A stretch of 62,774 nt of DNA, counting the filler. It is 13 parts of 13 records of this genome, joined end to end, with 100 filler letters (N's around TTAATTAATTAA, not from the genome) between each part and the next. Parts side by side here need not be neighbours in the genome. Positions count along the whole stretch, not along the records: positions 18,856 to 24,237 come from SRR7504441_53904; 12 more parts are not named here. One strand, given 5' to 3'. Both the position numbers and the translations under genes were made by a program. The notes beneath the pieces were generated by a model. That model was not told where the DNA came from. It did no database searches and saw nothing but the letters and a program-made list of their open reading frames with translations. Positions within the stretch are counted from its first letter, which is position 1; each line of letters opens with the position of its first letter. This document shows, piece after piece, positions 1 to 62,774 of this stretch.

Positions 1-130
1 GAGTCGTACACCGGGCAGCAGCTGCGCCCCCCGAAGCACCCGGGCATGCCCACTGGCGCCCAGACTCGGCGCCGACGTCCGGCAAATCCCACCGAGGTGA
101 CCGTTACTGTGTGCTGTTGCGATCTGCACA

Positions 131-853
131 ATGACCACTGCCTCAGCAGGCGCCACAGGTTGGGGAAGCTCGGCTGTTTTGACCATACTGGCTGCCAGTC
201 TGGTCAGCGCAGTGGCAGGCAGCGGTGGACTGGCCGCAGACGTGTCGTCGCTCACCTCCGTGGCCGACTGGCAGTGCTTCCAGGCCCGAGCCGGTATTAC
301 CACGGCGATCGTCCGTGCGTGGCACTCCTACGGCGCCCCGGATCAGCACGCCCCGGCCAGCTTGCGGAACGCCCGGGCTGCAGGGATCTCTGACACCATG
401 GCTTACTTGTTCCCGTGCTTCAGCAAGCAGCCGGCGGCACAGCTCAATCAAACCTTGGCCGGGCTGGGCTCCGCCAGGGGGCTCGTGAGGCGGCTGTGGC
501 TGGATATCGAGTACAACCCGTCGGCCGGCTGTGGCTGGTCTACCGATCTGGCCGCCAATTGCGCATTCATTAAAGATCTGGTGGCCTCGGCTGGGGTTGC
601 GGGCATGCCAGTGGGCGTTTATGCCAGCCATCGAGAATGGGAGGCAGTGGCCGGTGGTAGCAGCTGCGATTTGTCAGAGGACGGGCTTCCGCCGCTGTGG
701 TATGCGCACTATGACCACAACAGCTCCTCGGCGTGTGCCGACTTCGAGCAGTTCGGTGGCTGGACTGCGCCGACACTGAAGCAGTACGACAACAAAGTCT
801 CCGGCGATTGCGCTGCGGGCGTGCAAGCCGACATCTCCTGCCGATGCCTATGA
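131..853 (+). CDS. Secreted GH25-family lysozyme (protist/nematode type), intronless
   Basis: Hydrophobic N-terminal signal. Motifs ADVS, IVRAWHSYG, YLFPC, WLDIE (catalytic DxE), GVYAS..W, LWYAHYD and FGGW..P..KQY match amoebozoan/ciliate/nematode GH25 lysozymes. Confidence 0.85.
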   Translation: MTTASAGATGWGSSAVLTILAASLVSAVAGSGGLAADVSSLTSVADWQCFQARAGITTAIVRAWHSYGAPDQHAPASLRNARAAGISDTMAYLFPCFSKQPAAQLNQTLAGLGSARGLVRRLWLDIEYNPSAGCGWSTDLAANCAFIKDLVASAGVAGMPVGVYASHREWEAVAGGSSCDLSEDGLPPLWYAHYDHNSSSACADFEQFGGWTAPTLKQYDNKVSGDCAAGVQADISCRCL

Positions 854-897
854 ATGGGTTATTAAATATCGTGCGAATCTGCTTTATACTATGCGTG

Positions 898-2074
898 CTA
901 TAGTAAGTCGGTTAGCTTAGCTCTAGTTTGCTCGACTAACTTAGCAAGGTCATCAGTCATAGGCCCTTCGCCAACCGTGCTCAGCCAACGCTCAAGCAAC
1001 TGCCGGCAGTCCGCCGGCCGATCGCTGGGGCTCTCTGGCGGGGCCCCGGCCGGCTGCGGCATCAGCGGACTCACACTGTTAACGATTGTTTTGTCTGGGA
1101 GGACACTGAATCCGATCTCGAGACCGTCGATCGTGATGTTAAAGCTTTCCTGGGCCATCTGCGAGCCGCGGCCCTGGTGCACCGAGCGCGGGTCCTGCGC
1201 CACCACCTGCAGCACAGCATGCTCACTATATGCGATACTACTTGCACAGTGCTAATTTGGCCACTGTACCTGCTGGACACAAAGCCGCAGCTGTTCCGGG
1301 CGATGAGCATACGCCCTGAGCACCAGCCGGGCGGTCCGCTTGTTCAGCCCCCGCCGGGCCGCCCCCGGTTCGCTGGCCAGCCGTTCGAGCGCCTCGCTAG
1401 CCTCCGGAGAGAACTCTACAATCTCGCGCTCGGTGGCCCCGCTGTTGTGCCCTACCCACTCCGGGACTGCGCACTGGGGCACCGCGTCGTACGGCACGTA
1501 TGGCTTGATGTCCAGCACCGGGGTGCCATCCACCAAGTCCACCCCGCCCAGCCGGATGGTCCTGTCTTGTGGATCGACCCCCAACAGCGCGCACACCGAC
1601 AGACCGATTGGATTGGGCCGGTGCGGCGACCTGCCCGTTACCGTTGGGACCCGATGCCAGCCACGGCCCGCACCGAGTGGCGAACACCCCGGTCTTGCCC
1701 CCCGCCAGTCGCGGGGCCGCCACCCGGGACGGCCAAGTCCGGCCCTTCCGCCGGGCCCGCGCCTGTGCCCCGCCGGACCAGGCCTCGCCGTACTTGAGGC
1801 TGGGCCCGGGCGCGTCGGCGGGGCTCAACGGGTCGCAGTTCTCGGAGAACATGAACAGCACCCAGACGTGCGAGTACTCGGCCAGACCTTGGAGCGACTC
1901 CGGCTGGATCCGCCGCACGAACCGGACGACGGCCTCCGCCGCCGGGACCAGCGCCGCCTGGCGCGGGCAGCCTCGCCGGTCCGGGAAGGGCGACTCGACC
2001 TGCGGCCGGCCGGTGAGCCCCGCTCCGGGAGGCGGCTGGACCGCTCCAACAGCCTCGAGCTCCCACGAGGACAT
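898..2074 (-). CDS. TRMO: tRNA m6t6A37 methyltransferase, TrmO/TsaA family (multi-exon)
   Basis: Spliced product contains ESPFPDRRGCPRQ, L.GL.EYSHVWVLF.F, PRLAGGKTGVFATR|SPHRPNPIGLS and GVDLVDGTPVLDIKPYVPYD, then C-terminal V..QDPRS. ATG at 2074; first intron is 42 nt, GT-AG. Confidence 0.9.
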
Positions 2075-2108
2075 TGCAGTAACGGAAATCGAAACTCGCA
2101 TACAAACA

Positions 2109-3059
2109 ATGGCTTCAAGCTCGAGCGACACGGCACTCAGCGAGTCGATGGCCACCATGCGCTCGCTGGTGATGTGGGAGAACCCGACATACACCGGGGT
2201 GACCATCTTCACCATCAACCTGGTCTTCTACCTGCTCTACATCGGCGGGTGGCTCACCGCCCAGTAGCCCGCCCGAGCCGGCCACAGGTACAGCTTCCCC
2301 CAGCTGCTGATCCTCACCTTCTGGATCACCCTGGTCTCCCGGTGACCGGCCTGGCCGATTTTTCCGTTAAGATCCGGGCAGGCTGGCCTTCGTGATCGGG
2401 GTGCACACCTTTGCGATCTTCCGGCCCGAGTATAAGGACGTGCCGCACAGGTGCCCCAACCGAGGCCGTTGGGGTACGAAGGGAGGGCAGCCTGGGGGCG
2501 GCCGGCACCACCATCTCGGAGGAAGACTTCAAGCCCGTCTCCGGTGCCAGCTGTCCGTTGTTTTCCGTTGACTTGTGGGCCAGACACGATCCTGGGCGGG
2601 CTGAACTGGCTCAACTCGTTCTGCGACCGGGTGTGCTCCTGCCAGGTGAATCCAACGGCATGTAACGGATTGTAACGGTCGGTGCCAGGACATGTACCTG
2701 GTGCTGCAGGTGTTGGTCGTGCTGCACGTGGCCAGGTGTCTTAGCGGCTGAGTCACGATTTATTCGAGGGGGCAGCTACGTGGCGTCGTTCTTCTCGATG
2801 GGCACGCTGTCGTATTTGGGGCTGATGGTGACTGCCGATATTGCGAGCATTCACCGTTGGATCAGGGCATGTTCGTGATCCCACGTTTATTCCTGGAGCA
2901 CAAGGACAAGCTGATGGGCCAGCTGGAGCAGCTTCAAGGGATGGCCCACTCGCACCTGGACAAGCTGATCGAGGCGGTGCGCTATTCAGCAGGGTCCGCA
3001 CTGACAGCGCGCTGCAGGTGCCCAAGGCCAGCCAGCTCAAGCAAAAGAAAAACGAGTAG
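2109..3059 (+). CDS. Reticulon-like ER membrane protein (multi-exon)
   Basis: LVMWENPTYTGVTIFTINLVFYLLYIG resembles the reticulon LLW..P..TG start. Two long hydrophobic regions, then MFVIPRLFLEHKDKL. Exon joins are only partly resolved. Confidence 0.6.
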
Positions 3060-3240
3060 GCGGACCACGCAGGCCTGCCGTACTGCGGCGCCTAGATCCA
3101 CTTTACACACGACGACACGTATATTCACACGGGTATTACGTAGTTAGAGCTACACGTGGTATACGCATTCGATTTAGTTCACAAGGATGCTCAACTAAAT
3201 TTATACAATTTATTAACTCAACAATCCGACCGTGTCAGTA

Positions 3241-4149
3241 CTACGTAACTCCTGTACGCGCATCGGGAAGGGAGGAATCTACCTCGTCTGCGCGGCTCGA
3301 CCCCACAAGTCGGATGCGACCATCTAGTTCTATTGTCGACCGCCCAGCCAGGCAGTTCCGCATGCACCGACTTAGGGTCGGGAAGATCTGCCCAATGCCC
3401 ACGCCCCCTCTACCGGGCTTGAGACGCAGACCCAATAGCCGAAACCGCACTCGAGAGACGGGCAGTCCTAGTACGGGCCCTTCCAGCAGCGCGGCGAGGC
3501 CATCCGCAATAAGGTTCACGCTTCTAAGCATCGCAATAAGTTCCAGCTGCTCTGGCTTCATCTCGGCCACAGCTTTCTGCTCGATTTCGAGAAAGTTTTC
3601 GCCAACAAGAATGGCGCCACACGGCACAGCAGGGCGGAGCTGCGCTGCGATCAGCTGCAGCAGATGACCCTGCCCACGCAGCCAGCACAGCGGGCCGCTC
3701 TCTCCATGCACACCCAGCACCAGCTGCCGCACGCCCGGTTGATGCCAGAGCGGCCCAAAGCAAGCGTCCCACTCCTGATCGGACAGCCGCTCGGCCCGCA
3801 GCCCCAGCTTGAGCCGTCCGTTGGGGCTCAGCCCCAGCTCGTCTCCCGTGGCGCCCGCCTGAATGCTCTCTCGGGCGCTGGACGGCACCAGGATCTCCAA
3901 AGGTCCGGCCCCGGCTAGTCCTGGCTGTGCCACGGGGCTGTTCAGCTGCACTGACGCCGGACAGCCCAGGCAGCGCCCCGATCCGCGCCCGGCGAACCCA
4001 CAGCGACAGCCCAGCTCGGCCGTAAACTGCGCGGCTGCAGCGGCGGTCGTCGAGCCAGTCCGATTCTTGGCGGGTCTTGCACCTGCGTTGGGCTCGGCTA
4101 CCAGTTGTTGCACTGCTAGGCGCTGGAGGCTGTCGTCGGGCTGCGCCAT
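3241..4149 (-). CDS. 302-aa protein resembling an isolated EF-2/EFL1/Snu114 domain IV, without a GTPase domain
   Basis: Single ORF. VPSSARESI...LSPNGRLKLGLRAERL resembles EF-2 PVVSYRETV...SPNKHNRLYMKA.P. EGPVLGLPVSRVRFRL...GIGQIFPTLSRCM resembles EG.L.EE.MRGVRF....GGGQIIPTARR. Judged by eye. Confidence 0.55.
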   Translation of the reverse strand: MAQPDDSLQRLAVQQLVAEPNAGARPAKNRTGSTTAAAAAQFTAELGCRCGFAGRGSGRCLGCPASVQLNSPVAQPGLAGAGPLEILVPSSARESIQAGATGDELGLSPNGRLKLGLRAERLSDQEWDACFGPLWHQPGVRQLVLGVHGESGPLCWLRGQGHLLQLIAAQLRPAVPCGAILVGENFLEIEQKAVAEMKPEQLELIAMLRSVNLIADGLAALLEGPVLGLPVSRVRFRLLGLRLKPGRGGVGIGQIFPTLSRCMRNCLAGRSTIELDGRIRLVGSSRADEVDSSLPDARTGVT

Positions 4150-4242
4150 TGGGTGCCAGCGCGTCGCCGACTGACACCGTCACCTGCCGTGCCTCCTGAG
4201 CAATGCGTGCTGCGTGCCGTTGGAAAACTGACCAGCGAGATC

Positions 4243-4953
4243 ATGGCAAACTGCAGTGCCGATGCGTTGGGCAAGGAGTATATCAAATCGGGGCTGGGCC
4301 AGTTCGTGGGCGGCTTCCTCCTCGGGTTCGTGCCGATACTGCACTATTTCCACGGCGCCATTGCGGTGCCCCCCGCCCCCCCTCAGTCGATGAGCCGGGC
4401 GCCGTGTCCAGGGGGACGTGGGGCCGGTGTTCCTCAAGAACATGACCCTCTGGTGCGCACCCTCCATATTCTAACGGAATTGCCGTTGTTATGGATGCCG
4501 TGCTAGGTGGGGCTGCCCTGCCGTGCTGATGGAGTATGTCCTCAAGACCGGCGGGCTCGGGATGGTGGTAGTTGGGATCTGCTACGTGCTTGCCGCCCGG
4601 GGGAACGCGCCCCTGGAGATTTCCGCGGGAGAGCGGTGGGCGCCGGCGCTGTGCCACTACGGGTTGCTATTTGCGGTGACTTGGATGGCGGTCGGCTACG
4701 TGCTGTTGAACCAGCTATACCCAAACTTTTACTTCGCCCCGGTAAGCCCGTCGGCGTCTGCTGGGCCTCTCAATCACCGCATGCGTTGCAGGTCCAGACC
4801 GGCAAGAATCTGTGGCTGGCCGGGCAGCTCGTCGGGGTGACGTTTTATGTGGCTGGGATATGCGTGGCGACCAAAGCCGTGCGAGCTGTGCTCAGCGGGG
4901 CGGACCGGCGGGGCGAGGCGGCGGCGCTCACGCGCTGTGACGGGCAGCTCTAG
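4243..4953 (+). CDS. Multi-pass membrane protein of unknown function (three short introns)
   Basis: About four hydrophobic segments (FVGGFLLGFVPILHYF; GGLGMVVVGICYVLA; YGLLFAVTWMAVGYVLL; LVGVTFYVAGICVAT) joined by GT-AG mini-introns. Confidence 0.6.
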
Positions 4954-5113
4954 TTCATGACGGTTATTGGTGGGTTTTACTGATTAGATTTTACGACTGG
5001 TATAAGCTTCAGGTCACGCGGCCACGCTGTGCACTGTTGTGCACTTGTTGTACTGAGATCTGAACTCTGCGATGAGGCCGTTTTTATCCGTGTATCGTCA
5101 ATGTCGCAATGAG

Positions 5114-5802
5114 ATGTTCGTGAGCCCGAACTGGGGCTCCCCGCCGCGGTTCCGGCCAACAGGGCTGCTCGCCACCGGCGCGCTCGACCCGCGAGCCCGG
5201 CTAGCGGGACTCGAGCGGCAGCTGTCCAGGCTCCGGGCTCAGCACCACACATTTCAGCCCCGTCCGGCCGCACTGCCCTGGGCTGACCGGACAGCCGAGC
5301 TGAGCGCTCTTGTGCATGGCGAGCTGGACAAGGCGCGCGCCCGGTGCCGCCGCTCCGGCCGGCCGGTAAGCGGACCGCGCTCGGAGCCGGCTCACTCGGA
5401 CGCAACGGTCGGATATGCGCCGCCTGCCAGGGGGCTACTACCGGCGAGTGAGGCGACAGCGCTGTTCGAGCAACTGCGAGGGGCCCTGGCGCACGAGGCA
5501 GCTGCGTTGAGGGAGCGCCGGACGGAGGGGGAGCGGCGGGAGGAGCTGTGGTGCTCGGGCTGGACTGACAGGCTCAACCAGCTCGGACAGTCGGTTTCGC
5601 CTGGCCGCTCGAGGCCAGAATACAGCAGTGGCAGTGCAGACTACGGTGCGGGCTGGACTTGGCCAGGCTGAGCGTATGGGTGCAGGCGCATCTGCAGTGC
5701 AGTACGGCTCCTTGGGAGGAGGGGGTGGTGGCAGTGGAGAGTATGCGTCTCCTATGGCAGCCCTTCACGCAGCTTCCACCTCCTATGCAGCTCCCGCAGG
5801 AC
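5114..5802 (+). CDS. Hypothetical protein, probably 3'-truncated at the linker
   Basis: GC-rich ORF MFVSPNWGSPPRF... with short coiled-coil-like stretches; no family recognised. Confidence 0.35.
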
Positions 5803-5902
5803 NNNNNNNNNNNNNNNNNNNNNNNNNNNNNNNNNNNNNNNNNNNNTTAATTAATTAANNNNNNNNNNNNNNNNNNNNNNNNNNNNNNNNNNNNNNNNNN
5901 NN
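5803..5902. other. Artificial contig linker N44-TTAATTAATTAA-N44. Others lie at 9407-9506, 14173-14272, 18756-18855, 24238-24337, 29405-29504, 33064-33163, 41239-41338, 44758-44857, 48999-49098, 52892-52991 and 59444-59543.
   Basis: The same 100-bp spacer, with stops in all six frames, occurs 12 times, and flanking genes are cut at it. Confidence 0.99.
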
Positions 5903-6612
5903 ACACCATTGCTTGCCCTAGCCCGGCTGGGCATGTCACACCGCAGAGGCTGACACCACTTGGTTCCGCTTCTCGAAGAATTCAAGGAACACCTCTTCCT
6001 TCATCTCACCGTCGGGGCCCTCAGAAGGGCCACGCGTCCACACCAGTGCCGTGACCTGGTCCACCTGCCCGAAGCTCTCCCGCACCCAGCCGTTTTGCCT
6101 CACACCTGTGGCATCCCGCCCGCTGCTTCGAACGAAGCCTTGTCATCCTCCTGTCCACCGCTCAGCTGCCACCGCACCGTACCGGCTTGGGGACCAGCCC
6201 GTAGGACGGGTGTCCATTGCCAGTCACGAACTTGAAGTTTAGCTCGTCCATGTGTGCCCCAAAGTGCGGCAAGGTGTACTTACCTTTGCGTTTCTTCACC
6301 TGTCTGCCATCTGGGCCCAGATAGCTGGACAGGCAGTCGCCTCTGAGTAGAGCTTTTTAATCAGCCGCTCGTTGGGGTACTTTTCACAGAAATCTGTGGT
6401 CGTGTCCCGGGCGCTAGATGGGCGCGGCTGGAGAGCAGTCGGTGGGGCTCGAGGCGGACTGGTGGGCGGGGCTGGACCCTGACTGGCTGGGGCTGGGGTG
6501 AATCCAGCAGTCGATCGGCCAGATGTTGGGTTGGCTTCCTTCTCGTTCGACTGGCCGCAGCCCTGCACAGGGTCGCAGCCTCATGTGTGTAGCCTGCCAA
6601 GCGTTTCACCAT
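5903..6612 (-). CDS. Hypothetical multi-exon protein, 3'-truncated at the linker
   Basis: Exons can be spliced in frame through GT-AG mini-introns: ...VKKRKGKYTLPHFGAHMDELNFKFVTGNGHPSYGLVPKP|EDDKASFEAAGGMPQ|VDQVTALVWTRGP...FFEKRNQ|GKQW. Confidence 0.5.
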
Positions 6613-7404
6613 GTTTCTCTTTTGTGGCCTGACTTTGTACCGGTACCTAAGTACTTAAGTACTAGTGGAGACTTGTACGTACAGTGCCGCTAGGCTGTTT
6701 TACAAAAAAATGGTCAGGGCCAGAACTCGAGCGGATGAAGTCAGATTTGCATGGGGATTGAAGCATTCTCGTTCCCTAATCGTGTACATTATGGCAAATC
6801 AATCTGGGTATAATCTGATCTATATTTCAAATACCTGAAATTTACACGGCGTATAGGTGTATACCGACCCTATCGAGACACCCATGTACGTATACACTTC
6901 TCACATTGCAAGTAAAGTGTCTAGAGCTTGCATTAAGTCTAATCAGTCTTCTTTATCACTTTAGTTACACGATCTTTAAGAGTATCTCGCTTGAAGTACA
7001 AACCGATATCCTGCATCTTATCTACACGCGCCGGGAGGGCGATTTCCGCCCCCAACGCCCCCTAAACACCCCCCGTAGCCGGCCCACCCACTCACACTCA
7101 TCTATCCCATCCTCAATGTCTGCCTCCATTTCATTAACTCTCCCCCTCATTGCTCATATACATGTATTTATGGAACATCTATTAACAAACTAACGCCAAC
7201 AAAGAAAACTGAAACAAATAGTAATCGGCTATGAATCGGCTAAACTATTTAGAATTCAAATAATGCTTTTTTCTTCAGAATAGAAGCCTTGGCGCCAGGG
7301 GCTCCGGCCCATGCATTCTCTTGGTACAGAGGAATAACGGCACCAGGGCGATCGCACGCAGTGCGTGAATCAGCTTGATGATGGACACCAGGGCGAGCTT
7401 GAAG

Positions 7405-9260
7405 TCACACCTCGACCGCTTCATATGTGATCAGATATAACGGCAATGCTTGAGCAGTGTGAAACACCACATATTCCTCCATGGCATCTTCGGTGGGCAA
7501 CCCAGCCGTAAGCACACTGGCAGTCCGCACTGGCACTGGCCGGCCTGGCACACAGATCGAGTCAAATCCTTTGCCCGGGCGATTGCGCTTGGCGTTGGGC
7601 TTGAGCACAGTCTCTGATTGTCCCAATCCAACCATTGCTAGCAAAACTTGCCCGCTACCCTGGCTAAACCAGTGCGCCTTGCTGAAATACGGCGAAAAGT
7701 ACAGTCCTTTGCCAAAGCTATTCGACTGCTGATCCATGCCCTGATCCATGTCCTGCTGCCCAAATCCTTCGGATATCACCCGATCGAGTTGCTGTCCGCC
7801 ATACCAAAACCGGGGGTTGACTGAACTGTCATGCATTGCCTGTAGGCGGACGCCAAAACGGATCGACAGATGATGCGGCACAGCAGGCTTACTGATTGCC
7901 AGCACCCTGATTGCTGCAATCCCGTGACACTCCCTGATTGATGCGTGCACTTCGGCCTCCACCGCACAGAACTCCCTACTGAGAGCCGGCACAGGCTCCA
8001 TCCCAGTCGGCGGTGCAGCTACTGGCTCCACCGATGGGCTGCACTGCTCCAGCGGTAGGGAAGGGCCAAGGACCTGCACCTCGCGCGCGGCCAGCTCTGC
8101 GCGCAGCCTGCTATTCTCGGCGGCAACAAAACTGTGCAACCGCTGCTGCTCGAGCACCTGGCCACAGATCGTCAGCCTAGCCAGGCAAAGTAGCGGCCTG
8201 CACGCGCAGCCTTTGAATCTCGGTATGCAGCATACTCACCAGTCCAGTCTCATGCGCGTATAGTCCGGCCCGAGCCGCCTGCCAGCTGTGCACCTGTCCG
8301 GCTGGTCAGCTGTCGGATTGGGCCTGGTAAGCCTGTTGGCTTATCAGCTGCATGCTGGCGTACTCCTCTTGGGCCTGTTTGCTCTGGTGCAAAACAAACC
8401 GCTCTGGTTGGTCAAAGCACATGGGCACTGCGTCCAGCCCAGGCTTCAGCAATCCAGAGAACCGGGAGGCCAAAATTGGATCATCGCTGAACCCAATCTG
8501 CCGAAAGAACTCGACGGCCTGCCGAGGCACACTACCCAGCAAATAGGCTGGATCTCCCCCCAGCTGCCTGTTCTGAAGAAGCTGCACCAGTCCACGCCCC
8601 ACCCCTCGCCGACGCCAGCTGGGGTGCACTGCGATTGCGGTTAGTTGGACCACAGTGCCCCGAGCGCCGCAAGGCTGCCAACAGGCCAACTGTGGGTCAG
8701 CGGCCGCTGTGGCAAGCTCAAAACACATGCAGCCCACCAGTCGCCCAAACAAGCCACCAGCGACCTCATTGTCCTCCTGGTCCTCTTCGCTCTCTTCGTC
8801 ATCCTGGGAGCTGCTGTCACTCCGGTGGTCCAGAAGGCTTGGCTCGGCTTCGCTCTCGCTCCCCTTAGAATCGGGATCACTGTCCAGCTCCAACTCCGAA
8901 AGCTCCAAATCGTCAAGCCGCGCCAGCTCGGCCGCGCTGCCTGGAACCTCCAGTGTCTGGGTGCACCCACATGGTAGCAGCGCACATACAGTACTCACCC
9001 GATCATCCTGCCGGTCTAGTCGGTCGGCCAGCCTGGCCTGGCGGTGCCTGCAGCATCTGGTTGAGCGACCGGCCGTTCCATCGGGGCAAGCTTCGGCGGA
9101 TCAGTTGCAGCACCGGTCCGATCGCCTCCCACCTGCTGTTGCTGTGCAGCTGCCACAGCTCAATTCGGGTTCCCCTGGGACGCACCTGCAGACTGACGGT
9201 GTACAATCCAGTAATGACCCCGGTGTCCGGGTCGGTCACCTCGATCGACGGCCCGCTCAT
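7405..9260 (-). CDS. Fusion of a GCN5-like GNAT acetyltransferase, a coiled coil and a PARP-like ADP-ribosyltransferase domain
   Basis: GNAT motif A (IAVHPSWRRRGVGRGL) and motif B (AVEFFRQIGF). PARP motifs FGKGLYFS..FSKA, VLLAMVGLG, GFDSI and EEYVVF..AQALPLYLITY. The three track ORFs join in frame through GC-AG introns near 9005-9045, 8294-8330 and 8158-8197. Confidence 0.7.
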
Positions 9261-9795
9261 ACTGAATGTTGCCGCCAGGCGCCTCTTTGACTTTTTCAAG
9301 CACACTAGAGTACTCTACAGGTAGTCTAGTCTATAGTTGTGTAATAAACTTCGAAATGCGTACAATCATAATCTTCGAAAAGTGTGTAATATCATTGGCG
9401 AAACTTNNNNNNNNNNNNNNNNNNNNNNNNNNNNNNNNNNNNNNNNNNNNTTAATTAATTAANNNNNNNNNNNNNNNNNNNNNNNNNNNNNNNNNNNNNN
9501 NNNNNNCTGGAGGAGCGCAGAAAATATAGTTAGGTAGCATTTAGTTACCTAATAAAACCCGAGTTGTACGGTCACGGGTGCGTGCGACGGGCTGTCCAAC
9601 CTAGTCGGTCAGACCGGGGAGGATACCCTCACGACATTAAAAGGTGTCTAAACGGCATTGATGAAACTGCAAGGAAGTTATAAGGAAGTTGCATTACTTT
9701 GCTCTGCAAGGCTGATCCCATGAGGTGGTAGATTACTTCAGATAAGATGAGTCAGATGACGCGAGCGAACGCTGCAACTGTCTCATTTGCAGCGC

Positions 9796-12700
9796 TCATC
9801 GGACTGGTCCAGCCTGGTCACCAAGCGCATCTTTGGTTTCGAGCAGCTTGACGATGTGATCCTCTGCCGATAGCAGCTCGGCCTCCAGCTTGGCCCGCCG
9901 GGCCCGCTCGCCCTCCAGCTTGCTCTGGAGCAGCTCTGTGCTCATCACTTCCTGATTTAAATCGTAGTACACTCCAGACGAGAGCAACTTAGTGTTCTCC
10001 CCTGCTAGCCACTCGCCTGCCGACCATTTTCAAGCACATATCACCTGCCCAGCGGCCACCTTTGGCGCGCAGCCGCGAGCTTTCATCGTGAGAGCTCACC
10101 AACTCGGCCGTGAGTGCCTCCAGCTGAGTATTCAGCTGGGTGATTTGCATGGTGGCCGAGCTCTCTTTGAACGAGTGCCGTGCGTTGTGTGCCTTGAGTG
10201 CCCTGTTCTCGATCTGGAGTTCCTCTACCTCCGGTCCGGTGGCCACGCCTTGTGGTTGGTCTGACACTAGACTCTGCACAAGCCCCGCCGCCTCCATCAT
10301 CCCCGACTGCAACCCCTTGAGAAACTGCTTATCACGTGACAGGATCCGGGCACCTGCCCTCGGCTAATCGGTACACAGCCACAGCACGGCCACCGCTCTC
10401 GCGCTCGATTGCCTCGTCCAATTCTGCCAGGACAGCACAAGCAGCCTCGGCGCTCTGCGTGGCATGCGCCCGGAGCTTGGCAAACTTGTGGTATGCAGAG
10501 TCACGAACCAGGTTCTGCTCGATCAAAGCCAGTCCAGGGTCCATCGCCCCAAAGCAGTCGGTCCACTCGCTGGCTGCCAGCGCAGGTAGCTCGCCTGACC
10601 TCATGTTGGAACTGGGCTATAGCTGGGCAGCGGACCAGTCGCAATCTCAACACCTCGGAGCGCCGTCTCGAGCTCCGTCATCAGGCCTCGCAGCTGCTCA
10701 CTAGACACACCCGATCCGCCCAGCGTCCCAGCAGGTTGCACTGGGACCAACGCACCAAGTGAGTGGGACTCAGGCTCTGGCAACGCAGCGGCCGGCAAAG
10801 CGTCCTGCAGCTTCCAAATTAGGTTACGCGTTCCTATAACGAAACAACCTGCACTGCCTGGACTGACTCGAATATCTGGCGCATCTGCCCACCAAGTCCA
10901 CCTGCCGATTGGTGACTGATGATATCAACAGCACGGCACCAAGTTGCTCTATTGCGTCGATACATGCAGCCCGCAGGTTGTTGACCGCAGTCTGCTGCTC
11001 AGAGGGTGGTGGGCCGTCAACCAGCAGCTGCCGGATCTCGGTGAGAGTGTTGTCATGCTCCGGGTCGTCCCCAGTGAGCAGCAGCTTGATTACCAGCCGC
11101 GGGATCTCATGCACCGACCCGTCAATGTTGGAGGCTTCCCCAGGGCTAAACACCTGCGCCTAGTCTGCCCAGCCAACCGGTGGATGTGCACCTTGAGCCC
11201 ACCGCTGTCAAACCCAAGCGTGATCCTCATGCCGGTCTGGGTTATATCCTTCAGGTTCTTTGCCCCAGAGATCAAGTCAATAAGGTCCACTTTAAGTGAG
11301 CCAATGCTGGTCCGCATCGGGCCGTCTCGCACCTCAATCTCAACCGGCCAATTCAACGATAAAACTTCAGTGAATTCCAGCGTCTCCAGCCAGCGCGGGT
11401 TGGTACTCGCCTTGCGCATAGTCGTGTGTGTCTCGCTCCCCAGTCGCGCCAGCACCTCCCACTTGTCTGCCACGTCGGCCGAGTCCTTGGATGGGCTGCC
11501 TGGCAGTTGGTGAGCCTCGAGCACAGTGAGCTCCAGGTCGCCCTTGAACTTCTGGGCCTTCTGCTCGACTGTCTCCGGGCCAGCCGCCTGCATCAAGCAC
11601 TCTCGGTCACAAATTCGAGTGCAAGGCCATTCCCAGCCACAATCACCTGGACCAGCCGGTCCTTCATCTTGAACCTCACCCCAGACGCGTTGATCTCGTT
11701 ACTTGCCGCCTGGAGAGATGCCACGATCCGCCCACAGTGCTGCTTGGCTTGCTCCACCTTCTCAGCTTGCCTGCTGCACGAGAGCAGCACCCCGTCCAGC
11801 TCCACGCTCAGTCGGCTGATGCACTCGGACTGAGATGTTAACTCGTCCATCAGCCGGTCAGAGATCCGGCCTATTTCCTCGTCGGATATTTGCCCGTCGC
11901 CCGGACGCAGCTTGGCCACCGGCTGGAGCTGCCGGATAGTCGGGATCACATCCAGCCGGTCCCGGCGTGCCTGCTGCTCAAGCACGCCCTGCTCGAACTG
12001 CTGGGCCTGAAGCAAGCACTCTTCAGCCACGGATCCCAGTACAAGGCCGTTCTCGGCCACAAAGCACCTGCTGCTCGGCCTCAGAGGAGTTGCTTGCCAC
12101 CTGCTTACATGTTAAGCATGCATTCCGAATTAGGAAAGTAACCTGCTCGGAGTCGAGCGCAGTCAGATGCAGCTCAACGAGCCCCGAGAGCACGCCACGC
12201 ATCGCATCAAAGTGCCCGGCCGCGTGCTCTTGGAGTTGCTCAGTCAAGCTGCGCGCCACCTGGCCCTCCTTGAGCCCGGCCCGCTGCTTGATCAGCCGCA
12301 AGCGCTCGCACAGCCGCTGGTTGGTTATGGCCATGTCTGCCATGCTCATGGTGTTCTGGTCAGCAGGTCCCGAGCCCGGCTCGATTGCCGGCAGCGGCTG
12401 TAGGCAGACTGGGCTGGGGAGCGCAAGCTCCTCCGCCATTCGGCCGGCCCGCTTCTCGACCGTGGCAGTACATAGATCTGCGAGTACCATTGCCTCATGT
12501 AGCTTGCGCAGGCTGCTGTTCAAAGTGTACCTATCCGCCTGCTGAGCTGGCAGCCAAGCAGTCAGCGCACCGCGTGCTCGATGGGTTGGCTTCGGAGTCG
12601 CCTTGGTCCTTCTCGGCAAGCGCGGTGCATAGGTCTCCGAATGTCCGTTGGACGGCATCAGCAAGACGCCGCAGCGCACTCGAGGCACCCGGCAGCACCG

Positions 12701-14148
12701 GCGGAAGTTTATGCTCAGCTAGCCTGTCCAAGCCTCATCCCAGTCCGATCCGCTCGGCCGCCTGGAGGTGAGCGCAATCTGGGCCCCGAGTGATCGTTCT
12801 GCCGGCACCAGGCTCCCGTGCTTGTTTTGGTCGTTTGTAAACGCACGCCTGATTGCATCCATGGTCTTTTGCAGCCGGGCGCTGTGCTCCTTCTCGCGCT
12901 GCAGCCGCCGGTCGGACCGTTGCGCGTTGATGTCAGCCTTGGCCAGTCTCTCCCTGGTCTTAGCGCCTGCACAGATAATAATAACGACAACGATGATCAT
13001 GATAGTTCTCTAATCAGAGAAGTGGCTCTGACCCTCTGTGAGCAACACATCACGGGCCTGCTTGAGCTCTCCCTGCAGCCGTCGGACCTCCGCTACCAGC
13101 TCACGCTCCACTGTGGCCCGCTCGCCCAGCGCAGCGGTCAGCCAGTCGCGGGTAGAGTCGAGCTGCCCCTGCAGCTGCCCCTGCGGAGGGGCAGCCTGCG
13201 CCTCAAGCGCTGTTCGCAATTCGTGATGCATCCTGAGGCGGGCGATTGCCTCGGCGGCCGGCCGGAGCTGGTTGTGCGCCAGCTGGGTGGCCCGCCACCA
13301 GACTACTGCCCGCTGCTTGGCCTGCTGCGCCCTGCCGATCATCGACATTGCCAGCCACTTGGCGCCTCCGCTCACACTAGCCTTGCTCAGTCCGGCCACC
13401 TTGTTGGCAAGCGCCTGCCGCTCGCCGTCAGAGGCGTTCCGCAACTCGGCTGTGTGCGCGGCTGCCCGCTGCTGCGCCTCATGGGCGCCCTCTAGCTTGT
13501 TCTCTGCCTGCTTGCGGAGCGCCACCTCCTGTGCCACGCTCGCTTTGAGCGCGGCCAGCTGAGACTCGAGGACTCCGGCCTGGTCGCTGCACCGGATTCG
13601 ATACGGCCTGGCTGGCGGGCCCACCGGCTCTCGCTGAGCTCCACTCGGGTTTTTGCGAGTTGCTCCTTTACCTGATCCCCCGGCTGGGCCGCCCAACTGC
13701 GGATGGGCTCACCTGCCGGTCGCTGTCCTCGCGCGGCGGAGGTTTGGGCCGCTCAGCGGTGGGCGGGTCGCTCAGCGGGATACCCGAGGGCGGCTGGAGC
13801 TGGTCCAGCGTGTAGTTGCCCGCCTGGTCGACAGCAGTGAGCTGCTGTGGCAGGCGGGTGGGTGGCCTGCACGTCGGCGAAGAACTGTTGGTACAGGACC
13901 GAGCTGCCATCAGCGCAGAAATCGACCACCTCACGCACCACCGGCGACGAGACGTCGATGTTGCAGTCGGTCAACGCGGCGAGAAAGACGTCCCGCCGGA
14001 CCACGCCGATCTGTCGCCAGTCAGCTAAGGGGGAGGCGAGGCGGCGCCTGGAGCGGATCGTGCGGTCGGAGTATGGAAGAGACCTGCGCTGTCTTTGCCG
14101 CCACGATCGCCGAAGCCTCGCCCATTTATAAGCCTCGACCACCAGCAC
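9796..14148 (-). CDS. Large multi-exon coiled-coil protein with a C2 domain and a possible N-terminal EF-hand-like segment; may be more than one gene
   Basis: C2-like LELTVLEAHQL...TNPRWLETLEF...VEIEVRD...IGSLKVDL at about 11270-11540. Co-oriented heptad-rich ORFs are separated by mini-introns. The 5' end is uncertain near the linker. Confidence 0.55.
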
Positions 14149-14355
14149 GCATCCTTGATCGGGTTCCCATGANNNNNNNNNNNNNNNNNNNNNNNNNNNN
14201 NNNNNNNNNNNNNNNNTTAATTAATTAANNNNNNNNNNNNNNNNNNNNNNNNNNNNNNNNNNNNNNNNNNNNCTCCTGTCCAACAAATCTCAATCAAACT
14301 GGCCGGCGGGCAGCGGCCAGCGGGGCAGCTGCAGCGCCGTCCGGAGGAGGCGCGG

Positions 14356-15471
14356 ATGGGCCAGCCGCACAGCCCAGAGACCACGCGGGCGCTGCTGCTC
14401 CGCTTCTCCCTCCGGGCACAGCAGGCCGGCGAGCAGGCGGCCGAGTTGTCGGAGCAGAACGCCCAGCTGCGCAAGGAGCTGGAGGCCGCCACCCGCCCGC
14501 GCCCGGGGCAGTACGAGCTGCGAGAGCAGGCGGCGGGGCTGTCCGAGACCGTGGTCCGGCTGAGCGAGCGATACGAGCAGTCACAGGCTGAGCGGGCCAA
14601 GGACGTGGCGCTGATCGGGCAGCTGCGTCAGCGGGTGGCCGAGCTGGAGGCCGAGCAGAGCCGGGCCCCGCCGGATACGAGGCCCGAGCTGGCGGCCAGT
14701 CAGGCGGAGGCCGACCAGCTCAAGCTCCAGGTGCAGGAGCAGGAGAGGCGAGCCCGCTGCATAGTGACGGCAGCCAACGCGGACGGACGGCTGTGGCGCG
14801 CCGAATTGCAGCACGAGCGCGTGGCCCGGGCAACTGAGAGCGCGCGGATGGGAGAGCAGGACCGGCAGGATGCGGCGGCGGCGGCGGAGGCGCATGGTCA
14901 GCTGGGGGAGGTCACGCAGCTCGCCTCGGAGCTCGCAGCCCAGCTGGCACAGGCAGCCGCTCAGAGCGCAGCAGGCAGCCGCCTAAACCTCCGGCTGGTC
15001 GCGGCGCTGGGCGCCTCGGCGCGGCGTCGTGCTATGTCATTAGGGTTCGGACGCTGGCGTCGAGAGTGGTGGACTGGGCGGCTGCGGGCGGCGTTGACGG
15101 GAGTGGAGCAAGAGGGAGTCGAGCTGGTAATTGCGCTGCGAGAGCGGCTGGCGGTTTCGGCGGAGCTGCTCCAGGCGGCGGAGTCGTCCCAGGCCTGTCG
15201 AGACTTGTGCCGGGCCCAACAATGCGCCTGGATGCTGCTCAAGACCAGGGAGTGGTACCGGTGGCGCCAGTGGGCTCGGCAGAGCACAAGCAAGCGCCTG
15301 CGGAGAGAAGGCGCGATGCTGTGGCGAGCGCGCCGCCGGTGCATGAAGCAACGAGCGGGTGTCCGTCAGGCGTTGAACCAGTGGCGCCAGTTGACTGTGC
15401 TGAGATCGGCTAGAGCTTTGCTCAAGGCGAGAGCGGCGCTCAAGAGGCAGCAAATCCGGGGAATACGCTGA
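14356..15471 (+). CDS. Coiled-coil protein with a W/R-rich helical C-terminus (Sfi1-like repeats possible)
   Basis: 371-aa E/Q/A/R-rich ORF with motifs FGRWR, WYRWRQW and LNQWR. Confidence 0.55.
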   Translation: MGQPHSPETTRALLLRFSLRAQQAGEQAAELSEQNAQLRKELEAATRPRPGQYELREQAAGLSETVVRLSERYEQSQAERAKDVALIGQLRQRVAELEAEQSRAPPDTRPELAASQAEADQLKLQVQEQERRARCIVTAANADGRLWRAELQHERVARATESARMGEQDRQDAAAAAEAHGQLGEVTQLASELAAQLAQAAAQSAAGSRLNLRLVAALGASARRRAMSLGFGRWRREWWTGRLRAALTGVEQEGVELVIALRERLAVSAELLQAAESSQACRDLCRAQQCAWMLLKTREWYRWRQWARQSTSKRLRREGAMLWRARRRCMKQRAGVRQALNQWRQLTVLRSARALLKARAALKRQQIRGIR

Positions 15472-15600
15472 ATTTGACCCCAAAGCCATCATATACAACG
15501 GGTGTCGTGACTGTAGTCTCTAGATATAAGTAGTAAACATATCTGTCACGAGCGATGCGTGTATTCGCAATCATTGCAGGCGCTTTATTACATTGAGCTG

Positions 15601-16389
15601 TTATGGTAGTGAGACCGGCAAGGGGTCTTGGCGCGCTGCCGACAGCCGGGCCGCGAAGTATTCCCGAATGTGCTTGATGCCCTGGGTCCACACCCGGGGA
15701 GGGGGCTCGACTATTGGGTTGCCGCTCAAGTACAGTTTAGTAAGGTGATCTCTCAGCCGCCCAAACTCCGCGGGCAGCTCGCCTATTTGGTTGTCCATCA
15801 AGTCCAGGCTCCGCAACCCGCGCAGCTCCCCGATCTCGGCCGGCAGCTCGTGCAGCCGGTTCCCGGCTAGATCAAGCTGGCTCAACGCGCTGAGGTTGCC
15901 GATCTCTTTGGGCAGCCAAAAGAGCCGGTTGTGGCCAAGCCGCAGCTGGGTGAGCCAGCCCATCAGCCACACCGCCCCTGGCACCCTGTACAGCCCGAGC
16001 CGGGCCAGGTTCAGCTCGCCGGCCTCCGCGGTCCCGCCTCGGCTGGCTCGCCTATCTCTGCACCGGGAGAGCCGCCGAAGGGCCTCAGTGTGGCTGGCCC
16101 GGGCCGGTGGGTCCACCAACAGCTCGCTGGCCGGGTTGTCGGCGCGGATTTTGGCCTCGTGCGGGGAGACGGCCGCCTGGTCCAGCTGGAGCCACTCTAG
16201 GAACACGGCGTAGCCCCAGGCATTGACAGAGTCTAGCTTGAGCTCCGGCCGGAGCCGCAGCCCGCGCAGCCCGGTCGGCTTCTCGCGCGAGCGGTCCCTG
16301 TCGAGCCAGGCGGTCGGGACGCCGGCCAGCAGACTCCGGGCCCCCTCCCGCTCCGCCGACACCATCGGCGCCGCCTCTTGTTCCAGCAT
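15601..16389 (-). CDS. Leucine-rich repeat protein
   Basis: Four to five LxxLxLxxNxLxxLPxEIG repeats and a cap (LYLSGNPIVEPPPRV..QG...IREY). Probable ATG at 16389. Confidence 0.85.
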   Translation of the reverse strand: MLEQEAAPMVSAEREGARSLLAGVPTAWLDRDRSREKPTGLRGLRLRPELKLDSVNAWGYAVFLEWLQLDQAAVSPHEAKIRADNPASELLVDPPARASHTEALRRLSRCRDRRASRGGTAEAGELNLARLGLYRVPGAVWLMGWLTQLRLGHNRLFWLPKEIGNLSALSQLDLAGNRLHELPAEIGELRGLRSLDLMDNQIGELPAEFGRLRDHLTKLYLSGNPIVEPPPRVWTQGIKHIREYFAARLSAARQDPLPVSLP

Positions 16390-16485
16390 TGGACACCCTC
16401 CCAGGGAAGCCGAATCCGTTACTAGCTTCCGTTGTGAGAGGCCCTCGGTGTGACACCGCTCATTCGGCGGTCCGTGGTGGCAGGA

Positions 16486-17696
16486 ATGGCCATCCAGTTC
16501 GAGGAGGACGCCAGCCCGCCGGCCCGGGCCCAACAGATGCTCGACCTGCTGGCGGGCGAGCTGGCCGGGGCCACAATCGAACCTCTGGTAGAGCCGGCCC
16601 TGAGCCTGGCCCAGAGCTTGCTCGTCGGGCTCGCTCTGCACGTCCACCCCGAGGACGGGGCTTTGATCAAGTACACCCCGCCAGACGGCCCAGACCGGCC
16701 CGGGCATGTGTTCGAGCTCCCGCTCCGCGCGCCCATCGCCGGGGAGGTGGCCACCCGGAGTCGGCTGGGCTGCGGGTTCGAGGTAGCCGGGGAGGTCGGG
16801 CCCAACGGAAAGCGGGTGTTCCGGCTGGAGGTGACGGCCGAGCAGGAGCGGGTGGTGCTGTCGGTCCCGGGCGGAGGCCTGTGCACAACCCCGCTGGAGC
16901 ACGCAGCAGAGGTGTATGAACGGCTATGCCCAGTCTGGCAGGAGGCAGGTGCCGAGGACGGGGAGAGCCGGAGGGCTCGGGCGTGGGAGTGGTGGAAGGC
17001 CGAAGGGCATGACGCCGAGTACGAAGGGGGCAAGACCTGGAAGCATGTGGAGAGCATTGCAGGCACGGTGCACGCTCGTGCGATCCCCGCGGGGAAGCTA
17101 GCCAGTGCGCTGGCCGGAGCGCTGTGCGGCACCCGGCAGTTCATGACCAGTTTCGTGTACAGCATGGACGAGGGCGGCTGCGTACAGGTTGGGTGCGAGC
17201 TGGAGCCGGATCCGAGGGCAGCCGACCCTGAGCATGCTTACTTTGACGCCCACAGGGTGGCCAAACAGGACTGGGCCATCGAGATCGTAAGGGAGCACAT
17301 GAGCTCGAGCACCGACCGGCTGCTGGCGGAGCAGTTTGCGCCGTCGGCTGCCAACTTTGGGCTTCTGATCAGTAGAATGGAGGAACTCGGGATGAGTGCG
17401 GCCGACCCCGTCAAGATCGCTCGACTGTTTCAGCACGGTGCGGCCCGCATTAGGGGAGGGATGATTGTGGGCGTGCAGTGAAGAATCCGGGCGGGGCCCG
17501 GTTCTGGGACATCGCAGCGCAGTGGTGGCAAAAGGACGATTTGACTTATAAAGCAACTGGGAACAAGGAGGGCCGGATCATCTGGCGGCCGGTCGCTAGC
17601 TTTGATGACGAGCCGCCCGACCAGAATAAGCCCAGTACTCCTCCCCCGCCGTTGCTCCCCGGCCACTTCGCTCTAGCACAAAACATTCAGGATTAA
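16486..17696 (+). CDS. Hypothetical protein
   Basis: Long ORF continued past the apparent stop at 17481 by a GT-AG mini-intron (..FQH|VKNPGGARFWD..). Confidence 0.55.
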
Positions 17697-17800
17697 GTAC
17701 TTTCAGGAGTAATTAATTAGTAATTCAATAACCTCGAATACTACCGTACAATATGGCGAATTCACAATGAATGTGTGTAATTCGTATTCCGAATCATGTG

Positions 17801-18511
17801 TCAGCCGCTAAACTCCACTCCTTCGAGCGGCCAATGCGCCGTGCTCCCATCCGCCACAACCCAATCTACCCGGCAGCCAGGCAGCCTCAGTTGTTCGCCT
17901 TCTCCATGCTCCCAGCCAGCACCCCGCACGCGCGTGCAGACCACCACTCGCCCTCCAGGGCTTATCGTCCCTAGCCTAAACTCCAGTCCCGCCTCCCCCC
18001 GCCAGACGGCTCCGATCCGATCTCCGCACGCCACCAACAGGCCGGTGGCCTTCATCCGCGCTGCCAGCCACGGCCCGCCCGCCTCGCGGCACCAGATCTC
18101 CTCCAGGCTGCCCGCAGGGTCCGTCTCTACCCAGACGGCCTCCTCGCCCGCCGGGCTGAAGATCCCAACGTCATCTGTGGGCGCCGGGTGCCCTGCATCT
18201 ATCGCGGCCCAGGCGGCAGCCGAGTCTAGCTGCGGCTTATCCAGGTCGAAGCAGGCGTGCCAGCTCACCTCGGCCTGCTCAACCGTCGAGTCCGGCACTA
18301 CTGCGCTGGCCAGCCCGGCGAAGGCGAGCAGGCCGGCCGCCTGGGGCTGAGACGGGATCCGGAGATCGAAGAACAGGCTCGGCGTCTGCAGGTAGAGCAC
18401 GCAGACCGAGCTGTCCGGCGGTCCGAGCGGCTGGCCCGGGCCCGCTGCCCGCCGGATGCTCCGCCGGGTCCACACGCCCTGCAGCCACTCCGGGACGCAC
18501 TGAACCTCCAT
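17801..18511 (-). CDS. HRI1-like beta-barrel protein, intronless
   Basis: GVWTRRSI, VLYLQT...FFDLRIP, AFAG, VSWH..FD, DVGIF and WVE...EEIW.R follow the HRI1-like pattern known from fungi and proteobacteria. Confidence 0.6.
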   Translation of the reverse strand: MEVQCVPEWLQGVWTRRSIRRAAGPGQPLGPPDSSVCVLYLQTPSLFFDLRIPSQPQAAGLLAFAGLASAVVPDSTVEQAEVSWHACFDLDKPQLDSAAAWAAIDAGHPAPTDDVGIFSPAGEEAVWVETDPAGSLEEIWCREAGGPWLAARMKATGLLVACGDRIGAVWRGEAGLEFRLGTISPGGRVVVCTRVRGAGWEHGEGEQLRLPGCRVDWVVADGSTAHWPLEGVEFSG

Positions 18512-19132
18512 CGCAGCTGCAGCTCGACCCGTCCCGGCGGGCTTTCCGTTAGTTGCCCAGAGCCAGTCGACCGCGGCAAGGTATGTGCCCCAAGGCCCCC
18601 GGGGGGCGCGGCTCGATTGACGGGCGGGGAGCAGATGGAGGCCGAGCCTGCTGGAGAGCCGGCCTGCCCGCCCGCCCAGCCGGAGGCCGCCAGTAACGCC
18701 ACCGCCCCAAGTGCGGCCTGCCCCGCGGGCCGGGCAGAGGGGGGGGGGGGGGGGGNNNNNNNNNNNNNNNNNNNNNNNNNNNNNNNNNNNNNNNNNNNNT
18801 TAATTAATTAANNNNNNNNNNNNNNNNNNNNNNNNNNNNNNNNNNNNNNNNNNNNGACGACATTGTAGGATTGAACGACGCCACCAGAATCAATTCAGAT
18901 TCTGAGGATGACTAATCTAGCCTGTTACTTGTGGCGACTCCGACACATTGACTGTAAATTAAACATTTGACAGACATTTGGTCTCTTGTGCAAAGAGATT
19001 TCATTCGGTGTGTATAGTTTTGTAGACTATTTTATCCTGTTGGGCCAGTGCCCAGATCTATCATAAGAGCATGTCCACGAGATGTATATATCCGGTTATC
19101 CATCACGCATATCGATACGTATCCAGCGTAAG

Positions 19133-19219
19133 GGCCTGCCAGGGTCTCTCCAAGCAGTGGAGGCCGAGCACTCGGTGCTCGCAACTTTCCTCACTGCTCT
19201 TCATTTGCCCCGGCAGGCC
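19133..19219 (-). promoter_or_regulatory. Eukaryotic SECIS element (type II) in the SelT 3' UTR
   Basis: On the minus strand: helix I GGCCTGCCGGG/CCCTGGCAGGCC; core ATGAA...GGAG; helix II GAGCAGTGAGG/CCT(C)CACTGCTT; unpaired AAA; apical mini-stem GAGCAC-CGA-GTGCTC. It begins about 25 nt after the stop. Confidence 0.9.
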
Positions 19220-19243
19220 TGCGCTAGCTCCGCGCAAAGCCTC

Positions 19244-20087
19244 CTAGTATGGCGACGTCTCAATGTTGCTGATGGTCGAAGGCTGAACACCCTGCTCCTG
19301 CAGCCCACTGCCCGACCAGTCAGCTGCTGCCGAACCGAACAGCGCACCGGACAATCGCGCCGATATCAGGGATCCGCCCATCGGTCAGCTTGGAGTGCAG
19401 GGTGACACCGTTGTAATAGACTTCGAACGCGCCTACGACAGCAAGCTGCAGCCACCCGGCACCAGCGGCAGCACCTGTAGCGTGGAGCTGCGTCGAAATG
19501 AACGAGGCCACAAACAGAATCGAGAAGCTGTTGAGTTTGTTCTCCGACATGTATTGCACCTGCCGCCAGCTTCGACCCGCCAGCTGCGGGCCCAGCCACC
19601 AGCTGCGGCGGCTGCTGGCCAGCCAAATCGAACAGTGGCTTGCCGAACAGCATCATGCCAAACCCGGCCATCTGACCGCTGGACTCAGCCGCATGCTCAC
19701 CCGGGGGCGGGCGCCTGCGCGTAGCCGATCGCCTTGCTGATCATGCTGTTCTGCGCGCTGGGCGGGTGGTTCATGCCGTGAGACTGCAGCCGGGCTGAGC
19801 GGGCAGCTGGGCGGGGAGCGACCTTGATCTGCGGGAAGTGGTACTTGAGCTGGTGCTGCAGGTGCACAAACTCCTTCTTGTAGTTTCAGCTGATGCAGAA
19901 AGAGAAGTAGACCACGTCGTCGTGCCCGTTCTTATCGTAGTGCGCCACCAGCTCGGGCGGCATGCTCGCCTCCTGCCAGACGGTGAGCGCCGGTAGCCGG
20001 CCTGCACGCTGCCTGCTTGGCCTCCGCTACCATGCCGGCCACCGCCATGCACGCCAGCACGGCCGCCAGCCCTGAGCGTCGAAGCAT
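19244..20087 (-). CDS. SELENOT: Selenoprotein T (Rdx family) with signal peptide, CxxU motif and six introns
   Basis: Spliced product: MLRRSGLAAVLACMAVAGMVAEAKQ|EASM...VYFSFCIS-UGA-NYKKEF..HFPQIK|SHGMNHPP...ENKL...TGAFEVYYNG..LHSKL.DGRIP. The in-frame TGA is at 19886-19888. Confidence 0.9.
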
Positions 20088-20162
20088 TGCGCGCCGGGCA
20101 ACCAAAACTTCGCGCAGCGCTGCGCGGGCGGGAGGGCGCTTCTCGCGAGCGGGGCAGGCGTC

Positions 20163-20827
20163 ATGTCCACCAAGGCCCGGCAGGCGGTGATCAAGCAGTT
20201 GACCAAGATGCGCAAGGAGCCGCCCGAGGGCATCTCGGCCCAGCCCGCCGAGGAGGGCCTGATGAAGTGGAGCTGCGCCATCGAGGGGTGCGGCCCCTGC
20301 CTGGCCCCGCCCGACCGGTCGCAGCCCGCGGGACTCGGCCTGGCAAGGCGCGTTGCTCCAGCTGATCGTCAACTTCACCGAGGCACCGGCCCGGCCGGGG
20401 CTGCCCAAGAGCAGGAGCGCAGGAGTACCCGATGAAGCCGCCCGAGGTGCTCTTCACCACAAAGATGTATCATCCGAACAGTGCGCCGCCGGCCGGGCGG
20501 GGGCGGGACCGGGCGGGCAGTCTACGACAGCGGGGCCATCTGCCTAGACATCCTGCAGGACAAGTGGAGTCCGAGCTACGACATGGCTGCCGTGCTGACC
20601 TCGATTCAGGCGCCCGGCCATCTCAGCCAGCCGGTCTGACCGGTGGCCAGTCGCTGCTGACCGACCCAAACCCCGATAGCCCGGCCAACTCGATGGCCGC
20701 GCGCGAGTATGTAGAGAACAGGCTGCTGTACACGCAAAAGGCGCGACCGGAGCCCGGGGTGTGCCGCTCATCGGGCGGCTGTCAGGTGATGGAGTGCGTA
20801 GAGAATAGTTGGATAGTTAAAAAATAA
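20163..20827 (+). CDS. Ubiquitin-conjugating enzyme E2, Rad6/UBE2A-like, with five introns
   Basis: Introns at 20288-20324 (GT), 20383-20422 (GC), 20481-20520 (GT), 20610-20650 (GC) and 20741-20785 (GC) give ...FTEEYPMKPP...[25 protein letters not shown]...[17 protein letters not shown]...[10 protein letters not shown]. Confidence 0.92.
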
Positions 20828-21193
20828 AAGCCGTATGCGCTCGCGCGATATACTGTGGCGTGCTAATCCTAACGACGCTGTTTACGTCTTTCTAAATCTT
20901 GAGTGCTCGTACGCAGTAACCCCCCCCAAGAACTTGGTTTATACGAGTATGCTATCTCTAAACTCCTCCCTTGTCAGCAAGCTCACACAACTTCTCTTGA
21001 CACCCAGTCAACGCCCACACCAGCACGAATCTGCTGATCATCAAAGCGTCATGGTCTCACAAGGCAGGTAGACATCACCCGAGCCAACTCCACTAAAGTT
21101 ATCTGTAGTCCGATGCTCTGCGCCGCCGACAGTGCACCACTAGATATCGCAGCACCGGCAGCGCTGGCTGATCGTCGCTACATGAGGAGCCGC

Positions 21194-21695
21194 TCATTGG
21201 CCCTGTGCGACCATCATTAGCGTGATATTGTCGCCCTTCAGCAGGATCCGACCTGCCCGCTCCCCTCAGCCATCCGCCAGCAGCCCCATCGCTGGACAGC
21301 CGGTGGCGGGGTCCGGCCAACGCTACGCTGCCGGGCAGTGTGGGCCGGGAGCGGCCCCCTAGGGGACGGCAGCGGTTGGTGGGGCACCTAAGGCTTTGCG
21401 CTCGGTCTGCTTCTTGGAGATCTCCTCAGCCTCGTCGAGCACTAGGTTCATGTACTCGTCAAACCCCTGCCCCAAGGTCAGCACCCAACAGAAATTCTCG
21501 TTACGATGATCCGGCCCTCGATCCGCAAGTCGGTGTTCTCGTAGAGCCAGATGCAGATCCGCTGCTTGTTCTGGAGGAAGCGGAAGATCAGATTCTGCAG
21601 GCGGACACCGCTCAGCCGGGGCCGGGCCGTGGCGGAAGGGAGCGGCTCACGATGGGCTGAGTCATCACTTTTTGCAGCTTTTGAGGCCCCGACAT
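21194..21695 (-). CDS. SNRPE: Small nuclear ribonucleoprotein SmE, with three introns
   Basis: Spliced product: [60 protein letters not shown]...[14 protein letters not shown]. Confidence 0.95.
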
Positions 21696-21860
21696 GATTG
21701 CCGCTCTCCTCTGTCTCCGTGCCCCGACTCGGCCGCGACACGGCAACGGACGGACTCTCTCAACATCTTGGTGGTCGCCCTGCCTGCGTCCAAGGTCTCC
21801 AAGCCGGGGGTTGTGCCCCGCCGGGACTCAGCGCAACAGCCAGCCCTGGAGGCGGTGAAG

Positions 21861-24037
21861 ATGGAGTCGCAGGCCGGCGCGCTCGAGCGGTTCAGCTCGC
21901 TCGCCTCGGCGGGGACCGGCAAAGTCCGGCGGACCACGTCGGACGCTTCAAACCTGTCGCTTGAATCTCTGCTCTCGGTCGGGCTTCACGGGGCGTACGA
22001 CGAGCCTCGGGCGGAGGCGTGCCCGCCAGCGGACCACGCCGACAAGGAGGTGGCGGCGGCTTCGGACGTGACGCTCGAGAGGCTGCTCACCGCGGGTCCC
22101 CTGGAGCCCGGGTCGGGCGCGATGCAGTGCCACGACCTCGGGAGCCTGATATTCCACACCTGCCCGAGCTCGGTGCGCAAGGGCACGCACAAGCTGCTCC
22201 TGAACAACCCAAAGTTCCACGTCGAGTTCCGGGCCAACCAGCCGAGCAGCGGCCCGCCGCGCACGGTGCGGATGGCGGCCAAGGTCGGGCCCAAGGGGCT
22301 GCGCGACCGGTCGATCGCTCTCGACAGCAGCTCGCCCCGGCCGCAGGTGCACTGCAACCATGACGTCAACAACACGGCGAGCGCCCGCGGCAGGCCGGGC
22401 AGCTGACGATGCGCATCTGCAGATCTTTTACGCGCCACCCAACAGGATCCCCCAGAACGAGGGTGTGCAGCCGATTAGTGTCAAGGGCAAGGTGAGCGGG
22501 ACGGTTGTGCCGAGCCATGCTGTCTTGGCCACAGCTCAATTCGAGGTTTGTCGAGCTGTCGAGTGCAGGCTGAGACCAGCCGGCAGATTGGGCCAGCACC
22601 CACTCAACCTATCCACTTGCAAGGAGATTTAAATACAGCCGTAGACGGCACTCGGCACCAGGTTGGCTCGGGCTGGGCCGCCGGGTCGACTGGTGTGCTG
22701 GCAGCTGATCTTACCCAGGGGCGGGGCCGCCAAGGGGCTGTCGCACTTGTTTACCTTTGCGGTTTGCTCTGCTCCTGAAGAGAGATTCAGGCGCAGTGCA
22801 GGTGGAGATCAAAGTAGACAACGAGGAGATGCCGCACGTGTTTTCCAGAGACTTCGACGTGGTGTTCGCTGCCGACCGCAAGCTGCGGAAGATGCCGATG
22901 GTAGCCACGGCCGTGAGCTGACTGACCGGTGTGGGCAGGTCGCGTCTGAGTTCGCCAAGGGCATGGCCTCGCCGCTGAACCTGGCCCTGATGGGCCCAGA
23001 CCCCAAGCGGGCCAAGCTGGCAGGTCTGCCGTGCCGTCGGCAGCGTGTGAGATGGGTGGCAGATTCGACCAACGACCCTCAGGGGTTGATGACTATCTCA
23101 AGTGAGGCTAGTTGGAAGCTAGCTGGAAGCGGGGCGCAGCGTTCACTGACCAGCTGCTGCAGGCGTGGCTGCTGCTGCGGAGGGCAATTGCAACGGCCAT
23201 GCTGCGCTGGAGGAGGGCCCAGAAGAGCAGCAACGTCGAGACTTGGAGTGTCTGCAGCGATCTGCCGTGACAATAAGGCAGAGGACACCTACCCACTTAA
23301 TATCAGAGGTGAGCGCTCCCCTCTCGGCTTGCCGTCGCAGGCTGTTTATTTATGCCAATTGGCCTAACGCGACGCGCAGGTGGCTGCCTCAATCATTCCA
23401 CCGCATAGTGGCGTATGGCCTCTAGTGCGCGACAAGAAGCCAGAGCAGCACCCACAGGGCGCTCTGGGCGCCGTCAAGAGCGAGACGCTGGGCCACTCGA
23501 TCAAGCAGCGTCAGGTGTCCCATGCTGGCTCTCTCGGCAGCCTGATTTTGGCTCAAGTTTCTTTTGAAGAGCCGAATCTCGTTTGTGGACCAGGCTGCAC
23601 GCGAATACGCCATGAAGGCATCCCGGCTTTGCGCTCGAATGACGCTACGCCGTGTGCAGCGATGGAACAGTATCTTTGCTCCGACTGAAACTCGCAACCT
23701 CGGCTTAATGTGGCACTGGGATTTGGTGCCAATCGGACCATCTGTGGTCTGATGGGTTGCTGGGCAGGTGCCGGATGGCGTGCTCGAGCTGTTTGAGACG
23801 TCAATGGCTGCTGTCTGGCTTGATCAGAGACGGCGGGCAAAGCTTCATCCAGACTATAACAAATTGAAGCAATGCATTTCAAAGTGGGAGTGTCGGGTGT
23901 TTTGGGAAGCATCGATGCCTGTCCACGAGGCATCCATTCTGAAGAAAGAGATGGACGCTAGTGAATTAGAAAGTTTTCACATGCCGGTTACTGCTCATAA
24001 CGACCAGCCAAGGTCATCACATACTCTTAGCTATTGA
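21861..24037 (+). CDS. Hypothetical multi-exon protein
   Basis: Chain of co-oriented coding segments separated by GT/GC-AG mini-introns and ending at AT-rich DNA after 24037; no family recognised. Confidence 0.5.
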
Positions 24038-24363
24038 TAGGTTCTAGATCTGTAACATTAGTTAACATACTCGTACGAGTACGTACTTAAAAATCGTACG
24101 TATTTTCCAACCGCTATTGTAATTACTTAGTACTGTAATCGTGTAAGTACTGAGTTACTGTACAATGTCATGTAGCTATCCTATAGCTATCCTCAGGCTA
24201 TTGATGTCCGCCGGCGCGTCGTCAGTGGTGGTGGAGTNNNNNNNNNNNNNNNNNNNNNNNNNNNNNNNNNNNNNNNNNNNNTTAATTAATTAANNNNNNN
24301 NNNNNNNNNNNNNNNNNNNNNNNNNNNNNNNNNNNNNCCAGAGTCGGCCACGGGCGGATCTGC

Positions 24364-25422
24364 ATGCTTCGCAATGGATCCGGCTTCGACGCGCGCGCGT
24401 TTATCCCGGTGCTGCACCGGGTTGGAATCCCAACCTGTCCAGCAAAATCTTGGTCTTCAAATATGCGGCGGCCACAGCCGCTGGCCGTCAGGACTAACAC
24501 CTCGACTGCGGTGCTCCAGCGGATCAAGCGTGCGGGCTGCTCGGCCCCGTCCGGCCTCCCGCCCCCGCCTCTGGCCCCGCAGCACTACCGTCAGGCCCTC
24601 CGCGCCCGGCGTCGGGACGTGCTCCGGGTGCTCCGGGGGATGGGCGGACCGGCCGGGACGGTCGAGCCGTCGGTGGCGCTCGAGGAGCTCACCATGCTCG
24701 GGATCGACCGCACGGCCGCCCGTGGGCTGATCGCCCGGAGTCTGGACCCGACCAGCCAGGCTGTGGTGTGCAAACTGCTGGGAGAGGCGATCGAGGCCGC
24801 CATCGACCCCTCCGCCGAGCCGGAACGGGCTGCCGCGGAGGACGGGGACGGCGCCGTGGGCGGGCCCGCAGTGGCTGGGCCGCTGGCGCGGGGCTTCAGG
24901 CGCTGGGCGCGCTGGGCTGCGACGGTGAGTAGACCGGCCCCCTCTGGGGGAGAGTGCGGGACAGGGCCGACGGCGTGTGGTGCGGGCGGCGGCACCTAGC
25001 CGACAGTGTGTGGTGCGGGCGGCGGCTAGCCGGCGCCGGCGGAGGCTCGGTGCGGCGATGGCGGACTGGTCAAGATCGGCGGCGCGCAGAGTCAGGTCAG
25101 TGCGTGGGCTCAGGCGCGCTGAACCAGGATGGCCAGGATGGCGCTGACTGCCAGGCTGGAGGCAGCGCTGGCACCCAACGTTGGACAGACCGAATCTGTG
25201 GCCGAGGAGCGCCCGGCCCCCAAATCTGTGGCTGAGAATCAACGGAGCTTGGCGGTGCTGCTGCTGCGTAGCCTCTGGCGACGACAGATCGCACAACGAC
25301 AGCTCCAGCGGGTTGGCTCTGGAGTGAGGCTCTGGCGGGAGAGCGTGTTGTCAGCCCATGCCAGCACGCTGCGGCTGGTGGTGCCCGGACTGCTGGCGGC
25401 TGTGGAGCAGCTGGGCAGGTGA
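24364..25422 (+). CDS. Hypothetical protein
   Basis: Overlapping GC-rich ORFs (24364-24999 and 25129-25422) followed by AT-rich DNA; structure unresolved. Confidence 0.35.
24966..25032 (+). repeat. Imperfect tandem duplication of about 33 bp
   Basis: gccgacggcgtgtggtgcgggcggcggcaccta followed by gccgacagtgtgtggtgcgggcggcggctagccg. Confidence 0.7.
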
Positions 25423-25769
25423 GGAAGCTGAGGGCGGAGCGGAATTATCATAAGATGGAGGCGATGGAGATGCGGGCCGCGTGGGATGAAGCGGTGCCCA
25501 GATACTAGTGCAGTTTGGTCTATGTCGTAGTGTACTAGCACAATTGTGCGTTGCATGCTCGGGCGTGTGCGGATCCGATCTACTCGTAGATCTTTATGGT
25601 TGTTTGCAGGTCAAGGCAAGCGAGGGCGGGTTGATGGCTCAGTTGGATAGCTTCACAAGTTCGCCTCATTAACTGGTACATGTAGTAATTGGCAGGATTT
25701 CTTTATAAACGTGAATCAAACACTGGTAGCTCGTATCATGGCCCTAGGTATCATTAAGGTATCATAGCT

Positions 25770-27576
25770 CTACCAGCCCTTGTTCTGTTTCTTGACATCG
25801 CGATGCTTACCCTTTCCGGAGCCACCAAACGACCCGCGGTTAGACTCCACAGTAACCTCGACACCACCCTCGTCAGCACGACCATCCTAGGATATAGCCA
25901 CAATCATATGTTAATACCTGCCGATCGGCCCCTTTGCCCTTGCCGTCGCCCCTCTTGCCGCCCCTACGCTGGTTCCCCCCTTTGCCGCCTTGCTGCACCT
26001 GCCGCGCCCAGTCGGTTCTGACTTGACTTTAATCAACCTTGCTTCCCCCGTCCTTGCCGCCGGCGGCCTTACCCTTGCCTGCCGCCAAGCTAAAACCTAT
26101 CAGCCCGCTGCCCACCGCCCTCTTGTCTGCCCTTGCCGCCCTTGCCGCCTTTGCCTTTGCCACCAGACGAGCCGGATGAGCTCTGCAGGCCGGGCTCAGC
26201 AGGCCATTGGCCGGATAGCAGCACCTGCCAGTGCGGCTGGAAGTCGGTGCGTGGGTCGTATTTCATCTCATGAGCTCGCCCACCTCGGTCCGGCACCTTC
26301 ACAGCCCCGGTGACACCCTGGCCAGATCGGCACACACCCAGCCGATCCGGACGCGCATCAGCTCGTCAGGCGTGCTGCCGGCAGAGATAGGCCGCTCGAA
26401 TATGGCCATGTCGTCCTGAGCCGTTGGAGGTGAGCTATCGGCCAGAGGGCTTGCACACCTCCATCGTGAACACGACCGATGGGTCAACCGGGGCAGTCGG
26501 AGAGCACTTGCAAAGCAGCGGGGCGATCATTGCATCGAATTCCTCCAACTTGCCCTGGTAATGGGTCAGCCTCCTCCCCGACTCAGCAGCGATGCCTCGA
26601 TCCGTGGAGAGTACTTGAACGACTGTATCATGACTCCCAGCCGCTGCAGCACCATCCGCCGGCTGCGCACACAGCTCACGCAGCGCCCGGCGAGTGGGCA
26701 CCGCAGGCTGTACTCGTATTCGAGAGCTTTGTTGATCTCCCCTAGCTGGGCCTGCACGCCACGTTGGCCTCATCCGGGGCCCGAGCACACCAACTGCTGC
26801 TCGCTTAGACTGTTGGCCGGGACCACCACGCCGCTCGCATTCCGCTCCCGCAGTTTGCCCACCTGCGCCAAAGCTTTGGGCATCCGGCGGCCGAGCGCTA
26901 CCGCCGCCGTGATCTGATCGCACTGGCTGATCAGGTTAGGCCCAACGTCCAGCCCGAGTGCGGCACTGATCTCGCCGAGAGGTGTGGCCTGGGCCGGCTG
27001 ACGGCGCCCGGGCGAGCCTCACCAGATTCGGCTGGTCAGGGACCTCCCGGTGGCTCATCCGGGCCAGTTGCAGTTCGGCTGCCAGAAAGCCTCCCGACCG
27101 CTCAACCCGGCCCGGCCAGCTGACGCACCCAGCACGTCGCACACCCCGGCAGGGTCCAGATCGCCTGCGCACCCGCCGTTACATCGCCCCCTCCCCGGCC
27201 ACCTGCGCTCTCCAGCTCGTAGCCTGCCCCGCTCTCAGCCGGAGGCCGCCCGACCGCCGCACCGAGTGCCTTCAGATAGTCGCACAGCCGGGTGCCGAAC
27301 TGGGCCTTCGGGAGGTTCTCCGGGATCGGGGCCGGCACCTCGATGACCGCGTCTGCCCGCCGCTCTGCGCCCGGATGCGGCCGGGCCCACCTCGGGCGAG
27401 CAAGCGGGTCAGCTGGCCGATCAGCTTCCGGAACGGGCCCGAGCTGCCCGGCTGGTTGGCTATGGCCTCGAGCGCCTCCAGGCTGATGACCGGGCCGCTG
27501 CCACAGCTCTCTGAGGGCCCCGGCGTGGGCCGCACCCGAGGCTCTCGAGCTGCTCGAGGAGCGCTTCCGGCTCCAT
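25770..27576 (-). CDS. FAM98: FAM98-family protein (tRNA ligase complex subunit) with a Gly/Lys-rich tail
   Basis: N-terminus MEPEALLEQLESLG|GPVISLEAL...SSGPFRKLIGQL. Core INKALEYEYSLR|RRMVLQRLGVMIQSFKYS and VRIG|..VPDRGGR, both FAM98 signatures. Confidence 0.8.
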
Positions 27577-27688
27577 TGCGCCGAGCTGTGCAGTCCGTTG
27601 CCCAAAATTGTGGAATACAAAAACCATGGTGGGCAATCTGGTTGCGTGTCGCGCCCAGCTTGACGCTGGTGTTGTTCAGGCCTCTCCG

Positions 27689-29404
27689 ATGCGGAGAGCG
27701 CTCACTCCACTGGCGGAGAACGTGAGGGGCAGTCCTGCTGCGAACATCAAGGGCAGTCCTGCCGCGGCCAAAGCCAAGGACGACTTCCTGCCCGCCATCT
27801 ACGCCCGGCTCTACGCGTGCGCCAACCCGGAGACCTGCGCTCCCTCCACCGCCGGCTCCCCGCGCTTCGTTCGCCGCGACGGTGACTAGACGGCTGGCAG
27901 TGCTGACGGGTCGCGCAGGGGTGGTCCGCTGCTTCGATTGCTCCGCTGTAGCCAACAGGGCGGCCAGCATCGACTGCTCGCCGCCCAAGCCCGACATGCC
28001 CGAGCCCGACTCCGGCTGGGCCGGCTCGTCGCAGTTGGACTTTGCCTCGCCCAACATGCCGCTCGCCGCCTCGATGTGCGACGACCAGGAGTCCTCAGAC
28101 GAGGATGAAGTCTCCATCGCCCCAAGACACCGGGTGACCCCGCTCCGTCGACAGCCACTGAGCCGCCCCAGGCTGCCCCGGCCGCCCCGACCTCCGCACC
28201 GGCGGTGGCCTCGCCCTCAGTGCAGCTGCAGATGCGGGTGGTCTCCCTCGAGAAGGAGCTGGGCACCGCCCACCGGGTGCTGAGAGGCTCGAGCGGTGCG
28301 AGCGGTTGCAGGTGAACGAGCACCTGCAGAAGTCGCTCGATCAGATCGCCCAGAGCAGCATGCACCCGGTGGGCTCAGCACGCGGCCTGGCTGATCGGGC
28401 CGGGCAGGACGGGAAGCAGCAGGAGCTGGAGCTCCGGAACCAGGTGGGCTGCGGGCTGGGCCAGATGAGCCCTCGCAGGAGCTAGCCAAGCAGTGCGAGG
28501 AGGTTAAGGCCCGAAGCAGCAAACGGAACGCGGAGCTGGTTGAGAAGCTCGAAGGGCTCGAGCGGTCCGCGGCCCAAGCTGGATCTGAGTTGGATCACAA
28601 GACCAGCGAGCTAGAGGCGGCCAGGGGTGCCTCCAGCAGGCTGGCGAGTGTGTTGACTCGGGTGGTGCAGCCGACTTCAGCCGGGTGATGGAGAAGATGA
28701 CCAGCGAAGCTGGAATGCTCCAAATCAAGCTCGACGAGGCCAACGAGGCCAACAGAGACCTCCAGGGCTCAAAGCAAGAACTGAACACTGCTCTCGACCA
28801 AAATTGCGAGCTGAGCCTGCAGGTAAGATTCTAGCCGTGCTCTAGCGTCGATCACTCGGGGGCAGGTGCGCAGCTTGAACGAGCAGATCAAGGCGCTCGA
28901 GCAGGGGACGGACATGAAGCGATTCCCGGAGCTCGAGGCCAAGCTTGAGGAGCTGCAGTTCCAAAAACTGCAGTGGCAGCAGAAGCTGGACCAGGCCGAG
29001 AGCGCGGCCCGGCTGGAGGAGGAAGGGCTTAACCAGCAGCTCAAGGAGCTCGGGACGGCGCTCGAGGTCCAGCGGAGCGAGTCGGAGCTGGAGAAGGACG
29101 ACTTGACTGAACAGCTCAGCCAGGCCGCTGACAAGGCTGCCCAGTGCGAGCAAGGCCTGCGAGAGCAGATTGAGGCGCTAGAGGCCAAGCTGAGCACGAG
29201 CGACGAGAGCAGCAGCCAGGCGCAGGAGGAGAGCGAGCAGCTGAAGGCCCAGCTCGAGGCACTCAAAGCAGAGCTGGCCGGGGTGCAGCAGCAGCTTTCT
29301 GAGTCGCACGAGGAAGTCAACAAGCTCAAAACTGTGTCGGAGTCGCTGGTGAGTCCGTGATCCGGGCCGAATGCTGAGGCTTTGGGTGCAGGTGGCAGAG
29401 AACG
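27689..29404 (+). CDS. Long coiled-coil protein, 3'-truncated at the linker
   Basis: E/Q/L heptad-rich exons (for example 28866-29360) separated by mini-introns. Confidence 0.6.
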
Positions 29405-29504
29405 NNNNNNNNNNNNNNNNNNNNNNNNNNNNNNNNNNNNNNNNNNNNTTAATTAATTAANNNNNNNNNNNNNNNNNNNNNNNNNNNNNNNNNNNNNNNN
29501 NNNN

Positions 29505-30192
29505 CGTGGTGCTGGCCGCATCGACCCACTTCCTGACCGGCGTCGACGTGCACAAAGTGCTATCCAACGAAGCGCTGGCGGAGATGGATTGCGGCATGGA
29601 CTTTCTAGAGATGCAGTTCACCGCGGCCCAGCAGCAGCTGGCAGAAGCGATGAGCCCGGACGAGAGGAGGATCTGGACACAGGCGCTCTTCTCGGCCAAG
29701 GAGGCCTACACCAAGGCGATAGGGGTCGGACTCGGGCAGGACTTCAGCCTGACTGAGTTCGAGCCGCCGCTGCCGTCGACCTGGGGGGCGGTCCCCGTAG
29801 TCGGTGTGGCACATGCTTGGAAGGGCAGAGTGCATCTCCTTGGCGAAGCGGAGCTGCTTGACCAAGGCGAGTGGTGCCTGGAGCTGCAGTGGGTGGACGC
29901 GGACCACATGGTGGTTACGGCCATGGGGGACGTGGCCTGGGCTGTCGACGAGAACGGGGACTTCGCGTCGCGGCTGACGAGACCAGGGCTGTGTCCACAT
30001 TCTAGGGAGGAGGGCTCATGTGGAGAGGCGTGGCCAGTGTGCCTGCGCGAGCTGTTGAGTCCACAGGAGCTTACGATCTTCGCGTCTGCAGGTTCGGCGG
30101 ATTCTGACTACACGGATACGGACCGACGGATGTCTAGACGGATGTCAGCGGGATCAGAAGCATCATACTCGAGCTTGTCAATGAGCTTATGA
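29505..30192 (+). CDS. Sfp-type 4'-phosphopantetheinyl transferase, 5'-truncated
   Basis: VVLA...GVDV motif and FSAKEAYTKAIGVGL (the F/WxxKExxxKxxGxG motif). Confidence 0.8.
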
Positions 30193-30485
30193 CAGGCTTC
30201 ACGATCTCGAGCATTCAACATGTGTACAATATAAATGTAGGTTTTAGAGCAAAAGTAAAGTCAGTAGGTTTTACTCGTACGCTCAGTGTATCAGATACGA
30301 GTACTACTGGTGGTATACAGTGTAGACTACTCAGTGTAGTACTCTACGTAAAATTAATAGGCTGAACTCGTTCCGGCAGACTGATTGAGTTATGATTGAG
30401 TCACTCTCAGTGTAAATGTTAGATTGAAAATTAATGAATGTATTTAGATTACTGTAACAATGTCATGACATTGTACAAACGTAAA

Positions 30486-33063
30486 CTAAACGATGGTACA
30501 TTCGCCGGCGCAGCTCCCCACGCACTCACACACTTTGCCACAACAATCGCCCATGCAATCGCACGTCCCACCGCCCACAGACTCCATCCCACTTGCCATC
30601 GACCCACCGAGATCTGAAATCCCCTCGCCAGCAAACTCAAACCCGTTCATTGTGCCAAATGCACCCATTCCCATGAAGCCATCCCCAATGGACAGCCCGG
30701 CGTCTGTGGCCCCCAAGTTACCAAACAGGAACACACCACAGCCGAGCAGGACTGCTCCGCCGACCGCTATGCCCATGAACCCCTCACACGACGTCGACCG
30801 TGAGTCTGGATGCCCCTTGCCATAGGCATCCTTGATTTCTCGCCTGTTGGTGTCAATTGCAATCATCGCTGTGTAGGCTGAGACAATCTGGTGCTCTCGC
30901 GACTCGGCAATCACTGTCTGCTTCAGGGCCTCATACCGTCCGGGGTCGTTCAGCTGGCACAACCAAGCCTGTGCCGTGAGCATCTCAATCCGTTGTTGGG
31001 CAAACATCGGACCAACCTGGCCAGCACCGTCAGCACTCGCTAATCAAACATTAATCACCGGAAACATGTTAACCTGGCGCTCGCCCTTGTGGCTCTCGTG
31101 TGTGCGGAATGGTACTTCAAACTCCAGTGTCTGTAGATTCGGAAGCAGCCCACGTAACAGAAATCGCGCAGGCCAGTCCTGCTCGGTCCCTCCAACAGGA
31201 AGGTACTTTCCTGAAATCACCAGTGGGCTACCCACGAACAGATCGGGGATCGCGTGCGTGGTGAGTGACCCGTTCAGTTCGACGTCGGCGCACTGGCCGG
31301 TCGGGAGCAGCAGTTCGATGTTGGTTAGCACAGGCAGCGAGGCGCGCTCAAGCAGCTGCTCAATCTGCCAGAGCAAAGAGCTTTGCTCGAGCACAATCTC
31401 ACAAAATCCTCGGCCGATGTGCGCGAGCATCTTGAGAAAATAGGCATTCATGTAAGGGCCGATCCCGACTGTCATGATACGAGGGCTGACCGTGCCCGGG
31501 TCTAGCCCCTGGAGCCAGCTCTGGACTTGACCACAGATCTCACGCTCGTTCCTCACCGCCCCGTCTGTAATCAAAAACAGGTACGGCACCAGCCGTTTGT
31601 CCTGTCGGGCCTGCAATACTGTGAGCGCCTCCATCGCCGGGGCCCCGATCTCGGTGCCGCCGATAGCGTCGATCTCCGTGATCCACTCTACCGCCACCTT
31701 CTTGTTGGCTGAATTGGCTTGATAGAGTCTAGGGCCCCCCGTCTGCTTGATCTGCTGAACTTTGGTTTGCTGGAACCAGGCCTCGGCTTGAAACCACTCG
31801 TGCCCGTGGTTGAACTTGATCACACCAAAACAGTCTCTCTCGGAAAGCGCAGACAGCGCGCTGGTTAGCGCCATCTGTGCATCGTCCAGAGCCTCGCCGT
31901 GCATGGAGAGCGAATAATCCAACATGAACACAACCGCCCGCCCAAACTGTCTGTCCGACTGCTCATACGGCGGGGCCACAAACGTGACGAATTTGGTGAA
32001 CGGGTCAGTCTTTGGGTCGTTGGGCCATTCGAGCACCGTGCACGTCCGAATCTGTTGCCCCCATACACTGTACCCGAGCACAATGTCGGCGTCGGCCGGC
32101 CAGTTAGCTCCCGCGTCGCTCTCGAGGCCAGTCCCGCTCGCTGCTTTGGTCTCCTTCATCGGGATTGCCCCGGGGGTGTGAACTACGGTACAGTCGTTCG
32201 TACCTGGCATGATCTGTGCTCGCACTGTAGCCAGCTGTGACAGTCTACGCGTCTTGAGGCACTCTTGCGGAAAGCTGAACGGAACTGCCACAGCCCGTCA
32301 GCCCAGCCGATGGCCAGGCCCACCTCGCAGCGTGTAGGTGCCCTCCGCAGGGACAAAATGCATCTGCTGGATCCACGTGAGCTTCACCCTAGCACCAGCT
32401 GCTCTCAGTGCCGTGCACCGAGCGCACCTGATCTCGTCCCCGCTCTTGACTCGCTGCACAGGCATCCTAAAGAAGCGCGGGTCGTACCCGAGCTCGTGCG
32501 CGCGGCTCTTGCTTCCGGCCTGCCGCCCACTGAGCGGGCAGGCGGGCGGGCGGGGTACCTTCTCCAAGTCGTCGTCTCTCGGCACCACCGCGCTGATCCA
32601 TTTGCGGTCCGCGTCGTCCTACACTCGGGCTCTCGGCCGGGCCGTGCCGCGGCACACCGACGAGTAGATGGTGAGCCCAGTGACGGTGGCGTCCGCGGCC
32701 ACCGGCAGCTGGAAGCTCAGATTAGCCAGCTGCCCCCGCTGGCGGCGGCCACGGGCGGGCGACACCCCGTCCACTGCGTTTTGCTTCCAGCGGCCATCCA
32801 GCGAGACCACGGCGCTGGCCATGTTGCACCTGCGCCCGCGGCTGGCAGCAGGGCGGAGTGGGGGTGTACTCTATGGAGAGTTCAAGCCCCACGAGCTTGC
32901 AGAGTACCGGGGCGGCCGCCGGCTCAGGGTGCGCGACTAGCACAGGTGCGGACCACTCGCCCGACCGCCCACGCGGCTTGCTCGCCTCGAGCTCCAGCTG
33001 CACCGGTTGGTTGTTGTCCCCCACGGTCTTCTTCATGACGACTTCCCGACCCGCCAAAATGAA
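30486..33063 (-). CDS. vWA-domain protein (inter-alpha-trypsin-inhibitor heavy-chain-related) with a Cys-rich CaaX tail; 5' end at the linker
   Basis: VVFMLDYSLSM (MIDAS DxSxS), F.VIKFNH, GGTEI, FLITDGAV, GIGPYMNAYFLKMLA..GRG, IPDLFVGSPLVISGKY, FGNLGAT, ending ...CCGKVCECVGSCAGECTIV*. Confidence 0.85.
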
Positions 33064-33163
33064 NNNNNNNNNNNNNNNNNNNNNNNNNNNNNNNNNNNNN
33101 NNNNNNNTTAATTAATTAANNNNNNNNNNNNNNNNNNNNNNNNNNNNNNNNNNNNNNNNNNNN

Positions 33164-33416
33164 GGATCTAGCAGACGGGGGTGTTCTGCACTCGTTTGTG
33201 TCGGTAGAGCACCCAGAGTTCGTCAGCGAGCCCGGTGCGATCCGAGTCGACTTCCTAGTTTGTGGATTCCATCTCGAGTCTAGCGCCGGGGGCACCTTGG
33301 CCAGTCTGTTGCTGGTAGTGGATCCTAAGGGCGGGCTGCCGCGGTGGCTGGTGAACATGTGCCTCAGTAAGGTCACGAGCTACTTGTCGCGGTTAAAGCA
33401 ACACGTGGAGCGTTGA
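33164..33416 (+). CDS. C-terminal fragment of a START lipid-binding domain protein
   Basis: SVEHP....G.IR...GF.L....T......VDPKGGLPRWLVN, the typical START C-terminus. Confidence 0.8.
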
Positions 33417-33584
33417 TCAAGCCGAGGGGCGCGTAAGGTACGTGTAAGGCATGCTTGAACCGTAGCGTATACCCGGCATGGATTCCTCACTTGCCAGCTA
33501 CACCAAAAATCGATCTAAGCAAAGCCAAACGTACTGCACGTCGTACTCGTACTGCAGCTGACCGACGGATGACATCCCGATAAA

Positions 33585-34909
33585 ATGGACCGGCCACTGA
33601 GCCGTGTCCGACTGTCCAGCGATGGGGCGCGGGAGGCGCTGCAGCGGGCGGGGCTGGGAACCTGCCAGGTACGCCCCTCGGCTTGCCGAATCAGCCGGCC
33701 CAGGAGGTCTTGCTCGCCTCGAGTGTGGAGCTGCTCCGCCGGCTGCCCGGATTGGACCTGAACCAGATAGAGCAGGCCGCCGATGAGATCGCCCAGGCGG
33801 TGGCGCCCAAACCGTGCACCGTGCCTCGCCCCAATTGTGCCGGCATCGAGACTGCGCAGGCTCTTTCAATGCTCCAAACCAGCCGAGAGGGCGAGCCGGC
33901 GGCGCTCGCCACTGGAGTGCGCGAGCTGGATGATGGACTGCGGGGCGGGATTCCGGCGGCCTCGGTGACCGAGCTCACCGGGCCGGCCGGTCGGGGTAAA
34001 ACGCAGTTCTGCCTCACCCTTAGCGTGGCGGCGGTGGTGCGCTGGGCTGAGGGAGCCGTGCTCTACCTAGACACCGAGGGGTCGTTCACTGCGAGCAGGC
34101 GCGGGTCGGCCGGGCGGTCGGAGACGGGCGCGGCAGGTTGATGGAGATTGCCCGTGCCCGCTGCCCTGGGATGGACGATCCAACAATCGAGGCGCTGATT
34201 CAGCGAGTGCATGTTGCACGCGTTTCAGAGCTGGTCGGGCTGTCAGAAAGGTGGTGGAGAGCTTGCAATGTGCCGAGTGTCTGGGGCAGGCTGGAGCAGA
34301 TCGAGAACGAGGTGATCGAGCACAATATCAAGCTAGTGGTGGTCGACTCAATTGCGAGCACAGCCCGCAAGCAGAACTCTTCTCTGATGGCCCGACAAGA
34401 CACGTGCGTCGGCTGGCCGGCCGCTTCTGCTGACCGCCGGGCAGGCTGGTACGGCAGGCGGCGAGGCTCAAGTGCCAGCCCGGCCTGCCGACGGTTGAGC
34501 CCACCTGCAGGTGGGTCGCTGAATCCTTTGGGATCCCAGTCCTGGTTACCAACCAAGTCACGACTCGAATATCTCACGAAGAGCCGAGTCTGGGGCCCCA
34601 ACGCGCACGGCTTTACAGCAAGGACAGGTAAGCTGGATGGGACTACCGTCCCAGAGCTGCGAGGCCCCGAGTCGGTCCCTGCTTTGGGTAACACTTGGGC
34701 GCATTGTGTGACGACTCGGCTGCTACTCGAGCCAGATAGGTATTGACCGCTCAGGAGCTGGCCGGCCTGAGGTGGAGGACAGCACCATCAAGGTGGCCAA
34801 GTCGCCGACCGCAGCCGTACTGTCTGTTGGATATAGCATAACAGCTGCTGGGTTTGTCCAGCAAACCTGCAGTGATGCTCATGCTGATAACCCCATGAAT
34901 AGCTTTTAG
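33585..34909 (+). CDS. RAD51B: RAD51 paralogue, RAD51B-like (multi-exon)
   Basis: LD..LRGGIP...TELTGPAGRGKTQFC (Walker A), LYLDTEGSF, LVVVDSIAS (Walker B), IPVLVTNQV, PALGNTWAHCVTTRL and VAKSP. Confidence 0.85.
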
Positions 34910-35411
34910 TCCCTTTTACTCGTAGCCTCATGATCAGTTTAGAATGTGAGCACTAGTCATGGGCTGGTGTGACCTAGCTATAGTCTGCATACCGTACCAA
35001 TATAATCATGATTCGAACGTTCCTCTTGAATTTGATTACTTCAACTGGTTTAACAATGTAAAGTACTTACTACGTACGAGTACGCATTAGTGACGCATTC
35101 GTCGTGCACTGACGTGCAGATGTTAAATACATGTACATGTTCTACGTTCAAGTTCCTGGTTCTCAGATGTTTGGAGGACTCGGAGCCCTCTTGACTCCCA
35201 AAGAAGCGTCTGAGTCGTTCAGGAGCGTGACTAATTTTAAGATTCTGTGCCGTGTGTTGTTAGCCGCCTCATTTTGTTGCACTATAAGAGAACTGTCAGC
35301 CCTCATGTGGTGCTACTCTTGTGATACGTCCATCAACATTGCTCTATGTTTCTAATAGTGTAGTAGTGGTAGTAGTACGCGTGTGCAAGAACTCAGAGCC
35401 CTTGCAACACC

Positions 35412-35810
35412 TCAAGCAGTTGTGCTTTGAGCCACAGCTGCAACAGCTTGTGGCATATTGGCTGCCAGAGAGCATACCCGCTTGCTCTGTCTCACCACCC
35501 AGGCGCTGTAGGCCTCCTTGCGGGCCTCCTCCGTGCTCTCCCAGCTTTGCGCCTGCTCTTGCAAGACCGCCCCAGTCACAGGTATTGCGCGGCTGTTCAT
35601 CAAAAGGCAGTCCCACGTCGTCCCAAAGTCCAAAGCGAGCGGTTCCGGCTCCTTCGGCTTGCGCTTGGCAAATCCGTCCCAGCCGATCACGGACGGAATC
35701 GTCGCGAGTTTCGGCCAGCTCTTGGATGCCTCCGATGGCTCCTGGGAGCTTGTCCGTGGGATGAATGTGGCTTCGGGATCCCAGTCAGTGCTGCTCATTT
35801 GCTTGATCAT
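35412..35810 (-). CDS. Short hypothetical protein
   Basis: ORF tail MIKQMSSTDWDP... lies outside the opposite-strand gene; start is uncertain. Confidence 0.3.
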   Translation of the reverse strand: MIKQMSSTDWDPEATFIPRTSSQEPSEASKSWPKLATIPSVIGWDGFAKRKPKEPEPLALDFGTTWDCLLMNSRAIPVTGAVLQEQAQSWESTEEARKEAYSAWVVRQSKRVCSLAANMPQAVAAVAQSTTA

Positions 35811-35990
35811 CTCGGGCACGGGCGACGGCTGTGGTACCGGAACATGCTGCGCATCAGGGCACCGGATCTCCAGCGCGTGCTTCCGTTTGGGCCGGTCAGC
35901 CGTGGCGCCGGCAGTAGGCTCAGGCTGGGGCCGCAGAGAGAGGACCTTTCGCCCAGCAACCGTTTTTGGGAGTCGATACACTGCCCCGCC

Positions 35991-36751
35991 ATGTCTCCCA
36001 CCAAGTCCGTGATGAAGATCGCCGCCGTCCTGCTGATCGCGTTGGCCGGCATGGCCGCCGCGCAGCACGGTCACTTCGGGGACCACGCCAGCCAGGCGGA
36101 GTACGAGGCGAAGGCACAGAAGATCCAGATGGAGGCCGCAGAGGTGATGGAGATGATCGCAAAGGCCACGGCGGGCGCCCAGGAGAAGATGGCGATGCTG
36201 GAGAAGGCCATGCCGATGAGCCGCAACCCACTGACCAACATGGCGAGTATTGTCAACGAGAGATGCATATGACCGAGAACAAGGACGCTGAGGTGAAGGA
36301 GATGATTGAAGGGTGGGAAAAGGATATGATGGCAACGATGAAGCAGAACAAGACTTTCACGGCGATGACCGAAGACGCCTCTGCAGAAAATCAGGCGCAG
36401 TTTGCGGAACTCATCGAAGGAGCCAAAATGAAAGTGGAAGTGCTTAAGAAGAAGATCATGATGAAAACGATGGAATCGGAAGCAATCGGAGAGTACTACG
36501 CCAAGGTTCAAGCTATGTGCTGGACAGAGAACAAGAAAGGCTTCCAACAGGTTGCGCTTCAATACACTGGCCCAATCGCACTCAAGCCTGCGGCCAAGGA
36601 GGTGAAGGCGTGGTACAAGGCGCGACAGTGCTGCGCCAGCAACACGGAGGAGTGCATGCTCAAGATGGGCGTCATGGGACCCGGCAAGTACGAGTTCGAC
36701 TCGCAATCCGAGGAGGAGAAGGAGATGGCCAAGAAGAAGGCTCCGTTTTAG
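35991..36751 (+). CDS. Secreted Met/Glu/Lys-rich helical protein with a frame break near 36260
   Basis: Signal peptide MKIAAVLLIALAGMAAA. The first frame stops at 36272; the second (MHMTENKDAEVKEM...KKAPF) has the same composition and codon bias. Confidence 0.6.
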
Positions 36752-36961
36752 ATCGGGTACCTTCGCGTTATACAAGAGAACGCCAATCAAGCAAGAGAAG
36801 ACACACATCAAGCAAGGAGACAAATTTTGCACGTCAATATGAGTACAATTCATGCACGTGATTTTAACGTCAAAACCAAATGTGACCCAATCAGATGCGA
36901 TATGAGCACTCACAATTGATAACGCGTGAGATCTGTAAAGATTGAAATGCATCTGTCACTT

Positions 36962-38741
36962 TTATATCAAGATCGTACTGCCGTAATCTTGTCTCACCAT
37001 GGTTTGCACCTTATCGATTAGTTGGACAGCCCAACCTCGCAATCGTGGGACTTGCGTGCACTCGCGCTTGACACAACGCAACAGCAGCCCGGTGTCTTCA
37101 AGGTTACGCCGCTTCAACCAATCAGTCACCACCTCGACTAGGTGCCGCTGCGCCTCCTCACCGGTTGGCTCTAGCGGCCCCTCGGTCGTTCTGATCCAGG
37201 TTGCAAGCTCCTCCCGCCACAACCGGAACCGACCCGGTGAGCTGCTCGTTTCCGCCGGCGCCTCGGCGGGGGCTGGCAGCGGCTGTGGCTGCGGGGGGCT
37301 GGTGGGCTGTGGCTGCAGCCGTTGTCGCGAGGAGCGGCGGGCGGGCTGGCGCTGTGCCGCCTCGGCCAGCTTCATCTCTGCAACTATCTGCAGCGGCAGA
37401 GCGGCCCGCATGCCTGGCGAGAGCTGGGACAGCCGCATCGGCTCTGTGGGCTCGTCTGGTTGGGCGGGTGGGCTTCTGGGCCGCTTGGCTGGCTTGTAGT
37501 GCTGTTCAAGCTCTGACCGGATGGCCAGCGGAAGAGAGTCCAGCACTGCGCTGTCCACCTGCCCCGTTCTGACCCGCCAGCCCGCTGCCCAGATGCCTGC
37601 GACAGAGAGTCCGGGAACAGATCCAGCGTCGGGTCCGGCTCGGACCGGGCCGCCGGCTCCTGAGCCTCCGGACGGGTGGGCACTTGCCCGATCAGCTCAC
37701 TCGCCAGCTGCTGCAGCTCGGTACCCACCTGCACCAGCTCACGCTGCCTGGGGCCGGCACGGTGCCTGAGCACGGGCTGCGATCAACTCTGCGCAGCTGG
37801 TGAGCCCGAGCCTGGACACCTCCAACTTGGCTCTCCACCCGAGAGGAAGAAGCGCTGCCATGGCTCAGCCAACGTTGGATGCAAGCAGCCGGACCTATCG
37901 GCAGCCGCCCGGACTCCTCCGGGCTCAGCATGGCGTGGCCCGGGGCAGACGGCACCGACTGGGCAGCCAGCCAGGCGAGTAGCTCGGTGCGCCCGTACCC
38001 GAGCCGGGCTGGGCAGCCGGAGATGCCCTCGAGCTGGCTGAGCAGTCCAGCAGGGTCGATCCCTGGGCCACTGAAGTGCGCCTGCTGCTCCGACGCCCAA
38101 CGGACCCTGGCAGCCCGCGACTGGAGCAGTTGGTTGACCCCGTCGAGCACCTCCAGCCGGGCTCGGCCGCTCGGGTGCAGCGTTTGCAGCCCGTCCAGAA
38201 TCAGGCATGAGGCTGCTGGGCCGGAAGACTTGAGCTGACGCTGGCCATGAGGCACCGGTGGCGGCACCGAGAAGTCCAGGGCCGGGAGAAGCCGGCCCTC
38301 CGCGATCGACTGGGTGACCCACTCCGGCCGGACGAACGGGATGTGCGCGCCTTTGAACTGCCGGGCGGCCTTGGACGCCGCCAGGGCGGTGCCCACGCAG
38401 TGGGTCACTTTGGTCTTGGAGAAGTACTGCTCGCACCGGCCGCCGTGTTCTCCGAACATGCGCTGGAGTACAGTTGGCGGCGGCTGGGTGAATCCGTTGA
38501 TCCAGATGGTCAGACCAGCAAAGATGCTGCTCCGGCTGGGAGGCCCGTCGAAACGCTGGCGCAGCAGCCGTTCTTTGCGCTCATGGTAGCTCTTGTGCCC
38601 GCCCCAGCCGCCCCCGCCGAAGCCGTGCTCGCCCCGCTCCTTCGAGGCCTCGAACTGACGCCGGAGCTCGTCGGGCTCTTCCATGAGTTTCCGCTCGTCG
38701 GCCAGCGGCGGGCCTGCCTCCTTCGGCGAGCCCGCCTGCAT
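36962..38741 (-). CDS. REV1: Short REV1-like protein (BRCT, degenerate polymerase remnant, two UBM-like motifs, Rev1 C-terminal domain), about 552 aa
   Basis: REV1-type N-terminus SYHERKERLLRQRF..SIFAGLTIWINGFTQP..HGGRCEQYFSKTKVTH..VRPEWVTQSI.EGRLLP. UBM-like SQ|VDSAVLDSLPLAIRSEL. C-terminus WIRTT..P...NLED...VQTMVRQDYGSTIL. Introns of 40, 43 and 38 nt restore one frame. Confidence 0.8.
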
Positions 38742-38780
38742 ACTGTACTGTAATAACGGACACGGAGAAATGTGTTGACG

Positions 38781-39287
38781 ATGTCCTCCTGGACCTGGCT
38801 TTGCGAGCACCGTCGCCCGACCGTAGCGGTCACGGCTGAGGGCGAACACCTGCACCACGGGGAGTCGGCGACGGCGCTGCCAATCGACGGGGCGGTGGCA
38901 CGGCAGGTAGCGGCGCTGAATGCCCGAGAGCAGCCGGAACCGCTGGAAAACGCCGAAGCGGCCAGCGACCTGGCTGCGATCGAAGTCCGCCGGCTATCTT
39001 GCGAGCTGCGGACCGAGGTCGCGCTAGCCGAGAGGCCTGCCTGGTTCTCTGAGCCACGGAAGGAGCAGCAGCGCCAAAAGAGGGTCGCGCGCGAGCTGCA
39101 TTCAATCAAACGGGAGTTACGGCAGCTGGCAGTCAACTCGCTGTTGATGTCCCCGCTGCAAGGAGCTCTCGGTGCTGTGGGGACGAGTCCAGTGTATGCA
39201 TGGTCAACCGAGACAAGCATCGCCTGGCTGAGCAGTCAAGTGATCGTAGTTCCGACAGCGCTGATTCCTCGCCGGTCTCAAATTTAA
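38781..39287 (+). CDS. Hypothetical protein
   Basis: 169-codon ORF divergent from the REV1-like gene and followed by AT-rich DNA. Confidence 0.35.
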   Translation: MSSWTWLCEHRRPTVAVTAEGEHLHHGESATALPIDGAVARQVAALNAREQPEPLENAEAASDLAAIEVRRLSCELRTEVALAERPAWFSEPRKEQQRQKRVARELHSIKRELRQLAVNSLLMSPLQGALGAVGTSPVYAWSTETSIAWLSSQVIVVPTALIPRRSQI

Positions 39288-39664
39288 CCGGAAGTCTGTC
39301 GCGCTTTGCTCCATTCCGATTAATTAAGCACGTATAGATGTATGAGACATTCCGACTAATTACTGTATAGCGCCTAGAACTGTGCTACTTCTATACATGT
39401 ATGCTATTCCGGCATAGACAAAGCAGATGTTTGTTAAATCATGATAAAATCATGAGGTTAAATGCACAGTCAGGGGGGTCACGCCCCTCCCACGTAGATC
39501 TGCGTCATGATCAGAGCTAGCGATTCTCAGTCTAGCTCATTACGCATTGTTGGAACGCAAGGTCTACGAGTAATCAGTTTCTTGAGGTTGTAAAATTCCA
39601 CATGCCACGGATCAGGTTGTTATCTATAATAGTTAGTAATTCAATATTTACTTGTATTTATTCA

Positions 39665-41071
39665 TCAACTATTGGACTGCAACCGCTGTTTAGGATGCAC
39701 GTGGTACACCATGGCGTATCCAAGCATGCTAAACATCAGCACTATCATTATCGCTAGCACAGTCCAAACTCGCCAAGTAGAACCCGAACCATGTCCACCC
39801 ATCAGATCTTTACAGTAGTCATCTTGAAGCTCTTTCAGTTTAGCTTTGAGCAGTTGTAATTCACGCTTAGCCTTCTGGAGCTCATCGTCCGAACCATGAA
39901 GTGGCGCACTAGGCTTGGTCAGAGTGTCGCCGATCTTAGTTGAATTATCCCCACCTACCGCGGGTACCTCCTCTCGCCTGATACCAACATCCGCTTCTGG
40001 CTGTTTTGGCCCGGGGTGCACAGCATCTGCCGGCTCTGCTGTTCTTACAGTGTCGTCTTCTACCTCAGAAACCCTGCATTGCTCGGCATCCTCCGTGTCA
40101 GAATTCGCAATCCTCTCAGTCAGCAGCTTGAGCTCGCCCCTTGCCGCACCCTGCTCAGCTGCAAAGATCTGTCAGCCGCCTTCACTAGCAGCATCGCACC
40201 AGCAGGCAGAAGCTCAATTGCATCCTCTAAGATAGCCCGAGCTCGCAGGAGCTCATTCTGCCCTGTATAGCAGAATGCCAACGAGCGCATGCACCTACTC
40301 TCCCCGTTTAGGCCTCTGAGAACGGACAGTGCATACCGGCCTCGAAGTATCCCGTCAAGTTTCAAGGAAAGCGCAGCTTCAAAGCTCTTCGCAGCGGCTG
40401 AAGGTTGCATCAGCTTGTGAAGTCTCACGCTTCCAGCACAGTGCAAAGCCACTGCAGCATCCGCTGGCTCCAAAGTTCAGAATCGCAGTTGTCATCACAT
40501 GTACGTACCGCTGTGATGGTCCGCGTTCCTAAACAACTTCGCAGCAGCCTCAAGCATACTTGCAACCTGAAGACATTAATATCAGCCGCCGCTCTCTCCA
40601 CAAGGCACCTGGGCAAAATCTTCGGTGCACGAAGCTAGCAGCACTAGCGTGTGCGCTTCAAGACTGGGTTGCTGATTCTGTTCCGAGACTGCCGCCAGCC
40701 CCAATGCAGCAGCACACCTGCTGATAGACTGTGGCTGCTGCCTCTAACTCAGGCACTGCAGCCGCCTTCTGGGCCTGCTTCATCAACAGCACTGCACACC
40801 CAACCCGCCCAGCCGCTTGGACTAATTGATTCTGGCTAGCTGTCGCCGACTTTAGGTGCGACCTGACGAACTACTCGACAACTCACAAGGTCATACATGA
40901 CCTAGCAGACGAATCTCTATCCAGCCTGAGGAGCAACGACCCGATCTCCAGCCGCTCGAGCTCTGCCACCGGATCGGATTGTGCAAACAACCGGGATCTA
41001 CCGCCAGGCGCCGCTCTTTCCTGCTCGAGCGCTGCGCCGGTTACCGCCTCCACTGCCTCTGCAGCAGACAT
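39665..41071 (-). CDS. TPR-like helical protein with a coiled coil and a C-terminal transmembrane anchor (multi-exon)
   Basis: ALHCAGSVRL....AAAKSFEAALSL and SLAFCYTGQNELLRARAILEDAIEL are TPR-like; tail TM segment VWTVLAIMIVLMFSMLGYAMVY. Confidence 0.5.
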
Positions 41072-41338
41072 TTTCAAGCCGATTGCGCTATGTAGTGCGT
41101 ACCGTTAGTGTGACACACACTAGCCCCTGGCTCCGAGGCTGTCCTGCACCGGTTTAGCCCTCGCAACGCCACTAGCCTCGCAGCGTTGCTCTCGGTGAGC
41201 CCAAGAGCCGCTTCAAACTTCTCTCCAGCCGACTCTAANNNNNNNNNNNNNNNNNNNNNNNNNNNNNNNNNNNNNNNNNNNNTTAATTAATTAANNNNNN
41301 NNNNNNNNNNNNNNNNNNNNNNNNNNNNNNNNNNNNNN

Positions 41339-43516
41339 TCTCTCTTGACAGGTTTGACTGGCCTAGCTCTAGGTTTCGGAGGCACGTCCAGGCATTTTGA
41401 CAGCCGACCACAAGCATCCATGTACCTATTGTACAGGGCTGTAATGTCAGTTGAGGGCACCAAGAGTTGAGTCCCTTCCATCAGCAGGGCCTTGCGCGTG
41501 AGACCCTCGTATCTGGCTGCGTTCAACTCCATCAGGACCTTCTCTGGGACCCCAAGCCGCGCACTGAGTGATTCTATGGTCTCGTCGTCGGAGGCGTCAA
41601 AAGTGACGAGCTCAAATCCGAAATGTTTGACCAGCCAAACTTCTGTGGCTGCAGCAGCAAGTGTGTAATCCTCCTTCTGTCCGTCTTCGTAAAACTCAAT
41701 GCGTATCGCCTTCTTAGATTGACTAGCCACCAGTCCACGGTACCACCTGGCCCATTCCAGATAAAGCGAGCAACAGGCAACAGCGAGTGGCACAACTGAC
41801 CTCACGTCGAATTCACACCAGACATCTTCGCCGACGTAGCTCTCTTTGGCTTGTGGGCTAATTTGTCGGTAAAAGCTACCAGTTTGGACCTCTCCAGCCA
41901 GATTCTGTTGCGCAAGTCGATCGTAGTCTGCGTCAGTCACATTTCCCTGCATTAGGATCAGTCTGCCGCCATCGATGCGGGGCTGACCAGTCTCCAAGCT
42001 ACCGATGCCAGGTCAAAATTAATCTGCGGTGTCGACTTGATGTGCTCCCCATCCTCTGGCGCCAAATCCTGAACCGCGCTCGCCGCGCAGTCTGCCACAG
42101 CGGCCGAGACGGTCTGTCACAAAGCAGTCAATTATGACAAGCCTTACGCTCAGCCAGCACTCGCACCTTGAGTGTGCACTGTACGTGAGCCCAAGCATCG
42201 GGCGATCCGTGCACCCGCTTCATTGCACCGCCCGACTCGCCACATATAGCGCAGCATGCCCCTTGAGCACCGGCTGCACATACCTCGCAGAGCCAATGCG
42301 CACCACCACCCATGCCCAAAGAACCTACCGGCTCTCCGGTATCCCTTGCCTTGAAAGACAGCCGCCAGTTCTTTGTCAACATACCCACCTCGAGCTCAAA
42401 CTTGCTGGGCGTGAGCTGTCGCCCGTCCGATGTGACAACGTGGTAGCTGCTGCCCTGCCGGCACAGCGTTGCCTCGACCTTGTTGCATACTATACGTATT
42501 TGAGTGTCCTTCTCCTGACCAGGACAGTAGCAGTCTGCGTGCACACGCACACCGCATCGACATACCCTCCACTCCGCAGCCACGCACTCCTCTGCCTCCA
42601 CGCTGTGCTCGCACACATCACATCGGTACCTGATTGGCTCTCGCCGATTGGTCTTGGGCCGTTTCTTGCTCGGCTTTGAAGGCTGCTGCTGCCGCCAGAG
42701 CTTTGCCCTGGGTTCAGAACCTTCCCCTTCGGAGCGGCCGGACGAGAGTTGCCAGTAAGGTGCCGGTCCCTGCGGCTGGCGCCCCTGGCGTCGGTCGCCC
42801 TTGTTCCGATTGTCCAGCTCGGCCAAGGCCCGTGTCTTGTAGTCGAGCTTGGTGCTAGCCACGGGTCGGCTGTGTGCGTTGACGTGCTTGCGGAAGAGGC
42901 TAATCTGATGCAACATGGTGGACCCATTCAACTCGGACCAGCGCGTCTCACAGTGCGGACATTTGGGGTCCTGGTCCGTTATCACTGGCTCCGGCTGCGA
43001 CGAGACCCAATCGAGTAAGAGCTGCTCAGTGAGCTTAGGGCAGAGACGGCCCTGAGCGAAGCTGGTCACTTCCTGCTTGCGGTTATTCCGCTTGGCCCAA
43101 ACCTCGTCCACGGTGGGCAGCTCCGCCAGCTTGTCTGTCACATCCTGGCCAACCCACATATTTGCAAACATGATCGTCCTAAGCTTCTCGCGTATCGGCT
43201 GCATCTCGCGCTGCCGTTGGACCCACTCGACCACCGAGCTCAGCTGGCCCGGGTCAAGCACCAGTTTGTCCCGCATGAACTTGCCCACATCGATCTTGTG
43301 CATCCGCAGCTCGCTCCCCGCCTCTTCGTACGTGATGCAACGGAGCCCCATCAGCTCCCGACACTCTTCGCGCAGCCAACCCGGGTCGGCGCCACTGCTC
43401 CCCGCGTGGGGCGGATCCGCCGGCGCTGGTTCGTCGTGGTGCGGCTGCTCTCCCGGGGCGCCATGCTCCGATCCGACCGGTCGGGCCGCGATTCCGTCCA
43501 GTGCAGCCGGAACCAT
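41339..43516 (-). CDS. Chromatin protein with PHD/Zn-knuckle module, inserted SAND-like domain and LysM-like domain; 3'-truncated
   Basis: CDVC..CRC...HADCY, then insert IVCNKVEA..LTPSKFE..G..KNWRLS, then WLCEVC..CAIC..GGAMK..WAHVQC. A later exon has ETIESLSARLGV...LMELN..RYEGL....LMEGTQLLVP. Confidence 0.7.
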
Positions 43517-43887
43517 GGAGGCCTGCCGACCCCCGTCGCTCGCTGCACGGCGGCCGCGGGAACCCTGCGGATCGGCTGTACCGGGCGCGTCCGCCAGCCG
43601 TTTGGGCCGTTCCGTGAAGTGGCCTCTCTGAACTGCTCCGATACGGACTCACTGGCTTGAACGCGCCATTCCAGCCGATTTTTTTGAGCCCCTGGAGCAT
43701 CTTTTGACAATCATGACCTGTCTGACAGCGATGTCAGATCAACGATCATGATCATGACACGGAAACAAATACTCAAGGGAGGAAGGAGCTCTTGATGTAG
43801 CGGGACGGCACAAGAGATTCGATATACCCATCACGCTGTACTTTAATGCATCATACTAGCATTACGTACATCTTAGACCAAAATTAA

Positions 43888-44757
43888 TCATAACTCGTCG
43901 AACCGATCAAACTCGTCTATTTGCTTCCCTGCACCACACGCCATCACACGTTGTAGCCCCCCGACCAAGACACCTGTGGCGGCACACCACTGGGACACGA
44001 AGCTGAGCAGCCGGCTGCGCATCTTGGCGCCGTCTTTCAGGATCTTCTGCAACGGCTCCCAGACTCGCGCCGTGCTCGGATTGGCAGCATATATCCCGGT
44101 CAAGTGAGCCACCGCCTCGCTGTACATCTGAATGTTCTTCCGGGTCTCGTCCACTGCCTCGTCGGCAGTCCGGTCTCGACTCGCCTGGCCCACCCTCACG
44201 CCTCGCCCGGACCGGGCAGGCCACCTTATTTATCTTAGAGACGTTGAGCAAAGTGTGCCAGAGCGCTTGCATCTCTCGCACCATCTCGTCCAGCTCGGCC
44301 CGCGGGTTGGCCTGTTTTACCTGCTGGAGCTCGATCTCAATCCGTTGCAGCGCCCGCTCCGTGGCCTCCCGCTCCCGCCGGGCCGTCCTCTCCCGCTCAG
44401 TCAGCTCGAGAGTATGCTTCCGCATCATCGCAGCCGCCGATATCGCCCCCTTGGCTTCAACCTAGCCGCCCAGCTCAGACTAGCCTAGACCTAGGGCGGC
44501 GGACCTCCCCGTAGACTACTGTCAGGTCGAAAGGCGTCCGGCCCTCGCAGTCCTTCAGCAGCAGCCCGCAGCCTCGCTGCACTAGTGCATACACCGCCTA
44601 ACAAGGGCTCTACGCTGCACTGGGCACCGAGCACACCTCCAGCTGGCCGCAGCCGACCGCCACATGCAGCGGCGTGACCCCGGCGCTGTCCTGCGCGTCC
44701 ATCTCAGCCCCCATTCCGAGCAGCGCCTGCAGCACATCAAGCGCCCCTGCACCCGCC
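43888..44757 (-). CDS. Ankyrin-repeat plus coiled-coil protein, 5'-truncated
   Basis: LL.MGAEMDAQDSAGVTPLHVAVGCGQLE and KDCEGRTPFDL, followed by the coiled coil in ORF 43907-44428. Confidence 0.7.
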
Positions 44758-44857
44758 NNNNNNNNNNNNNNNNNNNNNNNNNNNNNNNNNNNNNNNNNNN
44801 NTTAATTAATTAANNNNNNNNNNNNNNNNNNNNNNNNNNNNNNNNNNNNNNNNNNNN

Positions 44858-46094
44858 CTAGATCATGGATCTTGCTCTGATAGCTCGCATCCCCCTCTTG
44901 CAGACCCTGGATCCAGGCCTTGTCCCGCGCAGCGCACTGCTCAAGGTGCGACTGCGCCCTCATCAGCTGCTCATCGAGCACTCGAGCGTGCGCCTTCTGA
45001 GCGCTTAAGTCTGCCCTCAAGCCGCTCACATCCGCGCCACGCCCCAGCCTGGCCTCGAGCTCCTCAATCACAGACTGCTGCAGCGCGTCGTTCAGCTCTG
45101 CACTCTTCAGCCGGGCCTCGAGCTCTTCCTGCAGCCGCGCTAGCCTCTCGCTCTCATTTATCAAACTATCCGACACCGCCTCCTGCTCGAGCATCTGGCC
45201 ATGCCGCGCAGCCACCTGTGTGAGCTGAGCCTCAGCCGCCTGCAGCTGGGCCTCCAGACCATCCAACTGTGCCTGGTGCCGCGCCTCCGCCTGCTCCAAC
45301 TGGCCTTCTAGCTCCTTCACACGCAGACCAAGCACTTGCCCTAGCTTCCCCCCCGGTGACTTTGCCTTCCGCTCGGCCCGATCTTTCCCCAATTCCTCCA
45401 ACAGCCCCCTCAGCCGCGCGGCTTCCTGCTCTGCCGCCCCCCGCGCCTGCTCTGCCGCCAGCGCGCGCTGCTTCATCGCCGCGCACTCGCCCTGCAGCGC
45501 TGCCTCGGCCGCCTCAGCTTCTCTCAGCTGATCTTCTACTGCGCGCGGCGGCTTGCTGGGCGAGCTGATGCCCGAACCTACCGGCGAGCCCCACAACTGT
45601 GCCATCTGCTCCGAGTTCGCACCCCCACGCCGCCTGCGCCAGCTCGCACCCCGCTCCTTGGCCGGGCTGGCCGGTCTGCTGCCCTCTCGCCCCGCCTGCT
45701 GCTTGGACTGTGCGAGCTCCCGCTCCAAAGCCTCTACGCGCGCCACGTGCCCGGCCTCCGCGTTTGCAGCCTGCTCCTGCAGCGCCTCAACCTGTTGGCT
45801 GATCTCGGCGAGCTCGCGCTCCTGAGCCTCCACGCGCGCCGCGTGCCCGGCCTCCAGATTCTGGCTGATCGCCTGCTGGTCGTCGAGCATGTCAACCAGC
45901 TCTATGATCCGACGGGCCTGCTGGGCCGCCTGGGCCTCCGTCTCTCGCAGCTTGGCCGCCAACCCGGCCTCCGGGAGAGCTGGGCCGTGCTGTGGGCTGG
46001 CCGGGACCGAGACTGCCGGCGCAGCAACCGTGGGCTGCGGCTGGACCATCCACTGGGCCACCGAGACGCCCGTGGGCTGCGGCGTGCGGGGCAT
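44858..46094 (-). CDS. Coiled-coil protein, 3'-truncated
   Basis: Open E/Q/A-rich frame of more than 400 aa with an internal peptide repeat (EAGHAARVEAQERELA / EAGHVARVEALERELA). Confidence 0.7.
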
Positions 46095-46351
46095 CGCTAT
46101 CTGCCGCCGTTGCTCGCCCGTTCGACCCCCGTTCGGGCGAGCCGCATTGAATCTATCCGCTTGTCAGCGGCCATCTGCGGAGCCAAAAAAAATCATAAAT
46201 CAGTAAAACCCTCCAAGTGACCAACGGCCTCAGTGTCGGCAAAGCCTCATCAAGGCAGACACAAAACTTGGACCCCGGGGATGGGACCTGTCGTAGTGTA
46301 GCGGTCGGGAGTAGTCTCGCCCGGACCCATCGGGGCGCAGCTGGGGGCAAG

Positions 46352-48606
46352 ATGCAAGGCACCACACGCGGCAAGAAGAAGACCAGTTCGGCGCCCGGCT
46401 CCGGCAGGAAGGCCGGCTCGGCGCCTGGGGGTGGACGGGGCAACCTCTCGGTGGGCGGCGGCGACCGGCCGGCCACGCGAGTCACCTCGGGTACGCCACT
46501 AGGATGCCCCTCCCGCACCCGCTCCGCCCCACACAGCCGCCCCTGCGGAGCCCGCTCCCAAACCCAAGGCTAGCCGCCCCTCCGAAAGTGGCCTGTGCCA
46601 GCCCGCCGCGCTGCGACACGCTGGCCGGCTGACCGGAAGCTGGCTCGGTAGGTGTGGGGCGCGGTCGCGTGAAGAAGCGCCCGCCGTCCTCCGGGCCAAT
46701 CTATCAGGTCAAGCCCCGCTGCACCGCGCACGGGCCGAGGCAGCTCGGGCAGGCTCAGCTGAAAGACAGTGCCCCGGCAGACCGGCCAAACCTGATGATT
46801 CAAAAGCTGCGCTTCTGCATGAAGTGGTGCGGCTCGACCCACAGCCGGCCGCCCAACAGTGCCTGGGGCAGTTACGACTTCAGTGACGACAGTGTCGAGG
46901 AGAAGTCTGCCAGAGATGCTAAGAAAGTTAAACAAATGATACTAATGGAGATCTGCGACTACATCAACGGTGAGCGCCCACGGCCCGGCTCGGCTGGCGC
47001 GGTCGGTCTGTCACTCGACAGTCGGCCGTGGCGCTCGCACTGCCGCAACTGGGCTAGCTGTCGTGTCTGATGCTCGTGAGCGATCCCGGGTCTGAAACTC
47101 GCGGCTGGAGTGGCGAAAGGGCCGGCTGTGCGGCTGACTAACTGGTGGGTGGCTGCAGCCAAGCCGCAGATCCTGACTCAGGAGGCCGTGGTGTCTCATC
47201 TGATTGAGATGGTGACCGCCCTCACACCGAGGCCAGCCTCGAGCTATCCACTGCAGGTCTCTTGCAACCTGTTCAGCGGGCAGCGGGCCTTCGTGGCCTC
47301 GGAGCCGTCCGAGGAGGAGGAGCCGCTGCTGGATCCTGCGTACGTCCACACACAGGCATTTGCTCCCCGCGGTAGCGCTGTGATGATCGGGGGTGGCAGC
47401 TCGTGTATGAGATTTTATTGAGGTTTGTGATGAACGGGGACACTGAGAGCGGCATGATGCGGAGGTATGTCAATCTCGAATTCATCGACAAGCTGGTGCG
47501 CCGCCCTGTGCCTGCTGTGGCGATGGATGGGCAGCTGTCCGCATTCAACACGGAGGACCCTCGGGAGAGGGAGTACCTCAAGACAATCCTGCACCGGATA
47601 TACGGCCGGTTCATGACCTTCAGGCTCCAAATCCGCAAGGCGATCAACAACATATTCTACGAATTCACTTACCAAGACGACAAGCATGCGGGGATCGGTA
47701 TCGACCCCAGACCGCCTCCGCCCCCGTGACAGCCGCGCAGGTGAGCTGCTGGAGATCCTCGGATCTATCATCAACGGATTCGCCTTACCGTTGAAGGACG
47801 AGCACAAGTCATTCCTGGCCAAGTATCTGCTGCCACTGTACAAGCCGCGAGGGATGCTCAATTACCACCCTCAACTGTGCTACTGCATCGTGCAGTTCGT
47901 GGAGAAAGACCCGAGTCTATCTGCTGTCATCATCCAAAGCCTGCTCCGGTGCGCCGCCGACTGCTGCCACCGGCGAGCTCCTGGCAGGTGGTGGCCACAT
48001 AGCAACAGCCAGAAGGAGGTGGCTTTCTTAAACGAGGTCGAAGAGGTGTTCTGGTTGGTCGGTAACCTGGCAAGAGCCTGGGCGCAGGTGGTGGAGAGTA
48101 CACACAACCCGGAGCAGAATCTGCTCGATGTCGTCAAGCTCATCTTCAAGCGAATAGCCAAATGCATTCTCTGCAATAATTTCCAGGTCTTGACTTGCCG
48201 GGCCTGGCTCACCTCTCGATTAGGTAGCGGAGAGAGCTCTCTTCCTGTGGCAAAGCCCACAGTTCCTCGAGTTCTCCAGGTAGCGCGGCCGGCCAGCCAT
48301 TGGCCAATCGGTGTGGGCAGGAGCAATCTGAACGCCTGCCTGCCGATTCTGTTCCCGGCACTCTGCCCTGAGACGGAGCATTGGAACCCGAGTGTACAGC
48401 AGCTGTCAGCAGGGGTGCTCGAATTCTTCCAACAGGTGGATCCAGCCAAGCTCGAGGCTGTCCGCGAGCAGAACGAGAAGGATAAGGTCGAGTCCAAAGC
48501 TGCTGCCCAACGGCGGAAAGAGCAGTGGCAGAAGATAGAGCAGATGGCCCAGATGGCAACGGCAACAAAAGGATTGGAGCAAGTCAAGATAAACGACGAA
48601 ACCTGA
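46352..48606 (+). CDS. Protein phosphatase 2A regulatory subunit B' (B56), many introns
   Basis: EEEEPLLDPA, LVYEILLRF, FNTEDPREREYLKTILHRIYGRF, GELLEILGSIINGFALPLKDEHK, YHPQLCYCIVQFVEKDP, FQVAERALFLW and HWN. Confidence 0.95.
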
Positions 48607-49098
48607 GCACAGTAGCGCCCTTGTATACAATACAGCCGCAACTGAGACTGCTAGTAGTATGACGATTGTGTCAATGGTTGGTAGACGGTTGGCCAATCAA
48701 GTCCACCTCTTGTCGTACTTATCAGGCCACAAAGCCTTTAACAATCCATGCCATTCGTTATTGATCATTGATCAGTTTTTTCTGTTCATTAGATGGAATT
48801 ATTAAACCCAGGCCTTTCAATTACGATACACGTGTACCTATAATTGTCGCTCATGCATCAATTCGCCCCGAATTCCCGATTAACTTTGGCCCGTCCCGAC
48901 GAGCTCCTCGAACTGGACCTGCATGTTGGGCGCCTGCCCGACCTGGGTAAACAGGAGGGACGGAGGCAAGGCCGCGCACCGGGTAGGAGACGCACTGGNN
49001 NNNNNNNNNNNNNNNNNNNNNNNNNNNNNNNNNNNNNNNNNNTTAATTAATTAANNNNNNNNNNNNNNNNNNNNNNNNNNNNNNNNNNNNNNNNNNNN

Positions 49099-50408
49099 CA
49101 CGAAGCAGCAAACACGGCCACGATTTCTGCAAGCCGGGTGTCGCCTACGTGACCCGGCGGCACCGCGCGCCGGCTCGTGTGGGCGTGGCGCAGTGCACGA
49201 AGCTCGGGCGCAAATTGGTTAAGAAGCCTGAAGCCCGTATCCCCGGCGGTTGCAGCAGCGACTCTTGCGATTGAAAGGTCTCTCCACAGCGAGACCACAA
49301 ACCCGGTGTGATTCAAGCCCTTCAAGGGCCCGCGCTGGATAGGCAAAAAGCCAGGCACGTTCAATGTGCCATAGTAGAGCCGTCTTGATCCTGGATTGTT
49401 GACGTTGCTCGGCCCGACACCTCCGGTCTTCATGATGCTGAACGAACTCGCCGACATTTGCAGCGCTCTAGTCTGAGAGAAGGGCGGGAGCGGCTCAAAC
49501 TGCGAGGGCTGGGGCATCTGGCCGAGCACGTAGTTATCGTAGAGCGAGGTGAAAGCCCACAGATCGGAGCCAGGGAGCCTAAACAGATCGGGGCATGAGT
49601 AAGGATGACCTGAGTGGCCGTTGCCCCACCAGAGCTTCCCGACGAACTCCCAGGGCACAGACAGGTTGCCCGCCGTCCGCCATAGCAAGAGCACTGGTTG
49701 GTCTCCGCCTTGAGGGTGCTCGGGCGCCCGCCCGCCCGACGCCACCGGCTGCCACCAGCACAGCTCATGTCCTGCCCGGCTGCACGGCGCCAGCCACGGA
49801 GCCGCTGGGTCTCGAAAGCCTTGCCTGGGGTTGATCCCGGGGAACGGGGAGCCTGCAGCGCCGGTGCCGTTGGGGCAGCGCGCTGGGCACGCCTCCCGGC
49901 ACCAGGCGCAGATTGGATTGACGATCCGCCCAGCCCGCTGGACCGCCCCAAACTCTCCGCAGAGCTTGTGCCAGCGAGTGAGCGTGTGGTCAGTGGCGCG
50001 GGCGTAGCACATGTCGCCCTCGGTCCCGCCGGTCCCGTTGACAGCCTCGTACACGGCGTACACGGTGCCGTTGGGGTGCTGGAACAGCGCGCCGGTGTCG
50101 AGTCCGTTGGCGTCGAACGGCTGGTCGCCCCGCATCGCCACTGGCATCTCGCGCCAGCTGACCAAGTCCGTGCTCATGAAGTGGCACCAGCCGAGCCCGG
50201 CGGACGGGTCCTGTCGGGCGCCTTCGACGCAGTCGATAAACACATGCCATGCGGTGGAGCCGTCAGGCAGTTTGATCCCGATCGGGCCGCTGATGTCCTG
50301 GCTCTCAATGGTCTGAGGCCAGAAGTGCAGCATTGGCACCGTGTGCTGCTGCCCGCCGCACGGCGGCCAGACCGACGCGGCCAGCGCGGCCAGCACCAGA
50401 CAACGCAT
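49099..50408 (-). CDS. Secreted GH32-like glycoside hydrolase with variant catalytic motifs; 3'-truncated
   Basis: Signal peptide; HF.P...SQDISGP, WHVF, W.H..STDLVSW, FD..G..TG, FRDP, W..VG.L and SCPDLF, in GH32 beta-propeller order. Confidence 0.75.
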
Positions 50409-50458
50409 CCTGGAGAGCTGGCCGCCGAGAAATAACGGACATCTTCATCCGAGAGAGA

Positions 50459-52236
50459 ATGCTCTCACTGTGCGCTCGGCGGGGCGGTAGTATAACCCTG
50501 CGGCGCTGCGCCCGGCGGGGGGCATCGCGGCAGTGCTCCGGGCTGCCGCAGACTGGCGCATCGCCCTGGGCGCCGCGGATGGCGCTGGCGGCCGCCTCGG
50601 GCACGGCGATGTATGCGGCATGGGGCTCGCAGCAGTCGGGCGGTGCCCCTATCCAGAGGGCGCGGCCAGCAGCTGGGGGCAGCGGTGTTTAATCCGTTGG
50701 AGTGGGGGATTGCCGGCCTGCACACCGCTGGGGTGCCCTGGTGCGGCTGCCTGGTCGCCACGGCCGTTGGGGTTCGGGTGCTAATCTTCCCGGTGCGCGG
50801 CTGGCCCGCCGGTCCAGACCGGGCCACGGCCAGATGATGCGATACCAGATGTTCCAGCAGCCTGTCATGGCCCGTGCCTCAGCCTCCCTGCACAAGATAG
50901 CCGCCCGCGTGGCAACTGCGCAGGCCACGGTGCCGCCCCCATGCCCAGCGCTCAGCCGCACCCCGCGCAGGCAGCCAAGGCGGAGCTCGGCTCGTTAGGT
51001 CAATTCCGGGCGGTGCAGCGCCGGTCGGCCGGGCGGAGGCCCCTCGGCAGGTCTGGGCGGAGATTTGCGCCGAGTGGAGCCTCTTGAGCAGTGCCATCCG
51101 CACGATTGGCCAAAGCTACAGCTACGTGCTCCTCCAGCTGCCGGCCTTCGTGCTGGCGGTGTGCGCAGGCCCCGGCGCGCGTGCTCACCCAATGGCCAGA
51201 TCAGCACGGTGCGCCAGATGAGTCTAAGCCAGGCGTATCCGGACATGAAGCAAGGCGGAATGCTATGGTTCGCTGACCTCTGTGAGCCTGATGTCACCTG
51301 GGCACTCCCTGCAGCCAATCTCTGCCTGATCACCTTCAACCTGGCGGTGCACGCCGCAATCAGCCCAGCGCTTGACCGGCACCGCAGACTGCCTTCCCGC
51401 CCACGCCGCTGTGGCGCCCGATCTGGGCTGGTATGACGCTGCTTGTAGCTGCCATCACACCGCTAATCTACCAGCTGCCTTCGGTAACGACACGCCAGCC
51501 CCGGGCCGACCGGAATGCAGGGCGTGTTTGTGTACTGGGTCTCGTCCAGCTCGCTGATGCTGCTGCAGCGGCTGGCGCTCCGCAGGCCGGCTGTACGCAG
51601 AATGCTTCGGCTTCCCGGTGCCCCGACCCAGGTTGGCTTTCCTCACACGGCCGGCAGCGATCCCGGGGCCGCGCACTGCGGAGGGCCCGGAGCAGGCGCT
51701 GGTGCAGCGGTTGGTGAAGAGACACCTTGACCGGAACAGCGCTCTGCCTAGGCAGCAGCGGCTTGCTGTCAAGCAATTGGTTCCTGCGGTTCAAGCCGAG
51801 CTCGAGGCACCGTTTAGAGCAGCCTTGAATGATTCTGTGAGCAGGAGGCTCGGCAGGAGGGCAAGCTGACGGCGCCGTACAGAATCGCCGTCCGTAAGGT
51901 CGGCTGCTAGTGGCCGTGGGAATCGAGGTGGGGGCTCTCAGGATCCTAGCGGGAATCATCCGGACTCGATCGTAGTGGAGCTGGTGGCAGCCGACGGCGA
52001 CATGGAACGTGTCAATCAGGCGATTGGCAGGTGGGCTAGTGCGTTGGGCCGAGGGTGAATGCTGGCACAGGATTAGTCAAGGGAAGAAGATATCTCAAGA
52101 GCTCGCAGACGAGGTGAACCAAGAACTTGCAAAGATGCATGCCCGAGGGCTGATCGGGGCGAGAGTGACGATCAAACTCGAACGGCGCAAGGACGGAAAA
52201 CTAGGCTTCATCTTGGACCTCAACCAGCGCGCTTGA
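50459..52236 (+). CDS. Mitochondrial Oxa1/Cox18 (YidC family) membrane insertase (multi-exon)
   Basis: Arg-rich presequence; LH..GVPW..CLVATAVGVRVLIFP, LLQLPAF, GGMLWFADL..PD..W.LP and GVFVYWVSSS....LQRLAL. The 3' exons are less certain. Confidence 0.8.
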
Positions 52237-52399
52237 TAGTCTCATTCTTAAATCTTATTTTCCGGATCCCTTTAAATCAACATTATTTAATTCGAACGGT
52301 ACGGTACTCGTACGGGTACAAACGCTTGTGTGAAGCGGGGAAGTGTATGCGGTCTCCAAGTCCCGAAGCACACGGCGTGGCCGCGATACCGCCAGTGCT

Positions 52400-52891
52400 T
52401 CACAGGATATCGGTGGTGTCCACTCCGTTGTAGGCCGTATCTACCACCGCGGCCTGACTACCGCCACCAGGCCAGTTGTACACCGCCTGCCCTGCGATCA
52501 ACTACACCCCGTCCATCAGTGGCGTGACCTCGCCACTGTGCTGCCCCTGTTCCCAACGGCCTTCGATCCGCCCCCCGTGGCTCCACGTAAACGCCCCGTC
52601 CCCGTGGGCCTGCAACCTCTCCCGAAGAGGCAGGCAGCCACGCCCACCTGGCCTTCCTCAAACATGCCCTCGTATTTGCCAGACTCCGCCGCGAACTGGA
52701 ATACCCCCTGGTCCTTGACTAAGCCAGCCGGAGGGGGTGGCTGCCTGGCCGTGGCGCTTCCCGTCCTTGAACTGTCCGTCGTACTACCCCCGGGGCTCGG
52801 GGCGCGGGCCTGGAAGGTGGGTGCCTGGCTGCCGTCCTCGTGGTCGATGCAGTGCTGGCCCTGCAGCGGCGGCTCCTCCTCCTACCCCCAC
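52400..52891 (-). CDS. MORN-repeat protein, 5'-truncated
   Basis: Spliced product: HEDGSQ|YDGQFKDGKRHGQ|GVFQFAAESGKYEGMFEEGQ|AHGDGAFTWSHGGRIEGRWEQGQHSGE|AVYNWP. It is not in the ORF track. Two of the four donors are GC. Confidence 0.8.
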
Positions 52892-53171
52892 NNNNNNNNN
52901 NNNNNNNNNNNNNNNNNNNNNNNNNNNNNNNNNNNTTAATTAATTAANNNNNNNNNNNNNNNNNNNNNNNNNNNNNNNNNNNNNNNNNNNNCTTGCACCG
53001 ATAGCGCTCCCGGCCGTGGGGGCAGGGCATGGCGGGAAATAAATCGAAAATCGGCCGGAAAAGATCTCGCTCGCCTGCTTCTCAAGAGGCCGCCGCATAC
53101 CTCCAGTGCGCGCGCTGCTGGTCTCTCGGGCTGACCAGTGGCGGGGCAGAGTCTTCCCATCACCTGTGCTA

Positions 53172-53664
53172 ATGGCTGACTACACCAAAGGAAAGGATTT
53201 CGACGGGGTGCGCCCTCCCTCCTCCGGCCCGGCGGCTGATCGCCCGGCGCAGGATAACCGCGACACCATCCACAAGATCCGCATCTCGCTGACTGCCCGC
53301 AACGTCAAGGCGCTGGAGAAGGGTGCGCCCCGCCGCTCGCCCTGCGGCTGACCCGGTCCGCGGTGCAGTCTGTGCCGATCTTGTGCAGGGCGCCAAGGAC
53401 AAGCGTCTGCTGTGCAAGGGCCCGGTCCGGATGCCCACCAAGAAGCTTGTAATCACCACCCGCAAGTCGCCATGTGGCGAGGGTACCAACACCTGGGACC
53501 GGTTCGAGATGCGCATCCACAAGCGCGTCATCGACCTGCACTCGCCCTCCGAGACAGTGAAGCAGATCACTTCTATCAACATCGAGCCTGGTAGGCGCGG
53601 TCGGTGGGCGCGCGGGCGAGCCGGTGGGGCAGGTGTGACTGTCGAGGTTACCATCGACTCATAG
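53172..53664 (+). CDS. RPS20: 40S ribosomal protein S20 (uS10), with three introns
   Basis: Introns at 53208-53252, 53323-53368 and 53591-53632 give ...[22 protein letters not shown]...[41 protein letters not shown]...[11 protein letters not shown]. Confidence 0.97.
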
Positions 53665-54273
53665 ATCCTATCGAGTTTGCTTAGCAGCAAGTGATGCAGA
53701 GACGCATAAATAAAGCGGAAAAAACATATGTGCTCTGTGGCGGCCAGCTGATCAGCATCGCGGCGTGTCGCAGTGTGTCGCCGCCGCTGTATATGATGTG
53801 TGGTCCGGGTGGGCTGTAGTGGGGGGCTGCAGTTGGGGTGCAGCGGCATGGTGTGAGGGGCAGGTGTTACAGCCCCGTGCCGATTGGCTGTACAGAAGCG
53901 CCTTTGTCGATCCATACGATGTCACACGCGAGTTGAGCACAGCCTTGCATATGTTTGTAATATGTATGTACGCCGTATCTGATCGATCAGCGTGCAGTCG
54001 CCCGTTAGGTATTCATTTCGTGAAGCGATGTTTTTCAACGAATCAAAGATACGTCACTATGCAAGCGATGGGTGATGCAACGCTCCGGTGGGCACCTTGC
54101 CACGCGCACTATGCGCTTGAGCATGATTCATTCTGATATGATACCAGTGCGGGAGTCCAGCTGAATCGTTCACGTAAATGCGGACCGTACACGCAGAAGA
54201 ATAAAGGCGTAAATTGACACAACATCACACAAGTGTTACTTGCACTTCTAAAGCTTACTTGATCAGCATTAAT

Positions 54274-57200
54274 CTAGTCAAAGAAGTAGGGTGAGTCACA
54301 CACCACCTGCCACACCGCCCGTCAAGCGGGCCCCGCGGCCCGAGCTGCCTTGAGGTCCAGATCGCCCCGCTTGGGCAGCTGCGGGAAGCTGACATCCGGA
54401 TGCCTCAATCGAAATAGCTCCTTGAGGTCCTCCAGCAGAGGCTCAGAGTGCAACTTAACAAATTGCTCCCGCAAAGCCTGCAACCCGAGCTCAGCCGAGA
54501 GTCCGGCCCGGGACTGGCCTTGTTCATCGCTGGAATGTCGCAGCCGTGAGTCCAGTACGAGTCATGCACCGCAGCAAAGTCCTGTCGGCCAGTCAGCCCC
54601 CGAGAAGCCTGAGGCCGTCACCAGCCCTTGCTTGTCGCATTCGAGAGCCGTAAGCATCATGTGAGTCGAGTCCAACGAGTGCACGAAATTGGGCGGGAAT
54701 GCAGTCTTCTGGCGGGCCTTGAGCACCTGGGAAATGGGTCGGTCGGCCGATCGAGATGCCAGTTACTGGCTGATCATCCACGCTGGACATCACCAGAGTC
54801 TGCATTCTAGTCTTGATTGCGCGCTTCCTCTCCTTTCGGTACGGCTGCACCACGGGCAGCCCTAGAGGCGTGACCCACGCCACGTCCTGCCCCGTTGCCG
54901 CAATCCGCTGCGCACACTCGGCAAGCCAGCACTGCACTCGGATCACGGGCTGTGGGTGGAACTAGTGCACCTTAATCGAGTCTGCGCCTACAAACTTCTG
55001 TCCGATCGATTTGAGCGTCTTGCGGGCCAGATAAACTGACGCGGTGTATTGCAAGTCTTCTTCAAACCCTTTCTCGCGAAGCCTGTTCTCGATCTGCTGC
55101 CTGCAAGCCGCCAGATCAGCCCCTGGCACGATCTGCGTGTCGGCACCGCGCCCCTACAAACGTGACTCCATACACGGAGGTCATGACTGTCTGCTTGACC
55201 GTCTTCCGTTCTACATATGGCGCCACCTGCCCCAGGATCACGGCGCCCTGGCCGCTGAGTTGCCTTGGCGGCCAGCTCGGCCATTTCCGTCCGTCCGACC
55301 ACCTGTTGTGCCTCCGCATACACCTCGTCTTTAACCAAATTCATAACCCCCGAGTATACGTCCTGCGGCTGTTCAGCAGGCACCAAATCCACCTGACCCG
55401 CCCTGAACAGACAGCCCACGCCCGCGCGCACCTGCGCCGCTCCTTCCATGTCCCTCCCCAGCGCAGCATAGTGCTGAAGCCCGTTACAAGAGCCATCTTG
55501 ATGCACTGGCAGCCGAGAAGCGTACTCCTCCGGCCCGTCCGGATGTCGGATCGCCGCGGCCAGCTCCCTCGCGGTGAGCAGGCACTGCCAGGGCTCGTCA
55601 GCCTCGGTCCACCATTGCTTGCCCTCGAGCGGGTTATCTGCCGAGTCCAGAATCTGTGACATCGAGTCTTCCACAAAATCAATCCGCCCACTGCCAGCCG
55701 TCAGCCAGAGCGTTCCCTGCGCTGCACCTGAACGTGCGTTTGTCCTCGCCGAACAGGTTGGCCAGGTGGATCTTGAGCCAATACAGCCCGGTCTCGCCGA
55801 GCGGCTTGGCGTTGTCAAACGTGAGCAGGCTGCGGCAGTAGTCGGCCGACAGGTGGTTGAAGTGCGGAGGGATCGGGTAAGCGCGGCCCCGGAAGTCGAC
55901 GTTGTGAGGAAAGTAAATCGGCCTCCCCATCACACTTTCGGCGCACTCCATCTGCCCCAGCCCTGAGCGGCCGGCTGCGATTTTCAAGGTCGCACTTTGA
56001 GCCTAAAGTCGCATCGGAGAGAGTTCAAGTTGGCGTTGTCTCTCTTGATCCGCGCCCGATTCCTGTTGTACTGGACCTTCTCTTCTATTGGCATCTCGAC
56101 CCCCTTCTCCAGCTTGGCTGGAGTGGGCCTGTCCCGATCCGCCGCCGACAACGGCACCCCAGCCAGCCCGCCGCCCCGATCCCAGACCTGATGTTAATGT
56201 TAGGCTCAATGCATTGAGCCGTGCACCTGCTTCAAGACCGACATCTGGACTGGATCCACACGCCACGGGACAGACGACAGAGCGTTCAGCGCTGTGTACA
56301 CCTCGCTCAGGTCGGCGCTCCGTAGAGCCTCAGTCTGGGCGTAAACGCCCTTGGTGCGCATCAAGGTCGACGGCAGCTGTAGAAACCTGACTCCACGCTC
56401 AGCGCTCGTTGTTCGTGTATCGAGTCACCCTCCGGTTCTGGAACTGGTCCACGGCTGCGGCTTGCACAGCATGGGCGGGGACTGCGGGTGTAACTGGGCC
56501 ATCACCTGATCCCAACCGTCGGCCCAGACTTTTATAACGATAATAAATGGCACCTCATGGTCTTGTTCTATCTTCGCCCGCACCCTCGTATCTAGCTTTA
56601 TAATCCCAAAGTGCTTGTATGTCCGCCCCTCGTCTAGATTTTCTGTCAAGTGTTGAAACGCCTGACCGACCCAGTCAGGCCGGCAGGCTGCGGCATGGTA
56701 TACATTGCATGTGGCGCCCTCCTTGGTCTGAAAAGTTGCATTGTCTACTACAAGCTGTATGAGCGCCCCCCCGACCTGCGCAGCCTGAGCCAATACCGGG
56801 CGGCTGCCATGCCTTAACAGAGACACGCTGGCCCCAGTCGGTGTCATTGAGCGCCTTCTTGACCATTTGCTTGAGCATATCCGGCCTGCGAGTGGATCAA
56901 TCCATACCTAGGATCGAGCCACCTGCTCCGACCCCTCGACAGAATCTCCTCTTGAAATAAATAATTCTTCCCAAGATCCTTCTGCCTAGCTTCCAGATCC
57001 TGCTTGAGCCGCTTATAATTCGACTCAGCCTGTCCCCCGTCAGCCGCCACCCGCATATCAGTCGCAGCACCTGGACCTCCTCCCCGATCTTATTGGCCAA
57101 CATCGTATACTTGACAGAGCCATCGGTCGCATTCACGTTCTTAGTGACCATCGACATCACCCCGTTCAGCGCAATTACCGCCAGTTCCTCCTTCTTCAGT

Positions 57201-58218
57201 GTCATAAGGAACGGGCCATACGTGTTTCGATCAATCTGTGCACCGGCAGTCATCGCACGCACAGCACAAGGCTCGCACTCCTGCTTCGCCCGCGGTGATC
57301 GCCCGCTGCTCCTCCCCGGCCGCTTCGACGATCCGCTCGTACCAGAGCCGGACCATTTGCTTGCTCGGACCATGCTCGGCGCTCTTCGACAGCCGGTCCA
57401 TGTTTTCGCGCATCTACAATTAACCGATCACTAACCCACAACCGCCACAGCCACTCGCCTCCTCGTACTCTTTCACAGCCCGGTTAACCGCCGATATCTC
57501 CGAGTGCAGCTGGGCCAGCACCTGTCCCCACCGCTGGCGGGGCACGGGCAAGTCAGGCCATAACCTTGCAATCATCCACCACTTCAGGCCTTTGCTCACC
57601 TATAGTGTAAATCCGCCGGAGCAAATTGCGGTAGCAGCCCATCAGCTGGTGCACCCGCCTGGGCGGCAGGTCCGGGGGCAGCCGCGACAGCTCCCAGTGC
57701 AGCATCTCGTACAGCTCGTCCGCGTCCTCCCCGGTATGGCACTGTTCGATCAGCGAATTGTACCCCGCAGTCAGCGGCCATTTAGTCTGGTCCCGGGCGT
57801 GTCGCAGCACCCGGGCGGCCTCCGCGGCCCGGCCCGAGTCGCTGGTGTACATGACCAGCCGCTCGAGGAGCTCGGCCGGCAGGGCGATCTGGTTTTCCAT
57901 TGCCTGGTCGAATAGGTGGAGCGCCCACGGCAGCTGATACTGGTCGAGCGCTCCCCCGATCCATCCAGCCGCGTCCTCGGCCGGCAGCCCGGGCTGGTCG
58001 TCCTCCGGCTCCGGCTCGGTCGCCTGGCTGAGCAGGTAGTCCACCTCGCTCAGCCCCGGTTCCTCCTCGGGGGCGGCCGCCTCGTCATCGTCCAGTGGAA
58101 ATGGCTCGAGGTCCAGAAGCGCGCTCACCAGCGGCTGGTCCTCCGGCTTGCTGCTCATCGCCCGCCGCGCCAGCCGGCCCAGCCCCCGGTGCCGCAGCAG
58201 CGGGAGCCACCGGAGCAT
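54274..58218 (-). CDS. POLRMT: Nucleus-encoded mitochondrial phage-type (T3/T7-like) RNA polymerase, many introns
   Basis: Presequence [22 protein letters not shown]-like helices; [71 protein letters not shown]-terminus SPYFFD*. Confidence 0.95.
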
Positions 58219-58446
58219 CTCGGCCCTCGCCTGCAAGCACTCCCGCGCTGGCCGCCTGGAGAAAGTCAGAGGTCACGAAAAATCAGCGACTGATCGATTT
58301 CATGAGGTGCTCTGATCATAGGAGGCATACGACTACCCCGACTGCCGAACAACGAGCGCGTTGTGCTTCTCATATGTTCGAACTATATTGAAAGTAAAGT
58401 TAATCTATCTGTTGCAATACATGAAAATGTGCACGCCAGTCGCCGT

Positions 58447-59349
58447 TTAGTCACCCTCAAAGAGCGCGTTGTTGTCGTTGCCGTACTCATCATGGCCGGC
58501 ATGCTTGCCATTAGGGCTTTTGAAGCAGGCCCTGCCCCGAGCCGACTCACGCTCGTGAACCGGTCAAAACACGCAACCGACCTTCACATTCAAAGATGCC
58601 ACCGCCAGCGCAGTCTGCCCGCTGCAATCCTTGGCCTGGTCCGAGCACTCAGCCCGGGCGGCTCGGGCGCGCACCTCCAGGTCAACTCCGGGGCAGCGCA
58701 GCAGGTACTGCACCACCTTGTAGTGCCCTACGCCCAGGCTAGCCGCCCGCCAGCCACGCCGCACCGCTGTAAGCCGCGTAATGCAGCGCTGTCCAGCACC
58801 CATCGTTCTGGTTAGCAGCCGACGGGCTGCCGAGCCAGTGAGCCGCTGGCTGTCCCGGCGGGCTGACCTTGCGCCGTCCCTCACAGCCAGCAGACAATCA
58901 CGTAGCCGGCCGACTTGGCAGGCGTCGTACAGCCGCCGTTGGGCAAACTCGTTTGGAGCCGGGGGTTCGACCCCCTGCGCGGCCGCATCCGTCTGCGGGC
59001 CGGCCGGCTGGGCCCTGGCTGGACTCGGTACGGGATGGGTCTGTCGGATGTTGGCCCGAATGCGCTGAGCGGGGCTGAGGACGGCGGCCGGCGGGGCGGC
59101 AGCAACGGGGCTGGCGTAGCCCATGGCCTGGTCTGTGAGCAGTGCCATCATGGCTGACCCACTGTTGTACTGCGGGTAGAGCCTGCCACCGGGTCGCCCC
59201 GAGGGTAATCAGACCGAGCGCCTGATAGACGGACGGCTGCCGAGCACGTTGCCGCGATTCATTAGACTGCCGTCCGCGTTGATCCCTGGCCCGGGGCTGG
59301 TCGCGCAGCCCGGCCAGGGCCCACCGTTGGAGCCGTACTGCATCGGCAT
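58447..59349 (-). CDS. Ankyrin-repeat protein (multi-exon)
   Basis: LYDACQVG, WTALHYAAYS|GHYKVVQYLL..PGVDLE|AKDCSGQTAL. Confidence 0.7.
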
Positions 59350-59677
59350 GGCTGTCCTGCGATGCGACGCCGAGGGCGCAACCAGTTGCAAGAGGGAGAT
59401 CGAGTCGAAAGCGAGTCCGTTACTTTTTGACAGCGATGCCGCGNNNNNNNNNNNNNNNNNNNNNNNNNNNNNNNNNNNNNNNNNNNNTTAATTAATTAAN
59501 NNNNNNNNNNNNNNNNNNNNNNNNNNNNNNNNNNNNNNNNNNNTGGTCTAAGATCGAAATACTAAAGTAAGTTTTAAAAGGTAGTGAAACAGTCCCTATT
59601 CGAGTCTCTCTTGCGCATGCCCAGCTTGTACACGTAATATCGGGATCGGACAACGGTTACCACGACTTGTACGCCTC

Positions 59678-62372
59678 ATGGCGGAGCTCAGCCCAGACTT
59701 CCAGCGCGGGTTCAACGCCGGGATGGCCTCGGCCAAGAGCAAGGAGCTGATGGTGGCCGTGGGTGGGATTCCGCTCGGGCGCTCCGGCGCGGTCACGGTC
59801 GCACACTTGGTCCCCCCGGGCGACAGCGACAAGACCAAGCTGATCGAAGGCCAGGGCAACCGCCGGGTGAATGTGGTTCGGCTGGACCACCAGAAGTCGG
59901 TCATGGCCCAGTGGAAGGCCCTCCCGACTCAGTCCGGCCAGCACAGCTCGGTGCTCTCTGTGTTTAAGATGCACTCGGCGTGGTTTGGCCAAGAGGACTG
60001 GCAGCGGCAGCTCGCGGCGAATGTGTCCGACTTTTACCAGCAGCAGGGCCAGGAGAGCGCGGTGATCCCCCCGGAGGCGGACAAGGTACTGGCCGATCGC
60101 AGGATGATGTTCGAGCTCCAGGTGTCCCGGCCCGGCGGCCCAACGGCCAGCCCCGGCAGGTGGACGTGTGCAATATGGTGGCAACCCAGGGCCAGAGCAA
60201 GTTTCCACCGGTGTGCGTGCCTGAGTCGTTCGAGCTGCTGGAGCGGACGCATGGCTCGCCGGAGCGGCTGCTGGATGGCGCGCTTGACATGTGCCAGGGG
60301 GTGCGGTGGGCGGGGTGCCCGCCCGCCGAGCACGTGCAGGTGTACCCGATTGTTGTCAAGCCTCAGAACTCTGGCAATCACGCCCAGTTTGCTCTAGTAT
60401 TCGACGAGCACGGGCTGCGCGAGCATATCCGCCGGATCGGACACTTGCCCTGTCTGGAGCAGTATGTACCACACGGTGGTGCGGTGTACAAAGTCTATGT
60501 GATAGGAAGCCAAGTGTGGGTGGCACGCCGACGGTGCATGGACATTAGGGCGCGGCCAGAGTGCCGGGCAGGTCGTTACCGGATGTGACCTCGACCGCAC
60601 GGCCGGCACTAGAGGCAATGGCGGATAAAATACAGGGACAGTACGTGCAGACCAGCCAAGGCGTCGGGTATATTCAATTCGACTCCGGAGTACTCACAAA
60701 AGGTAGCCCACGGCCGGCCTGGGGTGAGCCTGTGGTAGGGGTGAACCAGTCGCTGGCACCTCCGCTGTGCACCTCGGCCAAGGCACAGGGGCTTAACCAT
60801 GAACTCATGCAGCTGATCACACAAGTGAGACTCCGGCCGGGCATTGCCAGCCAACTGTTTGGCAGGCGCTCGGACAAAAGATGAAGGCCGGGCTGTTCGG
60901 TTTTGACATTCTAGTCGGGTCGCACGGCCAGTGGCAGGGCAAGTATTTGCTAATAGACGTGAACCTGTTCCCTGGGTACAAAGGGCTCACCAATGCCACA
61001 AAGCTGATCCAGGGCCATCTAGTCAACTCGGCGATTAATATGGCGCTGGCCCAGGACCGCAAGACGCTCACTGACGAGCCGATGGTCGAGAAGCTCTGCC
61101 TAGCCGCGCTCGAGCGGTCCATGTCGAACAACTCTGTGGCCAATAAGGTCATGCTCCAGGCGGTCAGAGGCGGCAAAAAGCGTGCCACGGTCAAGTGCCT
61201 AAAGCGTGGATATAATTCCATATTCACTGTCACGCTGCCGGAGCTGGTGAGTGGCTCGGGTGCCACGCTCAAAGTGTACGGACGGGGCGACTTTGGGGCA
61301 AATACCTCCCAGAATCAGCTGACGTATGCTCTGGGCGAGATGGGGTTCGGAGTGCCTGTCCTCGAGGAGATCACCGCCAGCTACTACGGAGAGACCATAG
61401 AAGTGGGTCGGATAGAGGCGCTGCTGCCTGGGGCCTCTGTGGCCCAGCTGATGCCGACAGGGGACGCACTCTTCGAGGGCAACGGATTCTGGCATCCGTT
61501 TGGGTGGCGGATGGCCCAGTTCCACCAGATCATCACAAACGGTGCGGTGCCTTTGCCCGTCCGGCTGACCAGGCGGCAGCCGAGTTCATGTCGCAGCACT
61601 TTGACCAGCCGCACACGGCGTGCATCACGGCACGGCTGACCGAGTGGCGCCGGATGGCCTTGGCGTACGTGTCCAATTCTCTACTCGACAAGGCCCCGGG
61701 CTGGGCTGAGCTCTACAAAGGGTTCCGACACCTCACCGAGGCACCCATCCGACCCAGCCAGGCACTGACCGTTGGGGCCAGACGGCCGAGCAGCTACTGG
61801 TGGCCACCAACCAGGCGCTTGAGTCGGCCTCGGCCAAGAAACTTGTGTTCGGGCACTTCGACGTCAACACGGGTAACATCATGGTCGAGTTCAGCAAAAA
61901 CGCGGCAGAGGTCCACTTGATCGACTTTGAGTGGGCTGGGCCAAACGTCGCGGCATACGATTTCGCCAAGTTCATGGTGTCGATGTTCATCAGCAGCCGA
62001 CGCGGGCAGAGCACCCTGAGCCCTGCAGCGCTGCACGCCGGACTTAAGCAGTGGGTCGGCTCTTACCTCTCTGCCACCTCGCAGCTGTGTCCAGAAAGTG
62101 GACTGGGGTTTGCCACACAGGCGAGTGAAGTGGACCCACAGGCCGTTGAGCTATTTGTGGCTGACGTGATGCGGTACACCCCGATAGTGGCCTGCGTCAA
62201 CTTCTTCTCGAATGTCATCCACGCATACCATGCCGACCAGCTATTGCATATCCCCGAGAGCACAGAACTGTGGCTGGCGGAGGGCCGGATGTCCTGGCTA
62301 GCCCATGCTGCCTCGCACCTGGAGGCCTACTGGGCGTTCAGAGCTAATCTGCCGACCAGCTCAAAGCTGTGA
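59678..62372 (+). CDS. Fusion of an inositol 1,3,4-trisphosphate 5/6-kinase (ITPK1-type ATP-grasp) and a choline/ethanolamine-kinase-like domain
   Basis: ITPK motifs: YPIVVKP, EQYVPHGGAVYKVYVIG, RSLPD, LFGFDI, IDVNLFPGY. Kinase motifs: LKVYG, GRIE, MAQFH, VFGHFDVNTGNI (Brenner motif), LIDFEWAG.N..AYD. Confidence 0.8.
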
Positions 62373-62774
62373 TCAGCGGGCCCAATGTTGCATCCAGATT
62401 TGCAAGACCTCGTCACCTCAGCTAGTGCTCAGTAGCTACTACGAGTACTCGCAGCCTAGGCATGACACGCGTGCTGGTACGAGTAGCGTGTGCCGGTTAC
62501 TTGCCGGTCATTGGCCCAAGATACTACTGGTATTTAAGGTGGGAAGGTTAACCATAAAAATCAAATGAACGGCTGAGCTAAGCCCCAAGTAGCCTCAAGG
62601 CACAGCAACTAGTATTCATAGCAACACCGAATTAACACCGAATTATCAAGCAATTAGCTACTCGTACAGTACGGAGACCACGTAGCAAGGCTATACCGAA
62701 GCAAGGCACATAAGTTATAATAAAACCATCTTGGGTCATAGTTATGCCGTACTGGTTACTGGAGTAATTACTGT

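Follow-up and report, generated by a model that had tools for sequence, protein, structure and literature searches.

GC 5′ splice sites account for about 1% of introns in animals and plants. These sites belong to the U2 type, and the human ones need compensatory signals, the mismatch to U1 at +2 being offset by a stronger consensus elsewhere (PMC3167603), of which AG at the exon end forms part (Thanaraj and Clark 2001, cited in PMC3488318). Much larger shares have been described in GC-rich marine picoeukaryotes; the text of a survey published in 2011 gives 39.6% GC-AG introns for Aureococcus anophagefferens and 22.2% for Micromonas pusilla, finds that their abundance tracks genomic G+C in these species, and terms the excess "an enigma" (PMC3033335). 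In the text of a more recent preprint, pelagophytes have 14-17% (Aureococcus 14-17%, Pelagomonas ~14%), ascribed to GC content (10.1101/2024.10.30.620910). Dinoflagellates, also marine protists, cannot be annotated successfully without allowing non-GT donors, GC and GA (PMC8045281). Abundance of this kind is already in print, and the genome described here adds another lineage to it. The original prediction for this DNA had held GC-AG introns to be common only in a few lineages such as Emiliania and dinoflagellates, a list that the figures for Aureococcus, M. pusilla and the pelagophytes show to be incomplete.

The sequence analysed here (the window, 62,774 nt) consists of 13 unlinked contigs of one bin with N spacers between them, so that any window-wide statement refers to contigs of a single bin. 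Contig G+C ranges from 0.56 to 0.67 and the window as a whole stands at ~61%, compared to 66-70% in genomes of the Aureococcus and M. pusilla kind, which are likewise marine, GC-rich and U2-like with AG acceptors and GC-AG introns in the tens of percent. Junction-level evidence comes from three of the 13 contigs, the remainder contributing parse-level candidates only, and the GC-AG share is sampled from 62.8 kb of the genome. The introns are very probably ordinary U2-dependent introns of a GC-rich, unplaced marine protist, near minimal size, in which 22-29% of donors are GC and are tolerated only after an exonic AG, a pattern that snRNA pairing and GC bias would account for.

The contig SRR7504441_53904 (positions 18,856 to 24,237) bears a RAD6/UBC2-like E2 gene of six exons on the plus strand (20163..20827), identified through Pfam UQ_con and alignments to PDB chains of RAD6/UBE2A/B. 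Removal of five segments leaves a 153-aa open frame; UQ_con matches four of the exon pieces at contiguous profile positions, and the best PDB matches of the pieces cover RAD6/UBE2A/B residues 1-40, 82-110 and 111-142, with exon 1 corresponding to residues 1-40, exon 4 to residues 82-110 and exon 5 starting at 111. Judged by its sequence, the product belongs to the RAD6/UBC2 family, which is defined by a UBC-fold sequence with the catalytic HPN...C region and by colinearity with RAD6. Intron 2 (20383..20422, GC-AG, 40 nt, after GAG) is removed in RNA from run X10 at a joint with a 3-letter ambiguity, of which GC..AG is the sole GT-AG or GC-AG reading, and intron 3 (20481..20520, GT-AG, 40 nt) is joined in the same run with no ambiguity. 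Intron 4 (20610..20650, GC-AG, 41 nt, after CAG) is anchored to the residue, since the RAD6 match breaks between residue 110, the last of exon 4, and residue 111, the first of exon 5; a constrained parse selects both intron 2 and intron 4. Intron 1 (20288..20324, GT-AG, 37 nt) and candidate intron 5 (20741..20785, GC-AG, 45 nt, after AAG) come from the gene model. RAD6 alignments stop at query residues 30-32, 0-2 residues past the intron 5 donor at residue 30, and this segment, being stop-free and in frame, is a model-based call that may be retained. The three GC donors in five introns originally proposed for this gene are thus recovered, intron 2 by RNA, intron 4 by its residue anchor and intron 5 by the gene model. 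RNA cover in the gene extends to introns 2 and 3 only, with introns 1, 4 and 5 uncovered, and most of 21736-24237 on the same contig also lacks cover. A single RNA contig ceases to fit at 20286 with 21 letters unplaced, a weak hint of intron 1.

The RNA evidence consists of contigs from four runs in four marine metatranscriptome studies, aligned at 90% likeness and uninformative on splicing efficiency or retention. It backs all six introns of a SelT-like (Rdx family) selenoprotein gene on the minus strand (19010..20087). Four of these are GT-AG (19308-19347, 19433-19474, 19560-19599 and 19784-19822) and two are GC-AG introns following CAG that are also chosen by the parse: 19672..19714 (43 nt), seen in run X9 only, and 19973..20012 (40 nt), seen in runs X2 and X10 from two studies. 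The spliced frame contains an in-frame TGA within a C-I-S-U motif, and its Pfam Rdx match (E=7e-4, 20.2 bits) falls under the 22.6 cut-off. The SmE gene (20923..21707, minus strand; Pfam LSM) has three GT-AG introns at 21253-21387 (135 nt), 21467-21504 and 21595-21650, each joined in 2-3 runs. By gene model, the RPS20 gene (53172..53665, plus strand) also has three GT-AG introns (53208-53252, 53323-53368 and 53591-53632), whose removal yields 119 residues of uninterrupted open frame in a translated stretch that ends short of the stop codon, and its product matches Pfam S10 and PDB uS10 chains. These counts agree with those first given for the three genes, two GC donors of six in SelT and none of three in either SmE or RPS20.

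Among the RNA joints listed, 11 correspond to spliced introns on 18856-24237, eight GT-AG and three GC-AG (19672-19714, 19973-20012 and 20383-20422), two of the latter each represented by a single short contig. Each of the 11 has a single GT-AG or GC-AG reading, and the joints are exact, with 0 mismatches on either side. Exact removal of a GC..AG segment from RNA, as expected of U2-type introns, was observed at three joints. Four of the 15 joints listed (21253>21446, 21460>21530, 21463>21504 and 21463>21565) misfit the gene models. All are confined to the conserved LSM exon and either have sides of 21-26 letters or show letter replacements; they were set aside as probable SmE transcripts from other organisms that pass the 90% likeness threshold.

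Two further genes were analysed by blind enumeration, in which every frame-consistent donor/acceptor pair was scored against homologue profiles without regard to splice-site letters. The POLRMT gene (54277..58074, minus strand) has 18 introns, 13 of them GT-AG; its spliced model is 1022 aa, stop-free, and 59-61% identical over ~1000 aa to metatranscriptome proteins. Four of its 14 resolved junctions are GC-AG: 57414..57458 (45 nt, after GAG), where the best GT-AG reading is 19.8 bits worse; 56776..56812 (37 nt, after AAG), which beats the best GT-AG by 6.3 bits and a TC-AG reading by 1.6 bits; and 54478..54518 (41 nt) and 54307..54348 (42 nt), both after AAG and with no GT-AG candidate. A probable fifth, 55227..55263 (37 nt, after AAG), is indicated by the open frame and the constrained parse in a variable region where the profile cannot fix the junction. 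Profile HSPs define part of a B56 gene (PP2A regulatory subunit) at 46753..48588 on the plus strand, with GT-AG introns at 47698-47740, 48187-48223 and 48280-48320 and a GC-AG intron at 47356..47399 (44 nt, after CAG). The latter has no XX-AG competitor within 2 bits of the top score, the best GT-AG being 13 bits worse, and is also chosen by the constrained parse; its upstream HSP is weak (3.9 bits). The GC donors originally reported from both genes are accordingly present, in one of four B56 introns and in the POLRMT junctions above. Of the 20 POLRMT and B56 junctions enumerated, 18 were resolved, each with exactly one near-best XX-AG reading in which XX was GT (13) or GC (5), and no donor other than GT or GC was needed in this set, which differs in this respect from dinoflagellates with their GA donors.

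Pooling these sources gives 35 introns, 25 GT and 10 GC (29%; 95% interval 15-46%), five of which, E2 intron 5 among them, are taken from gene models alone; adding four more POLRMT introns gives 28 GT and 11 GC (n=39). Each of the genes examined with at least five introns (E2, SelT and POLRMT) has at least two GC donors. At 10/35 in the 62.8 kb seen, this is a high-G+C genome in which GC-AG introns exceed 10%, a share 20-30 times that of animals and plants. The constrained parse extends the pattern across the window, picking AG|GC 16 times (+29 bits) on nine of the 13 contigs alongside 58 GT donors, while each of 14 control dinucleotides was picked 0-2 times. Its candidates without other evidence lie on the minus strand at 8158..8197 and 8294..8332 (GNAT-PARP gene), 13824..13866, 26555..26595, 37559..37596 (BRCT, REV1-like gene region), 52708..52744 and 52772..52809, and on the plus strand at 51586..51631, 51807..51844 and 61741..61781, the last ahead of a choline-kinase exon. 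GC donors had also been claimed in the REV1-like and GNAT-PARP genes, where they are chosen de novo by the parse, which is their sole basis. When GC was allowed in any context, 13 of the 25 GC donors chosen followed AG, although AG|GC makes up 5.3% of GC sites.

Cruder scans were less informative. A naive dynamic-programming parse (any-context donors, introns of 25-150 nt) chose 101 GT and 124 GC donors and was set aside as evidence, with no power to separate GC (20 introns of 36-47 nt) from controls (4-22). Signal-only counts of AG|XY with branch motif and CAG were highest for GC and GT, a modest contrast (0.037-0.042 vs 0.011-0.030), and a second such count gave 0.041-0.046 vs 0.026-0.037; both lend weak support. 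Flank coding scores had too little power to class single introns. Scanning 133 additional ORF pieces against Pfam added one anchored junction (TrmO), two Pfam scans of window ORFs did not locate the MORN gene, and Rfam gave no RNA-gene match anywhere in the window.

The excess of GC donors is beyond chance. False GC-AG calls could in principle arise from misplaced boundaries, faulty assembly, polymorphism between strains at +2 or the mixing of genomes in the bin; the bin is fragmentary, with contigs of 3-8 kb, RNA contigs carry small indels against the window at 21121 and 19085, and GC dinucleotides are common enough (11%) for GC-AG pairs to turn up readily by chance. Such an artefact is a very remote prospect given the exact RNA joints, a blind enumeration that never called for another donor and the near absence of control dinucleotides from the parse, and polymorphism would have to affect at least ten +2 sites, only after AG. 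The introns announced in the original prediction are thus real on the combined evidence of RNA, enumeration and parse controls, and the large excess of GC donors stands, with a share nearer 22-29% than the one third then proposed.

The context of these donors is strict. In the pooled set an exonic AG precedes 10/10 GC donors and 9/25 GT donors (p=0.00055), and in the extended set 11/11 and 12/28 (p=0.0009), bearing out the claim that GC donors always follow exonic AG and GT donors have no such need; put the other way, GC occurs at 11 of the 23 donors after AG and at none of the 16 others. GC introns are all in phase 0, following an AAG, CAG or GAG codon. The consensus at +3 to +6 is not strengthened in GC donors (n=10), in which they differ from those of animals and plants, suggesting that the exon end carries the compensation; the stronger consensus that sets GC apart from GT donors here is the exonic AG. 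From the rule itself it is reasonable to suppose that a weak GC donor is compensated by exon-end pairing. AG at the exon end and G at +1 would give pairing to U1, and later to U5 and U6, that offsets the mismatch at +2, T and C would then be nearly equivalent at this position after exonic AG, and GC-biased substitution pressure would push many such sites to C. Against GC bias as the cause stands Micromonas RCC299, with 64% G+C and only 2.7% GC-AG introns in the text of the 2011 survey (PMC3033335).

The near 50:50 split of T and C after exonic AG could also be the mark of altered splicing machinery, in which the identity of +2 would be made irrelevant by a U1 5′ end that has changed or exists in a second version, by base modification or U1 proteins, or by recognition of the 5′ site mainly through U5/U6 contacts at the exon end, so that the GC share reflects changed specificity and not tolerated decay. 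GT donors have a GTGCGC-like consensus, with C at +4 in 13/25, that is a poor match to the canonical U1 5′ end at positions +4 and +6, suggesting that U1 pairing may matter less here than the compensation model assumes. For Aureococcus and M. pusilla, Iwata and Gotoh likewise appeal to U1 proteins or base modification. The U1 5′ end is canonical in both of these species according to the same text (PMC3033335), and compensation by ordinary U1 pairing would itself predict the strict dependence on exonic AG, making altered machinery unlikely. A bolder version, possible but doubtful, holds that +2 is effectively neutral after exonic AG and that the 5′ site of these minimal introns is recognised by the exon end and G+1 in place of an intronic GURAGU, either by a U1 snRNP that has been altered or along a pathway led by U5/U6, the host being a deep, unsampled clade of marine protists known only from metatranscriptomes.

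Apart from the donor, the introns resemble ordinary U2-dependent ones. Lengths are 37-46 nt in 37/39 introns (33/35 in the pooled set), with a mode of ~40 and outliers of 56 and 135 nt; intron GC is 0.71-0.73, and positions -12 to -4 are 47% G, 26% C and 17% T, in line with the description of short, GC-rich introns without a pyrimidine tract given originally. A branch-like CT[GC]A[CGT] motif, of the YTNAY type near the 3′ splice site, occurs in 22/39 introns, usually between -14 and -21, against a mean of 4.0 (maximum 11) over 500 shuffles, and 32/35 introns end in CAG. The signals are thus less loose than the branch motif, "sometimes none", of the original prediction, which also supposed that the spliceosome may define introns largely by length. 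The strict motif is absent from 17 introns.

Mobile or non-conventional introns, whether introner elements or the end-paired type of euglenids and diplonemids, were considered in light of pelagophyte introners with both GT and GC donors and of the non-conventional introns of marine diplonemids (PMC6221363). Among 34 intron interiors, a small sample, 2/561 pairs exceeded the shuffled 99.9th percentile, a degree of likeness no greater than that among shuffles; pairing between the first and the last 14 nt is likewise at the shuffled level (longest end complement 2-6 nt in both), and the borders are invariably G[TC]..AG, leaving this origin an almost negligible probability. None of the 35 introns has the U12-type donor RTATCCTT with a TCCTTAAC-like branch site (consensus from PMC3033335), the nearest being B56 47698-47740, which starts with GTATCG and has no such branch. 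In the texts available, pelagophyte introns average 103-177 bp with an introner class of ~210 bp (10.1101/2024.10.30.620910), whereas those of the window are ~40 nt with no repeat family seen; they are also far shorter than dinoflagellate introns, and no spliced leader, a dinoflagellate trait, was seen among the loose RNA-contig ends listed.

Two introns, E2 intron 5 (GC) and POLRMT 55393-55431 (GT, 39 nt, minus strand), are in frame and stop-free. Such introns would suit deliberately weak sites serving regulated intron retention or alternative splicing, and alternatively spliced genes show an excess of GC donors in human, nematode and Arabidopsis (PMC2490688, PMC3488318). One of the two is GT, GC donors occur in housekeeping genes (E2, POLRMT and SelT) at a share far above a regulatory subset, and the RNA contig pieces listed, which are poor evidence on this point, include no unspliced read-through of a GC intron, so that a regulatory purpose appears quite improbable next to the tolerated U2-type donors favoured above. 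Paramecium introns are AT-rich and GT-AG, unlike the 71-73% G+C introns with many GC donors found here. At ~25 nt (PMC5014332), they likewise have narrow lengths near the lower bound and include in-frame, stop-free introns invisible to ORF reading. A large fraction of the genes in this genome will be wrongly modelled by gene finders built on GT donors, on introns above ~50 nt or on breaks in the ORF.

The ~40-nt length, the strict exon-AG rule and the restriction to phase 0 were not found stated in the text of the 2011 survey or the 2024 preprint, the supplements of which may list further species or donor contexts. The window would represent a third, unrelated-looking lineage among GC-rich marine protists with GC-AG introns in the tens of percent, and in a clean form, with tiny non-repetitive introns, an all-or-none exon-AG rule and a roughly even split of T and C. 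This form allows tolerance under GC pressure to be separated from spread by introners and makes the compensation hypothesis directly testable with snRNAs and raw reads. The proteins have no close named relative, suggesting a lineage distinct from Aureococcus and M. pusilla: the B56 exon shares just 33-38% identity with any B56 sequence, a homologue search with E2 exon 1 returned no match, and the nearest POLRMT relatives are environmental and metatranscriptome sequences. In a FastTree phylogeny of 35 POLRMT rows, with limited sampling and a midpoint root for drawing only, the window sequence clusters with environmental sequences outside animals and fungi. Related genomic loci have few introns, the best match (GC 51%) resembling an intronless transcript. 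RPS20 scores similarly against a Euglena chain (6zj3) and those next in rank, and its scores are lower for chains named after yeast RPS20.

RNA contigs from four marine metatranscriptome runs of four studies (X2, X3, X9 and X10) were aligned to the single contig at 18856-24237, yielding 11 splice junctions that agree with the gene models. Each junction has one GT-AG or GC-AG reading within its stated ambiguity, and 3/11 are GC-AG. Introns of the SelT-like gene (19010-20087, minus strand) are, in order, GT, GT, GT, GC, GT and GC by RNA, the two GC introns lying at 19672-19714 (X9 only) and 19973-20012 (X2 and X10). This gene has an open spliced frame provided that a single TGA, which falls within a C-I-S-U motif, encodes selenocysteine; read in this way, the exon at 19823-19972 (minus strand) matches Pfam Rdx with E=7e-4 and 20.2 bits, below the 22.6 cut-off. 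RNA from X10 supports a GC intron (20383-20422) and a GT intron (20481-20520) in the RAD6/UBC2-like E2 gene (20163-20827, plus strand), and the SmE gene (20923-21707, minus strand) contains three RNA-supported GT introns of 135, 38 and 56 nt. The 135-nt GT-AG intron (21253-21387, minus strand), spliced in RNA of three runs, is the sole long intron among the 39 introns collected here. Four more of the junctions listed fall in the conserved LSM exon, have short sides or replaced letters, and were read as SmE of other organisms.

Relative to the window, 3 nt at 21121 are absent from the RNA contigs of all four runs and 2 nt at 19085 from those of two runs; these untranslated-region indels represent either strain differences or assembly errors. 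One SmE contig of X2 departs from the genome at 21670 (minus strand), leaving 23 letters unmatched, and the contig of another run reaches 21707; the departure may reflect either an alternative first exon or RNA of another organism. Among the loose ends listed, no letters are common to the 5′ ends of different genes.

Removal of the five E2 introns (20288-20324, 20383-20422, 20481-20520, 20610-20650 and 20741-20785, plus strand) gives an open frame of 153 aa. Exon 1 aligns with residues 1-40 of UBE2B/RAD6 chains, exon 4 with RAD6 residues 82-110, and exon 5 begins at 111. Since this numbering and the Pfam UQ_con positions continue from one exon to the next, the position of intron 4 is exact to the residue, and its sole GT-AG or GC-AG reading is GC-AG, following CAG. 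Intron 5, with 45 nt, preserves the frame, lacks a stop and is predicted from the gene model only; RAD6 alignments end at query residues 30-32, at or slightly beyond the proposed donor at residue 30.

For the B56 (46753-48588, plus strand) and POLRMT (54277-58074, minus strand) genes, junctions were anchored with profiles built from 70 of 120 B56 homologues, picked by length, and from the seven closest POLRMT proteins. Wherever two profile matches adjoined, all frame-consistent, stop-free donor/acceptor pairs within 21-24 nt were enumerated with any dinucleotide, and every candidate spliced peptide was rescored against the profile free of any splice-site rule. The best length class holds one XX-AG reading in 18/20 junctions (13 GT and 5 GC), including the fifth POLRMT junction, where a TC-AG alternative scores 1.6 bits lower. 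Two junctions were not settled by enumeration: one consists of two GT-AG introns flanking a 107-nt exon, and the other, in POLRMT, is best read as a 37-nt AAG/GC intron. The profile score gains 20.6 bits once a 39-nt in-frame GT-AG intron within the POLRMT ORF (55393-55431, minus strand) is removed, and the spliced protein of 1022 aa contains no stop and shares 59-61% identity over approximately 1000 residues with metatranscriptome proteins. Read as ORF, this intron and E2 intron 5 add 13-15 spurious residues.

The pooled set comprises 35 introns, of which 11 are defined by RNA, 18 by enumeration, one by an exact PDB anchor and five by gene model only. GC donors account for 10 and GT donors for 25 (29% GC, 95% interval 15-46%); the GC count is 9/30 with the model-only introns left out, and adding four extra POLRMT introns gives 28 GT and 11 GC. 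All but two of the 39 introns measure 37-46 nt, intron G+C is 0.71-0.73, and GT donors tend to GTGCGC. The acceptor is CAG in 32/35, followed by an exonic G in 21/35. There is no pyrimidine tract, as positions -12 to -4 are rich in G (47%) with only 17% T. The motif CT[GC]A[CGT], which shuffled introns would contain in 4.0 cases, occurs in 22/39 introns, usually between -14 and -21, and is a real branch-like signal; the branch motif that the original prediction had described as loose is stronger than was judged. A possible 5′UTR intron upstream of the RPS20 start codon (gene at 53172-53665) was seen by eye at approximately 53106-53149 (plus strand), with GTGCGC, CTGAC and CAG in that order.

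Exonic AG precedes 11/11 GC donors versus 12/28 GT donors (p=0.0009), in keeping with the earlier claim that every GC donor follows AG and GT donors need not. Counted by context, GC donors make up 11/23 after AG and 0/16 elsewhere. All GC introns follow AAG, CAG or GAG in phase 0, which results from the AG rule together with GC-rich third codon positions. The proposal that exonic AG compensates for a weak GC donor is plausible, and to this extent the earlier interpretation, which also suggested that introns may be defined largely by length, is partly supported.

A first loose parse of the window had no power to separate GC donors, and signal-only counts gave weak contrast between GC and control dinucleotides. 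A constrained parse used a codon log-odds model, allowing GT in any context plus AG/XY, with a CAG acceptor and intron lengths of 35-48 nt. AG/GC received 16 picks, a rate of 2.2 per 100 sites and a gain of +29 bits, versus 0-2 picks for each of 14 control dinucleotides (at most 0.7 per 100 sites and +5.8 bits), with 55-58 GT picks. The AG/GC picks span 9/13 contigs and cover 5/10 of the pooled GC introns. With GC allowed in any context, 13/25 chosen GC donors follow AG, AG/GC being 5.3% of GC sites, and recovery of the pooled set is similar for both classes (GT 10/25, GC 4/10). The raw GC share in the parse is 16/74 (22%), or about one quarter after rough subtraction of control-donor background. 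The RNA junctions, pooled set and parse confirm the predicted mini-introns with many GC donors, which had been put at about one third.

No U12 consensus was found among donors or branches of the pooled introns. The B56 intron at 47698-47740 (plus strand) begins GTATCG, one letter from U12-type GTATCC, and lacks a TCCTTAAC-like branch. No repeat family was found in intron interiors and no pairing between intron ends, which argues against introners and euglenid-type introns; Rfam gave no match over the window.

In animals, fungi and plants, approximately 98% of introns are GT-AG (PMC7072748). Iwata and Gotoh report that GC-AG introns reach 39.6% in Aureococcus and 22.2% in Micromonas pusilla, with a loose tie to G+C, canonical U1 5′ ends and an origin that is "an enigma" (PMC3033335), and a 2024 preprint gives 14-17% in pelagophytes (10.1101/2024.10.30.620910); Pelagomonas introners are described with both GT and GC donors. 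These reports establish the GC-AG-rich kind as already known, and the original list of such lineages, which omitted Aureococcus, Micromonas pusilla and pelagophytes, was too short. The window adds a further case of this kind. Its introns are approximately 40 nt and non-repetitive, with an all-or-none exon-AG rule and near-even T:C after AG; the accessible literature searched holds no report of this combination, although supplements may hold such data.

The window's 62,774 bases form 13 separate contigs of 3.2-8.1 kb (G+C 0.56-0.67), unlinked across N44-TTAATTAATTAA-N44 spacers (5803-5902, 9407-9506 and ten more). A run of 17 G closes contig 4 (18739-18755) and resembles a sequencing artefact. 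Pfam searches of 148 coding-looking segments identified TrmO, GNAT, C2, LRR, E2, LSM protein, ACPS, VWA, Rad51, BRCT, ankyrin, B56, GH32, RPS20, mitochondrial RNA polymerase, ITPK and choline kinase, and a second scan added PARP. Between 5 and 9% of sampled words from 16000-25900 are present in eleven marine metatranscriptome runs of four studies, so the source is a marine eukaryote with transcripts represented in public RNA libraries of both the polyA and the total type. Homologue searches returned no relative for E2 exon 1 and 33-38% identity to any B56, and the related metagenome loci examined included no genomic relative with such introns. The closest POLRMT proteins come from JGI, Logan and one EukProt transcriptome, and in a quick tree the window groups with these, outside animals and fungi. 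One locus, L001 (Ga0307398_10005029, 200-3466), carries a full-length, uninterrupted POLRMT reading frame with 76% identity in the query exon and 51% GC; it probably represents a transcript from the closest relative sampled, whose G+C is much below that of the window.

Follow-up and report, generated by a model that had tools for sequence, protein, structure and literature searches.

The DNA analysed here (the window, 62.8 kb in full) is a chain of contigs of ~3.5–8 kb with spacers of the form N44-TTAATTAATTAA-N44 between them. The gene of interest lies on a contig of 8 kb from a fragmentary eukaryotic assembly, the host being a marine microbial eukaryote. A REV1-like coding region was delimited on the minus strand (38741..36962) from open reading frames, a dynamic programme based on codon log-odds and a REV1 family HMM; it reads from an ATG at 38741 to a stop codon at 36962–36964 and was modelled as four exons encoding ~554 aa, about half the size of an ordinary REV1. 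The best model gives 554 aa and an alternative 553, slightly more than the about 552 aa of the first-pass annotation. In the spliced model, positions 17–162, 426–464 and 679–909 of the 916 positions of the REV1 HMM were matched, and nothing was matched at positions 163–425 and 465–678. An opposite-strand coding-like ORF (42.6 bits over 168 codons) begins ~40 nt upstream of the ATG and a neighbouring gene ends at 36751; hemmed in by these two, the REV1-like gene leaves no space close by in which further exons could hide. Neither an Rfam scan nor a tRNA scan of the window gave a match.

Exon 1 (37895..38741, minus strand like all features below; frame B, codon log-odds +119 bits over 282 codons) encodes the N-terminus, an M1-like helix, a BRCT domain, a linker and a vestige of the polymerase palm. 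The M1-like helix, HKSYHERKERLLRQRF (38550..38603), is located just upstream of the BRCT and aligns to the family consensus GW..GGYM.AK..KL..QF; AlphaFold2 models it as a helix at 47–64 with a pLDDT of ~78–87. It is the equivalent of the conserved M1 motif of REV1, which is described in PMC13250573. The BRCT (38268..38534; pLDDT 95–98) had been assigned to the REV1 type from the letters alone, and both Pfam (BRCT E 4.4e-8, BRCT_2 E 5.3e-7) and a PDB sequence search bore this out: five of the six distinct sequences found in the PDB were REV1 BRCT or REV1, the best being human 2ebw (E 5.8e-16). Helix and BRCT together matched the REV1 HMM at positions 17–162 with an E of 4e-38, and in a tblastn search of the entire 62.8 kb all eight complete REV1 queries recovered the BRCT. 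A single N-terminal REV1-type BRCT with a preceding M1 helix, as belongs to the REV1 family, is present. By tblastn, the linker region of P0007 also matched 15800–16084 on another contig (E 0.015), which we treated as a low-complexity match.

At the other end of the protein, exon 4 (36962..37568, frame A) encodes two UBM-like motifs, a Pro-rich linker, the C-terminal domain (CTD) and the stop codon. It matched REV1 HMM positions 679–909 with an E of 3e-15 (mean AlphaFold2 pLDDT 79.8), and the UBM and CTD stretch as a whole matched the family HMM with an E of 2e-12. Motif 1, QVDSAVLDSLPLAIRSELEQ (37502..37561), aligns to the UBM columns of the HMM, is modelled as a helix-turn-helix with a pLDDT of ~92, and was matched in tblastn by the UBM regions of four of the eight REV1 queries (E 0.11–2.3). 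Motif 2, LSQLSPGMRAALPLQIVAEMKLAE (37361..37432), corresponds to the second UBM of the HMM, with helices at 51–56 and 59–73 (pLDDT 83–92). Both have the form helix-LP-helix, modelled at a pLDDT of 83–92. The two UBM-like motifs noticed earlier may thus be UBMs, to judge from the family HMM and the structure model; the Pfam models for UBM and REV1_C gave no match at E ≤ 1. The CTD (36968..37210) had been described as a four-helix domain, and the evidence agrees: the AlphaFold2 model has four helices (pLDDT 84–95), a local CTD HMM matched with an E of 2.4e-9, all ten matches in the PDB sequence search were REV1 C-terminal domains (best 4gk0_E by phmmer, E 2e-4), and the top 12 Foldseek matches in the PDB were all REV1 CTDs (TM(target) 0.61–0.82, rmsd 1.5–4.3 Å). 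As judged by these sequence matches and the predicted fold, the protein has the REV1_C-type polymerase-interaction domain that also marks the REV1 family.

Between these modules, the polymerase core is reduced to a remnant. A palm vestige (37917..38153), representing the C-terminal half of a Y-family palm, runs from A-R-L-E through a long helix to GCPARLGYGRTELLAWLAA and was detected by BLASTP, tblastn, a sub-HMM and hhalign. BLASTP aligned it to residues 424–483 of P0003, a 924-aa tapeworm REV1 that is the nearest database match, with an E of 1e-6. The palm motif GISGCPARLGYGRTELLAWLAA scored 7.5 bits in the sub-HMM, a value reached by none of 400 dinucleotide shuffles, and was found by tblastn with P0003 (38105–37917, E 6e-4) and by hhalign (E 0.0028), so that the remnant of TGC.AS.G.G.N.LLAR.AT type proposed in the first-pass annotation is real. 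AlphaFold2 models isolated helices only in the vestige, with a pLDDT below 50 for the motif. The proposal that VRWASEQQAHF occupies the place of S-C-D-E-A was misplaced: BLASTP against P0003 puts the SCDE Glu at E197 of A-R-L-E-V, ~17 residues upstream. In that alignment the Asp is replaced by Leu and the Glu is kept, and profile methods do not resolve the stretch. MAFFT global alignments pair the A-R-L of ARLEV with the S-R-L of the N-digit SRLHH, whereas BLASTP pairs it with SCDE; the N-digit gave no significant HMM match in the spliced model.

Exon 2 (37788..37854, frame A), with a weakly positive codon score, may hold what is left of the first helix-hairpin-helix of the thumb, LLPLGWRAKLEVSRLGLTSCAE. 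The thumb sub-HMM gave 2.4 bits, which three of 400 shuffles reached, and hhalign gave an E of 0.027 at collinear columns 516–537. The reading of LPIALLPLG as the start of the HhH thumb is therefore marginal; it is further weakened in the spliced model, where the score falls to −0.6 bits (E 0.098). No N-palm/finger or little-finger signal was seen with Pfam or HMMs in any frame of the contig, and the tblastn search of the 62.8 kb with the eight complete REV1 queries gave no match to fingers, N-palm or little finger. IMS (PF00817) had no match in any frame, and neither tblastn with the eight REV1s nor the REV1 HMM revealed a counterpart of the DMDCFF strand, consistent with the earlier remark that no DxDxFF motif I is evident. 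The absence of a little finger was likewise upheld, as its sub-HMM scored no better than chance (the score was reached by 197 of 400 shuffles) and Pfam found none. By eye, LQQLASEL resembled a little-finger helix and PVLRHRAGPRQRELV of exon 3 the thumb LQKEFGPKTGEKLY; the former was at chance level in the sub-HMM, and the latter was unsupported by the thumb HMM or hhalign. Pfam scans of the separate gene pieces gave nothing relevant. An N-digit Arg that is specific to REV1 pairs with the incoming dCTP, and the DNA is held by the thumb and the little finger. Judged on sequence, the protein appears to lack both an IMS palm-finger with the three catalytic carboxylates (the DMDCFF Asp and the SCDE Asp-Glu) and a thumb and little finger (IMS_HHH, IMS_C), for which one marginal hairpin is all that was found; the G-loop would lie in the missing little finger.

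The frame-B coding signal disappears past ~37900, and three frame changes follow, which three candidate introns (40, 40 or 43, and 35 nt) resolve into an open frame. Intron 1 (37855..37894, 40 nt, GTCCGG...GGCTGAGCCATGGCAG) leads from frame B to frame A and was picked by the dynamic programme under three of four penalty settings. Intron 2 (37748..37787, 40 nt) leads from frame A to the third frame with uncertain sites, an alternative at 37777–37819 (43 nt) scoring within ~4 bits. Intron 3 (37569..37603, 35 nt) leads back to frame A, and its sites are uncertain too, several alternatives of 32–53 nt lying within 4 bits. Exon 3 (37604..37747, third frame, QRELVQVGTELQQLASELIGQVPTRPEAQEP...DLFPDS) shows a coding signal stronger than that of any other part of the region (25.6 bits over 47 codons) and matched no part of REV1 when compared by hhalign with REV1 profiles (E 0.45). 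With a codon table trained on other genes, the REV1-like gene being left out, codon usage is of the coding type in all four exons, each scoring positive, and read-through of intron 1 in frame B scores negative. The three-intron models reached ~196 bits versus 144–166 bits for three long-intron models, namely a single 184-nt intron at 37742..37559 (531 aa, 143.6 bits), introns of 40 and 174 nt (521 aa, 165.6 bits) and introns of 40 and 60 nt (559 aa, 153.4 bits); the codon score thus strongly favours the former, and the long-intron models were rejected.

Other genes of the organism have gaps of the same size. In its RNA polymerase gene, gaps of 19–43 nt separate consecutive Pfam RNA_pol pieces at seven of seven junctions, all of which offer frame-keeping GT/GC-AG candidates, the likeliest being 37–46 nt by our reading; the PP2A-B56 gene has one 40-nt gap. 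Tiny introns are, to judge from these genes, the norm in this organism, and intron 1 shares both the length and the CTGAG-N-GCAG tail of the RNA polymerase gene introns. It should be underlined that, with the RNA polymerase gene as a positive control, the dynamic programme found the right junctions but with inexact boundaries, and merged two introns, so the exact splice sites of the REV1-like gene are not firm. The earlier statement that the frame remains open holds once candidate introns of the size usual in this organism are removed by predicted splicing. A further in-frame intron of 39 nt is possible at 37955..37917 (GTGCCG...CTGAGCCCGGAG), with which the protein would be ~541 aa.

The same region could be read as a decaying pseudogene, that is, a recently dead REV1 in which the frame changes are indels and the BRCT, UBMs and CTD have merely not degraded so far. 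The three frame changes do cluster within 330 nt (37895–37568), the sole degenerate part of the gene, and a young indel-bearing pseudogene would look alike. Moreover, frame A read through the proposed intron 2 matches the thumb slightly better than the spliced model does (2.4 against −0.6 bits), and introns 2 and 3, with their ambiguous sites, have no clear branch-type motif. Intron 1, on the other hand, resembles the verified introns of the organism in its length and its CTGAG...GCAG tail, and sits exactly at the first frame change. Strong codon periodicity is kept in every exon, the non-homologous exon 3 included, ~250 downstream codons are open with the UBM and CTD hallmarks intact, and the large deletions are in frame. 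We consider decay of this kind decidedly unlikely.

Independent sequencing runs reproduced parts of the gene. Contigs from two DNA runs (X1 and X2) match 37088–37534, 37822–37972, 38007–38157 and 38441–38591, and those from two oligo-dT RNA libraries of different studies, which may represent carried-over DNA, match 38073–38223, 38291–38441 and 37273–37461. Each matching contig (31–192 nt long) shows 0–3 differences, and the listed variants inside the gene number three: two in the palm-vestige exon, both synonymous and at third codon positions, and one in the CTD that turns Thr into Ala. Across 37700–38250, where a collapsed deletion had been considered in the first-pass annotation, the palm-vestige pieces 37822–37972 and 38007–38223 are reproduced, but 37535–37821, 37973–38006 and 38224–38290 are covered by no matching contig, and no joints were seen. 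None of the matching contigs or reads crosses a proposed intron or either deletion boundary. One X2 contig touches both 38252–38269 and 37252–37269 through 18-nt matches, which we took as spurious.

These data also bear on an assembly artefact, in which a short metagenome-type contig would be collapsed or chimeric and the true gene would have a full polymerase core. That the window consists of concatenated short contigs and that the three intervals named above are uncovered would fit such an error. Yet both deletions are in frame inside continuously coding sequence, and they are not flanked by long direct repeats (those found reach 16–18 nt at 83–88% identity). The independent runs reproduce the palm-vestige stretches without loose ends, and the residual core is diverged, with a degenerate motif and a Leu at the catalytic Asp position, rather than simply cut. 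An artefact is in our view very improbable.

We lean, by a small degree, towards a real four-exon REV1 homologue of ~554 aa that is non-catalytic and acts as a scaffold only. Two internal deletions would have removed the catalytic machinery. One would lie in the interval that separates the BRCT linker from the second palm half and would account for the loss of the fingers, the N-digit and the Asp-bearing first palm strand; the other, downstream of the first thumb hairpin, would account for the loss of the little finger in full and of the rest of the thumb. Of a Y-family core of roughly 450 aa, ~110 aa are left, and since AlphaFold2 does not model a palm there, the protein would be expected neither to bind primer-template nor to transfer dCMP. 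In REV1, the M1 helix and BRCT bind PCNA and DNA ends and regulate Pol zeta, the UBMs bind ubiquitinated PCNA, and the CTD is the docking site for REV7/Pol zeta and for RIR motifs in other polymerases. If spliced as modelled and translated, the protein would most likely retain these partners and act as a polymerase-switching adaptor only. Of the description 'natural scaffold-only pseudo-polymerase' given beforehand, the kept scaffold modules, the gutted core and the frame opened by modelled splicing stand, whereas one of the four motif assignments, SCDEA, was misplaced and the functional part is an interpretation.

The modules, an M1 helix and a single BRCT before the (core) and two UBM-like motifs and a four-helix CTD after it, follow one another as in canonical REV1 (human, yeast and P0003); the BRCTs of many canonical REV1s are 35–47% identical to the one here, and the human and mouse REV1 CTDs superpose on our CTD model at 1.5–1.9 Å. 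Canonical REV1 differs in having the DMDCFF strand, N-digit, fingers and little finger, and an Asp in SCDE where a Leu is found here. P0003 has IMS at 322–483, thumb at 533–585 and IMS_C at 587–698, of which only the equivalent of ~421–497, and possibly one hairpin, is present. No relative closer than 38–47% BRCT identity was found among 1.84 billion representatives, nor did relatives emerge from JGI metagenome contigs, viral contigs, the ESM Atlas or a word-indexed search of proteins similar in length, longer or shorter.

Laboratory REV1 mutants, namely the catalytically dead human D570A/E571A and domain deletions, a context in which Ross et al. 2005 is also cited, show that the scaffold functions can operate in the absence of catalysis. 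They are engineered and mostly keep a folded core, whereas natural deletions would have removed it here. Catalytically dead REV1 retains its regulatory functions (PMC13250573), and bypass in DT40 cells is impaired when the C-terminus is lost but not by D570A/E571A (PMC2588525). Loss of the core need not be cost-free, because in flies the transferase activity of REV1 matters when Pol zeta is missing (PMC11309488).

The scaffold-only protein might also be a paralogue, serving as competitor, regulator or specialised adaptor while a canonical REV1 is encoded at another locus, which would be compatible with the preferred reading of the protein itself. REV1 is, however, single-copy in the organisms known to us. 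Polymerase-less REV1-like predictions occur sporadically elsewhere, with nothing that bears directly on this genome; against a paralogue, tblastn with eight REV1s found no other Y-family match in the window, a set of short contigs that is a tiny sample of the genome. We hold a paralogue to be unlikely.

One such prediction, P0053 (396 aa, from an ENA metagenome assembly, where it occurs on two contigs, the longest 3.5 kb), likewise has no polymerase core. It combines a REV1-type M1 helix and BRCT (hhalign E 6.7e-33), a UBM-like LDYDVLLELPANLQ motif and a REV1_C match (Pfam E 6.8e-5, below the Pfam cut-off, and a local HMM match too). It is distant from the gene described here (BRCT 35% identity, CTD E 0.009) and lacks the palm vestige, and its BRCT-UBM-CTD architecture hints at recurrent core loss. 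A stronger proposal, which we put forward tentatively and regard as rather doubtful, is that the scaffold-only gene is the sole REV1 of a tiny-intron marine picoeukaryote lineage and has been selected as a pure adaptor since the core was lost, which together with the unrelated P0053 would represent repeated loss of catalysis with the scaffold kept.

Whether REV1 is selected as a dCMP transferase or as a scaffold has been debated for two decades on the basis of engineered mutants. A naturally core-less REV1, if confirmed, would argue from evolution for the scaffold-first view and offer a minimal natural adaptor to set against PCNA, REV7 and RIR partners, and the mutation signature of the host would be predicted to change, lacking C insertion opposite abasic sites. 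Were it also the sole, selected adaptor, it would be a natural experiment pointing to recruitment, not dCMP insertion, as the conserved role of REV1. Full-text literature searches turned up no account of a REV1 that naturally lacks its polymerase; subscription journals and supplementary files lay outside this search, so one may exist elsewhere. In Glomeromycotina and Microsporidia the whole REV1 gene is lost (bioRxiv 10.1101/2025.09.02.673565); on that account REV1 catalysis is dispensable in some lineages, but the scaffold is lost as well, whereas here it is selectively kept. Among other database entries, P0062 (sturgeon) is without an N-palm, probably owing to a gap in the gene model, and P0132 (Rhizina) is a polymerase-less match that combines BRCT, chromo and REV1_C.

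The REV1-like gene (36962..38741, minus strand) lies on contig 33164..41238 in two long open frames, 38993..37692 (first ATG at 38741) and 37696..36962 (ending in a stop), which meet near 37700. The first frame matched Pfam BRCT (E 4.4e-8) and BRCT_2 (E 5.3e-7), and its BRCT domain found REV1 as five of six distinct PDB sequences (best human 2ebw, E 5.8e-16), the sixth being TopBP1 (E 0.069). A Pfam scan of the second frame gave no match at E <= 1, and all ten matches of this frame in a PDB sequence search were the C-terminal domain (CTD) of REV1 (best 4gk0_E, E 2e-4). A REV1 family HMM of 916 positions, built from 35 full-length matches, aligned through positions 17-162 with the piece in one reading frame (frame B; E 1.4e-36) and through positions 704-909 with the piece in another (frame A; E 1.7e-12), the latter alignment spanning two UBM motifs of helix-LP-helix form as well as the CTD. 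The AlphaFold2 model of exon 1 contains a confident BRCT domain (pLDDT 95-98) immediately preceded by a helix, which corresponds to the conserved REV1 M1 motif as described in PMC13250573. In the model of the last exon (49-row alignment, mean pLDDT 79.8), two UBM-like units take a helix-turn-helix form (pLDDT 83-92) and the C-terminus forms four helices (pLDDT 84-95); the best 12 Foldseek matches of this model in the PDB were all REV1 CTD, with target-normalised TM scores of 0.61-0.82. These results bear out the first-pass annotation, which had recognised a REV1-type BRCT, two UBM-like motifs and the four-helix CTD.

Coding frame was judged by GC per codon position together with a codon log-odds table from other genes of the window. 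By these measures the coding signal of frame B starts at 38741 and stops at about 37900. A weak signal follows in frame A, between 37854 and about 37790, then a strong one of 17-19 bits per 30 codons in the third frame, between about 37776 and 37606; coding resumes in frame A at about 37568, through to the stop. The frame changes first looked like frameshifts, but were reread as introns in the light of the phage-type RNA polymerase gene (window 54397-55807, minus strand), whose pieces of 60-420 nt are split by very short introns. Eight consecutive Pfam RNA_pol pieces of that gene change frame across gaps of only 19-43 nt, and frame-keeping GT/GC-AG introns exist at all seven junctions; by our reading the likeliest are 37-46 nt long, some with GC donors, and often carry CTGA(C/T/G) 10-16 nt ahead of a GCAG/CCAG acceptor. 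The PP2A-B56 gene has one similar gap of 40 nt (window 47696-47737, plus strand). We therefore take tiny introns to be normal in this host, and they seem to be a genome-wide trait.

In three of four penalty settings, a dynamic programme gave the REV1-like gene introns of 40, 40 and 35 nt (37894..37855, 37787..37748 and 37603..37569, respectively) and so a product of 554 aa, with which the length of about 552 aa and the junction LPI|ALLPLG proposed earlier are compatible. Intron 1 (GTCCGG...GGCTGAGCCATGGCAG) matches the host's intron signature exactly, and for introns 2 and 3 rival sites score within a few bits of each other (37819..37777, for one, gives 553 aa). Three long-intron models, scoring 30-52 bits below the three-intron models, were rejected. 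As a control, the programme was retrained without the RNA polymerase gene and rerun on it; it found the right junctions, with inexact boundaries and two introns merged, and we therefore rely on the frame path but not on the precise positions of the splice sites. In outline the gene model is sound.

In a full HMMER search across 1.84 billion representatives, 981 matches reached E <= 1e-3 and 187 reached E <= 1e-10; none reached E <= 1e-30, and the protein has no close relative there. The best-scoring stretch was the M1-BRCT region in each of the best 150 matches listed, 98 of which possess the polymerase core. The best match, P0003, is a tapeworm REV1 of 924 aa (IMS 322-483, thumb 533-585, IMS_C 587-698, REV1_C 834-914). 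Its palm residues 424-483 align collinearly to residues 197-261 of the REV1-like protein (BLASTP E 1e-6; E 6e-4 by tblastn against the whole window). A sub-HMM of the C-terminal palm scored 7.5 bits at 38036-37959, which none of 400 dinucleotide shuffles reached, and hhalign against 16 canonical REV1s recovered the same 31 palm residues (E 0.0028), so the palm remnant noticed earlier stands. The proposed HhH thumb start fared less clearly. Its first hairpin (frame A, 37840-37778) scored 2.4 bits, reached by 3 of 400 shuffles, and hhalign aligned it to columns 516-537 (E 0.027), a collinear match because it lies 28 columns past the palm motif versus about 25 residues in the REV1-like protein; in the spliced model, however, the score falls to -0.6 bits, and the evidence is weaker than for the palm. 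In no contig frame, nor anywhere in the window, was there a match to the N-digit, the DMDCFF strand, the fingers, the little finger or the remainder of the thumb, in agreement with the earlier remarks that no DxDxFF motif I is evident and that a little finger would have no room. Exon 3 (37604..37747) has no counterpart in REV1. In the spliced model about 61 residues stand in for HMM positions 163-425 and about 53 for positions 465-678. AlphaFold2 modelled the vestige as one confident long helix (195-221), with low confidence otherwise and no palm-like sheet.

The first carboxylate strand is wholly missing. In human REV1, D570/E571 are described in PMC2588525 as the residues mutated to abolish catalysis. 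In the pairwise BLASTP extension, and only there, the Glu of the P0003 SCDE motif (421-424) stands opposite E197 in A-R-L-E-V, with Leu at the Asp position, whereas MAFFT global alignments set A-R-L opposite S-R-L of the N-digit; hmmalign and hhalign aligned nothing upstream of the GC..A..G.G motif. As judged by these alignments, no acidic pair is present under either mapping. The placement of VRWASEQQAHF at SCDE(A) in the first-pass annotation was a misassignment in an otherwise largely correct observation: BLASTP to P0003 puts A-R-L-E there and VRWASEQQ in the variable segment past the motif. A non-catalytic REV1 would work only as a translesion-synthesis adaptor, and we lean slightly towards this reading of the protein. 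That it is a paralogue alongside a normal REV1 is rather unlikely, and would be compatible with an adaptor role.

Both deletions are in frame and lie inside continuously coding sequence. Of the three variants listed inside the gene, two fall at third positions of the vestige exon and are synonymous, and one turns Thr into Ala in the CTD; they are too few to prove anything. Among the 1.84 billion representatives, no relative of the gene is close enough for dN/dS. A young pseudogene appears unlikely. With regard to an assembly artefact, contigs from two DNA runs and two oligo-dT RNA libraries of different studies (such libraries can contain DNA) recover exons 1 and 4 in part, and also the exon 1-intron 1-exon 2 stretch, with 0-3 differences per contig, and a search for long repeats flanking the deletions found none. 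None of these contigs spans a deletion boundary or a spliced junction. We regard an artefact as very unlikely. A core-less REV1 would be interesting if confirmed; the evidence rests on one short contig.

Among the 150 matches listed, one protein, P0053 (396 aa, on two contigs of an ENA metagenome assembly), lacks the core entirely and carries REV1-type M1 and BRCT together with a UBM-like motif and REV1_C. The sturgeon protein P0062 also misses part or all of the core, probably through a gene-model gap. P0132 (Rhizina undulata, 1109 aa) has BRCT and REV1_C with a chromodomain where the core would be, and P0148 and P0171, REV1-like predictions from Logan assemblies, have BRCT and a mid-protein chromodomain; Pfam found no IMS domain in these three, which could be another polymerase-less REV1 type or transposon-disrupted gene models. 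Full-text searches of the literature, which did not extend to supplementary files that possibly list architectures, turned up no natural polymerase-less REV1; loss of the entire gene has been reported in Glomeromycotina and Microsporidia (bioRxiv 10.1101/2025.09.02.673565).

The window is a chain of 13 short contigs, each about 3.5-8 kb long, with an identical spacer, N44-TTAATTAATTAA-N44, at all 12 joins (5803-5902, 9407-9506, 14173-14272, 18756-18855, 24238-24337, 29405-29504, 33064-33163, 41239-41338, 44758-44857, 48999-49098, 52892-52991 and 59444-59543), and since it is not a contiguous chromosome, gene order across spacers is meaningless. On the remaining contigs lie eukaryotic genes of ordinary kinds, PP2A-B56, phage-type RNA polymerase, PARP and VWA among them. 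The host is a GC-rich (about 60%) marine eukaryote, and many marine metagenome and metatranscriptome runs contain the stretch, each in small share. A plus-strand ORF at 38781-39284 shows codon usage of the coding type, scoring 42.6 bits over 168 codons, and belongs to no Pfam family. Lying on the strand opposite the REV1-like gene, it begins about 40 nt upstream of that gene's ATG, and the two form a very compact head-to-head pair. The plus-strand ORF 35900-36751 is Met/Lys/Glu-rich (MTENKDAEVKEMIEGWEKDMM...), with a strong coding score and no match in a Pfam scan; it is convergent with the REV1-like gene, and 211 nt separate its end from that gene's stop. Because these ORFs flank it on both sides, the REV1-like gene is complete and boxed in. 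Upstream of ORF 35900-36751, an ORF in another frame opens with MKIAAVLLIALAGMAAA, which resembles a signal peptide and suggests a single secreted protein interrupted by a small intron. The REV1-like gene contains an 18-nt direct repeat of 83% identity (window 37524-37541 and 37595-37612). Read in frame A, the former copy gives DSLPLA, part of UBM-like motif 1; the latter, read in the third frame, gives DSLSQA where exon 3 ends (...DPTLDLFPDSLSQ), and may be an extra degenerate UBM-like unit or due to chance.
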